From the NCBI RefSeq assembly GCF_036365525.1, contig NC_090404.1:4154001-4218000 (forward strand): DNA of 64,000 nucleotides. Direction: 5' to 3'. The position numbers were made by a program, and so were the translations under genes. The notes beneath the pieces are model-generated. The model ran no database searches, was not told the origin of the DNA, and saw nothing but the letters and a program-made list of their open reading frames with translations. Of this stretch, positions 1-64,000 are shown in pieces (the stretch's first letter is position 1; each line of letters begins with the position of its first letter). This DNA comes from Heterodontus francisci. Its lineage: Eukaryota.

Positions 1-3000
1 CCTGGTGCCAGGTTCAATGATGTCTCTGAATGGGCAGGGGGCATTCTGAAGGGGAAGGTGAACAGCCAGAGTTTGTGGTACACACTGGTACCAACGACAT
101 AGGCAGGAAGAGTGACAGGGTTCTGCAGGAGGAATAACTTAGGTTGTAAGTTAAAAAACAGGACCTCTCGGGTTGTAATTTCGGGATTACTCTCTGTGCC
201 ACGTGCCAGTGAGGCGAGAAATAAGAAGATAGTGCAGCTGAACACGTGGCTAAACAGCTGGTGTAGGAGGGAGGGTATCAGATATCTGGATCATTGGGAT
301 CTCTTCCGGGGCAGGTGGGACCTGTACAAGAAGGACGGGTTGCATCTAAACTGGAGGGGCACAAATGTCCTGGCCGCAACTTTTGCTCACGTCACTCGGG
401 AGGGTTTAAACTCGTGTGGCAGGGGGGAGGGAACAAGAGCAGTTGGTCAGCAGGTGAAGCAACTGAGGGGGAACTAGTAAATAAGGCCAGTAAGACTGAG
501 AGGAAGAGCAGGCAGGGAGATGTTGCTGTGCACTGCGGGACTGGTGGTCTGAAGTGCATTTGTTTCAGTGCGAGAAGTATAACAGGCAAGGCAGATGAAA
601 TTAGAGCTTGGATTAGTACTTGATGTTGTTGCTATTACAGAGATTTGGTTGAGGGAAGGGCAGGATTGCCAACTAAATGTTCCAGGATTTAGAAGCTTCA
701 GGCGGGATAGAGGGGGGTGCAAAAGGGGTGGGGGAGTTACATTACTGGTTAAGGAGAATATCACAGCTGTACTGCGGGAGGATACCTCGGAAATCTCATG
801 CAGCAAGGCATTATGCAGAGCTCAGGAATAGGACGGGTGCAGTCACAATGTTGGGGCCTCCCAACAGCCAGCGGGAGAGAGAGAAGCATATATGTAGATA
901 GATTTTGGAAAGATGTAAAAGCAACAGGTTTGTTGTGGACGGTAATTTAAACTTCCCCTATATTGACTGGGACTCAATTAGTGTTAGGGGCTTGGATGGG
1001 GCAGAATTTGGAAGGAGCATCCAGGGGGGCTTCTTGAAACAATGTGTAGATTGTCCAACTAGGGAAGGGGCCGTACTGACCCTGGTATTGGGGAATGAGC
1101 CCAGCCAGGTTATCGAAGTTTCTGTAAGGGAGCATTTCCGGAACGGTAGCCATAATTCCGTAAGTTTTAAGGTTCTTGTGGATAAGGATAAGAGTAGTCC
1201 TCCGGTGAAGGTGCTAAATTGGAGGAAGGCTAATTATAACAATATTAGGCAGGAACTGAAGAATTTAGATTGGGGGCGGCTGTTTGAGGGTCAATCAACA
1301 TCTGACATGTGGGAGTCTTTCAAACGTCAGTTGATTAGAATCCAGGACCGGCATGTTCCTGTGAGGATGAAAGATAAGTTTGGCAAGTTTTGGGTACCTT
1401 GGATAACGAGGGATATTGTGAGCCTAGTGAAAAAGTAAAAGGAAGCATTCGTAAGGGCGAGAAGGCTGGGAACATACGAAGCCCTTGAGGAATATAACGA
1501 AAGTAGAAAGCAACTTAAGCAAGGAGTCAGGAGGGTTAAAAGCGGTCATGAAAAGTCTTTGACAAACAGGATTAAGGAGAATCCCACGGCTTTATATACG
1601 TATATAAAGAACAAGAGGGTAGCAAGGGTAAGGGTTGGCCCACTCAAGGACAGAGGAGGAAATCTATGCGTGGAGCCTGAGGAAGTGTGCGAGGTACTAA
1701 ATGAGTACTTTGTATCAGTATTCACCCAAGAGAAGGACTTGGTGGATGATGAGGCCGGGGAAGGGAGTGTAGATAGTCTGGGTCATGTCGATATCAAAAA
1801 GGAGGAGGTGTTGGGTGTCTTGAAAAACATTAAGATCGAGATGTCCCCAGGGCGTGATGGGATCTACTACCCCAGAATACTGAGGGAGGCAAGGGAGGAA
1901 ATTGCTGGAGCCTTGACTGAAGTCTTTGTATCCTCATTGGCGACAGGTGAGATCCCAGAGGAGAGGAAAATAGCCAATGTTGTTCCTTTGTTTAAGAAGG
2001 GTGGTAAGGATAATCCAGGAAATTAGAGGCCGGTGAGCCTTCCGTCAGTGGTACGGAAATTATAAGAGAGGATTCTTCGGGACAGAATTTATTCCCATTT
2101 GGAAACAAATGGACTTATTAGCAAGAGGCAGCTTGGTTTTGTGAAAGAGAGGTCGTGTCTCACTAACTTGATCGTGTTGTTTGAGGAAGTGACGAAGATG
2201 ATTGATGAAGGAAGGGCAGTGGAAGTTGTCTACATGGACTTAAGTAAAGCCTTTGACAAGGTCCTTCATGGCAGATTGGTACAAAAGGTGAAGTTACACG
2301 GGATCAGAGGTGAGCTGGCAAGATGGATGCAGAACTGGCTCGGTCATAGAAGGCAGAGGGTAGCAGTGGAAGGGTGCTTTTCTGAATGGAGGACTGTGAC
2401 TAATGGTGTTTTGCAGGGATCAGCGCTGGGACCTTTGCTGTTTGCAGTATATGTAAATGATTTGGAGGGAAATGTAGCAGGTCTGATTAGTAAGTTTGCG
2501 GATGACACAAAGGTTGGTGGAGTTGAGAATAGTGATGAGGATTGTCAGAGGATGCAGCAGGATATAGATCGGTTGGAGACATAGGCAGAGAAATGGCAGT
2601 TGGAGGTTAATCCGGACAAATGTGAGGTAATGCATTTTGGAAGGTCTAATACAAGTGGGAAGTATACAGTAATGGCAGAACCCTTAGGAGTATTGACAGG
2701 CAGAGAGATCTGGGCGTACAGGTCCAAAGATCACTGAAAGTGGCAACGCAGGTGGATAAGGTAGTCAAGAAGGCATATGGCATGCTTGCCTTCATCGGTT
2801 GGGGCATAGAGTATAAAAATTGGCAAGTCATGCTGCAGCTGTACAGAACCTTAGTTAGGCCACACTTGGAATATTGCATACAATTCTGGTCGCCATACCA
2901 CCAGAAGCATATGGAGGCTTTGGAGAGGGTACAGAAGAGGTTTACCAGGATGTGGCCTGGTCAGGAGGGTATTAGCTGCCAGGAGAGGTTGGATAAACTC

Positions 3001-3335
3001 GAATTGCTTTCACTGGAACGACAAGGTGGAAGGGTGACATGATAGAGGTTTACAAAGTTATGAGTTGCATGGACAGAGTGCTTAGTCGGAAGGTTTTTCC
3101 CAGGGTGGAAGAGTCAGTTACTAGACGACATAGGTTTAAGGTGCGAGGGGCAAAGTTTAAAGGGGATGTGCGAGGCAAACTCTTTACACAGAGGGTGGTG
3201 AGTGCCTGGAACCTGCTGCCGGGGGAGGTGGTGGAAGCAGGTACGATAGTGACGTTTAAGAGGCATCTTGACAAATGCACTAATAGGATGGGAATAGAGG
3301 GATACGGTCCCCGGATGTGCAGAAGGTTTTAGTTT
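1..3335 (+). mobile_element. CR1-clade LINE, near full length but disrupted (esterase-type ORF1 end, APE endonuclease, RT)
   Basis: ORF1 DGLHLN esterase motif; ORF2 fragments with KAFDKV, QGSALGP, KFADDTK, RPHLEYC; multiple stops and frameshifts. Confidence 0.93.
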
Positions 3336-3586
3336 AGACAAGCATTGTTCATTTTTCTTTGAATTGTGCCTCCTTCTTTGTCTAATAGGCTTCAGGATCA
3401 GGAAGTCATTCCCAGGGGTTGTCCTCTCTGATGTATTCGATAGTCCCTTGAATGTGGGCTCCCTGTTGTGGAAAATGGACCCCAGGCTCTTGGGATAATT
3501 CCCAGCATTTATTCTTAATGGTCTATCGTTCCAGATATTCATTAGTCTTGAGGAATCATTCCCAGGGTTTATTGTCTCTCGTGTCT

Positions 3587-3790
3587 GTGTTATATTTCTA
3601 ACCTGGTCAGTGCCTGCCCTGGGAGCGTTTGCTGGTGCAGTGTCGAGGGAGCTTTACTGTGTATCTAACCCGGGCTGTGCCTGCCCTGAGAGTGTGTTTT
3701 GCGGCAGTGTGAAGGGAGCTGTCCTCTGCATTATCCCGTAAACTACCTATCCTGGGAGTGTTTGATGGACAGTATTCTTTCATATACTAC
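3587..3790 (+). repeat. ~66-bp tandem repeat (ctgtatctaacc...cctgggagtgtttgatggg...gagggagcttta), about 3 units
   Basis: gtgcctgccctg at 3610 and 3677; the same family lies in reverse at ~14400-15215. Confidence 0.7.
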
Positions 3791-4301
3791 ACTGCTCTTT
3801 AATGCAACCTGGCACCTGACTGTGACAGACCATGGAAGGTGCTCCTCTTCGCTGTGCGGCCATTCCGACCCTGGGCATTGGCATTTTGAGGCAGAAGGAA
3901 AGGTGGCTATATTCTGATGAGCCACTGGATGGCGCAGCAGCACCATCACCGAAAGACTTTTGGTTCAAACACAAACCAGACAGGACTGGTGGAAAACAGC
4001 TGTCAGGAAAAGGGAAAATGTGCAATCGGTAAAATGGAGCGTGTGAATGGGCCTTGGAGCAGGGAATTGAGCAAAGTCAAGTTAGTCCATTTGTTACTCA
4101 AGATTTATTCACAATTTCAAAAAAAACATTTTACAGAAACATTTTTAAAGGGTCCAAAGTGAATTTAGCACCTGTGAGTCACATTGAGGACAAAACACAT
4201 GCGATCTGAGCTGTAGACTACTTCTAAAATTGTTACAGATTAGAGAGAAAACAGGGGCTCAACATAAAGAGAAGGAAACAGTTGCAAATAAGGGATAGTT
4301 A

Positions 4302-4307
4302 TTTATT
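4302..4307 (-). terminator. Candidate poly(A) signal of membrane mu mRNA
   Basis: AATAAA about 220 nt past the TM2 stop; a second one at 4104-4109. Confidence 0.5.
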
Positions 4308-4527
4308 TACAGATGAAATTCAAACTATTGTGAAACTCGAAGGTGCATAGACATTATCGGTAAGATTATCTGACACAATTCAAAGAGAAAAACGGAAACA
4401 ATGTTTATGATCTTCTCAGCTACAGATTCTGAACCATAAACTGACGGCAATTTACTTTTACAGTTTGTTTGATAATGCAGAGATGTTAAAAAATAAGGAA
4501 AATCCAGGGCGGCCGAAATTCGATCGA

Positions 4528-4536
4528 TCACTTAAC
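4528..4536 (-). CDS. IGHM: IgM TM2 exon coding part (VK*), completing the KVK cytoplasmic tail
   Basis: ttttacag GTT AAG TGA. Confidence 0.92.
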   Translation of the reverse strand, partial: VK

Positions 4537-4668
4537 CTGTAAAAGAGGGATAAAAGAATGAAGCAGAGATTTCGTGGTCTTGGACATTCATCTCAGAACT
4601 ATGAAATTTTAGAGATTTGTTAAACAGCTTCATTTAATTTGAAATGTGAGTGGATTGAATATTCTCAC

Positions 4669-4796
4669 CTTCACCAGAGTGACGGCAGCGCTGTAGAAAA
4701 TGCTCAGGAAGAACAGGATGATGAATGTGGAAGCGGTTGTCCAGATGTTGCCGCTCTCTTCCTCATTGTCTTCAATCCAGATGTGGCCTGAGTAAT
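4669..4796 (-). CDS. IGHM: IgM TM1 exon ([43 protein letters not shown])
   Basis: Acidic spacer plus conserved antigen-receptor TM motif ([18 protein letters not shown]); gtgaga donor, phase 0. Confidence 0.95.
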
Positions 4797-5329
4797 CTTC
4801 GGGTTTTTAGAGGAGAAATATATTTAGATCGTTCATTAATCCAGGATATAAGATTGTCAATTTGCACTCGCAGAGTTCTTCCTTAAGCCATTATTTTGCT
4901 CTCTAATTTAATTTTCAGTTTGTATCCATTGTGAAGTTAATCACTCTCAGCAATCTACCTCTGTTACTAACCCCACAGCCATTCTTCCCATATGATCCTC
5001 GTCCAGGCCCTGTTGGAAAAAATGATATTTCTTTCTTCAGGGTCAGGCGCTATTCTCGTCTGGATCAATCTTGTTCTATCATTCGGGATATAGATGGAAT
5101 TTTACTGATCAATATCGATAGTTTTGAGATTTTCATTGGTGCTGGGTAAGAGATTGGATGCAAGTTCTAATCTTGTTTATTTGTGATGGAAGTTGTTGGT
5201 CAATCATTAACTGACCTCACTTTCTAAGTGAAAACTTTGCTTCACTGTGTTTGTAGGTCCAACATGTATGAGGGAATATGTTGGAAAAGGTGCCCATTCA
5301 AACAGTGCATTTGAATGCAACTTTCACAT

Positions 5330-6300
5330 ATAGCCTGGTGCTTTTGTTTGTACGCTTTAATACATGTGTATGTGTGCATAAGTATCTGTTACTTTGCATC
5401 ACTCAGTGCGTGTCCATGGCTTGTGTGTGTGAGATTTAATGTATGTTTTAATGCATTTCTTTGTGCACCCGCCTGTGAATGTCTCAATGTGCGTATTTAT
5501 ATCTTGATGCCTGTGTGTTGTGTCCCTGTATGTTAGTATGTGCTTATGTGCCAATGTGTATCAATGTGTGTTTTCAAGTGGCCGCGTGTGTGTGTATGTG
5601 CATGTGCGTGTGTATAAAATATATCATCCTTAATGTTTTGTCTTCATTCATCCACGTGTGTGCATGAGCATGATAATGTTTGTTTTTGTGTGTGGTTTGG
5701 TCCCCATGCGTGCTTCATGTTGTGAGCTTTTGTGTTGACAGATGTCTTTATGTTTTCCTGTGTGTCAATGTGTGTTTATGTTTCCATGTGTGCGTATGAG
5801 TTTGTTAATGTTTGTTTTTGTGTGCTTCTGTCCCCATAAGTGTGATAATGCGTCTGCTTTTGTGTTGATGTCTACGTTTATGCATTAATATGTGTGATTA
5901 TGTGCACATGTGTGCTAATGTGTGTGTTATGTGCATGTTTTTGCATCCATGTATGTGTCATAATGTTAATGTTGGTGTCTATTTGTGTGTGAGTGATCGT
6001 GTTAATGTGTCTGTCTAAATGTTTGTGTGCAGATGTGTTAGTCTGTTAATGTGCGAGTATGTTTCCATCTAGCTGTGTTTATGTCTATGATAATGAAAGC
6101 TTTTCCGTCTCTGTTTCTGTGTTTGTGAGACTGTACTAATGTGTACATTTATGTTTATTTTTGCGTGGGTGACTGCGAAGTGTTTATATCTGCGTTTGAG
6201 TCTGTTTGTGTGTGTAGGTGTAATTGTGTGGTTGTGCATTTGAGTGTGTTTATGTGTGTTGTTTTGTCTGTGTGCCTGCGCATCTTTATTCTTGTTCAAA
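5330..6300. repeat. Degenerate TG-rich low-complexity tract in the CH4-TM1 intron
   Basis: About 1 kb of interrupted (TG)n. Confidence 0.85.
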
Positions 6301-6443
6301 GTTTTACAGAGAATAAATAACCGGGTCTGACGCTGATGGTGTGCATTATGGAGAATATTCTTCACTGTTCTGTGTATAAATGTATTCTGTGCGAGATGTC
6401 ATCTGACATCATCTGAATGACTGTAGCAATGCAACTGATGGAT

Positions 6444-6651
6444 AAAAACAGAAGTTCTGGAAATACTCAGCAGGTCAGACAGCAGCTGTGGACAGAGAAG
6501 CAGAATTAACGTTTCAGGTCGGTGCCCTTTTCACACACCTGAAATGTTAACTCTGCTTCTCTCTCCACAGATGGTGCCTGACCAGCTGAGTATTTAAGCA
6601 TTTTCCGTTTTTATTTCAGATTTCCCCCATGTGCAATATTTTGCTTTTATT
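6444..6651. mobile_element. Short Penelope-type repeat in head-to-head (hairpin) arrangement
   Basis: Arms ~6445-6519 and ~6537-6612 are reverse complements; same family as 25850-26180. Confidence 0.7.
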
Positions 6652-7567
6652 TCCATGAAACTGATGGGCCTCAGAATCATCAGGAACAGGAGATGATTAA
6701 ATCTTCAGCTAGATTTAGATGATTATGTTATTAGAATTTAACAGGGAAACCGTGAACGATATTACGTTACATAAATATATATTTTACAATATGATTCCCA
6801 TGTGGAAAGTTTAAAATCTTCGCACACTGCGCTCAAAGCCGACTTTGTACTGATGGCATTTGAGTCCGTTTAATAGAGAGCAGGGGGAGTGGGAGTATAA
6901 GGTTTACAAATTTCCTTGCCCCTTTTTCTGTTGGAGGAAATGTGGCGAGGAGCTACAGTCAGTTCACAATTCTCTTTACCGTCTGTCTGTTGCAGAAGTA
7001 CCGTTGCAGTGGATTCACAAGTACCCTTTCCTCTTCACTGTTTGGGAAGTGGGGTACAGTGTTTTAGTAAATTCCTCTTCCCCCTCTTTCTGATGGGGGA
7101 TTTTGGGAAGATTTCGTATTCGTGTGTGGCCATCACTTCAGTTCCCAGTGCGCATGATGCTGCAACTAAAAACTGACCCTATTCTGAAGGGATGGCCAAC
7201 ACGAGAAGCAGGTACACCGAGATCTAAATGCACTGCGTATTTTTGTTGGTAAGGAGAAATGTCCAGGTTCCCCATCTCCTCCTCCCCGGCCCCCCACCCC
7301 TGTCCCCCTCTAATGCTCCCCACCGCCTCCCCCTCCTCCAACAGGAGGAAAGTTGCTGAAATACTTCCACAGAATCCAATAATGAATCAGGTTTACTCTG
7401 TGAATTATTATGTGCTGGAAACACTGGTTGTACAAGACTTGGGCCCGAGACCTGCAAATATCATGCTTTGATGAAAAGACCTACACTTAGCAAATGTGGG
7501 AAGCACAATTAATTGAGCTGTTGTGTATTTAAATCGCGATTGGAAGAAAAGGTCTTTGTTGTGTTTT

Positions 7568-7573
7568 TTTATT
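7568..7573 (-). terminator. Poly(A) signal of secretory mu mRNA
   Basis: AATAAA about 30 nt after the secretory stop. Confidence 0.75.
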
Positions 7574-7601
7574 TAAGAATTGAAATGCAATCGAGAAATT
7601 C

Positions 7602-7996
7602 TCATTGACATGAATTAACGGTGTCCAACAGTGCAAGGGAAATGTTCACAAAACTCGGTTTACCGCTGGATTTATTAACTGTTCTGTTGATGATCTTCAA
7701 GGGGATCGCTTCATGTCCCACCACACAGGAGTAAGAAGCGCCGCTGGCCCACTCCTCCGCTGCAATGGATAACAGGCTGTAGATGAAGAAGGAGCTCTTA
7801 TCGTTCTCCGCCATCACCTCGGTGTTCTTGTAGTTGCCGGGATTCACCGACTTGTCATTGACAGTCCACTTGACGAAGATCTCTCGGGGGGAGAAACCTC
7901 TCACTAAGCAGGTGAGGGAGAGGAACCTCTCAGCGGAGATTTCTTCTGCTGGGGGCAGGAGAACAGACACAGATGGTTCCCGCAGATCTTTCCATG
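7602..7996 (-). CDS. IGHM: IgM CH4 exon plus secretory tailpiece ([20 protein letters not shown])
   Basis: tttcag acceptor; tail with NIS sequon and penultimate Cys; internal G/gtaaa donor (exon end 7664) for the membrane form. Confidence 0.97.
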
Positions 7997-8466
7997 CTGA
8001 AAAATTAAAATAAATGTCAATAAACGAGACAATTTCAGAGACAATGACACCGGTGGTTAAATGTGAGAGAAATTGAGAAGGTTTTCCTTTTCCTCTCTGG
8101 GGCCTGTGCTGTTTTCCAGCTGGCGCAGAGGCGCTGCAATCCTGCTCGCCGAGAACATAAAGGATTAGACTGGAAAATTACATAGAACTTGCAGCACAGG
8201 AGCAGGCCATTAGGAGGAGCTAGCCTATGCTGGTGTTCATGCTGCACACGGACCTCCTCCCACCTTACTTCAGCTCTTTCTATTCCTTTCTCCATAATCT
8301 ACGTATCCAGCGTCGCCTGAAATGCATCACCTCTGGTCCCAGGGAGGTTCGTTAGTGAATTACAATTAAAGTATCAGCGTAATCCATTCAACCACTTAAT
8401 TGGGCCTTGCACAAACACCGGCAATAAGCACAACCTCTGACTTATTGCTTCAATCACATTGCTCAC

Positions 8467-8772
8467 CTTCCTTGTGGATGGAATCTCTGAGAGGAGTCGG
8501 CAGATCCTGATGGCTCACCACACAGTAGAACACAGCCTCACTCAGCCAGGCTTGTGTCGAGATGTCTACGGTGCTGATCACGCTGTCGGGATCCTCTCCG
8601 GGTTGGACGGCAATCTCTGATTTCAAAGGCTTCTGTTCTTGTGTCCAGGACACGTTGACACCATAAGGAGCATTAGACACGACGCAGGTTAAGGTGACCG
8701 TGGCCTCCAGTAAGACCTGTTCTATTGATGGTGGCAGTAGTTTAATTACTGGATGATTGCACTCGGAAGAAT
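8467..8772 (-). CDS. IGHM: IgM CH3 exon ([14 protein letters not shown]...SIHKE)
   Basis: ctacag acceptor, gtgagc donor, 306 nt phase 1/1. Confidence 0.96.
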
Positions 8773-9270
8773 CTGTAGAACAGAAATGAGAGTCGAAGAA
8801 ATCTCCATCTTCAGGATCAGGACGCGAGTATTTAACTATCACTTTCTTCAGGAGGGGAAAAACACCTTTCACTTCAACACTGTCGTTCATGGGAAGGGCA
8901 ACGATTTGTAAAATCTGGGACATCCAAGCGGATTACATCTCTGCTGAATATAATGGCTCTGTCACCCCAGGACATGAGCTACACATGTAATTCATACTGG
9001 CTCAAAACGAATGAAATTACGAATTTTAGGACCAACTGGAAACAAGGTTATTGTTCTGGTGCCTTGTCAGTATATTTGGGGAGATGAAAATGTTCAGCAA
9101 CCAGTCAGAGGAGGGGCGAAAGGTTGGTAAAATGCAGTCCCAAGGTTTTTGTTTTTGTGTGGTGAGGAATAATTCGCAATACCGGATGAGATAGTTTTCT
9201 AATATCTGCCACGAGTGAGTATTTATGTGTCGGCCTGGAGTTAGAAGGCGATCTGACCACAGGACTGTAA

Positions 9271-9825
9271 TAAGAACATAAGAATAAGAGGAGGCCATTC
9301 AGCCCCTCGAGCACGTTCCGCCATTCAATTACACGATGGCTGAATTGTATCTTAATTCTGTTTACCCATATATAACCCTTAATACCCTTACCTGTCATAA
9401 ATCTATCACTCGCAACATTAAAGTTTTCCATGGATGTCAAGCTTCTAAAGCGAGTTGGGGGAGAGAATTCCAGATTACCGCTATCTACTGTGTGAATATT
9501 CCCTTCCTGATATCATTCCTGAATGACCATGGTCTAATCTGAAGGTTATGCCCCCTTGTTCTGAAGTTCCTCACCAGAGGAAATATTTTTCTCCATTGAC
9601 TCCATCAATTCCAGTAAACATCTTAACCACCTCAATTAGATCACCCTTTAATCTTCTATACTCAAAGCAATACCAGTTTGGCCTGTGAAACCTGTCCTCA
9701 TAACTTAACCCGATCAGCCCCGTTATCATTATGGTCAATTCTTGTTGCACCACTCCCAAGACCAATACATTCTTCCTGTGCTCTGCAGTCCAGAATTGAA
9801 CACAGTTTTCTAAATAGGGTAGATG
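9271..9825 (-). mobile_element. CR1 LINE 3' fragment in the CH2-CH3 intron
   Basis: LENCVQFW...RRLKGDLIEV translation and CR1-type 3' tail. Confidence 0.8.
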
Positions 9826-10136
9826 CTCTTTCTGGCACCTGATTCCGAGGCCGTTACCAAGAAAGGGTTCCAGATGCCGATTGCTGCTCCGTGTATGATT
9901 AGCCCATTCAGGATAAAGCTGATTTACAGGCCACCTCACTCACTACATGACATCACAGTAGAGCTAATCATTCTTTCATGATGTGATGACATGTTGAACC
10001 GTGAGCAATCCTAATTCCTAATTTCTAAATCCTAAACTCACAGCGAAATAACACATAAAAACTGCACGATGGCGATTTAGAAATTGTTCTTTGTACTAAT
10101 TCCAATAAATTCCTGTCTTTCAGTAACATGGAGTAC

Positions 10137-10454
10137 AGAAAGATCCGGTGATGTTTCGGCTTTGGGTGGCCGCTTGATGGGAGACCTGGCAGGTATAGAC
10201 CGTGTTGGTGAACCATTCCCGAGCGGGAACTGTCAGCCGACTGGTTGCTGAGAAGTTCCCGTTCGTTTCACAGGCGGGAGAGGTGACGAAGCCCGATTCC
10301 ATGGGATGCCCATCCTTCAACCAATTCACGGTTATTGCTTCTGGATGGAAATCGATGATTGAACACACGACAGTTGCAAATCTGCTGCTTGTGATTTCTT
10401 CACTGGAAGTCTGGGTGAGGATAACAGTTGGATGGACGATGTCACCTTTACAAT
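10137..10454 (-). CDS. IGHM: IgM CH2 exon (DCKGDIVHP...QSRNITGS); 3' boundary uncertain because the donor is degenerate
   Basis: aaag acceptor and an open Ig C1 domain; only weak phase-1 GT sites (TCT/gtactc, CAT/gttact) before the in-frame TGA at 10122-10120. Confidence 0.88.
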
Positions 10455-10666
10455 CTTTAAGAAAAAACACGTTAGACATTTCTAGAAGAAATTAATAACT
10501 AATACAAACTGTTCTTATATTTTAACAGGTTATTTGCATCAAGCAGGCACTAACTGATGTTTCCAGGGGTCTGAACTGTGCACAACACTCTAAATGTGGA
10601 ATAGCCAAAGTTCTACACAAGATCCTTCTAGCTTTTCTGTTTTTCCACAGTTTCCACAACACTAAC

Positions 10667-10963
10667 CTGGAATTTCCTTGATCCAGAGCGACTCTCCGCG
10701 TCGAACCTCGCAGTAGATTTTGCTGCTTCCCACCTCTGAATCGGTGATGGTTAATTGGCTGCTCAGGGTGTAGGTTCCCTTCTTGTTCAGCACTGACGGG
10801 TAAGTCTTCAAACCAGTGGTGATCGGTTCTTTACCTTTCTTCCAGGAAACGCTGGTGATTTGGGGGATGTAGTCCATCGCCAAACAGCCGTAGGCCATGG
10901 AGCCGTCGGTGTTGGGTTGTTCACAGGAGCACAGGCCGTAAAGGGTTGGGGGAGACGGTGTCG
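10667..10963 (-). CDS. IGHM: IgM CH1 exon ([14 protein letters not shown]...WIKEIP)
   Basis: cctag acceptor, gttagt donor, 297 nt phase 1/1, Ig C1 Cys-Trp-Cys pattern. Confidence 0.96.
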
Positions 10964-11611
10964 CTAGGAAAGAATGGCAAATTGAACAAGTTAGACTGTG
11001 ATTCCTGCTTATTAAATAACCAGACAACTCGCAATTCGACTCCAGCTGGAAACTGATTCCAATATTTTCTGATTAAAACCTTCATCCGCATTTGAGCTGC
11101 GATCAGTTACATCATTTGGTGATCATCACCTGTCGGTCCCCTGGTCAGGAACACACCTCTCTTTCAGGACCTGTCACATTACTAAAGTAAGAGCCTTTTG
11201 AAGTTATCTCAATAAGGTATTTTTCATTGGATTAAACTGAAAGAGGAGTTTCCCACTTTGTTCGGCCAATATTTATTTCTAAATCAACAACACTTGGTCA
11301 AAAAACACGCGGCATTTAGTTTTTGGAAATTTCTTCTCTGCAAATTGACTGCTGGGTTTCCCCGCACCTCCACCTCCTCCCAGCGCCCCTCCCCACCACC
11401 AGCAGACCACCCCGCACCACCCCCCCCACCAACCCCCACTCCCCCTCCAAATAAATAGCAACTAGCCTGAAAAAGTGCCATTGGAATGCGTGCTTATAAA
11501 ATGAACTTAATACTGTAAACTTGAATACCAGGCAAATTCATTCCATTATTTTCCCATAAAAACCTACAAAACATCCGAGCATGCTTATGACCCAGGGTGA
11601 TAAATTCATAG

Positions 11612-11960
11612 ACATGATAGCTGAGAAGAAGGCCATTCGGTCCATCAGGCCTGTGAAAGATCACTCCAGCGATCCCGCTGACCTTCCAATTCCTAATCTT
11701 CTTTTCAAAATTTCATTTTATCCAGCTCTTTTAGATTCTATTTACAGCCCTCTTTCTGACAGGACATTCCAGATCCGATCAACCCCCTGTGTAGAAGAGT
11801 AGATTCATACCCTCTTCCTTCATTCTTTTGACGCTGATTAAAAATCAGTGCCCTCGACAGACCAACTCACTGATCTGGGCAAATTGGTTTCTGAATTTCT
11901 GTGTAAAACATTCATTATTCAAAACACCTCTAGCAGACTTCATTTTAATCTTCTATGTTC
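11612..11960 (-). mobile_element. Old CR1 3' fragment
   Basis: aggccattcgg 3' motif and decayed 3' region shared with other copies. Confidence 0.55.
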
Positions 11961-12659
11961 CCATAATAATGAAGAACTTTTACAATAAATAGTTGAAGTC
12001 TACTTTAAAATATGGACTGAATCATTTAGTACACAGATGTCAGAGGGGAATTTTTACACAGCCTAGTTTCTGGAATTAAAGTTTTTAATGACTCGGCAAT
12101 GACTCTAAGCTATCACTTTCCTTTTAAGTACTTGAAGATTGTGACTTCTGTTCTATATTATTCGACTGAATGGATTCTCTGGAGTTTGCTTCTCCCTCCA
12201 ACTCAAATAATAAACCGAATTAAATCCGATCCCTAAAAATCGGTCATTTGGACTGATGCGCTTTAAAGTTAATTTTCCAAAGTATCTTCCCACCCCTCAC
12301 CAGTGAGAACTGGTGTTGCTGACTGTGTCGTGACAGACACTTCTTCTTGCTGCTTGCACCGACCATAATGTGAACACCAGGACAGGTTTCTTCTACAAAT
12401 ATCTGATATTGTCATTACTTACACATTATAAATCGAGTGAATATCAGTCGGTTCCATGGAAGGAAGGACAAAAGTTCCTGAAGTGTTATTGCTGACATGG
12501 TCAACTCTCACTTCTGATTTGTGTGGACAATTCAAACACCTGAGGCCTATCGGTCAGATATTGGAAGCTCGCTCACCAATATGATGCAAAAGAGGTTGCC
12601 GGTTATGGTGGCGCAACAGTTGGACATATGGGCTTTCAAATGGCATTAGATAACATGTC

Positions 12660-13735
12660 ACGTAAGAGAACATTCGGAAAATGGAAGCACGTGGATTAAA
12701 GGGGTCTCAGTAGCCTGTTCAGGTACAGGAAACAGAGAGTGACGGTGAACCAATGATTTTCTGACTGGAGAGAATTAAGCATTGCGATCCCCCTTGGGTC
12801 GGTCATAGGGTCATTATTATTTTTGTTAAATATAATGACGTGGTATTGGGTATGGGGCGTAGAATTTCGAAGGTCAAAGATGATACTAAACAAATTGTGA
12901 GCAGGATAGTATCAGAGTTCAGAAGGACATGGGCAGGTGAAATGTTCAGAGACAGAGCAAATGCAATTTAATGCGGTTAAATGTGAAGTGCTGGACCTTT
13001 TGAGGAACAATACGGAAAATTAATGCAATCTAAATGGTCCTATATTGAAGGGGTAGAAATGCAGAGGGACCTGAGTTGCATTTTCACAATGTTTTTTTTC
13101 AAGGTGGTTAAGAAAGCGAATGGAATACTTGGTCTTGTAAAATGGAGTACGAATTACAAAAAACCAGGAAGTCATATTAAAGTATTACAAATCACTAATT
13201 AGGCTGGAGTATTTTTGCACAATTCTGGCCATCACACTTTCGAAAGGATGTCAAGGCTTTGGGGGGAGTGTGGAGGGAGTTTACCAGAATGATGCCATGA
13301 ATGAGGGAGTACAGTTGTATGGAGTTATTATACGAGCCGAATTGTTCTCGTTAGGCGCTTTCCGATTAGTTATGTTCAAAATTATGGGATGTTTTGATAC
13401 AGCAGATAAGGAAAAGCTTTTTCCTCTGAAAAGGGGGTCTGTAACAAAATAATTAATTGTCAAAAAAGAGCGTGGGCGGGTGGTGGCTGCGGAAAAAGGT
13501 TTCTTTCCTGACAGAGGGTGCTTTTCACAGAAGCACAGAACGATTACACCACAAAAGGAGGCCATTCAGCCCGTCGTGTCTGTGCAGGTTCTCTGCAGGT
13601 GCAACCGGCATATCCTCGAAGGACATTAATTTGCGTAGTTATGAGGGGAAAACTGGCTTGAAAGATTAAATTGGAGAGCGCTTTGAGAGCTAACACAGGC
13701 ATGACGGGCTGAATGGCCACATTCTCTGCGAGAAC
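12660..13735 (+). mobile_element. Old CR1 RT/3' fragment in the J-C intron
   Basis: Decayed similarity to the CR1 RT and 3' UTR elsewhere in the window. Confidence 0.7.
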
Positions 13736-14399
13736 TTTCTGTCATTCTCCCCGACTCAGTAGTATTTGTTATCCCCAATTTAATGGGACGAAAAGCTTCA
13801 TAAATTTGAACATCTCTGTGACATATATTTTGTTGCTTTTTATAATGAAAGAGGGTTTTTAAAATAAGAGGTTCTGAGCGATTTTATTCAAATGAGTCAA
13901 TCAGATACTGTCAGAGACTTAAAGCATATTGTGATTGACATTGATTGCAGGCTAATGATATCACTTCAAAAATTTCACAAGAGCTTACTTCAGTGGCTGT
14001 GTGCCCTCTGCTGTGACACAATCCAATGATTGCATCTCCCCAGAGTTTACCACTGACTGTGACCTTTTGAAAATACTTGAACTAAATAATGATTTCAAAC
14101 ATGAGAATATCATGATGGTTATTCGGAGCGGGAGTCTCCACTATCTCCATTTAAAGCGCCAAAATAACTTCCAGTCTCCCATCAGTTGAGAACAGGCGTT
14201 GGTCTCTGGAGCGTTACAATCACTTCCTGAAACTGTTTGTTCTGAAAGTGCACTCAAAATCAGGCCAATCTCATTCAATAATTATCTATATGTTTAAATA
14301 TTATTAATTCATTAAAATTTGGCCAAGAATTATTATTAAAATCAATTCATGTGCGTTGTTTCATCTGGACAATTTAATAATTCATATTCATATATCTGG

Positions 14400-15215
14400 G
14401 TCGAGGACTCACAGCTTATGAGTTAGATGCAGATTGAGATTCCTTGAACACTGTGGGGAAAATATTCTCAGATCAGGTACAGAACAGTTAAGCTGCAAAG
14501 TAAAGATCCCTCTATACGGCCCTATCATGAGTTGTAATCTCAGACGTCGCAAGTGTTATATTCCGTAGAAAGCCGCCTCGACACCACACTGTCACTCTGG
14601 GTCAGGTACAGCATCAGTTTAATATAAAACAAAAATTCCCTCAACGCTGTCCCATCAAATATATCCAGGACAGGTTCAATCCGGTTTAGATTAGGGGCGG
14701 CACAGTGGCGCAGTGGTTAGCACCGCAGCCTCACAGCTCCAGGGACCCGGGTTCGATTCCGGGTACTGCCTGTGTGGAGTTTGCAAGTTCTCCCTGTGTC
14801 TGCGTGGGTTTTCTCCGGGTGCTCCGGTTTCCTCCCACAAGCCAAAAGACTTGCAGGTTGATAGGTAAATTGGCCATTATAAATTGTCACTAGTGTAGGT
14901 AGGTGGTAGGGAAATATAGGGACAGGTGGGGATGTTTGGTAGGAATGTAGGATTAGTATAAATGGGTGGTTGATGTTCGGCACAGACTCGGTGGGCCGAA
15001 GGGCCTGTTTCAGTGCTGTATCTCTAATCTAATCTAAATCTAATCTAATCTAGATACTGAGTAATTCCTCCCTCTACGCTGTCCCCATCAAGTAGTCCCA
15101 GAACAGTTACAATATAGATTAAATATACAGTAAAACTTCCTCTACATTGCCGAATCAATCACTCCCAAGGGAGGCACATTACTGATTACAAACTGACCAA
15201 ATCTCCTTCTACAGT
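14400..15215 (-). repeat. ~66-bp repeat array, split by a SINE
   Basis: Recurrent agtaaagctccctctacgctgtcccatcaa-like units on both sides of the SINE. Confidence 0.65.
14693..15050 (+). mobile_element. tRNA-derived SINE (HE1/V-SINE-like), young copy
   Basis: A box TGGCGCAGTGG, B box GGTTCGATTCC, CR1-like 3' end ggccgaagggcctgtt, (ctaat)n tail, apparent tagat TSD. Confidence 0.9.
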
Positions 15216-17721
15216 CCGTCTGTTGTGTCTCTGAACTGTTATTTCTGACTGCCACAGACTGGAATTATGATCTCATTGCTGAGGCGCCTCATCAAACTTA
15301 AAGTCAAACTTTTAGGTTTCTCGGGGGTACAAGTTTCTTAATTAAATGGATCAAGTTGCACTCCTTGAAATGAAACGAACCAGTCTGTTTGCAACCTGCA
15401 GGGAGGATTCCTCGTCCTGACACAGTGAGCAGGTACACAGAAACAGAACAGACACAAACGGTGCAACAATCGGGCTCTCAGCAGATAGATCTGTTCAATT
15501 GTCAATTTCAATGAAGCTGTTTTATTCTAGTTCATCAATTATCAAATTGTGACCACTCCAAATCTGTATACTCTTTTGAAATTAAACTGATATTCATTTC
15601 AAAAACTCCCTTCGACCTCCAACTGTTTCTCCCTGTCTGTTTACAATCTTAAAAGCATGTAAGAAAGTTTTGCTTTAAATGAGTACATTAGAAGAATACA
15701 CATTCAGGAAAATTAGATGTCCATAACCAGAACTCAGTGACAGAGTAAGAATTTAGAAAATCAGGAGATATTTATCTTGCAAACTGATTACCCACTGGTT
15801 TGATACAATTGCAGAATTCAATTTTACAAAAAAAAATAGTTGAACCACTGCTCAAAGTTAATTCATTAAAATCTGCGGTGACACTTGATTGAGCTGAGAA
15901 CAGCTGAGTAAGAAATGTATTCTCTAAGTTATTGCTAGACATAATGAAAAAGTTACTCCGATTCTTGAGATTTTGCACTCATTGGAATCCTGGCAAGTAT
16001 ACTATTGAATTGTGGGAGGTCATTTATGTTTAGTAAATTAGTACAATTATATTCTAAGCTAATATTCATGTTATCTGATTTTATACTGTATTTACCATTT
16101 ATAAATAAATAAAAATAAATAAATTAGTTAATATTACTTCAAGACCAGTTTCTGCCCGGCACCCTGTGAATTAATGGAGTTTTAATTAAGTCATTATGAC
16201 ACTTTATCAATATTAAATAATCAACGTCATAGTAATAGATGAAAACTTTCAGACAAATATATTACTTTTGCTGAAATCGAATCACAGTGCAATAATTTAA
16301 AATGAACAATAAGTTCGAGTCCCGCCCTGCTTTCTCTCTGCAAACTTGTAAACTGCGCAGGTATCTGAATGCGTTGATATATTATAAGCTCCTACCATTC
16401 TCAGCGAGTATTTCACACAATGGATTTAGCCTGGCCGGGGTCACATGTCACTAACTGGGCTGCAACATGGCCTGTTTGTGAAAGCAGCTCTCCCGTGTTT
16501 AAATATCGTTATAAATCTTAACTATATGAGATAAAATATCAAAAATATCCTGGCACTTTGCGATCAGTAACTGTGCAGCCACAATTTAATCACACGATGT
16601 TTTTAGATTTTACTCCCGTAATTCACACAGTCCCTGTAAATTAATTGCTAAATATATTGTGATTTTTATTGAAAGAAGTTCCAAAATGATCACTGCAAAA
16701 CTGGACGAAAACAACTCTTTCAGATCATCTGTGACATTGAAACCTAATGAGGAAATGTAGCCGAGATTTTGCGGATCAATTTAATATTTATTAAGAATTA
16801 AGCATAACTCTCAGGTATAATCTGTTCTTTGTCTATCATTCCATCCTGCGTGCAGCACAACTATGGGAGACAGGATGTTGTTACTGAATTCAAAACTAAC
16901 ATTAAACTTTTGTAATTAATTGAATCTGCTTGAATTTCCAGGTGTTATTTGTTTGTCTTTAGCCTTACGCAGTCTGCAAGTTTCTTCAATTTAAATAAAA
17001 TCATATGCACAATTCTTTGACTGCCATTGACCTCTTGTCCCAGGAAAATGGTTAATATTAGATTAGTGATAATTATCTCACTATCCAACAACAAATGACA
17101 TTGAAGAAAGAACATGGAAGAACATGAACTCAAAGAATGCAATAACCGGACAGATATATTACACTGACAAACTGCAATTTACAACGCCTATTTAAGTTGT
17201 AAGTAAATACAAGCTGACATTCACCTTTTTTAATCAGGAATATCACAATTAATTTAAAAGCACTCATTAACCTGAAAACAGCACTGGAATAAGTACACTC
17301 TTATTGAAATAATTTCAAGCACAATTAAAAATAGTCTCCAGTCATAAAGTTTTCCGGTCACGACAATTGTGCGCTTGGCACGCCAGAACTGTAAAAGATG
17401 ATTCTTGAATAATGAATCGATCTCAACATGAAAGCATATTTGGTTTATATGAGGACATATTGCCGCATTTTAATTGTTTGAACTGTATTAATTTTACTCT
17501 CCAATCTGCAAAGCTGCTACTTATTCAGTTTGTAATTACAGTAACATTTCACGTATTGAAGGATCGTTACAAACCATGGCTTAACAGTTCAATCTGCAAT
17601 TATCATTTAAATTTTTTTAAATGCCTTGAAATATCCTTTTTTTTAATTTCTGATATCTGCCTGTTATCCGGCTTTCGAATCATCTCTGAAGCAGTTTCAA
17701 ACAAACAGAATGCATCCATTT

Positions 17722-18592
17722 GATCAGAAAACCTGCAGCCGCTCGATGTCACCCGGGTTCAACAAAGCAGAAACGCCAAATAGTTTTACAAATTTTACTT
17801 TGTAACACAGAGACACACTCTCCTCAGCAGATAAGCTCCAACTCACATCACTGAGGGGCTGAATCCCGCCTCAGTACGTTTCAAGGCGAAGCAGCTTAAT
17901 TCCACAATCACTTTCAGCAGAATCAAATGTAACATCCCAAAAAAAACATCTCAATACAGAATCCACCGAGCCTGCCTGTCTCTGAATTACCAAATGTATA
18001 AAATAAAGGCAGCAGATTTGTTAGTACAGAGAGCATGTTTAATAAATTAATATTGATTCTGTAGCATATTTCATTGATATTGCCTGATATCACTGCATTA
18101 TTAAAAGTGAGGTTATATTAATGTAAATCTGGCCAAAGCTGCAAATTTGTTATTTCTGTAGTTCTTAATTACATCAAAATTTATTGCATTACATATGAGC
18201 ATTCGTAAGCAGTAGATTGATAGATGGCAATTTAATTACCACAAATAAAAATAGATCAAAATATCAGAAGGCTATTTTTGACCACTGAAGCTTTCTGCAT
18301 AATTTTATTTCAAACATATTTAAAAACTTATTGTTTCTATTAGATCAGAAAACCTGCAGCAATTAGATGTCACCCAGATTAAACATTGCAGAAACGTCAA
18401 ACGGTTTAACAACAGTTTGGTATTTAAAGTAGCCCAAACACTCAGTCCCATCAACAAATAAACACCAAATCACATCAATCTGGAGCTGAATCCTTCAACA
18501 GCACCGTGTGTAAAGAAACCATTAAGTTCTTTAATCCCTTAGCAGCAGAATCACATGAAACATTGCAACAAATTCGCAATATAGAATCCACC
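17722..18592. repeat. Diverged direct duplication in the J-CH1 intron (17722-17967 and 18343-18592)
   Basis: Colinear shared blocks gatcagaaaacctgcagc, gatgtcaccc, gcagaaacg, gctgaatcc, cagcagaatca, agaatccacc. Confidence 0.85.
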
Positions 18593-18692
18593 AAATCCAC
18601 TTTTCAGTGAACGAATGTATCATTGCAAAAAACACAAATATAAAATTAAAAACACAAATAAAACAGTTAATGAATAAATGTATGTTTCTTAC

Positions 18693-18740
18693 CTGCAGTC
18701 ACCGTCACCATGGTCCCTTGTCCCCAGTAGTCCATGGCGT
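18693..18740 (-). CDS. IGHJ: JH segment (AMDYWGQGTMVTVTA)
   Basis: WGxG motif; gtaag donor at 18692-18688. Confidence 0.96.
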
Positions 18741-18779
18741 CACAGTGTTACATTCCCTGGGCTGGGTCACACAATAACC
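18741..18779 (+). promoter_or_regulatory. JH 5' recombination signal (23-RSS)
   Basis: CACAGTG (18741-18747), 23-nt spacer, ACAATAACC (18771-18779). Confidence 0.93.
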
Positions 18780-19105
18780 GGCTCTGCACAGAATAATGAG
18801 AAATCCATTATTATTTTAAATATTCACACTCCAGAGGCAAAATAAAATATTGATGGTTCTTTGTAAAATTATAACTGCGTTAATAATTCTTTTCACTCTT
18901 TATAAATTTCCCTGATGTTTTATATTTCACACAGTAACATATCAGCAATTATTGAAATCACTAACTGATGAATGAATAATTAATCCGTTTATCCATAATA
19001 AACCGTGCTAGGAGGACAGTGCTGGACACAAATAGTACTTCACTGTATATATAGTTGGATTGTTAAAGCGAGCACTGACCCAGACTCATCAATTAGTGCT
19101 GAGGG

Positions 19106-19174
19106 AGTTTTTGTATTGACAGTAACTGCTGTGCCACCCAGTATATCACAGTGAGACAAACCGTGTCAAATACT
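19106..19174 (-). other. D2 segment ATATACTGGGTGG (19134-19146) flanked by two 12-RSS
   Basis: CACAGTG-12-TCAAATACT on + (19147-19174); CACAGCA-12-ACAAAAACT on - (19133-19106). Confidence 0.93.
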
Positions 19175-19485
19175 GCGGCGGACTGTTAACTGTAAAATAC
19201 AGAGATTACATTTCACAGCGCTCTCAAAAACATGATTGCGATCCCCCTAAGAGGACATCAGTGAGAAAGTTCAGTTTATACCAGTCATTATATTTATAAA
19301 GAGATCGGAATATTTCAGAATCATCTGTGCTGATTTAGCGTGACAGTCAACATTAATAAAGCAGGAGACTTCTATACAATGTTACAAATCTATATTGTAT
19401 TTCCCCAATTTTTTATTTAATCCTCATTGTTTACGGACCATCGGCCGTGTTAGTGATCGCTGGTTTGAGCAAACTCCCTGTCTGG

Positions 19486-19566
19486 GGTTTTTGTATGAAG
19501 ATCTCGCTCTGTACAGCACCGTGACCCACTGCTGTACCCACAGTGACACGAACCTGCACAAATACT
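19486..19566 (-). other. D1 segment GGTACAGCAGTGGGT (19524-19538) with 5' 12-RSS and 3' 22-RSS
   Basis: V side: CACAGTG-12-ACAAATACT on + (19539-19566). J side: CACGGTG-22-ACAAAAACC on - (19523-19486). Confidence 0.93.
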
Positions 19567-19948
19567 GCACTCACTCTCTGTTCAGTACTGCCTCCCAATA
19601 TTCACTTCAAATAAAAATTCACTTCTGATCTAATTCAGAATATATCCAAAAGTTTACACCATGCAGTAGGAATTGAACCCAGCTCCAAGTAACTCCCTCC
19701 AGATATCAGTCCCATTAAAACTAGCATCTTATCCAGATCTGCAATTGCTGACACTGTTAACATTAAAAATCAGCACAGCCAAAATTACTCATCAGTTAGT
19801 GTCTGAGATTTGTACCATTGAATTTTCACGGTGCTAGGTCTGTGAGAGACGGTCTATGGCCTGGTTCTGAACAACGCCGTTAATATTGTATTTAATAAAA
19901 TTACTGACCGTCAGTTTATGATGGAAGTTGTTGAATTCCCTCTCCATG

Positions 19949-19987
19949 TGTTATTGTACATGTCCAGCCCTGGTTCCTCTCGTTGTG
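19949..19987 (-). promoter_or_regulatory. VH 3' recombination signal (23-RSS)
   Basis: Heptamer CACAACG (19987-19981), 23-nt spacer, nonamer ACAATAACA (19957-19949). Confidence 0.9.
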
Positions 19988-20292
19988 ATCTCTTGCACAG
20001 TAATAAATGGCGGTGTCTTCAGTCTTCAGTTTCTTCATGTCCAAAGCGAAGATGTTTTTTGAAGTGTCTTTGGACGCAGTAAATCGATCTTTAATCTCCG
20101 GGGCGTAGTTGTTGCCGGATGAACTGTAGTAGTAAACTATCCACTCCAGCCCCTGCCCGGGAACCTGTCGGACCCAGTACATGCGGTAGCTGCCAAGATT
20201 GAACCCGCTGGTTTTACAGGTCAGTCTCAGGGAGCCTCCGGGTTTCCCGGTCTCTGCCTCTGGCTGAGTCAACACGACATCCGAATGGACAC
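19988..20292 (-). CDS. IGHV: Germline VH segment ([22 protein letters not shown]...[12 protein letters not shown]...[10 protein letters not shown])
   Basis: tttacag acceptor, open frame, canonical Cys/Trp/YYC Ig V motifs, followed directly by an RSS. Confidence 0.97.
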
Positions 20293-20420
20293 CTGTAAAA
20301 AAATATCAAAAACCCCGAGGATTAATCCTGGTGAAATGATTCCTGACTCTGTAACATTCCAGAGAGAGACTAACACTGAGACGGTAACAGTGAGAGACTC
20401 GGACAGTAAAAACTACTCAC

Positions 20421-20466
20421 GGGATAAGAAAACCAGTAACAGACTGAGAGAAATCGCCGACCTCAT
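20421..20466 (-). CDS. IGHV: IgM heavy chain leader exon (MRSAISLSLLLVFLS + phase-1 base)
   Basis: ATG at 20466-20464, hydrophobic signal peptide, gtgagt donor at 20420-20415; splices in frame to the V exon (CGT GTC CAT TCG GAT = RVHS/D). Confidence 0.95.
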
Positions 20467-20556
20467 CTTTCTGGCAATTTGGGGGCAATGGTTCTGGTAA
20501 GAACTCACTGAGCAAACCGACTCCCACACTGTTGTATTGCGGTCCCAGTGACCGGC

Positions 20557-20565
20557 ATTTAAATA
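20557..20565 (-). promoter_or_regulatory. TATA-like box of the VH promoter
   Basis: TATTTAAAT about 90 nt upstream of the leader ATG, in a GC-rich context; no octamer nearby. Confidence 0.6.
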
Positions 20566-22226
20566 CCCGGCAGAAGGGGGCGAGGTTACAGGCGCCGCCT
20601 ATTGCTTCCCTGATAGAGGTGGTTACTGGATCCACGTCCCATCTTCCACATCATCAACAGAATGGACTCATATCATTACACTGAGTTATTATTAAATGTG
20701 AACTTTTTATCTGTATCCAGGGATAGTTAGTTGGCTGTGTGGTTTCAATGCAATGTGTTACTTGGTACTAAATGGAACTGTTGCAGTGAAGAATGCGTCA
20801 GTAATAAACAATTGCATTGTGGACTGTGAATTAAATCCCTTTATTTCCTCAACTCATCACAGGGGATGTGAATCACTAAGATTAAATTACGTTACCAAGG
20901 TCTAAAGTTACTGATAGTATGTATCAATTCATCTTCCTTCGATCCGTACCAGTGAAGTATCCCCGATAATTTGAATTGTTATCAATTTATGCAATTAAAT
21001 GCGGGACATAAGTAAAGTGATTTTATTTTCAATTTGAATGGCTGTAGTTATACGATTTAGGATCAGAATGAATAGAAACGCCTCGTATTATACAAGTCTT
21101 TCTCTCTGTCTGCATTTCTCGAGCTGCTCCTGACGCCAGTCCTTTTAAAATTACCGAATACAGAAGTCCGCATGCCTTGACATGTAAAATTCATATCAGC
21201 TTTTGAAAAAGAGAATCTAGTGAATCAGAATCAATACGGTAATCAGGAAATCTATCCCTGATACCCAGATCATTGCAGCTAACATTACTAACGACAGACT
21301 GTTTAACACGCACTGGTATCAGGAACACAGTATATCAGGACTTAAAGCTATGCTACAAAATATCACAAAAAGAAACGCTTTATTTGTTGTGGAAACGGAT
21401 CACAAAGTGGGCATTTCTCTAACCACTGATATCTCCACTGAGAGGGATGGATATGCAATCCAAATTATCAGATATTAAACTGTCCGCAGCTGATATCAGC
21501 AATGAAAGAGTCTTTATAGTTTGAATGTGATACACAGCTCTGTGAGAAAATTCAAGGAAATGCAGCGGCTTCAGAGCAATTCCACCTTTTTCTTTATTTA
21601 ATATACGATTCCCAATTTTCTATTTCCGATGTGGGTGTGGGGGGTCATTAAAATCTCTCTCTAGAACTTCATGCAGTAGAAATAAATGGTTTTAACGATT
21701 CAGAATAATATTTAATTGTCACGTGTCAATTTATTATTTTGCGCTCCCAGTTTATAATGATATGAGCAGTGAGTTTACCGAAAATCATTCTTTAGACTTG
21801 ATACTGTGAAATGATTTATTTTTTTGTAAGAGCGCTGCTGAATAGTTAATATTTAAATGGTTAAATGCCATCTTTGTCCATTCATATTCACACTAATCTG
21901 CCCCACACAGTATTTGGCACCAACCCAGCCGACTGCCATCAGGGAGACTCAAACAGCAATGTCATTTACAGGAAGCATCTGGGGTTCTGTGCAGTAAATC
22001 AAAGATCTGTTTCCTCGTTACTGACCGCTTGGCTACAAACCAACTTCAAACCCTTACCATTGTCAATGAGGCCTATTGGGAAACAAATCTGCCCAGCAAC
22101 AATACTGGAGTTAATTTTATTTTTTTCAGTTGCTTACCGAGGTGAACTGTTCCCATCTCTCAGTAAAGGAAACATATCCACTGTCTCAGACACCCTTTTA
22201 GGACCAACAGTCTGAGGAACTGTGCA

Positions 22227-22570
22227 NNNNNNNNNNNNNNNNNNNNNNNNNNNNNNNNNNNNNNNNNNNNNNNNNNNNNNNNNNNNNNNNNNNNNNNNNN
22301 NNNNNNNNNNNNNNNNNNNNNNNNNNNNNNNNNNNNNNNNNNNNNNNNNNNNNNNNNNNNNNNNNNNNNNNNNNNNNNNNNNNNNNNNNNNNNNNNNNNN
22401 NNNNNNNNNNNNNNNNNNNNNNNNNNNNNNNNNNNNNNNNNNNNNNNNNNNNNNNNNNNNNNNNNNNNNNNNNNNNNNNNNNNNNNNNNNNNNNNNNNNN
22501 NNNNNNNNNNNNNNNNNNNNNNNNNNNNNNNNNNNNNNNNNNNNNNNNNNNNNNNNNNNNNNNNNNNNNN
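22227..22570. other. Assembly gap (344 N)
   Basis: Run of N. Confidence 1.
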
Positions 22571-22665
22571 AGAAAATACATTCTGTAATTGATAAATATG
22601 CTTGTTTGCGTGGATGGAGGCATAGCTGCAACGATGCAGGGATGACTAGATAGTTGGATGGCTGA

Positions 22666-23200
22666 ATAAAAGCAAAATACTGCTGATGCTGAAAATCTGA
22701 GATCAAAGTGGAAAGTGTTGGACATACTCAGCAGGTCTGGCAGCAACTGTGGAGAAAGAAACAGAGTTAACGTTTAACGTCTATGCACCAGGCGACACAG
22801 TGGCACAGTGGTTAGCAATGCAGCCTCACAATTCCAGTGATCTGGATTCGGGTACTGCCTGTGTGGAGTTCTCCTTGTGACCTCGTGGGCTTCTGCCGGG
22901 TACTCTGGTTCCTTCCCACAGCCAAAGACTTGCAGGTCGATGGGTAAATTGGCTATTGTGAATTACTCCTAGTGTGGGTATGTGGTAGGGATTATGGGAT
23001 TAACGTAGGATTAGTATCAATGGGTGGTTGTTGGTTGGCACAGACTCGGTGAGCCGAAGTGTCGGTTTCAGTGCTGTTTGCTTCTTCATAAACTTTCATC
23101 AGAACTAGCAAAGGTTAGACATGTAATAGGCTGTGTGATAGTGGTGGGGTTGGTGAGGAATAGAACAAAATGGAAGGTTTGGCACAGAGCAGAAGAGATC
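22666..23200 (-). mobile_element. Penelope-type short repeat interrupted by a SINE
   Basis: Left part ends gttaacgttt...ctatg; right part resumes ctttcatcagaact at 23093. Confidence 0.7.
22791..23080 (+). mobile_element. HE1/V-SINE-like SINE
   Basis: Colinear with 14693-15050. Confidence 0.85.
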
Positions 23201-23902
23201 TCCTGAATGTCTAAACGTTTTGTTTCACGTACTGATGAACAGATTGATGGATGCGTGGAATGAACAGATGGACAGATAGATAGATGGGCCTGAAAGATGC
23301 TGTTCTACAACCACATCTTTGTGATTGACTAATCCTAACGCGAAGCTGCCTCTTTATTTCAGTTGCATTACTTTGACGCCTTCCAGTTCTTCCTGATTTT
23401 CTGGATCATTTCAATCCCTCGGATATCCAGAAGTAATGAGATCAATTCACAATAATCCTGGTGATATCCCTGCGGTATCTCTACTAATGGGGCACACTTA
23501 TCACAAAGATATAAAGGGAGAATATGACTGGGTTATGAAGGGACGATTGTAATATTTCTGAACATGTGGTCCTTTCATGTACATCAACGCACTCAACTCG
23601 AATTACTTCAAACACATCAGCAATATAGTAAATCATTGGATACATTTTCCACTTCTAAAGAACACAGATAAAAGGAGAATAAACTGTAACTTTCTTTACC
23701 GCCATATATTCATTGTAAGTCATTGGCCACAGTGAAAAATATCCTGTGGGTATAGCACACTGTGGTCCCGAATTCAAACGTCCTTAACTCCTTCAGCCAC
23801 ATTCCCCAGAGCCTCTCCATTTAGTCCATTCATGCACTATTGTTCACGAGTTCAGTACATCAGTGAGATTTACTGAGGCTGATGGTTTCGGGTCACTGTG
23901 AT

Positions 23903-24305
23903 AAGAACATAAGAAATAGAGGCAGGAGTAGGCCATTCAGCTCCTGAAGCCTGCTCCGCCATTTAAGAATATCATGGCTGATCTTGTTGTGACCTTGTCA
24001 CCACTTTCTTGCTTGCCCCGAAACCCTCCCCCACCAATCCCCGATAACCCTTGGTTCCCTTGTCGATCAAAAATGGGTGACCATGATATCATTGTCGACT
24101 GTTGTGAAGACCCATCTGATGCACTATTGTCATTTAGGGAAGTCCTTATCTGGTCTGGACTACATGTGACTCCAGACCCACGCCGATATGGTTGACTCTT
24201 AACTGTCCTCTGAAATGGACTAGACAGACACTCAGTTCAAGGGCAATTAGAGATGGGCAATAAATGCTGGCCTATCCAGCGACGCCCACATCGCAGTAAC
24301 AAATT
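23903..24305. mobile_element. CR1 3' fragment (-) joined to a SINE 3' fragment (+) with gggcaataaatgctggcc tail
   Basis: Matches 51415-51570 and 52020-52250. Confidence 0.65.
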
Positions 24306-24404
24306 AAAAATTGGTTGAATATGACAGTGCAATTCCCAGAATGGCAGAGTTATTCTCGTGTTGGATTCAAGGTCACACCCACAGACAGTGACTGTACTAA
24401 CTAT

Positions 24405-24522
24405 AACAAAAACAAAAAGTACTGGAAAAGCTCAGCAGATCTGGCAGCATCTGTGGAGAGAGAAGCAAAGTTAACGTTTCAGGTCTGTGACCTTTCATCA
24501 AAACTGGCAAAGTTTAGAAAAG
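24405..24522 (-). mobile_element. Penelope-type short repeat with hammerhead-like core
   Basis: Minus strand reads agtt-TTGATGA-a-aggtc-aca-gacct-GAAA-cgtt-aact. Confidence 0.7.
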
Positions 24523-24704
24523 AATTTCCTCCTGCACTCTGTACTGACTAACTGCCGTTCTGTACCATACGGGGGAATGACCTGAGAGGTCCGGACTCTG
24601 TCTGATTTCACACTGTATCTATAATGGAAGTTTAACATTTGAATGCCTGGAGTTCCATTTACTTATTCCTCCTTGATCTATCTTTTAATGAGCAATGATC
24701 CTTG

Positions 24705-25195
24705 ATCATCAGCCGTGGCTTGGTTGGTACCAATGTCCGCTCCGAGTTTGCAGGTCCAAGTTTCATGTTCTACTCGAGGACCTGAGCACAAAAATTACAC
24801 TGGAACTACAGTGGAATGCTGCACTGTCAGAGGTATCGTCTTTCGGATGGGACAAAAACCATGGGCGCTGTCTGCTCTCTCAGGTGTAAAGGATCCCATG
24901 GCACTATTTCGAACAAGTGCCGGAGAGTTCTACCAGGTGTTCTGATCAGTATTTATCCCTCAAACGACCTCACAAAAACAGACTATCTGGTCATTATCGT
25001 ATTGCTGTTATTGGAGGGGCCGAGTGGCCTGCTGCTGCTCCCAATTCGCATGTTCGTATGTTTGCTGTGTGCAAATTGGCTGCTGCATTTCCTACATTCC
25101 ATCAGTGACGGTAGTTCACAAGTAGTTCATTAGTTGAAAAGTTTTTGAGACGGCCTGTGGTCGTGAAAGGCCCGAGAGAAATGCAACAATTTTTG
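24705..25195 (+). mobile_element. DeuSINE-like (SacSINE1-type) SINE
   Basis: gatcccatggcactatttcgaa...tttatccctcaa...tatctggtcattatc core recognised from memory; second copy at 44695-45155. Confidence 0.7.
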
Positions 25196-25849
25196 GTCGT
25201 TTTTACTAACGATAGTTGTAAAAAGGAGTGATGGATTGAGCAAGTAAGTCATACACTGCTCGAATGAAAAAGCTGAGAAGGAGGCCATTCAGCCTTTCAG
25301 GACTGCAGCAGCTCTTTGACAAACTATCCATTTATTCCACTCCCCCCTGTTATTTCGCCAAAACCGTGCATTCTTTTTCCATTTGAAATATCTATGAAAT
25401 TCCCTTTCAAAAGTTATTGTTCAATCTACTTCCCCCCTTTCAGGAATTGCATTCCAGATCATAACAATTTCCTCTGTCATTTGTCTTCCTCCTCATATCG
25501 CCTAGAGTCATAGAATTAGAGAGTCATTTACGGCACAGACGGAGGCCATTCGGCCCATTGAGTACATGCTGGCTCTCCACAGAGCTTTTCAGTCAGTGCC
25601 CCACTGCCCCACTCGATCCGCGTCGCCCTGCAAGTCTATTTCCTTCAAATGACCATCCAATTTCCTTTTGAAGTCATTTAATGTCTCTGCTTCCACCAAC
25701 TTTGTGGACAGCAATTTCCAAGTCATTACCACCCGCTGTGTTCCAGCGTTCCTCTTCATATTACCCTTGCATCTATTGCCCAAAGCCTTCATTCTGTGTC
25801 CCCTCGTCCTTGTACCATTAGTTAATGTGAACGACCTTTCCTCCTCTAA

Positions 25850-26180
25850 TATAAAATAAAACAAGAAATGCTGGAAATACTCAGCAGTATTTATACTCAG
25901 AATGGTATGTTAATGCCTTTGTTCCATGACCTTCTGGTCAGTTATTCTCTGTGATCCTGTCTTTAGCAACACCTTCACCTTTGTTATCTCTTGCCCCACC
26001 CCCGCTTTACTTGCTTAAAACCTTTTACATTTCTAATATTTGTTAGTTCTGATGAAGGGTCACTGACCTGAAACATTAACTCTGTTTATTTCTGCACAGA
26101 TGCTGCCAGACCTGCTGAGTGTATCCAGCATTTCTCGTTTTTATTTCAGATTTCCAGCATCTGCAGTATTTTGCTTTTAT
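25850..26180 (+). mobile_element. Non-autonomous Penelope-type insertion with 13-bp TSD and hammerhead core
   Basis: TSD tttcctcctctaa (25837-25849) / tttccacctctaa (26181-26193); inverted 5' segment; CTGATGA...GAAA at 26049-26073. Confidence 0.75.
26045..26081 (+). ncRNA. Minimal type-I hammerhead ribozyme-like motif
   Basis: agtt CTGATGA a gggtc act gacct GAAA catt aact: helix I agtt/aact, 5-bp helix II, vestigial helix III. Confidence 0.6.
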
Positions 26181-26967
26181 TTTCCACCTCTAACTTGCCT
26201 AAATCTGTCATAATCTTGTACGTGTCTATTAATCTCCCCTCAACCTCTTTTGTTTGAAGAAGAATAAGCTCAGTTTTTCCAACTTATCCTTGTCACTAAA
26301 ATCCTCCATCCCCAGAACTATTCTAATAAATCTCTCTCAAGGACTCTCACATACTTCCAAAAGTGTGGTGACCAGAACTGGACGCAATACTCCAGTATTG
26401 GCCTGACCAGAGCTTTAAAAATGTTCAGCGTAACTTCCCTGATTTTGTACTCAATACCTGTGTTTATGAGGCCCAAGATCCCATATGCTTGACTAACCAC
26501 TCTCTCAAGATGTTGTGCCACCTTCAAAGATCAATGCACATGCATCCCAATGTCCCCCTGTTCCTGTACACTCTTTAGAACTATGCCATTAAGTAAATGC
26601 TGCCTCTCCCTTTTCCTTCTGCCAAAATGCATCACCCGCCACTTGTCTGTCCACTCTGCTGACCTATCTATGACCTGTTGCAGTCGTTATATATCATCCT
26701 CACTACTTGCCATACCTCCAACATTGGTGCCATATGCAAATTTGGAGATTCTACTCCATATTCCAAGATCCAAGTCCACGTAGCTTTTGGTTATTTTGCT
26801 ATTTACCTTGAATTTTTGTCCTCTCGTTATCAACCGTTCTACCACTGGAAATATTTTCAATTTACATATTCTATCAAACGCACCAAGGCTCCTCAGACAG
26901 CACCTTCCAAACCCACAACCTCTACCACCTCGAAGGACAAGAGTACCAGATGCATGGGACCATCACA

Positions 26968-27262
26968 GGGTGGCACAGTGGCGCAGTGGTTAGCATTGCA
27001 GCTTCACAGCTCCAGGGACCCAGCTTCAATTCTGGGTACTGCCAGTGTGGAGTTTGCAAGTTCTCCCACATCCAAAAGACTTGCAGGTTAATAGTTAAAT
27101 TGGCCATTATAAATTGTCCCTAGTATAGGTAAGTGGTAGGGGAGTATAGAGATAGGTGAGGATGTGGTAGGAATATGGGATTAGTGTAGGAATGGTATAA
27201 ATGGGTGGTTAATGGTCGGCACAGACTTGGTGGGCCGAAAGGCCTGTTTCAGTGCTGTATAT
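26968..27262 (+). mobile_element. HE1/V-SINE-like SINE inserted in an L2/CR1-group LINE 3' fragment (~26880-27515)
   Basis: Colinear with 14693-15050; flanks match 59717-60070 in reverse. Confidence 0.85.
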
Positions 27263-28254
27263 AAAAATCAAATCACCACCTGCAAGTTCCCATCCAAATC
27301 ACACACCATCCTGACTTGGAACTATATCGCTGTTCCTTCACTGTCGCTGGGTCAAAATCCTGGAAGTCCCTTCCAAACAGCACTGTGGGTGTAGCTACCT
27401 CACATGAACTGCAGTGGTTCAAGAAGGCAGCTCATCAACACCTTCTCAAGGGCAATTAGGGATGGGCAATAAATGCTGGCCGAGCCAGGGATGCCCACAT
27501 GCCATGAATAAAAAAAAATCAAAACACCTCCATGAAATCTCCTTTTAACCTTTTCTTCTCTCAGCAGAACAATCTTTGCTGCTTCAGTCTCTCCATCTAA
27601 CAGAAATCTTTATCCTTGGTACCATTTTAGAACATTTTTCTGGACCATCTCCAAGGCCTTGATGTATTTCTGAAAAAGTGGTACCCAGAAATGAACACAA
27701 TACTCCAGCTGCGGCCAACTGGTGTTTTGTAAAGGTTTAGCATAATCATAATTTTTCTGCTGGAGTCGTCTATGACTTGGTGCAATGAGAACTGAGGTAA
27801 GGGCTAATGTAATATAAACAGATGGATGGTGCGGTGTAGTAATAACTGAGACAGGATCTAGTGCAATATAAATTGACACATTATGCAATGCAAGAATAAA
27901 AGAGATATTGTCCAGCGTAATATAGATGGATATGTGACATTGAGTAATATAAACAGCGGAATCATTTTGTGTAATAGGTTTAGAGCCATGCTTAAATATA
28001 TTACATGATCTGCAATTACGTTTTGAATAGAAGGAAATAAAATGCTAAAATATAATTTGTGAAGGTAATTATCCATCTTTGTTGAATCCATTGAGAAGTA
28101 TTAATAATGATGTGCTTTCTACACAAACGCACACATTTTACATATACACATATACAATTACACATACATGTACACTTACATGTGTGTTTGTGTGTGCTCG
28201 ATTAGTTTTCGGTTGTTCCCATCTAGCAGTTGAGAGCTATGGAATTAGGTTAAA

Positions 28255-28685
28255 GTTACACTAGACTCTGCCTCCTTTGTTACTGCACTAGACACTGCTG
28301 CAGTTTATATTACAGTAGACATTATCTCAGTTGGCATTGCATTAGACATCTCTTTGTTTATTTTGCACACGACTCATTCTAGTTTACTGCTGCACTTGAC
28401 CATGCTTCAACTTATATTACACAAGGCCCTGCCTCAGTTGTTTCTGCAATGCACCATATCTCTGTTTATATGACACTGGACTCTGTCCCAGCATACTACA
28501 TTAGACCATGTGCAGTTATTACTGCAGGAGACCATTTGTCTGTTTATAATACATAGGCTTTGCTCAGTTGTTACTACTAGATCATGTCCCACTTATATTA
28601 CACGAAATCCTATCCCACCAAGATTGTACTAGACCATGTTGCTTTTTATATTATGCTAGGTCTTGTCCCAGTTATTACTGCAGCA
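28255..28685 (+). repeat. Degenerate 27-bp minisatellite array
   Basis: ctagacc.tgtctc(tgtttatattaca|agttattactgca) units; reverse array at ~27780-27995. Confidence 0.75.
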
Positions 28686-30345
28686 GCCCATCGGGTTGTG
28701 TTTTGTGGTCACGGTTCCAGACTCTGTCTGACACCGGCATTAGGTCAGACGAAACCTCAATAGAAAATCCTGCAGGGAAAACAATTCTTAACAATAGAAA
28801 GGAATTGTGAAGATTATCACAGTACAACACAAGTGATGGATTCGTAAACTTCAACACAACAGAATTTGTCAGTAAGCAGTGTAAATTGCTTAATTTTAGT
28901 CCTATCCCTCAACCCAGTTCATCTCTGGGAGATTGTCACAAGATTCGCCCCATCCTTTCAACAAAAATATTGGTCATGTCTTACCAACTTAATAGAATTC
29001 TTTGAGGAAGTGACAAAGTTGATTGATGAGGGAAGTGCTGTAGATGTCATATACATGGACTTCAGTAAGGCGTTTGATAAGGTTCCCCATGGTAGGCTGA
29101 TGGAGAAAGTGAAGTCGCATGGGGTCCGGGGTGTACTAGCTAGATGGATAAAGAACTGGCTGGGCAACAGGAGACAGAGAGTCGTAGTGGAAGGGAGTTT
29201 CTCCAAATGGATACGTGTGGCCAGTGGTGTTCCACAGGGATCCGTGCTGGAACCACTGTTGTTTGTGATATACATAAATGATTTGGAGGAACGTATAGGT
29301 GGTCTGATTAGCAAGTTTGCAGACGACACTATGATTGGTGGAGTTGCAGATAGTGAAGGGGACAGTCAGATAATACAGCACAATATAGATAGATTGGAGA
29401 CTTGGGCAGATAAATGGCAGATGGAGTTCAATCAAGGCAAATGTGAGGTGATGCATTTTGGAAGATCCAATTCAATAGTGAACAATACAGTAAATGGAAA
29501 AGTCCTGGGGAAAATTGATGTCCAGAGAGATTTGGGTGTTCAGATCCATTGTTCCCTGAAGTTGGCAACGCAGGTCAATAGAGTGGTCAAGAAGCATCCG
29601 GCATGCTTTCCTTCATCGGACGGGGTATTGAGTACAAGGGTTGGCAGGTCATGTTCCAGTTGTATAAGACTTTGGTTCGGCTACATTTGGAATACTGCGT
29701 GCAGTGCAGGTCGCCACATTACCAAAAGGATGTGGATGCTTTGGAGAGGGTGCAGAGGAGGTTCACCAGGATGTTGCCTGGTATGGAGGGCACTAGCTAT
29801 GAAGAGAGGTTGAGTAGATCAGGATTATTTTCATTAGAAAGACGGAGGTTGAGGGCGGACCTGATTGAGGTGTACAAAATCAAGAGAGGTTTCGACAGGG
29901 TGGATAGCAAGAAGCTTTTTCTCAGAGTGGGGGATTCAATTACTAGCGGTCACGAGTTCAAAGTGAGAGGGGAAAAGGTTAGGGGGGATATGCGTGGAAA
30001 GTTCTTTCCGCAGAGGGTGCTGGGTGCCTGGAACACGTTGCCAGCGGAAGTGGTAGACGCGGGCACGATCGCGTCTTTTAAGATGTATCTAGACAGATAC
30101 ATGAATGGGCAGGAAGAAAAGAGATACAGACCCTTAGAAAATAGGCGGCATGTTTCGACAGAGGATCTGGATCGGCGCAGGCTTGGAGGGCCGAAGGGCC
30201 TGTTCCTGTGCTGTAATTTTCTTTGTTCTTTCTTTGTTCTTTGTATTACCCACATAATACCAGAGCAATTAGAAATTGCACACCACTGCTTATCGCTATG
30301 AACAAGATTAAACATATTCTTACAACCAAAAATGATTGCACCACA
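28680..30345 (+). repeat. Unidentified ~430-bp unit, copy A (28680-28971 + 30244-30345), split by CR1
   Basis: Aligns by eye with 31171-31438, 37712-38140 (reverse), 45527-45650 and 47388-47563 + 50958-51210. Confidence 0.8.
28972..30243 (+). mobile_element. 5'-truncated CR1 LINE (RT to 3' end)
   Basis: SCLTNLIEFFEE, DFSKAFDKVPH, PQGSVL, KFADD; (ttctttg)n tail; tatt TSD. Confidence 0.93.
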
Positions 30346-30499
30346 CACAGACATATATTTTCATTTATATTCCTATCCATCTATCTATAGAACTGTTAAA
30401 TGGTCTGGTGCCGTAAAATAACTGAGACACGGCCTCGTATAAACAAAAGACAAAGACATGGTTTAATGTAATTAAACAGAGTTATGGTTTAATGCGATA

Positions 30500-31120
30500 T
30501 TCAATTCAATTCAATACCATTTTATTGATGATAAGATGAATTGGAGAGAACAGAGTGGAAATGTGGTGGCCAAGTGACATACACTAATATACTACTCAGA
30601 AAATTAAAATCCTTTTGAGTAGAACCCGTAATCATGAAACTCTTCTATACAGTTGTTGTTTTGGGTGCTGTCCTTTTTGGATGTCTTTCCTGGTACTGTT
30701 GTCTTCGGAATGTAGATACTTTAAGTGTACAGAGATTTCTGAACCAAGCAGGAATGGTAGTGATGAGCAGATATTTCTTGGCAACATCTGCTCTCAAAGA
30801 ATTTGTACAAAAGAACATTATGAACAGTAAGAATCGCCCCTTGTCTCAATTTTACTTTTCAAAGCGTTCAGGGAAAAGGCTACAATCCCTTAAACGTAGG
30901 ACAAATCGGTTCTTGAACTCGTTCGTGCTTTTCTCTGAAATAACTTTTAACGGGAGCTTGATAAATGGATGACCATATCCATTCATTAAGGGACTCATTG
31001 ATTATTTTCATGTATTGAAATTAGTTTTAAACATCTATTTTAATCAACTTAGACTTTGTGTGATAGGGTAATTTTCTTTCTTTTTATTGCTATTGTCCAT
31101 ATGCAATTTTAAAGTGTGCA
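30500..31120 (+). mobile_element. Rex1/Babar-type LINE 3' relic
   Basis: LLRKLKSF..KLFYTVVV..LFGCLSW and SGKRLQSLKRRTNRFLNSF resemble the Rex1 RT C-terminus. Confidence 0.6.
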
Positions 31121-31170
31121 ATGTTATTCCGATCGAGCAGCTGAGAGTTATGGCATTAGCTGGATTTTAG

Positions 31171-31438
31171 CATCCTGCACCAGCCCATCTGGCGGTGCTG
31201 TGTGGTCACGGTTCCAGACCCTGTCTGACACAGTCAGTTGGTCAGATGAAAGCTAAACAGAATATCCTGCAGGGAAAACATCCCTCAGCAATAAAAGGAA
31301 TCTGTGAGCAATTTTCACAGTACAACACAACAGTGAATTCGTAAACTTTAACACAAAGTTTATCACTAAGTAGAGTAAAGTTCATTACACCTTTAGTCTG
31401 GTCCCTCAATCCCAGTTGATCGCTGGGAGATGGTTACA
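31171..31438 (+). repeat. Unidentified ~430-bp unit, partial copy
   Basis: Colinear with 28680-28935. Confidence 0.8.
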
Positions 31439-31574
31439 TTACGCCAGTTGACGCTGACCATTGTTTGTAAAATTTAGCAACATCATTATTTTTCTACTCG
31501 TCGTCTACGGCCTCGTGAAATGAGAAATGAAACAAGGCCTATTTTAATGTAAACAGATACATGGTCCGGTAGTA

Positions 31575-32065
31575 CACATTACATTACACTCGGCCCTGTT
31601 TACATTACATTTGGCCCTATTTCTGTTGATGTTACTGTGGTCTTGTCTCAGTTTTAAATGCAGAAACGTTTGACTCTTAGTATAGCAAACAAGATTCTGT
31701 CTCAGTCATTACTGCACTAGGCCAACTCCCTCTCTCTCTCCCTCTCTGTTTATAATGCACCACCTCCTCTCCCAGTTACTAAACCATGTCTCTATTTCCA
31801 TTGCTCCAGACCCTGCCTCTGTTATTACTCAACTAAATTAATTCTGCTGATATTTCACTGTCCCAGTTTATGTTACTAGAGATGCTGCCTCCTTTATTGT
31901 TGCACTAGACTACGCTTCTACTCACATTTCACAAGGCCCTTTCTCACGTGTTACTACACTGGGCCATATCTCTGTTTCTATTAAGCAAAGCCCTGTCTCA
32001 GCTTACAACATAAGACCATGTGCTGTTATTAGTGTAGGAGACCATTTCTCTGTTTATAATACATA
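31575..32065 (+). repeat. 27-bp array block, duplicate of ~28255-28560
   Basis: Shared terminal string ggagaccattt.tctgtttataatacata. Confidence 0.7.
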
Positions 32066-32437
32066 TTGAATTAAGTAAATGCTTTAAAAATTGGTGACGA
32101 TAATTACTTATATTTATGGAGTTGAAAACAATATGGTGTGCTTTGCACAGATACAAATGGGGTTACTTTGGTGAGAGAGTGAAACCAGGGGCTAAATGGG
32201 GACTGTGCTAATGAAAAGCCCTTGTTTGAATGTCTGCATTTAGCATCCAATTTCCATCTAATTGCTGATTGCCATAAAATTGAACTTGTCTGGAAATGCT
32301 AAACCAGAGACCAGCAGCTTCAGCACTCAGATGCTGATTAACCACAATATTCTTGAATCAATATATGTGGGCTCCATGCACACACTTCTACTATAAGTGT
32401 GAGGTTGGCGTCCTGACACACGGTAACAAGTTTCAGG

Positions 32438-32950
32438 GTGGCTCAGGAACCAACTGAGTGGCTGCACAGATTCTCAGAAATCCTTGTAGGTCCTGGTGGA
32501 GGAGATCCAGGAGAGGAGGGATGTCCTGTACCCGCAATGTACCCTTCTGTCTCACTATCCTGCAGCAGCTGGTGCAACTCTGCCTGGCCTCATTTCCTCC
32601 TCCCATTCGTACACCAGGATGCCGATGACCTCGCTGTGAAGGCCATTCCTTGAGAGGCAGGTTCTGCCACAAGTGGCGGAACCCCTTCAACCAAGATCAA
32701 CAAATTAAACGAACAAACGTTCAGCCATCTTGCTCTGTTACAAATTTCTCTGTGCAGAAATCGGCCACATTCATCTGGAATTAGTTGCACTTCAAATTTT
32801 GGGACCTCCTAGAGAAGGTGATGGGCTGGTACATCAACGCAAGTTGTTTCTTGGTGTATTAATATCAGAAGCAGTAACTGACATCGACATTTTCACAAGA
32901 GGAGCAATGGCCAAACACAACCACAAGGTGTCAGTGAAAGCCCGATTGTT
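32438..32950 (+). pseudogene. Decayed Myb/SANT-like (Harbinger accessory protein type) relic
   Basis: Frameshifted MAQEPTEWLHRFS...SL*VLVEEIQERRDVLYP and later WRNPFNQD resemble RAPRFS..LEVLV.EV..RRDVLYP...CRKKFND; the downstream part recurs in reverse at ~54790-54990. Confidence 0.5.
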
Positions 32951-34530
32951 TACATTACTTGAAACAGGTGCTGCCTTCATTATGACTGCTCCAGATCCTG
33001 TTTCTGTTTATATTACACTCGATGCTGTCTCTGTTTATATTAAGCTGGAACTTGCTTATGTCTATATTATACTAGATGTTGTCACTGTTTATATTATGTT
33101 AGGTCATTTTCCAATTCGTATTCCAACAACCATTGTCTCTGAACATATAAAAACAGTCCATTGTTCAGCTATCCCGACATTGGCCCAATCTCAGGTGTTA
33201 ATACTCTGGACCATGTTCCAGCTTGCACCACACAATACCCTGTCTAGGTCATTCCTGCACGAGATCACATTTCTGTTTCTATCACACAAAGCCCTGTCTC
33301 TGTTATTACTGTGATGAACCATCTCTCTGTTACTACTACACGGAATTCTGTCTCACCTAGTGCTGCACTTGTCCATGTCTCAGATCATTGAAATCGAGGT
33401 TCTGTATCAATAATTACTGCACTGGACCTTGTCTCGGTTTTTCTTCTAATGGACCCTGTCTCACGTTCTATCATGTCCCTGTTCTCATTACACAAGACTC
33501 TGTCCCAATTATTATTGCACTCGACAGATTTCAGATTACACTTGATCATGTATCTGTTTAACTTACACCAGAACATGTCTGTTAATACTACACGAGACAC
33601 AATCTCAGTTTTTACTGAGCTAGACCCAGTGTTGGTTCATATTACCGTATATCTTGTATCAATAATTGGTGCACTGGAGCCTGTCTCAGTATTCCTGCAC
33701 CAGGCCCTGTCCCTGTTTATATTACCACAGTGCCTGTCTCTGATCATGTTGCACCAGTCCCTCTCTCAGTTATTACTGTTCTGGACCCTATCTCAGCTGC
33801 TACTACACAGGACTATGCCTCTGTTTATATTAAGTTCGGCAAAGTCTCTGTTATTGCTGCACCAAACCCTGTGTCTGTTTATAGTACACTAAACCCAGTC
33901 TCAATTAGTGCTGGACCATTCAATGTCTCCGTTCATATTACACTGGAACATGTCCCTGTTAATACTCCACTTGAACATGTCCCTGTTCGTATTAAAATAA
34001 GTCTTGTCTTTTCATTACTAATGTGTTTATATTGCAATTAGAACACTCTCTGTTTATATTACACAGGACCCTGTCTCTTTTTATATGACACTTGACCCTG
34101 TCTCTTTTTATATTACACTGGACCCTGTCTCTGTTTATATTCCATTTGACCCTTTCTCTGTTTATATTACACTGGACCATGACTCAGTTACGACTGCACT
34201 TCGTTGCATCTCTGTTTATATTACATTCGACCCTATCTCTGTTCTTACTCAACCAGGCCTTGGCCCTGTTTATATTACACTCGACCTTATCTCTGTTCTT
34301 TCTGCACTAGGCCCTGTCTCGATTTATATTACACTCGACCTTATCTCTGTTCTTTCTGCACCAAGCCCTGTCACTGTTTATATTACTCTCGGCCCTGTCT
34401 CTGTTTGCATTACACTCGGCCGTGCCTCTGTTTATATTAAACTAGGCCCTGTCTCTGTTTATATTACTTTGGACGCTGACTCTGTTTATATTACTGTTAA
34501 CACTGTCTCTGTTTATATTTCACGAGACCC
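32950..34530 (+). repeat. 27-bp minisatellite (ctggaccctgtctctgtttatattaca), most homogeneous at 34040-34530
   Basis: Period 27 nt, giving the LDPVSVYIT repeats in the ORF track; continues at 37138-37490. Confidence 0.92.
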
Positions 34531-37137
34531 ATTTCGGCAAAAGTGACCATAACGCTGGAAGGTTTAAGATAGTTATGGAAAATGACAAAGATAGACCAGA
34601 AATAAAGGTACTGAGTTGGGGGAAGGACGATTTCAATACGATAAAATAGGATCTGGCCTAAGTGGACTGGGAGCCGCTACTTGGAGGAAATTCTACATCA
34701 GACCAGTGTGAGTCATTCAAAGGGGAAACAGTGAGCGTTCAAAGACAACATGTACCCGTTAAGGTGAAGGGAACCCTGGATGTCAAGGGATATAGAGGAT
34801 TGGATCAGGGAAAAAGGAAGCTTTTGGCAGATTCACAGCGCTGAAAGCAGTGGAGGTACTAGATGAGTATCGAAAGTGTAGCGGGGGGGGGGGGGGGGGG
34901 GTACTTAAAAAAGTAATTAGGAGAGAGAAGAGTAGATAAGAAAAAACACTGGCAGGCTAGATAAAGGAAACTTCTAAAGCGTTTTCTAAGTATATTAAGG
35001 GTAAGAGGATAACCAGGGAAAGAGTAGGACCCATTAGGGACCAAAGGTGCAATCTCTGTGTGGAGCTGGAGGACATTGGTGAGGTTTTAAATGATTACTT
35101 TTAATCTGTGTTCACCCTAGAGAAGGTCAATGTTGGTGCAGAGATCAGGGAAGGGGATTGTGATATACTTGAACATATTAGCATTGAAAGGGAGGAAGTA
35201 TTAGCAGTTCTGGTGGGCTTAAAAGTGGATAAATCACGAGGCCCAGATGAGATGTATCCCAGGCTGTTATGTGAGGCATGGAAAGAGATAGCAAGGACTC
35301 TGACACAAATAGTCAAATCTGCTCTGGCCACAGGAGAGGTACCAGAGGATTGGAGGACAGCGAATGTGGTACCATTATTCAAGAAGGGTAGTACGGATAA
35401 ACCAGGGAATTACAGGCCGGTGAGTCTAACATCAGTGGTAAGGAAACTATTGGAAAAAATTCTGAGGGATAGGATTAATCTCCACTTGGAGAGGCAGGGA
35501 TTAATCAGGGATAGGGAGCATGGCTTTGTCAGGGGGAGATCGTGTCTAGCTAACTAGATTGAATGTTACGAGGCAGTGACTCGATGTATAGATGAGGATA
35601 AAGCAGTTGATATTCTACATGGACTTCAGTCAGGTTTTTGATAAGGTCCCACATGGGAGATTGTTTAAAAAGGTAAGATCCCATGGGATCCAGGGCAATT
35701 TGGCAAATTGGATCCAAAATTGGCTCAGTAGCAGGAGGCAGAGGGTGATGGTTGAGGGTTGTATTTGCAAGTGGAAGGCTTTGACCAGTGGTGTACCACA
35801 GGGATCGGTGCTGGGACCCATACTGTTTGTAGTGTACTTTACTGATTTAGGCGTGAATATAGGAGGTGTGATCAGTAAGTTCGCAGATGACATGAAAATT
35901 GGTGCTTTCGTAAATAGTGAGGAGGATGGCCTTACATTACAGGACGATATCGATGGGCTGGTAAGATGGGCGGAACAGTGGCAAATAGAATTTAGTCCTG
36001 AGAAATGTGAGGTGATGCATTTTTGGAGGACTAATAAGGCAAGGGAATATATAGTGGATGGTAGGACCCTATGAAGAACAGAGGGTCAGAGGGACCTTGG
36101 TGTACTTGTCCATATATCACTGAAAGCAGCAGCACAAGGAGATAAGGTGGTTAGGAAGGCATATGAAAATTATGAGGGGTATTTATGGGTTAGATAGGAA
36201 GAAACATTTTCCCCTAACGGAGAGGTTCATAACTAGGGGACATAGATTTAAGGTAAGGGGCAGGAGTTTTAGAGGGGAGTGGAGGAAGGAAAGTTCACCC
36301 AGAGGGTGATTGGAATCTGGAACACACTGCCTGAAGAGGTGGCAGAGGCACGAACACACATGACATTTAAGAAATATTTAGATGAGCACTTGAAATGCCA
36401 TAGCATACAAGACTAGGGGTCAAGTGTGGGCAGGTGGGATTAGTATTGGACAGGTGCTTGATGGTCAGCGCAGGGGCGCTGGGCCGAAGGGCCTGCTTCT
36501 GTGTTGTAAAACTCTATGACCCGATAGGATTCTTGCCTTTATGAGCCGAGGCATTGAATATAAGTGCAGGGAGGTTATGATGGAGCTCTCTAAAACACTG
36601 GTTCGGCCACAGCTGGAGTACTGTGTGCAGTTCTGGGCACCACACTATAGGAAGGATGTGATTGCACTGGAGAGGGTGCACAGGAGATTCACCAGGATGT
36701 TGCCTGGGCTGGAGCATTTCAGCTATGAAGAGAGACTGAAAAGGCTAGGGTTGTTTTACTTAGAGCAGAGGAGGCTGAGGGGGAACATGATTGAGGTATA
36801 CAAAATTATGAGGGGCAGTGATAGGTTAGATAGGAAGAAAATGTTTCCCTCAGCGGAGGGGTCAATAACCAGGGAGCATAGATTTAAGGTTTAGAGGGGA
36901 TTTGAGGAATTTGTTTTTCACTCTGAGGATGGTTGGAATCTGGAATGCACTGCATGAAGAGGTGGTGGAGGCAGGAACCCTCACAACATTTAAAAAGTAT
37001 TTGGATGAACACTTAAAACGCCATAGCATACAAGGCTACGGGTCAAGTGCTGGAAAATAGAATTAGAATCGTTCGGTGCTTGAGGCTGGCACAGACACGA
37101 TGGGCCGAATGGCCTGTTTCTGTGCTGTCTGACTCTA
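34531..37137 (+). mobile_element. CR1 LINE inserted in the 27-bp array, containing a nested CR1 3' end (~36166-36520)
   Basis: PGNYRPVSLTS, FDKVPH, KFADD; ORF2 breaks at aaggcatatg (36165) and resumes at ~36524 after an extra 3' tail. Confidence 0.9.
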
Positions 37138-37711
37138 TCCAGTTTATGTTTCACGACACCTTATCTCTTTTTATATTGCACTAGACCTTGTCTCTGGTTA
37201 TATTGAACTTGACCCTTTCTCTGTTTATATTACACGAGACCATGTTTCAGTTATGACTGGACTTCGTTGCCTCTCTGTTTATATTACACTAGACACGATC
37301 TCTGTTCTCACTGCACCAATCCCTGTCTCTATTTAGATTACATTAGATCCTCTCTCTGTTTATATTAGACTAGACCCTATCTCTCTTCTTACTGCACCAG
37401 GCCCTGTCTCTGTTTACATTCCACTAGACCCTCTCTCGGTTTATATTACACTGGGCCATGTTGGGTTTTCACTGCACTAGGCCATGTTTCCAGTAGATGA
37501 AGAGATATTATTATGAATAAGGATGTTCGACTGGAAATTGTTATCAGGTGACGGCCGAACGGACGCTTTTGGCTCGGCCGCCCGTTCTACCCAGGGCCTG
37601 GTGTTCAATTACATTGCAGTTAACGGAGTTGCTGCCAATACCAAGCGGTCAATCCGATAGTGACTCTTTCTGTGCCACTGTCTGAAACCAATTTCCATCT
37701 TATGTGTTTGT

Positions 37712-38140
37712 GTGTTGGGCGGGTGTAACCATTCTCTTATGGAAGAACACTTTTAATCTTGTTAATAGCTATCAGTAGCTTATGTGAAATTTCTAATTGC
37801 TCTGGTATTATGTGGGTAATATTTGTGTTAAAAGGATGGGCTGAATCCTGCAACAATCTCCCAGAGACGGACTGGGTGGGATTGAAGGATTAAAGGTCAG
37901 TAATAGTGCCCTGCACTTCACAATACTTGGTAACAAACTCTGTTGTGTTAAAGTGTGCTAATTCACACTTGTGTTGTACTGTGACAATTCCTCACTTTAT
38001 AATGTTCAGGATATTTTTGTCGCTGCGGGATTTTCAATTCAGAGTTCACTTGACCTCGTGATTGTGTTCGAAACAGCCTGGAACAGTGACCCCGCAGTCC
38101 CAACCGACAGGCTGCCGCAGGGTCCTAATGTCCACCAAGT
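37712..38140 (-). repeat. Unidentified ~430-bp unit, uninterrupted inverted copy
   Basis: Reverse complement aligns with the other copies along its whole length. Confidence 0.8.
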
Positions 38141-38334
38141 TCAATCATCTGATCAACAGGGACAACTGAAATGAAAACACACAATGTTTTATATAGGCGA
38201 GTGTGTGTGTGTGTGTGTACCAAATAAATCATCCTTCATGATTGCAAGGTGGTTCCACATAGTTATATGACCTATTTCACTAGATTGTTTCTGCATTTTA
38301 TTTCCTTTTATTCAAACTGTAATTGCAGATTGTT

Positions 38335-38773
38335 TAATACCGTGTGATATAAACAGAGATATGGCCCCGTGCAATGATAACAGAGAGACAGGACATCAGG
38401 TGAAACTATAAGAACCATGTCTTGATGTAATCATAATTGAAACAATACATTGTACAATAATAACTGAAAGTGGTCATAGTGTAAGACTAGCAGAAGCAGG
38501 GTCAACTTTAACAATACCAGAAACATGTTCCTACTGAAAAGTGACAGAGACAAAGTCTCCAGCAATAATAATAGAGGTGTGCACTAGAATTGGAATAACA
38601 GACAGGTTATTTTTCTAAAAATAAGAATGGCAATGTGTAACAATTACACAGACAGGGTCTAATACAATAAGAGTAGAGGCAGGATCCAGAGTATAACAGC
38701 AAAGATGTGGCTTACTTTGAGTGTAACAAAGGCAGTGTTTGATCCAATAATAACAGAGGCAGGCTGCAGTGTA
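38335..38773 (-). repeat. Degenerate 27-bp array, reverse orientation (continues 43800-44020)
   Basis: tgcaataataactgagacaggg-like units. Confidence 0.7.
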
Positions 38774-39047
38774 TTTTTTTTTTTTTTTAATTTCCAAAAT
38801 CTACTTTATTCATAAAAATCTGTAAAAATTACATTGCCAAACAGTTTCCAAACAGCACCAAAAAATACAAACATTGCAAAAGAGATCAGTTTCTTTCAAT
38901 AATGTCATGAGTTTCTTCCCAACCCTTCCGTTTCACAATTGTCATGTCAATTACAGTTTTACATTTACAGCAATTGAGAATATTAACGATACAGTTCGAG
39001 GGGTTTCCCATGAATCCAGCCCCTCAGTCCAGCTTGGTGGGGGAACC

Positions 39048-42000
39048 TTACACTGTGGTCTTTCCCCATTGAGCCTTTGCTGCGGCTGCCCCAAGCTTTA
39101 GTGCGTCCCTCAGCACGTAGTCCTGGACCTTGGAATGTGCCAGTCTGCAACATTCGGTGGTGGACAACTCTTTGCGCTGGAAGACCAGCAAGTTTCGGGC
39201 AGACCAAAGGGCGTCTTTCACCGAATTGATAGTCCTCCAGCAGCAGTTGATGTTTGCCTCGGTGTGCGTCCCTGGGAACAGCCCGTAGAGCACAGACTCC
39301 TGTGTTACAGAGCTGCTTGGGATGAACCTTGACAAAAACCACTGCATCTCTTTCCACACCTGCTTTGCAAAGGCACATTCCAGGAGGAGGTGGGCGACCG
39401 TCTCTTCCCCACCACAGCCAACGCGGGGGCACTGTGCGGAGGGGGCGAGACTTCGGGTGTGCATGAAGGATCTGACGGGGAGGGCCCTTCTCACCACCAG
39501 CCAAGCTACGTCTTGGTGCTTGTTTGAAAGTTCTGGTGATGAGGCATTCCGCCAAATGACTTTGACGGTCTGCTCGGGGAACCATCCGACAGGATCCACC
39601 GTTTCCTTTTCCCGTAGGGCCTTGAGGACATTCCGTGCAGACCACTGCCTGATGGACCGGTGGTCAAAGGTGTTTTTCCGCAGAAACTGCTCCACGAAGG
39701 ATAGGTGGTACGGCACGTCCCAACTGCACGGAGCGTTCCGCGGCAATGTGACCAGGCCCATCCTTCGCAACACCAGGGACAGATAGAACCTCAGCACGTC
39801 ATGACACTTGGAGTTTGCGTACTGGGGATCTACACATAGCTTGATGCAGCCGCACACGAAGGTGGTCATCAGGATGAGGGCCACGTTGGGTACATTTTTC
39901 CCGCCCATGTCCAGAGATTTGAACATCGTGTCCCTCCGGACCCGGTCCATTTTAGATCCCCAGACGAAGCGGAAAATGGCTCGGGTGACTGCCACGGCGC
40001 AGGAGTGGGGTATGGGCCAGACCTGCGCCACGTAGAGCAACAACGTGAGCGCCTCGCACCTGATGACCAGGTTCTTACCCACAATGGAGAGAGATCGCTG
40101 CCCCCACATGCCCAACTTTTGTCGTACCTTGGCTACTCGCTCCTCCCATGTTTTGGTGCACGCCCCGGCACTTCCGAACCATATCCCCAGCACCTTCAGG
40201 TAATCTGACCTGACGGTGAAGGGGACAAAGGATCGGTCGGCCCAGTTCCCAAAGAACATGGCCTCGCTCTTGCCGTGGTTAACTTTGGCTCCCGAGGCCA
40301 GTTCGAACTGGTCGCAGATGCTCATCAGTCTGCGCACGGACAGCGGATCCGAGCAGAAGACGGCGACGTCATCCATGTACAGGGAGGTTTTGACCTGAGC
40401 GCCTCCGCTGCCTGGGATTGTCACCCCTCTTATGCTCGCATCCTTCCTAATAGACTCAGCAAAGGGTTCAATACAGCAAACAAACAAGACCGGGGAGAGA
40501 GGACAGCCCTGTCTGACTCCAGATTTGATCGGGAAACTTTCAGATTCCCACCCGTTGATTGAGACTGCGCTACTGATGTTTGTGTAGAGCAGTTGGATCC
40601 AATTGCAGATTCCCTCCCCAAACCCCATTTTGGAAAGCACGTCCATCATGTAGGTGTGCGATATCCTGTCAAAAGCCTTCTCCTGGTCCAGGCTGATGAG
40701 GCAGGTGTCCACCCTCCTGTCCCGTACGTAGGCGATCGTATCCCTGAGTAGCGCGAGACTATCAGAGATCTTCCTGCTGGGTACAGTACAGGTCTGATCG
40801 GGGTGAATCACCAACTCCAGAGCAGACTTGACTCGACTGGCTATGACTTTGGACAGAATCTTGTAATCAACATTAAGCAGTGAGATGGGCCGCCAATTTC
40901 TGATTTCTGCCCTCTCCCCCTTCTGCTTGTAAATGAGGGTGATGATGCCTCTTCTCATGGATTCTGACATGCTGCCGGCCAGGAGCATACTCTCGTATAC
41001 TTCCAGCAGGTCCGGGCCGACCCAGTCCCACAGGGACGAGTACAACTCGACCGGTAAGCCGTCGCTCCCGGGGGTTTTACTCGTCTCGAAAGACTCGACG
41101 GCCTTTGTCAGCTCGTCCAGAATTAGCGGCTTGTCCAGTCTCTCCCTCCTGCTGTCATCTAGGACCTCTGTGATAGATGACAGGAAGGACTGGGAGGCTC
41201 TGCTGTCTGTGGGCTTCGCGTCATACAGCCCAGCATAAAAGGATTTGCTGATCCTTAGTATGTCGGACTGCGAAGACGTTACCGAGCCATCTTCTTCCTT
41301 CAGGCTGCTGATAACAGAGCTCTCTCTGTGTACCTTTTGGAAGAAGTAACGCGAGCACGTCTCATCCTGCTCGATGGAGCGGACTCTGGACCGGAAGATG
41401 ATCTTGGAGGCCTCCTTGGCAAAGAGCGAGGCCTGCTGGCTCTTCACCTCTTGGAGGTCCTCCTTGACCTCGACCCCCATTGACTGCAACCGGAGTAGAT
41501 TTTGCATAATTTTCTGGAGTCGGGACAGTTCCCTCTGTCTCTCTCTCGCCTTCTGAACACCTTTGTGGATGAAGAACCTCTTGATGTTCTCCTTTATCGC
41601 TTCCCACCAGTGAACTGGAGACTCAAAGAGGGGTTTCACGGTCCTCCAACCTTTGTAATCCCTTTTGAGTTCCTCAACGTTCTCTGGGGTCAGCAGTGTC
41701 GCATTGAGCTTCCACGTCCCTCTGCCAACCCGCTGGTCGTCCTGTAAGTGACAGTCGGCCAGTAAGAGGCAGTGGTCGGAGAAGAACACCGGCTTGACGT
41801 CGGTGGATCCGACCGTGACAGCACGGGACACAAACAGGAAGTCAATCCTGGAACGGGCAGACCCGTCCGATCTTGACCATGTGTATCTGCGCTGCGCTCC
41901 GTCTGCAGGTTTGCTGAAGACGTCGTGCAGTTTGGCATCCTTAACTGTTTCTATTAGGAATCTGGACGTAGCGTCCAGTTTGCTGTCGTCACTGCCGGAT

Positions 42001-42455
42001 CGTCCAGCCGCATCGATGATGCAGTTGAAGTCACCGCCTAGGATGACCGGCCTGGACGTCGCGAGCAGCAGTGGGAGCTGCTGGAAGACGGTCAGCCGCT
42101 CGCTGCGTTGTACCGGGGCGTACACGTTGATCAACCGGAGCGGAGCGTTGTTGTACATCACGTCCGCTACGAGGAGGCGGCCGCCCACCACCTCCTTAAC
42201 TTCGGAGATGGTGAAGTTACCTCCCCGCAGCAGAATACCCAGGCCGGAGGAACGGCAGTCATTACCCCCCGACCAGATCGATGGCCCGTGGGACCACCAT
42301 CGCGACCACTGCCTGCAGGTGCTGAGGTGTGGTATTCCACACTCCTGCAGAAACAGTAGGTCAGCTTTGACCTTGGCAAGGTAATCCAAGGTTGAAACAC
42401 ATCGCGTAGTAGATTTAATGCTACGCACATTAATGGAAGCAATTCTTACACCCAT
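39048..42455 (-). CDS. Tx1 ORF2: APE endonuclease, reverse transcriptase and C-terminal zinc motif (1135 aa, intact)
   Basis: SINVRS, LQE, GGDFNC, SRID, SDH; NWRPISLLNVDYK, DQEKAFD, RQGCPLSP, YMDD; CPRVGC...HLLLEC. Confidence 0.96.
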   Translation of the reverse strand: MGVRIASINVRSIKSTTRCVSTLDYLAKVKADLLFLQECGIPHLSTCRQWSRWWSHGPSIWSGGNDCRSSGLGILLRGGNFTISEVKEVVGGRLLVADVMYNNAPLRLINVYAPVQRSERLTVFQQLPLLLATSRPVILGGDFNCIIDAAGRSGSDDSKLDATSRFLIETVKDAKLHDVFSKPADGAQRRYTWSRSDGSARSRIDFLFVSRAVTVGSTDVKPVFFSDHCLLLADCHLQDDQRVGRGTWKLNATLLTPENVEELKRDYKGWRTVKPLFESPVHWWEAIKENIKRFFIHKGVQKARERQRELSRLQKIMQNLLRLQSMGVEVKEDLQEVKSQQASLFAKEASKIIFRSRVRSIEQDETCSRYFFQKVHRESSVISSLKEEDGSVTSSQSDILRISKSFYAGLYDAKPTDSRASQSFLSSITEVLDDSRRERLDKPLILDELTKAVESFETSKTPGSDGLPVELYSSLWDWVGPDLLEVYESMLLAGSMSESMRRGIITLIYKQKGERAEIRNWRPISLLNVDYKILSKVIASRVKSALELVIHPDQTCTVPSRKISDSLALLRDTIAYVRDRRVDTCLISLDQEKAFDRISHTYMMDVLSKMGFGEGICNWIQLLYTNISSAVSINGWESESFPIKSGVRQGCPLSPVLFVCCIEPFAESIRKDASIRGVTIPGSGGAQVKTSLYMDDVAVFCSDPLSVRRLMSICDQFELASGAKVNHGKSEAMFFGNWADRSFVPFTVRSDYLKVLGIWFGSAGACTKTWEERVAKVRQKLGMWGQRSLSIVGKNLVIRCEALTLLLYVAQVWPIPHSCAVAVTRAIFRFVWGSKMDRVRRDTMFKSLDMGGKNVPNVALILMTTFVCGCIKLCVDPQYANSKCHDVLRFYLSLVLRRMGLVTLPRNAPCSWDVPYHLSFVEQFLRKNTFDHRSIRQWSARNVLKALREKETVDPVGWFPEQTVKVIWRNASSPELSNKHQDVAWLVVRRALPVRSFMHTRSLAPSAQCPRVGCGGEETVAHLLLECAFAKQVWKEMQWFLSRFIPSSSVTQESVLYGLFPGTHTEANINCCWRTINSVKDALWSARNLLVFQRKELSTTECCRLAHSKVQDYVLRDALKLGAAAAKAQWGKTTV

Positions 42456-42468
42456 TTTTTACTAAAAA

Positions 42469-43798
42469 TTAGTTGTTGCTTCCCATACCATTTGTCCTCG
42501 CTAGTCCCAGTCCTTCCCCTTCGGGATGTTCCTGCATACCCATCGTATGCGCAAGCAGTTTCACGTTGGTTGGGCTCAGAAACCCCTCCTGATTTTTCAT
42601 GCAGGGTTTGTGCCGCTCGGGTGACATCGGGGGGGTCTTGTAGGCAGAGAGGATTGGGTTGTCCTCAGCTGCTTCCATCTGTTCCTCCTCGAAAATATCA
42701 CAGCTCCCGGTCTCCCGGAGCTCAGGTGCGCCAGACGTGTCTTTGCTCCCGGTGTCCCGGAGCTGAGATGCGTTGGCCACGTCGTTACGTGTGGGGAATT
42801 GGGGTTGGGGCACGCCGGGCCCATCACAGCTTCCAGTGCCCGGGGGCTGGGATGCTTTATCATCCATCTCGGAGTTCTGCCGCCTCTTTTGAAGGGGCTG
42901 TCGTTCCAGCATTTCCCCGTCCAGTGAAGAGGAGTTGTTGCAGTCTGATTCAGAAGAGAGCCTCCTCTTGCCACTGGTTTGGGTGGTGGCTTTGGGATGT
43001 TTTTTCTTTGTGGTTTTCCTCTGGACCACTTGCCACTGACCTGTTTGTCCATCTGCTGCCTCCTCCTCCATTGATTCTGTCTGTGGAGGAGGGGTTTCCG
43101 GGCGCTGGGTAGGTGCTGGGTCGTTGGTTTCAGCTGCCTCCCCTTCCTTCTCAGGTTGAAGTTCCTCACTGCGAAGAAGGTTGCTGGTCTCCTTTCGAAC
43201 AGCGGACGCCTTCGTCGAACCTTCTCCCGGCCTTTCCTTGGACCTTGCCGCCTGAGCATAGCTGAGGCAACGTTTGGGGCAGGTCTTGTAGAGATGGCCT
43301 GCCGCACCGCACAAGTTGCAACACTTAGTCTGCTTACAGTCCTTGGTCTGATGGCCTTCCTCCTTGCAGTTCTTGCAAACAACCGTGCTGCAGTTGGCTG
43401 CCATGTGACCAGATTTGCCACAGGTGCGACAAACTCTGGGCTGCCCAGCGTAGACCAAGAAGCCTCGACTTCCCCCGATAGCGAAGCTGGAGGGAGGGTG
43501 GATGATGGCTCCACTGGGATCTACCTTCAAGGTCACCTTGACCTGCCGCTTGCTGGTCCAGATCCCAAAGGGGTCCTTGACATCAGTGCTGCTGCCGGTC
43601 ACCTCGACGTACCTGGCGAGAAAGGTGAGTACATCCACCACCGGAACATGGGGGTTGTAGAGGTGAATCGTCACCACCCGGTCCCGTTGTGACGGAAGCG
43701 TGAAGAGCGGCTCCGCTGTGAGGATCGACAGTGGAGCCCGGTCCCCTTTCTCCTTGAACGCCTTCAGGAACTTGATGCATCCCGCCACGTTCCGGAAC
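42469..43798 (-). CDS. Tx1 ORF1 gag-like protein with three CCHC zinc knuckles, N-terminally truncated
   Basis: CRTCGKSGHMAANC, CKNCKEEGHQTKDC, CNLCGAAGHLYKTC; the frame is open up to the insertion junction. Confidence 0.9.
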
Positions 43799-44694
43799 GT
43801 GTATTACTGAACACATCACTACATCCAATGTGATGATAACACAGTCAGTATCCAGTGCATCAAAACCAAAGCTTTGGTCTCCTATCATAGTGCATGTGAG
43901 TCAGAATCTATTCATATAACAGCAAATACTTTGCCGAACACCTCATAACAGAGTCAATGACCACTGCAGTTTGAATGAGATGGGCTTAGTGTAATAACAC
44001 AGGCACTATTTGGTGTAATGGGAGCTGGGAAAAGATCATGTCAGCATTGACACTCTCAGCCTCAGTCAGAAGGTGTGGGTTCAAGCCCCACTCCAGACAC
44101 TCGACTGCATAATCTAGGCCGATGCTCCCGTTGCCAATATAAATACAAGTCGTTCTGTTCTTTTGCCCACTATTTTGTTAGACTCAGAAGGAGTGAGGGG
44201 AATTGCAGATGGAGAAATTCTAGGCAATTTCTCCATCCAGCGAGGCAGGGGCTCTGGTGACATAATTGCAAGTTTGACGTGACTGCCCATTCCTAAACAA
44301 CCTCTTCCCCCCTCCCCCTAATAATAACAGAGGCCGGCTCAAGGGTATCAATAACAGAGGCTGCTTTTACTGCAGGAACTCTTACCTTGAGAGAGGCAGA
44401 GGGTCTATTAAACACCCGATTGCAATAGGAAGACAAAGTGCAGGGAAGCACTGACGTTTTGGGCCCAGTACAGGCTTCTGTGTTATGGTGAGTGAAACAG
44501 GGAGTAGTGTGAGAAAATAGGAATGGAAACATCATGACAGGCACATGTGGCTGACTCCATCCGACTACGCTGATGCACAAAAGGGGGTGACCACGAGGAC
44601 AGGGCGTACTCCAGAGATTTCTGATATCTGAGGTGACAATGGTGCATGTCTCAGAGGAACTGAAAAGAAACTGCTTCTTCTCATCTGTCAGCTG

Positions 44695-45155
44695 TGCCTC
44701 AGTTTTTACAACGCTCACCTTTGAGTCATAAGCTTCCAGGTTCAAGACCCAATCCGGGGCTTAACAGCAAAAATCAAGGCTGATACAGTAGTGCAGTATT
44801 GAGGGAGCACAGCACTGCCAGAGGTGCCGTCTTTCAGATGAGATGTTAAACCGAGGCCCAAATCTACTTGCTCGGGTGGATGTAAAAGCTCTCTGGTACT
44901 ATTTGGAAGAAGAACAAAGGAGTTATCCCCAGTGTCCTGGTCAAGGTTTATCCCTCAATCAACATCACAAAAACAGATTATCTAGTCTTTATCGCATTGC
45001 TGCTTGTGGGAGTTTGCTGTTTGTAAACTGGCTGATATGTTTCCTGCATTACAACAGTGACTACACTTCAAAAGTACTTCATGGATTCTAAAGCATTTTG
45101 AGATGTCCGGTGGTTGTGAAAAGCCTGATATAAATGCAAGTCCTTCCTTTCCTTT
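44695..45155 (+). mobile_element. DeuSINE-like SINE
   Basis: gaggtgccgtctttcagatgaga...taaatgcaagtc(cttt) end; homologous to 24705-25195. Confidence 0.75.
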
Positions 45156-45526
45156 TTGCAGTCGCTGTGTTGCACAGGAACATCGGGGCCGGATCTGACA
45201 GTTCGTAGAAACCAATGTTTTAAATCTTCTGCTAAAGCCAATTAAATTCAAAGTTCAAACCTCACCAGAGGAAAATTCAGAGTTGTGCAAAAATGAGTGA
45301 GCTGTCCAATTAATCCCATTGTTCATATCGCTGCCAATTTGCACCCCCCACCCCCACTCCACTACCACCATCTATATGGCAACAAAACCAAAAGGGGAGA
45401 TGAGAAGAATTTTGTTTTAATACAGAGATTTTCTGTGATCTGGAATGCACACCGTGAAAGGGTGCTTGAAGCAGATTGAATAGTAACTTTCAAAGGGAAC
45501 TGGATAAATACCTGAGGGGAGGTGGA

Positions 45527-45650
45527 AGATTGTTGCAGGATTCACCCCATCCTTTCAACAAAAATATTACCCACATAATACCAGAGCAATCTGATAACTA
45601 TTAACAAGATTAAAGATATTCTTCCATACAGAAAATGATTACACCCGCCC
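45527..45650 (+). repeat. Unidentified ~430-bp unit, 3' fragment
   Basis: caggattcaccccatcctttcaacaaaaatattacccacataataccagagcaat. Confidence 0.8.
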
Positions 45651-45689
45651 TATTTGGAACACTTCTATTAAATAGTAACACACGCAGGT

Positions 45690-45694
<5 letters not shown>

Positions 45695-45732
<38 letters not shown>
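45695..45732. repeat. (GA)n microsatellite
   Basis: Direct inspection. Confidence 0.9.
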
Positions 45733-46277
45733 AAAACAGACACTTTTAAAAAGGCAGAAACACGAGGTGGTGAGAGATAAAAGCTGAGAAATAGAGAAAA
45801 CAAGGAACACACAGAGAGAATGGCATAAAATTAAAGGGAGCAAACTGCCAGCTGCCGGTTTCAGAGAGCAGAGGGAGCTCAGTGACTGATCCACAGACAT
45901 GGTCAGTTATGTCCGGAAATGGAGACTCGAAACAGAAACAAAAGGTTCATTTGTAAATGTCACCACAATGTGATCTGTGTGACTCTGCAACGACTCTGTG
46001 GACAGATATAGGCCGCCTTGGCATATGTTTCCACCAGATTGTGGCCCCTGGATTTATTTTCTGCTCAGAAGTGAGATGTGTGGTTTGGAACCGGCAGAAG
46101 AGAAACAGGAAGTTGTGTTGCCTGAGAATGAAATAGCAGGTGTCAATTTCAGGTTTTCACCATGAACAGTCTTCCTGCCTGTGAGGGTGGATTCAATCTG
46201 ACAGCACCAAGAACAAGCTCAAAGATTGCTTCTGGTCTCAACATCACGTTCACCTCCATTCACATTTAATTCACATT

Positions 46278-46965
46278 TGATTCAGTGAGTTCAGTCTGCG
46301 AGAGAGGACAGCGGTTCATTAAGTTCAGTCTGAGCAAGAGGAGAGAGGTTCAATGAGTTCAGTCTGAGAGAGGAGAGAGGTTCAGTGAGTTCATTCTGAG
46401 AGAGAGGCGAGTGATTCCGTGCGTTCAGTCTGAGAGGAGAGAAATTCAATGAGTTCAGTCTGAGAGAGAGGAGAGAGGTTCAGTGAGTTCAGTCTGAGAG
46501 AGAGGAGATTGATTCAGTGAGATCAGTCTGACAGAAAAGAGAGAAATTCAATGAGTTCCGTCTGAGAGACAAAAGAGAGATTCAGTGAGTTCAGTCTGAG
46601 CGAAAGGAGAGAGATTCAGTAAGTTCAGTCTGAGAGAGGAGAGAGAGGTTCAGTGAGTTCAGTCTGAGAGAGAGGAGAGAGATTCAGTGAGTTCAGTCTG
46701 AGAGAGAGGAGAGAGGTTCAGTGAGTTCAGTCTGAGAGAGAGGGGATAGGTCCAGTGAGTTCAGTCTGAGCGAGAGAAGAGTGATTCAGTGAGTTCAGTC
46801 TGAAAGAGAGGAGAGAGGTTCAGTGAGTTCAGTCTGAGAGAGAGAAGAGAGATTCAGTGAGTTCAGTCTGAGAGAGAGGAGAGAGATTCGGTGAGTTCAG
46901 TCTGAGAGAGGAGAGAGCTTCAGTGACTTCATTGCATCTGAGAGAGAGGTTCAATGAGTTCAGTG
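46278..46965 (+). repeat. 34-bp purine-rich minisatellite (ttcagtgagttcagtctgagagagaggagagagg), about 20 units
   Basis: gttcagtc recurs at 46623, 46657, 46691, 46725. Confidence 0.95.
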
Positions 46966-47202
46966 ACAGACGTGTTCGCCTGGGCAATGGAAGGGTCTGT
47001 GTGAGATCACTTTCTCAACAAGACCACACAACAGATTGTGTTGTGAATAGGTGTTATCGTTAATGAATGATACGGAATGCTATTACATTTTGAATAAATT
47101 GAAATTGAATAAAATGTTGTACAACGCTTCATGCACATAATCACTTATGTTAGTGCAATGCATTGCATGCATTAAGAAGTATGTGTTCTGGGCACACCGT
47201 AT

Positions 47203-47210
47203 CCACACAC

Positions 47211-47247
<37 letters not shown>

Positions 47248-47325
47248 GCCTCACACACGGTCACCCACAAACCACACACCCACACCCACAGAGCATACCA
47301 CACACATGCACATACGCACACACAG
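47203..47325. repeat. (CA)n microsatellite, degenerate at the 3' side
   Basis: Direct inspection. Confidence 0.9.
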
Positions 47326-47387
47326 AAACATTTTGTTTTAGCTGGTTTCAGTTGCACCACTTAACTCGTTGATGAAAATCTAATCGG

Positions 47388-50300
47388 GTGGACATTAGGA
47401 CCCTACGGCAGCCCATCTTGTGGTGCTGGGAGGACACGGTTCCAGACTCTGTCCAACACAATCTGTGGGTCAGGCGAAAGTTAAACAGAAATTCCTGCAG
47501 AAAAAAAAAATCCTTAACATTAAAAAAAAACTATCAGCAATGGAGACAGTACAACACAAATATCATAGAGTTATGCAGGACATAAACAGGTCCTTCGGCC
47601 CATTGTGTCTTTCCCATTCATCAAGCACCTAACTATTCTAATCCCATTTTCCAGCCATTGGCTCAGAGCCTTGTATACTATGGCGTTTCAGGTGCTCATC
47701 TATATACTTCTTGCTGTGAGGGTCCCTGCCTCTACCACCTCTTCAAGCAGTGCATTCTAGATTCCAACCACTCTCTGGGTGAAAATGTTTTCCTCAAATC
47801 CAGTCTAAACCTCCTGCACCTTACCTTAAATCTATGCCCCCTGGTTATTGACCGCTCGGCTAAGGGAAAATGTTTCTTCCTATCTAACCTATCAATGCTC
47901 CTCATAATTTTGTATCCCTCAATCATATCTCCCCTCACCCTTTTCTGCTCTAAGGAAAACAACCGTAGCCTTTTCAGTCTCTCTGCATAGCTGAAATGCT
48001 CCAGCCCAAGCAGCATCCTGGTGAATCTTCTCAGCACCCTCTCCAGTGCAATCACATCCTTCCTATAGTGTGGTGCCCAGAACTGTGCCCAGTACTCTAG
48101 CTGTGGCCTAACTGGCATTTTATACAGCTGCATCATAACCTCCCTGCTCTGAAATTCTATGCCTCGGCTCATGAAGGCAAGTATCCCATATGCTTTCCTA
48201 ACCACCTTATCTACCTGTGCTGCTGCCTTCAGTGATCTATGGACAAGTACACCAAGGTCACTCTGACCCTCTGTATTTCCTAGGGTCCTACCATCCATTG
48301 CATATTGCGCTGCCTTGTTAGTCCTCCCAAAATGCATCACATCACACTTCTCAGGATTAAATTCCATTTGCCAAAGCTCCACCCATCTTACCAGCCCATC
48401 AACATCGGCCTGTAATCTGAGGCTTTCTCCTCACTATTTACGACACCACCAATTTTCGTGTCATCTGCGAACCTACTTCCATACCTCCTATGTTCACGTC
48501 TAAATCATTAATGTGCACTAAAAACAGCAAGGGTCGCAGCAACGATCCCTGTGGTACACCACTGGTCACAGGCTTCCACTCACAAAAACAACCCTCGACC
48601 ATCACCCTCTGCCTCCTGCCACTGAGCCCATTTTGGATCCAATTTGCCAAATTGCCTTGGATTCCATGGGCTCTTAGCTTCTTGACCAATCTCCCATGTG
48701 GGACCTTATCAAAAGCCTTACTGAAGTCCATAAATACTACATCAACTGCTTTACTCTCATCTACAAAATGTCATCACCGCCTCAAAAAATTCAATCAAGC
48801 TAGTCAGACATTATCTCCCACTGACAAAGCAATGCTCACTATCCCTGATTAATCCCTGCCTCTCCAATTGGAGATTACGCCTGTCCCTCAAAGATTTTTC
48901 CAATAGTTTCCCAACCAATGATATTAGACTCACTGTCCTGTAATTACTTGGTTTATCCCTGCTACCCTTCTTAAATAATGGTATCACATTCGCTGTCCCC
49001 CAATCCTCTGGTACCTCTCCTGTGGCCAGAGAGGATTTGAAACTTTGATTCAGAGCTCCAGCTACCCCCTCCCTTGCCTCACATAACAGCCTGTGTTACA
49101 TCTCATCTGGGCCTGGGGATTTATACAGTTTTAAGGCCGATACAACTGCTAATTCTTCTTCCCTTTCAATGCTAATATGTTCAAGTATATCACAATCCCC
49201 CTCCCTGATCTCTACACCTACATCGTCCTTCTCCATAGTGAACACAGATGAAAAGTAATCATTTAAAACCTCACCTATGTTCTCCGGCTCCACACACAGA
49301 ATGCCACTTTGGTCCCTAATTGGTCCTACTCTTTCCCTGGTTATCCTCTTGCCTTTAATATACTTGCAAAACGCCTTAGGATTTTCCTTTATCTTGCCTG
49401 CCAGTGTTTTTTCATGTCCCCTCTTCGCTCTCCTAATTACTTATTTAAGTACCCCCCTACAATTTCTATACTCCTCTAGTACCTCCACTGTTTTCAGCAC
49501 ACTGAATATGCCATAAGTTTCCATTTTTTTACTGATCCAATCCTCTATATCCCTTAACATGTAGGGTTCCCTGAACTTGTTGGTTCTACCCTTCACCTTA
49601 CTGGTTACATGTTGGCTCTGAACTCTCACTATTTCTTCTTTGAATGACTCCCACTGATCTGATGTCGACTTTCCTACAAGTTGCTGCTCTCAGTCCACTT
49701 TGGCCAGATCATGTTTTATCATCCGAAAATCGGCCTTCTCCCAATTCAGTACCTTTATTTTCCGTCCATCTTTGTCTTTTTCCATAACTACCTTAAATCT
49801 TGCAGAGTTATGGACACTATCCCCGAAATGTTCCCCCACTGACACTTCTGCCACTTGTCCAGCTTCATTCCCTAGGATTAGGTCCAGTACTGCCCCTTCT
49901 CTTGTTTGGACTATCTGCGTTCTGGCTGAAAAAGCTCTCCTGCATGAATTTTAAGACTTCTGCCCCCTTTAAGCTATTTGCACTGAGACTATCCCAGTTG
50001 ATATTGGGGAAGTTGAAATTCGCTGCTATTATTACCCTATTATTTTTACATCTCTCTGAGATTTGCCTACATATCTGCTCCTCTATCTCTCCCTGACTAT
50101 TTGGAGGCCTGTCGTACACTCCGAGCCAAGTGATTGCCTCCTTTGTGTTTTTAAGTTCTACCCATTTGTGGAACCTTCTAAGATATCATCCCTCCTTATT
50201 GCAATAATTGACTCCTTTGATCAACAGTGCAAGGCCAACTCCTCTTTTACACCCTCCCCTATCATGCCTGAAGATCCTATTCCCTGGGATACTGAGCTGC

Positions 50301-51210
50301 CAGCACTGCCCTTCCCTCAACAATGACCCTGTGACAGTAATAATACCATATTCCCATGTGTTAATCAACACCCTCAATTCATCTGCCTTACTTGTAAGAT
50401 TCCTTGCATTAAAATAGATGCAATCCAGCCTTGCATTTTGCACTTGTGCCTTAACAGGTCTATATTTGCTCTGCCTTCCAGATTGACTCAGTTTATATCT
50501 ATGACTATGCATCACCCTCTACTATACCTACACTCAGTATCCCATCCCCCTGCCAAGTTGGTTTAAACCCCCCCCCCCCCCCCCACCACCCCAACACCCC
50601 CCAACAGCACTAGCAAACCTCCCAGCAAGGATGTTGGCCCGTTCCGGTTCAGGTGCAACCCGTCCAACTTGTTCAGGTCCCAAATTTGCTGGAAACAGAC
50701 CCAGTGCTCCAGGAAATTAAAGCCTTCCCTCCTGCACCACCTCCTCAGCCACGCATTCATCTGCTCTGTCCTTCTAATCCTATACTCACGAGCACGTGGC
50801 ACCGAGAGTAATCCAGGGATTACAACCTTTGAGATCCTGCTTGTTAATCTGCTTCCTAGCTCACTAAATTCTTGTTACAGGACCTCATCCCTCTTTTCAC
50901 CTATGTCGTTGGTACCAAAGTGTACTACGACCTCTGACTGTTCCCCTCCCCTTTCAGAATATGAATTAGTAAACTTTGACACAACAGAGTGTGTCACTAA
51001 GTAATGTAAAGCGCAGTGCACTATTGCTCACCTTTAGTCCTGTCCCTCAATCCCAGTTCATCTCTGGGAGACTGTTGGAGGATTCAACCCATCCTTTCAA
51101 CACCAATATTACCCACATAATAAAGAGCAATTAGAAATTGAACACAGCTGCTGATAATGATTCACAAAACTAAACGTATTTTTCCAACGAAAAATGATTA
51201 AATCCTCACA
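47388..51210 (+). repeat. Unidentified ~430-bp unit, copy D (47388-47563 + 50958-51210), split by CR1
   Basis: The halves rejoin at cagtacaacacaaatat/gaattagtaaacttt. Confidence 0.8.
47564..50957 (-). mobile_element. CR1 LINE (ORF1 end, endonuclease, RT, 3' tail), disrupted
   Basis: LDGLHLN, YFNARNL, DFSKAFDKVPH, RPQLEYW; aatat TSD or microhomology. Confidence 0.93.
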
Positions 51211-51355
51211 CACAAATGTTTATCTTTATATGTATTAATATATATGACTGTCACTGTCGTCCCATCTAGCTATATGTCTGTCTATCTCCCAATCTATCTG
51301 TCTGTCTGTCTCGCTTTATGGCTAGCTAGCTATCAAGCTATTTCTGTGGCTATAT

Positions 51356-51356
51356 G

Positions 51357-51413
<57 letters not shown>
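51356..51413. repeat. (TCTA)n microsatellite
   Basis: Direct inspection. Confidence 0.95.
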
Positions 51414-51414
<1 letters not shown>

Positions 51415-54060
51415 AGAATATAAGAAATAGGAGCAGGAGTCGGTCATTCAGCCCCTCGAGCTAGCTTTGCTGTTCAATCAGATTATGGGCTGATCTGCTC
51501 ATGACCTTAACTCCACTTTCCTGCCTGTCCACCATAACCCTTGACTCTCTTATAGATCAAAAATTTGTATAACTCACCTTTGAATATATACAACGACCCA
51601 GCTTCCACTGCCCTCTGGGGAAGAGAATTCCAACCACTAACGACCCTCTGAGAGAATAAATTCCTCTTCCTCCGTCTTAAATGCGAGACCCCTTATTTAG
51701 AGACTGTGCCCCCGAGTTCTAGATTCCCCCACGAGGGGAAACATCCCCTCCGCAGCTACCCTTTCAAACCCACTCAGAATCTTATATGTTTCAATAAGGT
51801 CATCTCTTATTCTTCTGAACTCCAATGAGTATAGGCCCAACCTACTAAACCATTTCTCATACGACAGCCCTTCATCCCAGTCACTGGACTGGTAATCCAG
51901 ATGCCCAGGCTAGTGCTCTGGGGACATGGGTTAGAATCCCACCACGGCAGATGGTGAAATTTGAATTCAATTAATAAACCTGGAATTGTAAAAACTAGTC
52001 TAATGTTGACCATGAAACCATGTCGATTGTTATAAAAACCCATCTGGTTCACTCATGTCCTTTCGAGAAGGAAATCTGCCGTCCTTGCCTTGTTTGGCCT
52101 ACATGTGACTGCAGACCCAGAGCAATGTGGTTGACTCTTAAAATGCCCTCTGAAATGGCCTCGCAAGCCATTCAGTTCAAGGCCAAATAAAGATGGGCAA
52201 TAAATGTTCCCCTAGCCAGCGATGCCCATATCCCATGAACAAATAAAAGAAAGGGAATCGGCCTAGTGAAACTTCTCTGAACTGCTTCCAATGCAAGTAC
52301 ATCCCTCCTTATGTAAGAAGACCAAAACTGTACCAATGCCCTGTACAGTTGTAGCTAAAGTTCCCTACTTTTATACACCACCTTCCTTGCAATAAACACC
52401 AACATTCCATTTGCCTTCCTTATTACTTGCTGTACCTGCATGCTAACTTTTTGTGATGCATGTACAAGGATACCCAGATCCCTCTGTACCACAGCATTCT
52501 GCAGTCTCTCTCCCTGTAAATATTATTCTGCTTTTCTAAACTCCTGCATTATACTCCATCTGCCAAATTCTTGCCCAGTCTCTTAATCTATCTATATATC
52601 TCTTTGCTGACAGTTGTGTCTTCCTTACAACTTGCTTTCCGAACAATTGTCCACAAATTTGGCTACATACACTCGGTCCTTTCATCCAAGTCATAAATAT
52701 AGATTGTAAATAGTTGAGGCCCAAGCACTGATCCCTGTGGCAGTCCACTAGTTATGGTTTGCCAACCTGAAAATGTGACATTTACCCTGTCTCTCTGTTT
52801 CCTGTTAATTATCCAATCCTCTATGTATGCGAACATATTACCCCCAACACCATGAGCTCTTATCTTGTGTAATAAACTTTTTTGTGGCAGCTTATCGAAC
52901 GCCTTTTGGAAATCCAAAAGCACAACAACTGTTGGTTCCATATTATGCACCCTGCTTGTTACATCGTCAAAGCACTGTAATAAATTTGCCAAATACAATT
53001 TCCTTTTCATAAACCATGTTGACTCTAACTGGTTGCATGATAGAGTCATAGAGTCATAACGGTACAGGAGGAGGCCATTCAGCCCACCGAGTCCATGCTG
53101 GCTCTCTGTAGAGCAATCCAATCAACCCTGTTCACCAGTTCTATCTCCGTAGCCCGGAAAATGTATTTCTCTCAAGTGCTCATCCAATTTCCTATTGAAA
53201 TCATTCATCATCTCTGCTTCCACACTCTCGTGGGCAACAAGTTCCAGGTCATTACCACAAGATGTATAAAGCAGTTCTTCCTCATATAACCACTGCATCT
53301 GTAGCCAAAAACCTTAAAATTGTCTCCTCTAATCCTTGCACCATCAGCGAATGGGAACAGATTTGCTTTATCTGCTCTATCCAAACCTGTCATAATCTTG
53401 CATACCTATATCAAATCTCTCCTCAGTCGCCTTTGCTCCAAGAAGAACAACACCAGATTCTCCAACCTAACCTTGCAGCTAACATTCCTCATCTCTGGGG
53501 CCATTCTTATAAATCTCCTCTGCACCCTCACATCCTTCCAAAGTGTGGTGACCAGTACTAGATGCAATACTTTAGTTGTGGCCTAACCCGAGCTTTACAG
53601 AGGCTCAGCATAACTTCCCTGCCTTTGAGCTCAATACTTCTATTTTTGAAGCCCAAGATCGCATATGCTTTGTTAACTCCTCTCTTACTATGTCCTGCTA
53701 CCTTTAAAGACCTATACACATGAACCTCTAGTTCCCTCTGCCCCTGGACACTCTTTGGAACTGTAACATTTGGTCTATACTGCCTCGGCTTCCCCCTTTT
53801 GTCAAAATGCATCGCCTCACATATCTCTGTAATAACTTCCATCTGCCACTTGCCTGTCCGTTATACTTGCCTATCTATGTACTTTTGCAGTTGATTTGTA
53901 TCATCCTCATTGTCTGCCAAATGATTTTCTAAATGACCTGTTTCTATTTCCTTAATCATGAATTCTAGCATTTTTCCAATGACACATGTTCGGCTAACCT
54001 GGCTATAGTTCCTTGCTTTCTGTCACCTTCTTTCTTGAATCGAGGTGTTACATTTGCGTT
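51415..54060 (-). mobile_element. CR1 LINE carrying a nested SINE (~51882-52250, +) and a nested CR1 3' end (~53037-53915, -)
   Basis: [18 protein letters not shown]; internal (catagagt)n tail at 53037; the host resumes at ~53920. Confidence 0.8.
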
Positions 54061-54065
54061 TGTCC

Positions 54066-54066
54066 C

Positions 54067-54140
<74 letters not shown>
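54066..54140. repeat. (TCTA)n microsatellite
   Basis: Direct inspection. Confidence 0.95.
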
Positions 54141-54179
54141 CATCAATCTAGCTGTCTATCTATCTATCTTTGTAAGAGA

Positions 54180-54600
54180 TGTTTTACAGTGCAGCAATAA
54201 ATAAGATAGGACCTGGTGTAATATAAAAAGAGACAGGAGAGAATGCAGTCTTGACTGAGACAGGGCTGTGGGTAATATAATTTGAGACTGGGCCTTGTGC
54301 AGTAATAACTGAGACATTGCCGAGTGTAAAATAACCAGATACATGGTCTAGCCGAGTCATGATCTGGGCATGTTCTAGTGTAATCTAAGCAAGGACTGGG
54401 GGAGGCCTAGTGGAATATAAACAAAAACAAGGTCATTTAAATAAAAAGTATGTGAGGGCCTTGTGTAATGTAACCAGAGACATGTTCTCGAGTAATAGAG
54501 ACATCAACAGTCAATTTTATTGTAAACAGAAAAAACAGTTAATATAGCAAGAACTGAGAGAGGGCCAAGTGAAGCTAATAAAGCTGCATGACCTCAAATA
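54180..54600 (-). repeat. Degenerate 27-bp array, reverse orientation
   Basis: gtgcagtaataactgagaca and tgtaatataaa..gagacagg units. Confidence 0.7.
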
Positions 54601-55369
54601 AAATAAACTAAGAGAGATTTTTACTTCAATATCCTTCCTAATAGCATTGTGAGTGTACCTACTCCACAGGGACTGCAGCTGTTCAAGAAAGCAGCTCACT
54701 ATCACCTTCTCAAAGGATATTTTGGATCGGCAATTAATGTTGGCCTGGCCAGCGACACCCACAACCCATTAAACGAATAAATAAAATAGACTTTCACTGC
54801 CATCCGCTGGCCCGACATTGCCATTGCTCCTACTGTGAAAATGTCAATGTCGCTTGCTGTTTCTGTAGTAATGTGTCAAGAAACAACTCAACTAATTCCA
54901 GATGAACGTGGCCGATTTGTGCCTCGATACATCAGGAACAGTGCAAAGCGGTTGAATTCCAGTTTATGTATTTTTGTTGATCTTGGTTCAAGGGAGGAAT
55001 GTTGACCAGGACACAGTGTGGAACTATGGGACTTTTAATGTCCACCTCAACAAAAAAGGGGTGGGGGAGAGATTATTGTTTCAAAATGTCCCTGGAATGA
55101 TATTGCCCTTTCATTAATGGACCCATTGGAAGCCTGGTTAATATACTCAGTTTCTGAAGCTGACATGGAATCCACAAATTACTGATTCTGAAATCAGAGT
55201 CAAGTTGTGTTACCCAAGTTGCTGCTGAAATGTTTCCTGTGTCCAGGTGACATTTTATATCAACATTGGTTAATACCATTGCTGTTACGCTTCCGTATAC
55301 TGATATCACAAATAGCAACTTCTGGATTACAATTACAAAACGTTTGATTGATACAATTGAAATTCATTG

Positions 55370-55685
55370 AATCATGGAATCTGACAGCACAGAAGGAGGC
55401 CATTCGGCCCATCGTGGCGGCTGCTTGAAAGAGCTATCCAATCAATTCCATTCTCCTGGTCTTTCTCCAAAGTCCTGAAAATCTTTCCTTTTCATGTAAT
55501 TATACAATACACTTTTGAAAGTTACAATTGAAAGTGGTTACACCAACCTTGCAGGTATTTCATTCCAGCTCATAACAACTCGCTGAACTTTAAAAATAAA
55601 ACTCCTCATCTTCTCCCTTCTTCACTTACCATTGATTCTAAATCTGTGTCCTCTCGTTATCAACATTCCTGCCAGTGGAAACTTT
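55370..55685 (-). mobile_element. CR1 3' fragment
   Basis: gaaggaggccattcggccc 3' motif. Confidence 0.65.
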
Positions 55686-55965
55686 GTCATGGATATTTTT
55701 CCGTGCGATTTGTGTGGTTTAGAACGGGGAAATGTTCGTTCGAATGAGCGAGTTCAGAGGATTCAGTATTTCACCTTCTTCCTCAACACCTGAGGCCAAG
55801 AAGTTAGATGTTGATGTAATGTAGCTGATATCAGCTTTGCCTGACACGGGAAAGGTCCCTGGTCACTTGGGAAACCTTTCATTCAGTTTGTGACAGGATG
55901 TTGCTGGTTTACTAACAGTAATGTAAACTATTATCATTCGCCTGACAGATGAACTGTTTTGTGAC

Positions 55966-56123
55966 AAAAGCAGAAAGCGCTGCAAATACTCAACAGGTCT
56001 GGCAGCATCTGTGGAGAGAGTAGCAGTGCTAAATTTTCAGGTCTGTGACCTTAACTCAGAACACAGATCAGCACTTTCTATTTTCATTTCACACTTCCAT
56101 CATCGGCAGTTTTTCCTTTTATT
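55966..56123 (-). mobile_element. Penelope-type short repeat, decayed
   Basis: ctcaacaggtctggcagcatctgtggagagag...ttcaggtctgtgacctt..tcagaac. Confidence 0.65.
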
Positions 56124-56133
56124 GAACGCTTGC

Positions 56134-56204
56134 TTCCCTGGTCAGGAAACAAACCCGGCTGTGGCGGCAGGAACTCCCACTTCTAACCACTAGACCATCA
56201 AGCA
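56134..56204 (-). pseudogene. Decayed tRNA-Glu-like relic
   Basis: Minus strand TGGTCTAGTGGTTAG...CCGCC...CCGGGTT.G.TTCC.G..CAGGGAA is colinear with vertebrate tRNA-Glu(CTC); acceptor and anticodon arms are broken. Confidence 0.7.
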
Positions 56205-57002
56205 ACAGGACCTGCGAGCTCCGGAGCCATTGTTGATATAATTGAAGGTATCGGTGTGAATTTCTTAATTTAATTTGTGCTGGATGCAAAACCATTTCAT
56301 AACGCTGCTGCTTCCAGATCTATTTAAATGTGTCTGTATATTTCGTTCACGTTTCGAGTCAGTCTGTCTTCATCCTGAAAGTACTTTCTGCCTGTTTATT
56401 TCCCTCTTACTTTTCATTTACACCTAAATATTATCACGGTCTTGTGTTTTATTTCTCTCTTTGGGAAATATTGTGCTGTTCCTTTAAGACTGTCAAAGAT
56501 GAGTGCAACTTTCAGGCAGTAAGTTCCGGAGGGTCAGTGAGCCAGGGTGCATTCCGATTGCCAAACAGCAGCCACAGAGAAAGAGAGGACACGAGATTCA
56601 ATGTTACAGGTTAGACTTTTAAAATTAGCCGAACAACTGTCAGAAGCGGAGCTCTGAGACAATTTAAACTGAAAAAAACTGTGTTATTTCTCTCTCAAAA
56701 TTCTACAAAGCGTCAAGCCGAATTAATTCTACAAAAAATAAGAAAAGGCTTCTTCTTTCACAACAAGTTATCTGCTGTGTTCATTGCTGGAAAAAAAAGA
56801 AGAGGTTAATGCAACAACTGCCGAACTGCTGAACCTATATATTTGAGGTATCCTTTTTCTCATGGGACCATGGAAGTCTGCAAGTGAACTTTGACTGTAG
56901 TGTATTGGAAGACCAGTCGTAACTTACAGAGACTTGTTTATTTGTTCTATTTCTGAGAGGAAGATACACTTACAAATCAACAATCTTTTAAAACCGAGTT
57001 TC

Positions 57003-59545
57003 TAGAATCATAGAGTGATAGAGCACAGAAGCAGGCTCTTCGGCCCATCCTGTCCACGCCGGCCATCAAGCACCTATCCATTCTAATCCTATTTACCACC
57101 ATATGGCCCATAGCCTTGTATGCTATGGCGTTTCAAGTGCTCATCAAAATACTTCGCAAATGTTGTGAGGGTTCATGCCTCCACCAAAATATCAGGCACT
57201 GTGTTCCAGATTCCAACCGCACTCTGGGTGGTTTGTTTTCCTCAAATCCCCTCTAAGCCTCCTGCCCCTTATCTTTAATCAATGCCCACTGGTTATTGAC
57301 ACCTCTGCTGAGGGAAATCGTTTCTTCCTATCTACCCAAACTATGCCCCTCATAATCTTCTACCCCTCAATCAGGTCCCCCCTCAGACTATCCTGCGCTT
57401 AGGAAAACAACCCTAGCCTATCCACTCTCTCTTCACTGCTCAAATGCTCCAGCCCAGGCAACATCCTGGTGAGCCTCCTCTGCACCCTCTCCAGAGCAAT
57501 CACATCTTTCCGATAGTGTGGCGACGAGAAGTGTACAGAGTACTCCAGCTGTGGCCTAAATAGTGTTTTGTACAACTCCATCATAACTTCCCTGCTCTTA
57601 TATTCTGTGCCTCGCATAATATAGGCAAATATCCCAAATGCCTTCCTAACCACCTTATCTACCTGTGCAGCTGCCTTCAGTCTTCAGTGATACATGGACA
57701 AGTCCGCCAAGGCCCTTGTGACTCTCTCTACTTCCGAGGGACCTACGACACATTGCATATTCTCCTGCCTTGTTAGTCCTCCCAAAATGCATCTCAGGAT
57801 TAAATTATATTTGCCACTGCTCCACACATCTTATCAGCCCATATATATCGTCCTGTAATCTAATGCTATCCTCCTCACTATTTACAACACCACCAATTTT
57901 CGTGTCATCTACAAATTTACTGATCATACCTCCTATATTCACGTCTAAATCATTAATGTACACCACAAACAGCAAGGGTCCCAGCCCCGATTCCTGTGCT
58001 ACACCACTGGTCACAGGCTCCCAATCGCAAAAACAACCCGCAACCACCACCCTCTGCCTCTTGTCACTAAGCCAATCTTGGATCCAATTTGCCAAATTAT
58101 CCTGGATCCCATGGGCTCTTATCTTCTTTCCCAATCTCCCTTGCGGGACCTTATCAAAAGACTTACTGAAGCCCATGTAGACTACATCAACTGCTTTACC
58201 CTCATCGACACACCTAGTGACCTCCTAGAAAAATTCAATCAAATTTGTTAGACACAATCTCCCTCTGACAAATCCATGCTGACTATCCCTTATTAATCAC
58301 TGCCTCTCCAAGTGTAGTTTAATCCTGTACATCAGAACACTTTCCAAACGTTTCCCAACGACTGGTGATGGACTCACTTTCCTGCAAGGACCTAGTTTAT
58401 CCCTACTTCCCTTCTTGAATAATGATACCTCATTCACTGTCCCCCAGTCCTCTGGCACTTCTCTTGTGGCCAGAGAGGTTTTGAAAATTTGTGTCAGAGC
58501 CCCAGTAATCTCCTCGCTTGTCTCACAAATCAGACTGGGTTACATCTCATCTGGGTCTGGGGATTTATCCACTTTAAAGCCCACTAAAACAATTCATACC
58601 TCCTCCCTTTCAATGCTAATTTGTTCAAGTATATCACAATCCCCCTCCCTGATCTTTTCACCTTCATCGTCCTTTTCCAATGTGAACACAGATGGAAAGT
58701 AATCATTTAAAACCTCACCTACATCTTCCAGCTCCACACACAGATTGCTGCTTCGGTCCTTAATGGGCACTACTCGTTCCCTGATTATTCTCTTGCCATA
58801 AATATACTTATAAAATGCTTTGGGATATTCCTTTATCTTGCCCACCCGTGTGTTTTTCATGCCGCCTCTTCCCTCTCCAATTTTTTTTTAACTGCACCCC
58901 GACACTTCCTCTCCTCCTCGAGGGCCTCCACAGCTTTCAGCTCTCTGAATATGCCGTTGGGCTCCTTTTGTTTTCCTTATTCAATCCTCTATATCACTTG
59001 ACATCTTGGGATCCCTAGACTTATTGGTCCTACCCTTTACCTTTACTAGAATATGTTGGCTCTGAACTCTCACTATTTCCTTTTTGAATGACTCTGATAT
59101 ATACTTTTCTGAAAGTAGCTGATCCCAGTCCAATTTGACCAGGTCCTGTTTTATAATATTTGAAAGTGGCCTTCCCCCAATTCAGTACCATTATTTCCGG
59201 TCCATCTTTGTCCTTTTCCATAACTACCTTAACTCTTACAGAGTCCTATCCCCGACATGCTTCCCCACTGACGCTTCTACCAATTTGGCGGCTTCATTTT
59301 CAAAGCGCAGATCCTGTATGGCCCCTTCTCTTGTAGGACGTTCTACGTGCTGGCTAACAAAGATCTCACAGATGCACTTTAAGAATTACGCCCCCTTTAA
59401 ACCTTTTTCACTGAGACTATCTCAGCTAATATTGTGGAAGTTGAAATACCCTACAATTATTACCCTATTATTTTTACACCTCTCTGAGATTTGCTGACAT
59501 ATCTGCTCCGTTACCTCTCCGTGGCTGTTTGGAGGCCTGGAGTGC
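57003..59545 (-). mobile_element. CR1 LINE, disrupted
   Basis: KAFYKYI, FSKSFDKVPQ, KFVDDTK, RPQLEYS. Confidence 0.9.
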
Positions 59546-59716
59546 ACTTGGGGGTACTCATTCAAGGAATGCACAAAATTAATATGCAAGTGCAGCAGGC
59601 GATTAGGAAGGCAAATGGAATGTTGGCCTTTATTACAAGGGGGTGGAAATACAGGAAGAAAGAAGTCTTACTGAAACACTGTCTGCATTTTTGGTCTCCA
59701 CATTTAAGAAAGGAAT

Positions 59717-61015
59717 TTTTTATTCGTTACATGGGATGTGGGCGACGCTGGCCAGGCCAGCATTTATTGCCCATTCCTAATTGCCCTTGAGAAGGTGGTG
59801 GTGAGATGCCTTCTTCAACCGCTGCAGTCCATGTGCAGGTAGGTACGCACAGTGCTATTAGGAAGGGAGTTCCAGGTTTTGATGCAGCGACAGTGAAGGA
59901 ACAGCGATCTCGTTCGAAGTCAGGGTTGTGTGTGGCTTGGAGGGGATCTTGCAGGTGGTGGTGTTCCCAACCATTGCTGCCCTTGTCCTTCTAGGTGGTA
60001 GAGATCGCGGGTTTGGAAGGTACGTCGAATGAGCCTTGCTGCATTGCTGCAGTGCATCTTGTAGATGGCACACACTGCTGCCACTGTGTGTCGGTGGTGA
60101 AGCAAGTGAATGTTTGTGGATGGGGTACCAATCAAGCCGGTTGCTTTATCCTTGATGGTGTCCAGTTTCTTCTATGTTGTTGGAGCTACATCCATCCAGG
60201 CAAGTGGAGAGTATTCCCTCACACTCCTGACTTGTTCCTTGTAGATGGCAGACAGGCTTTGGGGAGTCAGGAGGTGAGTTACTCGCCGCAGGATTCCTAG
60301 CCTCTGACCTGCATTTGTAGTCACGGCTGCTCGTGTATGTTTCTGATCAATGTTCACCCTCAAGATGTTGATAGTGGGGGATTCGGCGATCACAATGCCA
60401 TTGAATGACAAGAGGAAATGGTTAGATTCTCTTTTGATGAAGATGGTCATTGCCTGGCACGTCGGTGGTGCGAACGTTGCTTGCCACTTATCAGTCCTCA
60501 CTGGATATTGTCCAGGTCTGGCTGTATTTCTACACGGGATGCTTCAGTATATGAGGAGTTGCGAATGGTGCTGAATATTGTGTAATCATCAGAGAACATC
60601 CTCACTTCTGGCCTTATGATTGAAGGAAGGTCATCGATGCATCAGCTTAAGATGGTTGGGCCTAGGACACTACCCTGAGGAACTCCTGCAATGATGTCTG
60701 GCAGCTGAGAATTTTGACCTCCAACAACCACAGCCATCGTCCTTTGCACAAGGTATGATTCCAACCAGTGGAAAATTTTCCCCCTGATTCCCATTGATTC
60801 CAGTTTTACTAGGGCTCCTTGGTGTCGTTCTCGGTCAAATGTTGCCTTGATGTCAAGGGCACTCACTCTCACCTCACCTCGAGAGTTCAGCTCTTTTGTC
60901 CATGTTTGAACCAAGGCGGTAATGAGGTCTGGAAATGAGTGGCCCTGGCGGAACCCAAACTGAGCGTCACTGAGCAGGTTATTGCTGAGCAAGTGCCGCT
61001 TGATGGCACTGTCAA
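59717..61015 (-). mobile_element. L2/CR1-group LINE RT and 3' end of a different family
   Basis: [37 protein letters not shown]; gggcaataaatgctggcc 3' tail shared with short elements in the window. Confidence 0.85.
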
Positions 61016-61092
61016 TGCACTAGTAATCCAGAAATGCAGGGTATTCCCTTCAGGGAAGGAGTTCGAATCCCACCATGACAGAAAGTGGACTG

Positions 61093-61198
61093 AAAGCAAA
61101 ATACTGCGGATGCTCGAAATCTGAAATAAAAACAAGAAATGCTGGAACCACTCAGCAGGTCGGGCAGCATCTGTGGAGAGAGAAGCAGAGTTAACGTT
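61093..61198 (-). mobile_element. Penelope-type short repeat truncated at the gttaacgtt palindrome
   Basis: Well-preserved match to the family arm. Confidence 0.7.
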
Positions 61199-61896
61199 AA
61201 GGGACACTGACTATGATGAGAGGTTGAGTAAATTGGCCGATATTCTCTGGAGTTTAGAAGAATGAGAGGTCTTCTAATTGACAGGGTGGAAGCTGAGAGA
61301 TGGTTTTCACTGGTCAGAGAATGCAGAAAACTGGGACACAGCCTTAGGATAAGGGACCAATCATTCAGGCGTCAGATGAGGAGAAATTACTACACTCAAA
61401 GCTTTGTGAATGTTTGGAATTCTCTACCACAGAGGGTTGTGGATGCGCCATTATTGCATACATTTAAGGCTGGGATAGATAGTTGTTTGGCTTCGCAAGG
61501 ATTCAAAGGGTATGGGGAGTGGCAGGAAAGTGGCGTTGAAGCCCAAGATCAGCCATGATCGTTTTAAATGGCGGAGCAGTCTCGATGGACCATATGATCT
61601 ACTTCTGCTCCTATTGCTTGTGTTCTTGTGGGAGCTCCCTTGGGCAGTGGTATTTGGCAAATAACCCTCTGGCTGGGTAATCTTTTGCAAGTTTCGATTG
61701 GATGCTGCTTTAATGCAACTGATGCATTTAAAACTTGCCTCCTCCCAACTGAATAGAATTCCGCAAGTGTTGTTGTCGAGAGTTGTCGACATTTGCAATT
61801 TCAGTGAGATCTTTGTTTCACAGCAGAGGCTGTTTATCGGTGTGACAGCGCCCTCTGGTGAGCACTAATCGGAACTCTCATTCTGGAGTTTTTGAC

Positions 61897-64000
61897 GAGA
61901 ACATCGGAGCAGGAGCAGTCCATACAGCCAATCGAGCCGACTCCGCCATTCAACACGATCTTGGCAGATCATCCACTTCAACGGCTTTTCCCACGCTATC
62001 TCCCCTTAATGCCATTGACGTCTAGAAATCATGTTAATGATTGCTTTAAATATCCTCATTGACTGAGTTTCCACAAACCGATGGGGTAGAGAATTCCAAA
62101 GATTCACAACCCTCTGAGTAATGACATTTCTCCTCATCTCTGCCTGAAGTGGTTTCACCCTTATTTTGAAATTGTGCCCCCTGGTTCTAGATCCCCCAAC
62201 AAGGGGAAACATCTTACCTGCATCTACCCTGTCTATCCCCTTAAGTATTTTGTAGGTTACAATGAGATCATCTCTCATTCTTCGAAACTCTAGAGAACAC
62301 AGGCCCAAGTTCCCCACTCTCTTTTCATAAGGCAGTCCTGCCATCCAGGGAGCAAGCCTGGTGAGCCTCGTTGCACTCTCTCTTTGGTAATAATATCCTT
62401 CCTCAGTAAGGGAACCAAAACGGCACACAATCCTGCAGGTGCTGTTTAACCGAGGTTCTATACAATTGAAGCCAGACTTCACTCGTCCCGTACTCAAAAC
62501 CTCTTGCAAAAAAATGATGAGAGATACAGCACTGAAACAGGCCCTTCGGCCCACCGAGTCTGTGCCGACCATCAACCACCCATTGATGCTAATGCTACTC
62601 TAATCCCATATTTCTACCACATCCCCACCTGTCCCTATATTTCCCGACCACCTACCTACACTAGGGGCAATTGCTAATGGCCAATTTACCTGTCAACCTG
62701 CAAGTCTTTGGCATGTGGGAGGAAACCGGAGCTCCCGGAGGAAACCCACTCAAACACAGGGAGAACATGCAAACTCCGCACAGGCAGTACCCAGAATTGA
62801 ACCCGGGACGCTGGAGCGGTGAGGCTGCGGTGCCACCCACTGCATTATTTAATCTCTTACTATTTAAGAAATACTCTGCACATCTATTCCTCCTAGCAAA
62901 GTGAATAATCTCACATTTTTCCACATTATGTCCATCTGCCACGTTCTTGCCCACTCACTAGGTCTCTCCAAATCCCCTTGAAGCCGCTTTGCATCTTCCT
63001 CACAACAGACATTCCGGTCTAGTTTTGTGTCATCCATGAACTTTGAAATATTACATTTGGTTCCCATATCTAAATCACTGACAAATATTGTGAACAGCTG
63101 GAGCCTAAATACTGATCCTCGCCGTACCTCACTAGTCACAGCCTGCTAATGCGAGAATTACCCATTTATTACTACTCTCTGCTTTCAGCCTGTTAACAAA
63201 TCCTTAAACTACTCCAGTATATATTACCTCCTATCGCATGTGCTTTCATTTTGCTGACCAACCTCCTGTGGAGGACTTCATCAAAACGTTCTGAAAATCC
63301 AAGTATACTACGTCCATTGACTCTCCTTCATCACTTCTGTTAGTAATATCTTCAAAAAAACTTCTAAAGGTTCGTCAAACATGATTTCCCACTCATAAAA
63401 CCATGTTTACTATGCACAGTCTGATCATTATTATCCAAGTGTCCACTTATTACATCCGTTACAATACATTCGAGCATTTCCCTAGCACTGATGTAAGACT
63501 AACAGGTCCGTATTTCCCTGTTTTCTCTCTCCCTCCCTTCTTAAATTGTGGGGTGACATTTCTCACCTTCCAATTTGCCGGAACCGTTCCAGAATCTATA
63601 GAATTTTGGAATATGATCACCAACACTTCCACTATCTCATAGTTTCCGCTTTTAAAACACTGGGATACGAACATAGGAATTCGGAGCAGGTGTAGGCCAC
63701 TCAGCCCCTCGAACCTGCTACACCATTCAATAAGTTCATGGCTGAACTGATTATTGCATATTACCACCTACCCCCGATCATCTTTCACCCCCTTGCTTAT
63801 CAAGAAGCTATCTACCTCCGCCTTAAACATATTCAAAGACTCTGCTTCCATTGCCTTCTGAGGAAGAGAGTTCCAAAGACTCACGAACCTCTGAGAGTAC
63901 TGGGATGAGAGAGGGATATACAATATCAGGTCCCATGGACTTATCAGCATTTAGCCCTATTAATTTCTCCAATACAACCTTCTTACTAACACCAAATTCC
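61897..64000 (-). mobile_element. CR1 LINE fragments with nested insertions
   Basis: SKFMDDTKL, WKVRNVTPQFKKGG, LEFRRMRDDLI. Confidence 0.8.
62520..62838 (-). mobile_element. HE1/V-SINE-like SINE nested in CR1
   Basis: Reverse complement of the 14693-15050 family. Confidence 0.85.

What the first reader, a model, noticed from the sequence alone, without database searches (positions are those of the whole stretch)
25837..26193. Mobile non-autonomous element family carrying a minimal hammerhead ribozyme (retrozyme/Penelope-like)
Seen: a 331-bp insertion with a 13-bp TSD, an inverted 5' piece and agtt-CTGATGA-a-gggtc-act-gacct-GAAA-catt-aact. Sister copies at 6444, 22666, 24405, 55966 and 61093 give the consensus AGTT CTGATGA A RGGTC ACW GACCT GAAA CGTT AACT: helix I AGUU/AACU, a 5-bp helix II, an extra A after the CUGAUGA box, and a palindromic AACGUU in place of helix III. 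Known: Penelope-like element terminal repeats carry minimal type-I hammerheads with palindromic helix III thought to cleave as dimers. Inference: an abundant shark ribozyme-bearing retroelement (6 copies in 64 kb, no ORF), one copy inside an IgM intron. Each copy here carries at least one substitution, so they may be inactive relics.
Basis: partly seen in the sequence, partly recalled or inferred. Interest (0 to 1): 0.7.

Follow-up and report, generated by a model that had tools for sequence, protein, structure and literature searches.

The report
Shark Penelope retrotransposon end with hammerhead
This 331-base insertion is a worn end-piece of an ordinary, very abundant Penelope-type jumping gene, not a separate ribozyme mini-element; its self-cutting RNA motif is of a known kind, likely sits at the very start of the element's RNA, and likely does not need to cut for the element to spread.

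Summary
The insertion, its 13-bp target duplication and the minimal hammerhead (26045-26081) are real. It is not an ORF-less retrozyme. It is the 5'-truncated end (pLTR) of an autonomous Neptune-type Penelope-like element: 27 of 29 independent loci picked by the RT carry this end downstream, and a 3,290-bp head-to-tail array has open 924-codon RT+GIY-YIG frames. At least 47,750 genomic copies match the motif exactly. Distant relatives keep the same core with different helices. Minimal hammerheads in PLE ends are published (2014).

Beyond that: (1) 70% of exact matches, including the array with open frames, have C instead of U at core position 4. (2) Short copies start at the hammerhead's first bases, 30 nt behind a TATA-like box and with excess G, not at the cut site (0 of 30), and end at two sites about 37 nt apart. 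They are likely run-off copies of uncut, capped RNA, fitting published in vitro work on a lizard Poseidon element.

The focal copy has a broken palindrome and lies 5.4 kb upstream of an IgM-type gene; the intronic copy is the 6442-6652 sister. This scan has noted the same family many times, in this and other genomes.

The parts
25837..25849 (+). left target-site duplication (13 bp), in an older host repeat
   Evidence: empty sites in L081, L124, L134
25850..25913 (-). inverted 5' piece: 25854-25887 is the reverse complement of the element end up to the inner 3' site (about +100), followed by small scrambled bits
   Evidence: 97% over 35 nt to L096; scrambled bits read by eye
25914..26044 (+). 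3' UTR part of the pLTR upstream of the inferred start (+1 = 26045); TATA-like TTAAAA at 26015-26020 (-30)
   Evidence: 89% to L096; TTATAA or TTAAAA at this place in most of 82 long copies
26045..26081 (+). minimal type I hammerhead: helix I 26045-48/26078-81, core 26049-55, extra A, helix II 26057-61/26065-69, GAAA, palindrome broken by a CpG change (ACAT); predicted cut 26077|26078
   Evidence: all 12 paralogous cluster copies have the broken palindrome
26082..26180 (+). rest of the terminal repeat, including the ~37-nt tail (about 26144-26180)
   Evidence: 3' ends of 66 young copies fall at +96-107 (31) or +135-145 (35)
26181..26193 (+). right target-site duplication
6442..6652 (.). sister: head-to-head inverted pair with only the 3' half of the hammerhead, in the intron between the last C exon and the TM exon
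22665..23130 (-). sister: hammerhead split by a ~300-bp younger insertion
24405..24520 (-). sister: A-U helix II subfamily, C3 mutated to T
55966..56062 (-). sister: degraded short copy starting at helix I
61093..61200 (-). sister: begins inside the palindrome, no catalytic core
4700..20470 (-). context: Ig heavy-chain gene (leader about 20470, V 19916-20305, four C1-set exons 11072-7602, TM-like exon about 4725); the label IgM rests on the four-domain layout and recall

Best explanation
The insertion is a dead, 5'-truncated copy of the terminal repeat of an autonomous Neptune-type Penelope-like retrotransposon, and the hammerhead it carries is likely the first 37 bases of that element's capped RNA, which is likely copied into DNA uncut. 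Steps: (1, inferred) a partial tandem puts a TATA-like box and start site in front of the ORF, so the RNA begins at helix I; (2, shown in vitro for a lizard Poseidon element, inferred here) the RT-GIY-YIG protein nicks AT-rich DNA on either strand and starts reverse transcription inside the RNA at one of two sites about 37 nt apart (+100 and +137); (3, inferred) many cDNAs run off the 5' end and give 100-140-bp stubs that begin at helix I, often with an extra G; others continue, on a multimeric RNA or after a jump, into the 3' UTR and ORF; (4, inferred) the focal copy is one arm primed at +137 that got 130 nt past the start, plus a 34-nt arm primed at +100 on the other strand. The ribozyme would cut only as a dimer through its ACGU palindrome, probably with help from the protein; in the most recent subfamily the U4C change would slow it, so cutting is likely an accessory step (RNA turnover or circle formation) and not needed for insertion.
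For: Identity: 28 of 30 loci picked by a 300-bp RT stretch carry the insert's sequence 1.1-1.4 kb downstream (27 of 29 without the query's own locus); 26 of 30 show the motif. One frame holds RVT_1 and GIY-YIG (E 6e-6 and 2e-3, both under Pfam's cut-off) with DKG, YIDD and a C-x4-C-x2-C linker. Partial tandems pLTR-spacer-ORF-pLTR in L096-L098 and L309 and a 3,290-bp head-to-tail array with two 924-codon open frames. Structure: 7 descriptor hits in 6 of 80 metagenome loci of related elements, 0 in 20 shuffles; L225 has one on each side of the ORF, 3,066 bp apart; all 7 pairs change on both sides. 5' ends: of 30 loci picked by an anchor downstream of the cut, 20 end at -3..+10, 8 far upstream, 2 at +14 and +26, 0 at the cut. 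Young subfamily: 16,515 keep the upstream 7 bases, 9,970 have a non-template base at -7; of these 1,982 have G and 1,756 C or T at -1, G share 0.53 against 0.31-0.40 expected. 3' ends are bimodal, 31 and 35 of 66. C4 33,243, U4 14,507, CpG-decay control (CA) 1,404. PMC11167929 (parts 1-2 of 4 read): internal RT start at two sites that define the tail, both strands extended, hammerhead mutants insert normally, unprocessed RNA is the main substrate.
Against: No RNA evidence: the runs laid were contigs of guessed RNA and cannot show starts, ends or cutting. In 9 of 16 short copies with a duplication, the duplication runs up to or into the element start, so the flanking base can be target-derived and the G excess may be microhomology, not a copied cap (that set was partly selected for G). 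By eye 2 of the 20 'short' calls (L118, L123) run on in diverged upstream sequence. The pairing is partly by construction, since the metagenome hits were found by a descriptor that demands pairing. A few copies do start at the cut (4 to 9 of 100 listed, by eye). The sequence before helix I also reads as a branch point plus 3' splice site, as in D. virilis Penelope (PMC4209133). The identical tandem units could be a local duplication.
Confidence: 0.72

Rival explanations
1. The hammerheads at both ends of the unit cut as a dimer, the unit is ligated to a 3,290-nt circle, and rolling reverse transcription of the circle makes the tandems; cutting is a needed step.
For: Seamless head-to-tail array of 2.8 units and partial tandems; palindrome and helices kept across distant relatives; model proposed in PMC4209133.
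Against: A circle has no end at helix I, yet thousands of copies stop there; 0 of 30 start at the cut; the array itself has C4, a change reported to lower activity considerably in vitro (PMC3088659, passage); hammerhead mutants insert normally in vitro (PMC11167929).
Confidence: 0.12
2. The short 100-140-bp units are a self-propagating non-autonomous family (SINE- or retrozyme-like) that borrows the PLE enzyme.
For: Short units are a large share of copies, with their own 9-15-bp duplications (16 of 48). A preprint argues that animal retrozymes derive from pLTRs (10.64898/2026.07.22.740005, parts 1-3 of 5 read).
Against: Short and long young copies share three variants in like numbers (9/7/7 of 24 and 8/7/4 of 20); the TATA-like box lies outside the short unit; no array of short units was seen in the loci fetched; the focal copy is not of the short form.
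Confidence: 0.08
3. The sharp 5' boundary marks a 3' splice site, not a start site: short copies come from RNA cut or spliced at the AG before helix I.
For: Branch-point-like CTAAT/CTAAC and CAG sit just before helix I; in D. virilis the intron ends at the 5' end of helix I (PMC4209133).
Against: No shared upstream exon in the flanks of short copies; many keep the A and G of the AG; TATA-like box at -30 and G excess fit a start site.
Confidence: 0.08

Closest known systems
Minimal hammerheads in pLTRs of metazoan Penelope-like elements (Cervera and De la Pena 2014, PMC4209133; parts 1-2 of 4 read, one of two supplements searched)
   Same: Type I, no loop 3, palindromic 15.2-16.2, extra base between 9 and 10.1, short helix I, mostly solo motifs from truncated PLEs, reported in Neptune elements of fishes.
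   Different: No shark term in the supplement searched. The dominant young form here has U4C and U17; older forms have G-U or A-U at 10.1-11.1.
Neptune-clade endonuclease-positive PLEs (Craig et al. 2021, PMC8557442; passages and section 15 read)
   Same: Single ORF with RT, CX2-5CxxC linker and C-terminal GIY-YIG; partial tandems, inverted 5' copies, 30-40-bp tail.
   Different: Insertions here often have plain 9-15-bp duplications, and no microsatellite bias was noticed in the loci seen (not tested formally).
Poseidon element PAc of Anolis carolinensis (Frangieh et al. 2024, PMC11167929; parts 1-2 of 4 read)
   Same: Two start sites of reverse transcription that define the tail, extension on both strands, uncut RNA as template.
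   Different: Other clade; in PAc the hammerhead overlaps the start codon and priming is 111-118 nt into the ORF; here it precedes the first in-frame ATG, and the 5' run-off spike was not described in the parts read.
Non-LTR retrozymes of animals (PMC7229834, passages; bioRxiv 10.64898/2026.07.22.740005)
   Same: Type I hammerhead in a short non-coding repeat related to PLE ends.
   Different: Retrozymes are tandem arrays of 150-1000-nt units, with canonical hammerheads in the examples read; these copies are solo or inverted ends of a coding element.

Membership tests
Endonuclease-positive PLE, Neptune type | single ORF with RT and C-terminal GIY-YIG | tested here: met
   (Pfam E-values significant but under gathering cut-offs)
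Endonuclease-positive PLE, Neptune type | CX2-5CxxC linker before the endonuclease (shared with Nematis, absent in Poseidon) | tested here: met
   C-x4-C-x2-C at residue 790 of 924; definition
Endonuclease-positive PLE, Neptune type | partial tandems (pLTR), inverted 5' copies, 30-40-bp tail | tested here: met
Endonuclease-positive PLE, Neptune type | RT tree placing it with Neptune and not Nematis | not tested
   no named reference set was at hand; Neptune is by elimination (only Neptune and Poseidon reported in vertebrates)
Minimal type I hammerhead of PLEs | core boxes, extra base at 9/10.1, palindromic 15.2-16.2 | tested here: met
   family; the focal copy itself fails at the palindrome
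Minimal type I hammerhead of PLEs | helices I and II kept by compensatory change | tested here: met
   (7 of 7 pairs change on both sides; partly by construction); 7 hits against 0 in shuffles
Minimal type I hammerhead of PLEs | U at core position 4 | tested here: not met
   not met in 33,243 of 47,750 exact matches; met in the focal copy's subfamily
Minimal type I hammerhead of PLEs | self-cleavage as a dimer | not testable with these tools
   needs an assay; folding gives only a weak 6-bp duplex, -4.1 kcal/mol
Non-LTR retrozyme | no coding partner in cis; short unit in tandem arrays | tested here: not met
   coding element in cis; the only head-to-tail array seen has a 3,290-bp coding unit
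Non-LTR retrozyme | abundant small circular RNA | tested here: inconclusive
   contigs only

The most novel reading that the evidence does not exclude
In shark Neptune elements the hammerhead is the capped first 37 bases of the transcript; reverse transcription starts 100-137 nt from that cap, so the many stubs are run-off intermediates fixed in the genome, and long copies need a retrovirus-like jump within the repeat. The most recent, still coding subfamily spread to more than 33,000 copies with a U4C core, so the motif is kept as a promoter-proximal or protein-binding fold, or as a slow switch, more than as a cutter.
Probability: 0.5. Interest if true: 0.55.

Novelty: new member of a known kind. 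Interest (0 to 1): 0.33.

Why it matters
The role of the hammerhead in Penelope-like elements is called unclear in the literature read (PMC8557442). This genome holds tens of thousands of copies whose ends map the RNA start and the two priming sites, and a natural pair of subfamilies (U4 and C4) that makes 'is cutting needed?' directly testable. The focal copy itself is an ordinary relic with no sign of a role for the Ig gene.

Tried and rejected
Rfam scan: 10 weak hits, none a hammerhead; the minimal form is not caught. Idea that the canonical U4 is only CpG decay of C4: rejected, the mirror product CA has 1,404 matches against 14,507. Idea that copies start at the cut: rejected as a main class (0 of 30; 4 to 9 of 100 in a set enriched for such copies). 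Idea of a shared spliced exon upstream of short copies: none seen. Laying four public runs on L097: contigs only, RNA status guessed for three; the terminal repeat is covered about 1000-fold deeper than the ORF start, which reflects copy number as well as anything; not used as evidence of expression. Folding of two copies did not give the active dimer as the lowest-energy form, and the focal slice in that call was off by one base, so its energy is void. Lunse et al. 2017 could not be read, so whether U4C is among its variants is open; supplement file 1 of PMC4209133 and the preprint's supplements were not seen and may list sharks. Paper searches for prior description; none listed a shark PLE hammerhead or a 5' run-off spike, but the library lacks most subscription journals and Repbase/Dfam were not searched.

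Full report
1. Observation. The motif lies at 26045-26081 in a 331-bp insert (25850-26180) flanked by a 13-bp duplication with one mismatch; other copies of the host repeat are empty at this site. The five sister places are real, but only 24504 and 56059 hold the motif in one piece; one is split by a 300-bp insertion, one starts inside the palindrome, and one is a head-to-head pair with half the motif. No window copy passes a strict descriptor. The window lies in a tandem array of Ig heavy-chain clusters about 75 kb apart; the insert is present in 12 of them at 95-100% identity and the palindrome is broken in all 12, so it was already damaged before the clusters multiplied. The focal copy is about 5.4 kb upstream of the leader exon; the 6442-6652 pair is the intronic one.

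2. What it is. Dispersed copies run upstream into decayed RT and GIY-YIG coding sequence. Picking loci by a 300-bp RT stretch, without regard to the ribozyme, 28 of 30 carry the insert's sequence downstream (27 of 29 without the query's own locus) and 26 of 30 show the motif. Long copies have the PLE layout: partial tandems of pLTR, spacer, ORF and pLTR (L096-L098, L309), inverted 5' copies (L031), and a head-to-tail array of 3,290-bp units with two 924-codon open frames, identical to each other. The frame holds RVT_1 and GIY-YIG and the C-x4-C-x2-C linker that marks Neptune and Nematis. The closest named proteins are from other sharks and rays at 65-74% identity, then marine invertebrates at about 50%. 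A degenerate 35-nt pattern has 47,750 exact matches, the reversed control 0; a 19-nt anchor has 87,904. Both are lower bounds.

3. Is it a hammerhead? In 80 metagenome loci of related elements a strict descriptor found 7 motifs in 6 loci and none in 20 shuffles; one locus has a motif on each side of the ORF. Core positions are constant and helices differ; all 7 pairs counted change on both sides, though the descriptor demanded pairing. Within the shark family position 7 is free (U or A) and pair 10.1-11.1 is G-C, G-U or A-U. This matches the minimal PLE hammerhead of PMC4209133. Cleavage was not tested.

4. Core variant. 33,243 of the 47,750 matches have C at position 4. The mirror CpG-decay product is rare (1,404), so both U4 and C4 are master states. 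The C4 form is in the array with open frames. All 7 metagenome motifs have U4, so C4 is likely derived. U4C is reported to lower activity considerably in vitro while a viroid stays infectious.

5. Where copies begin and end. Of 30 loci picked by an anchor that starts at the predicted cut, 20 end at -3..+10 of helix I, 8 far upstream, 2 at +14 and +26, none at the cut (by eye two of the 20 are long but diverged). In the young subfamily 16,515 copies keep the seven upstream bases and 9,970 have a non-template base at -7; about a tenth of the latter are variant long copies, by eye from the 100 listed. Among them 1,982 have G and 1,756 C or T at -1, a G share of 0.53 against 0.31-0.40. A set enriched for ends near the cut has 4,074 members, mostly point mutants, 4 to 9 of 100 starting at the cut. 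3' ends of 66 young copies fall at +96-107 (31) or +135-145 (35), none elsewhere. Short and long copies share subfamily variants.

6. Mechanism. PMC11167929 (lead) shows for a lizard Poseidon element that reverse transcription starts inside the RNA at two sites that define the tail, on both DNA strands, that hammerhead mutants insert normally, and that the ribozyme needs the protein to cut. The two 3' ends, the inverted arms and the lack of ends at the cut fit this. The added inference is that the RNA starts at helix I, so priming near the cap gives run-off stubs, while longer copies need a multimeric RNA or a jump. The focal copy is a longer arm with the tail plus a short inverted arm without it. 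Against: no RNA data; in 9 of 16 resolved junctions the flanking base can come from the target; a splice-site reading of the same boundary is possible.

7. Verdict. A new member of a known kind: ordinary relic, known motif, known class. The retrozyme label fails. The start-site spike and the U4C young family are the parts a specialist would want; my paper searches did not list them, but one key paper and several supplements were out of reach. Earlier notes of this scan report the same reading in this and other genomes; a look-up by sequence found nothing. I had reached the start-site and U4C readings before seeing them; they are not counted as support.

Noticed in passing
window 39048-43803 (-): Two long open frames, 444 aa (ZCCHC3-like RNA-binding domain, zinc knuckles) and 1136 aa (AP endonuclease, RT, zf-RVT): an apparently intact L1/Tx1-type LINE between Ig clusters (the clade label is recalled).
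   Followed up: no
window and G000:C34 4.02-4.86 Mb: At least 12 Ig heavy-chain cluster units about 75 kb apart, 95-100% alike at this insertion; shared changes in the insert could date and order the cluster duplications.
   Followed up: partly
L300 (G000:C1:23220000-23229999): Head-to-tail array of 2.8 units of 3,290 bp, two identical, with open 924-codon frames and the C4 hammerhead.
   Followed up: partly
L084/L085, L154/L155, L159/L160, L168/L169: Mirror-image pairs whose two hammerheads lie a few to about 50 bases apart; typically one arm has the 37-nt tail and the other not.
   Followed up: partly
window 26074-26103 and the same place in all copies; also the spacer in L096-L098: Three good 3' splice-site-like stretches: before helix I, after the hammerhead (pyrimidine run, CAG, ATG) and before the first in-frame ATG of the long ORF. 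No donor was identified.
   Followed up: no
window 22785-23088: A ~300-bp repeat inserted into the hammerhead of one sister copy; looks like a SINE (label by eye).
   Followed up: no
L247:4431-4457: A metagenome relative also has U at the cleavage position 17, like the shark family.
   Followed up: no
L031:5973-6944: A keratin-like reading frame lies next to the long element (by eye).
   Followed up: no
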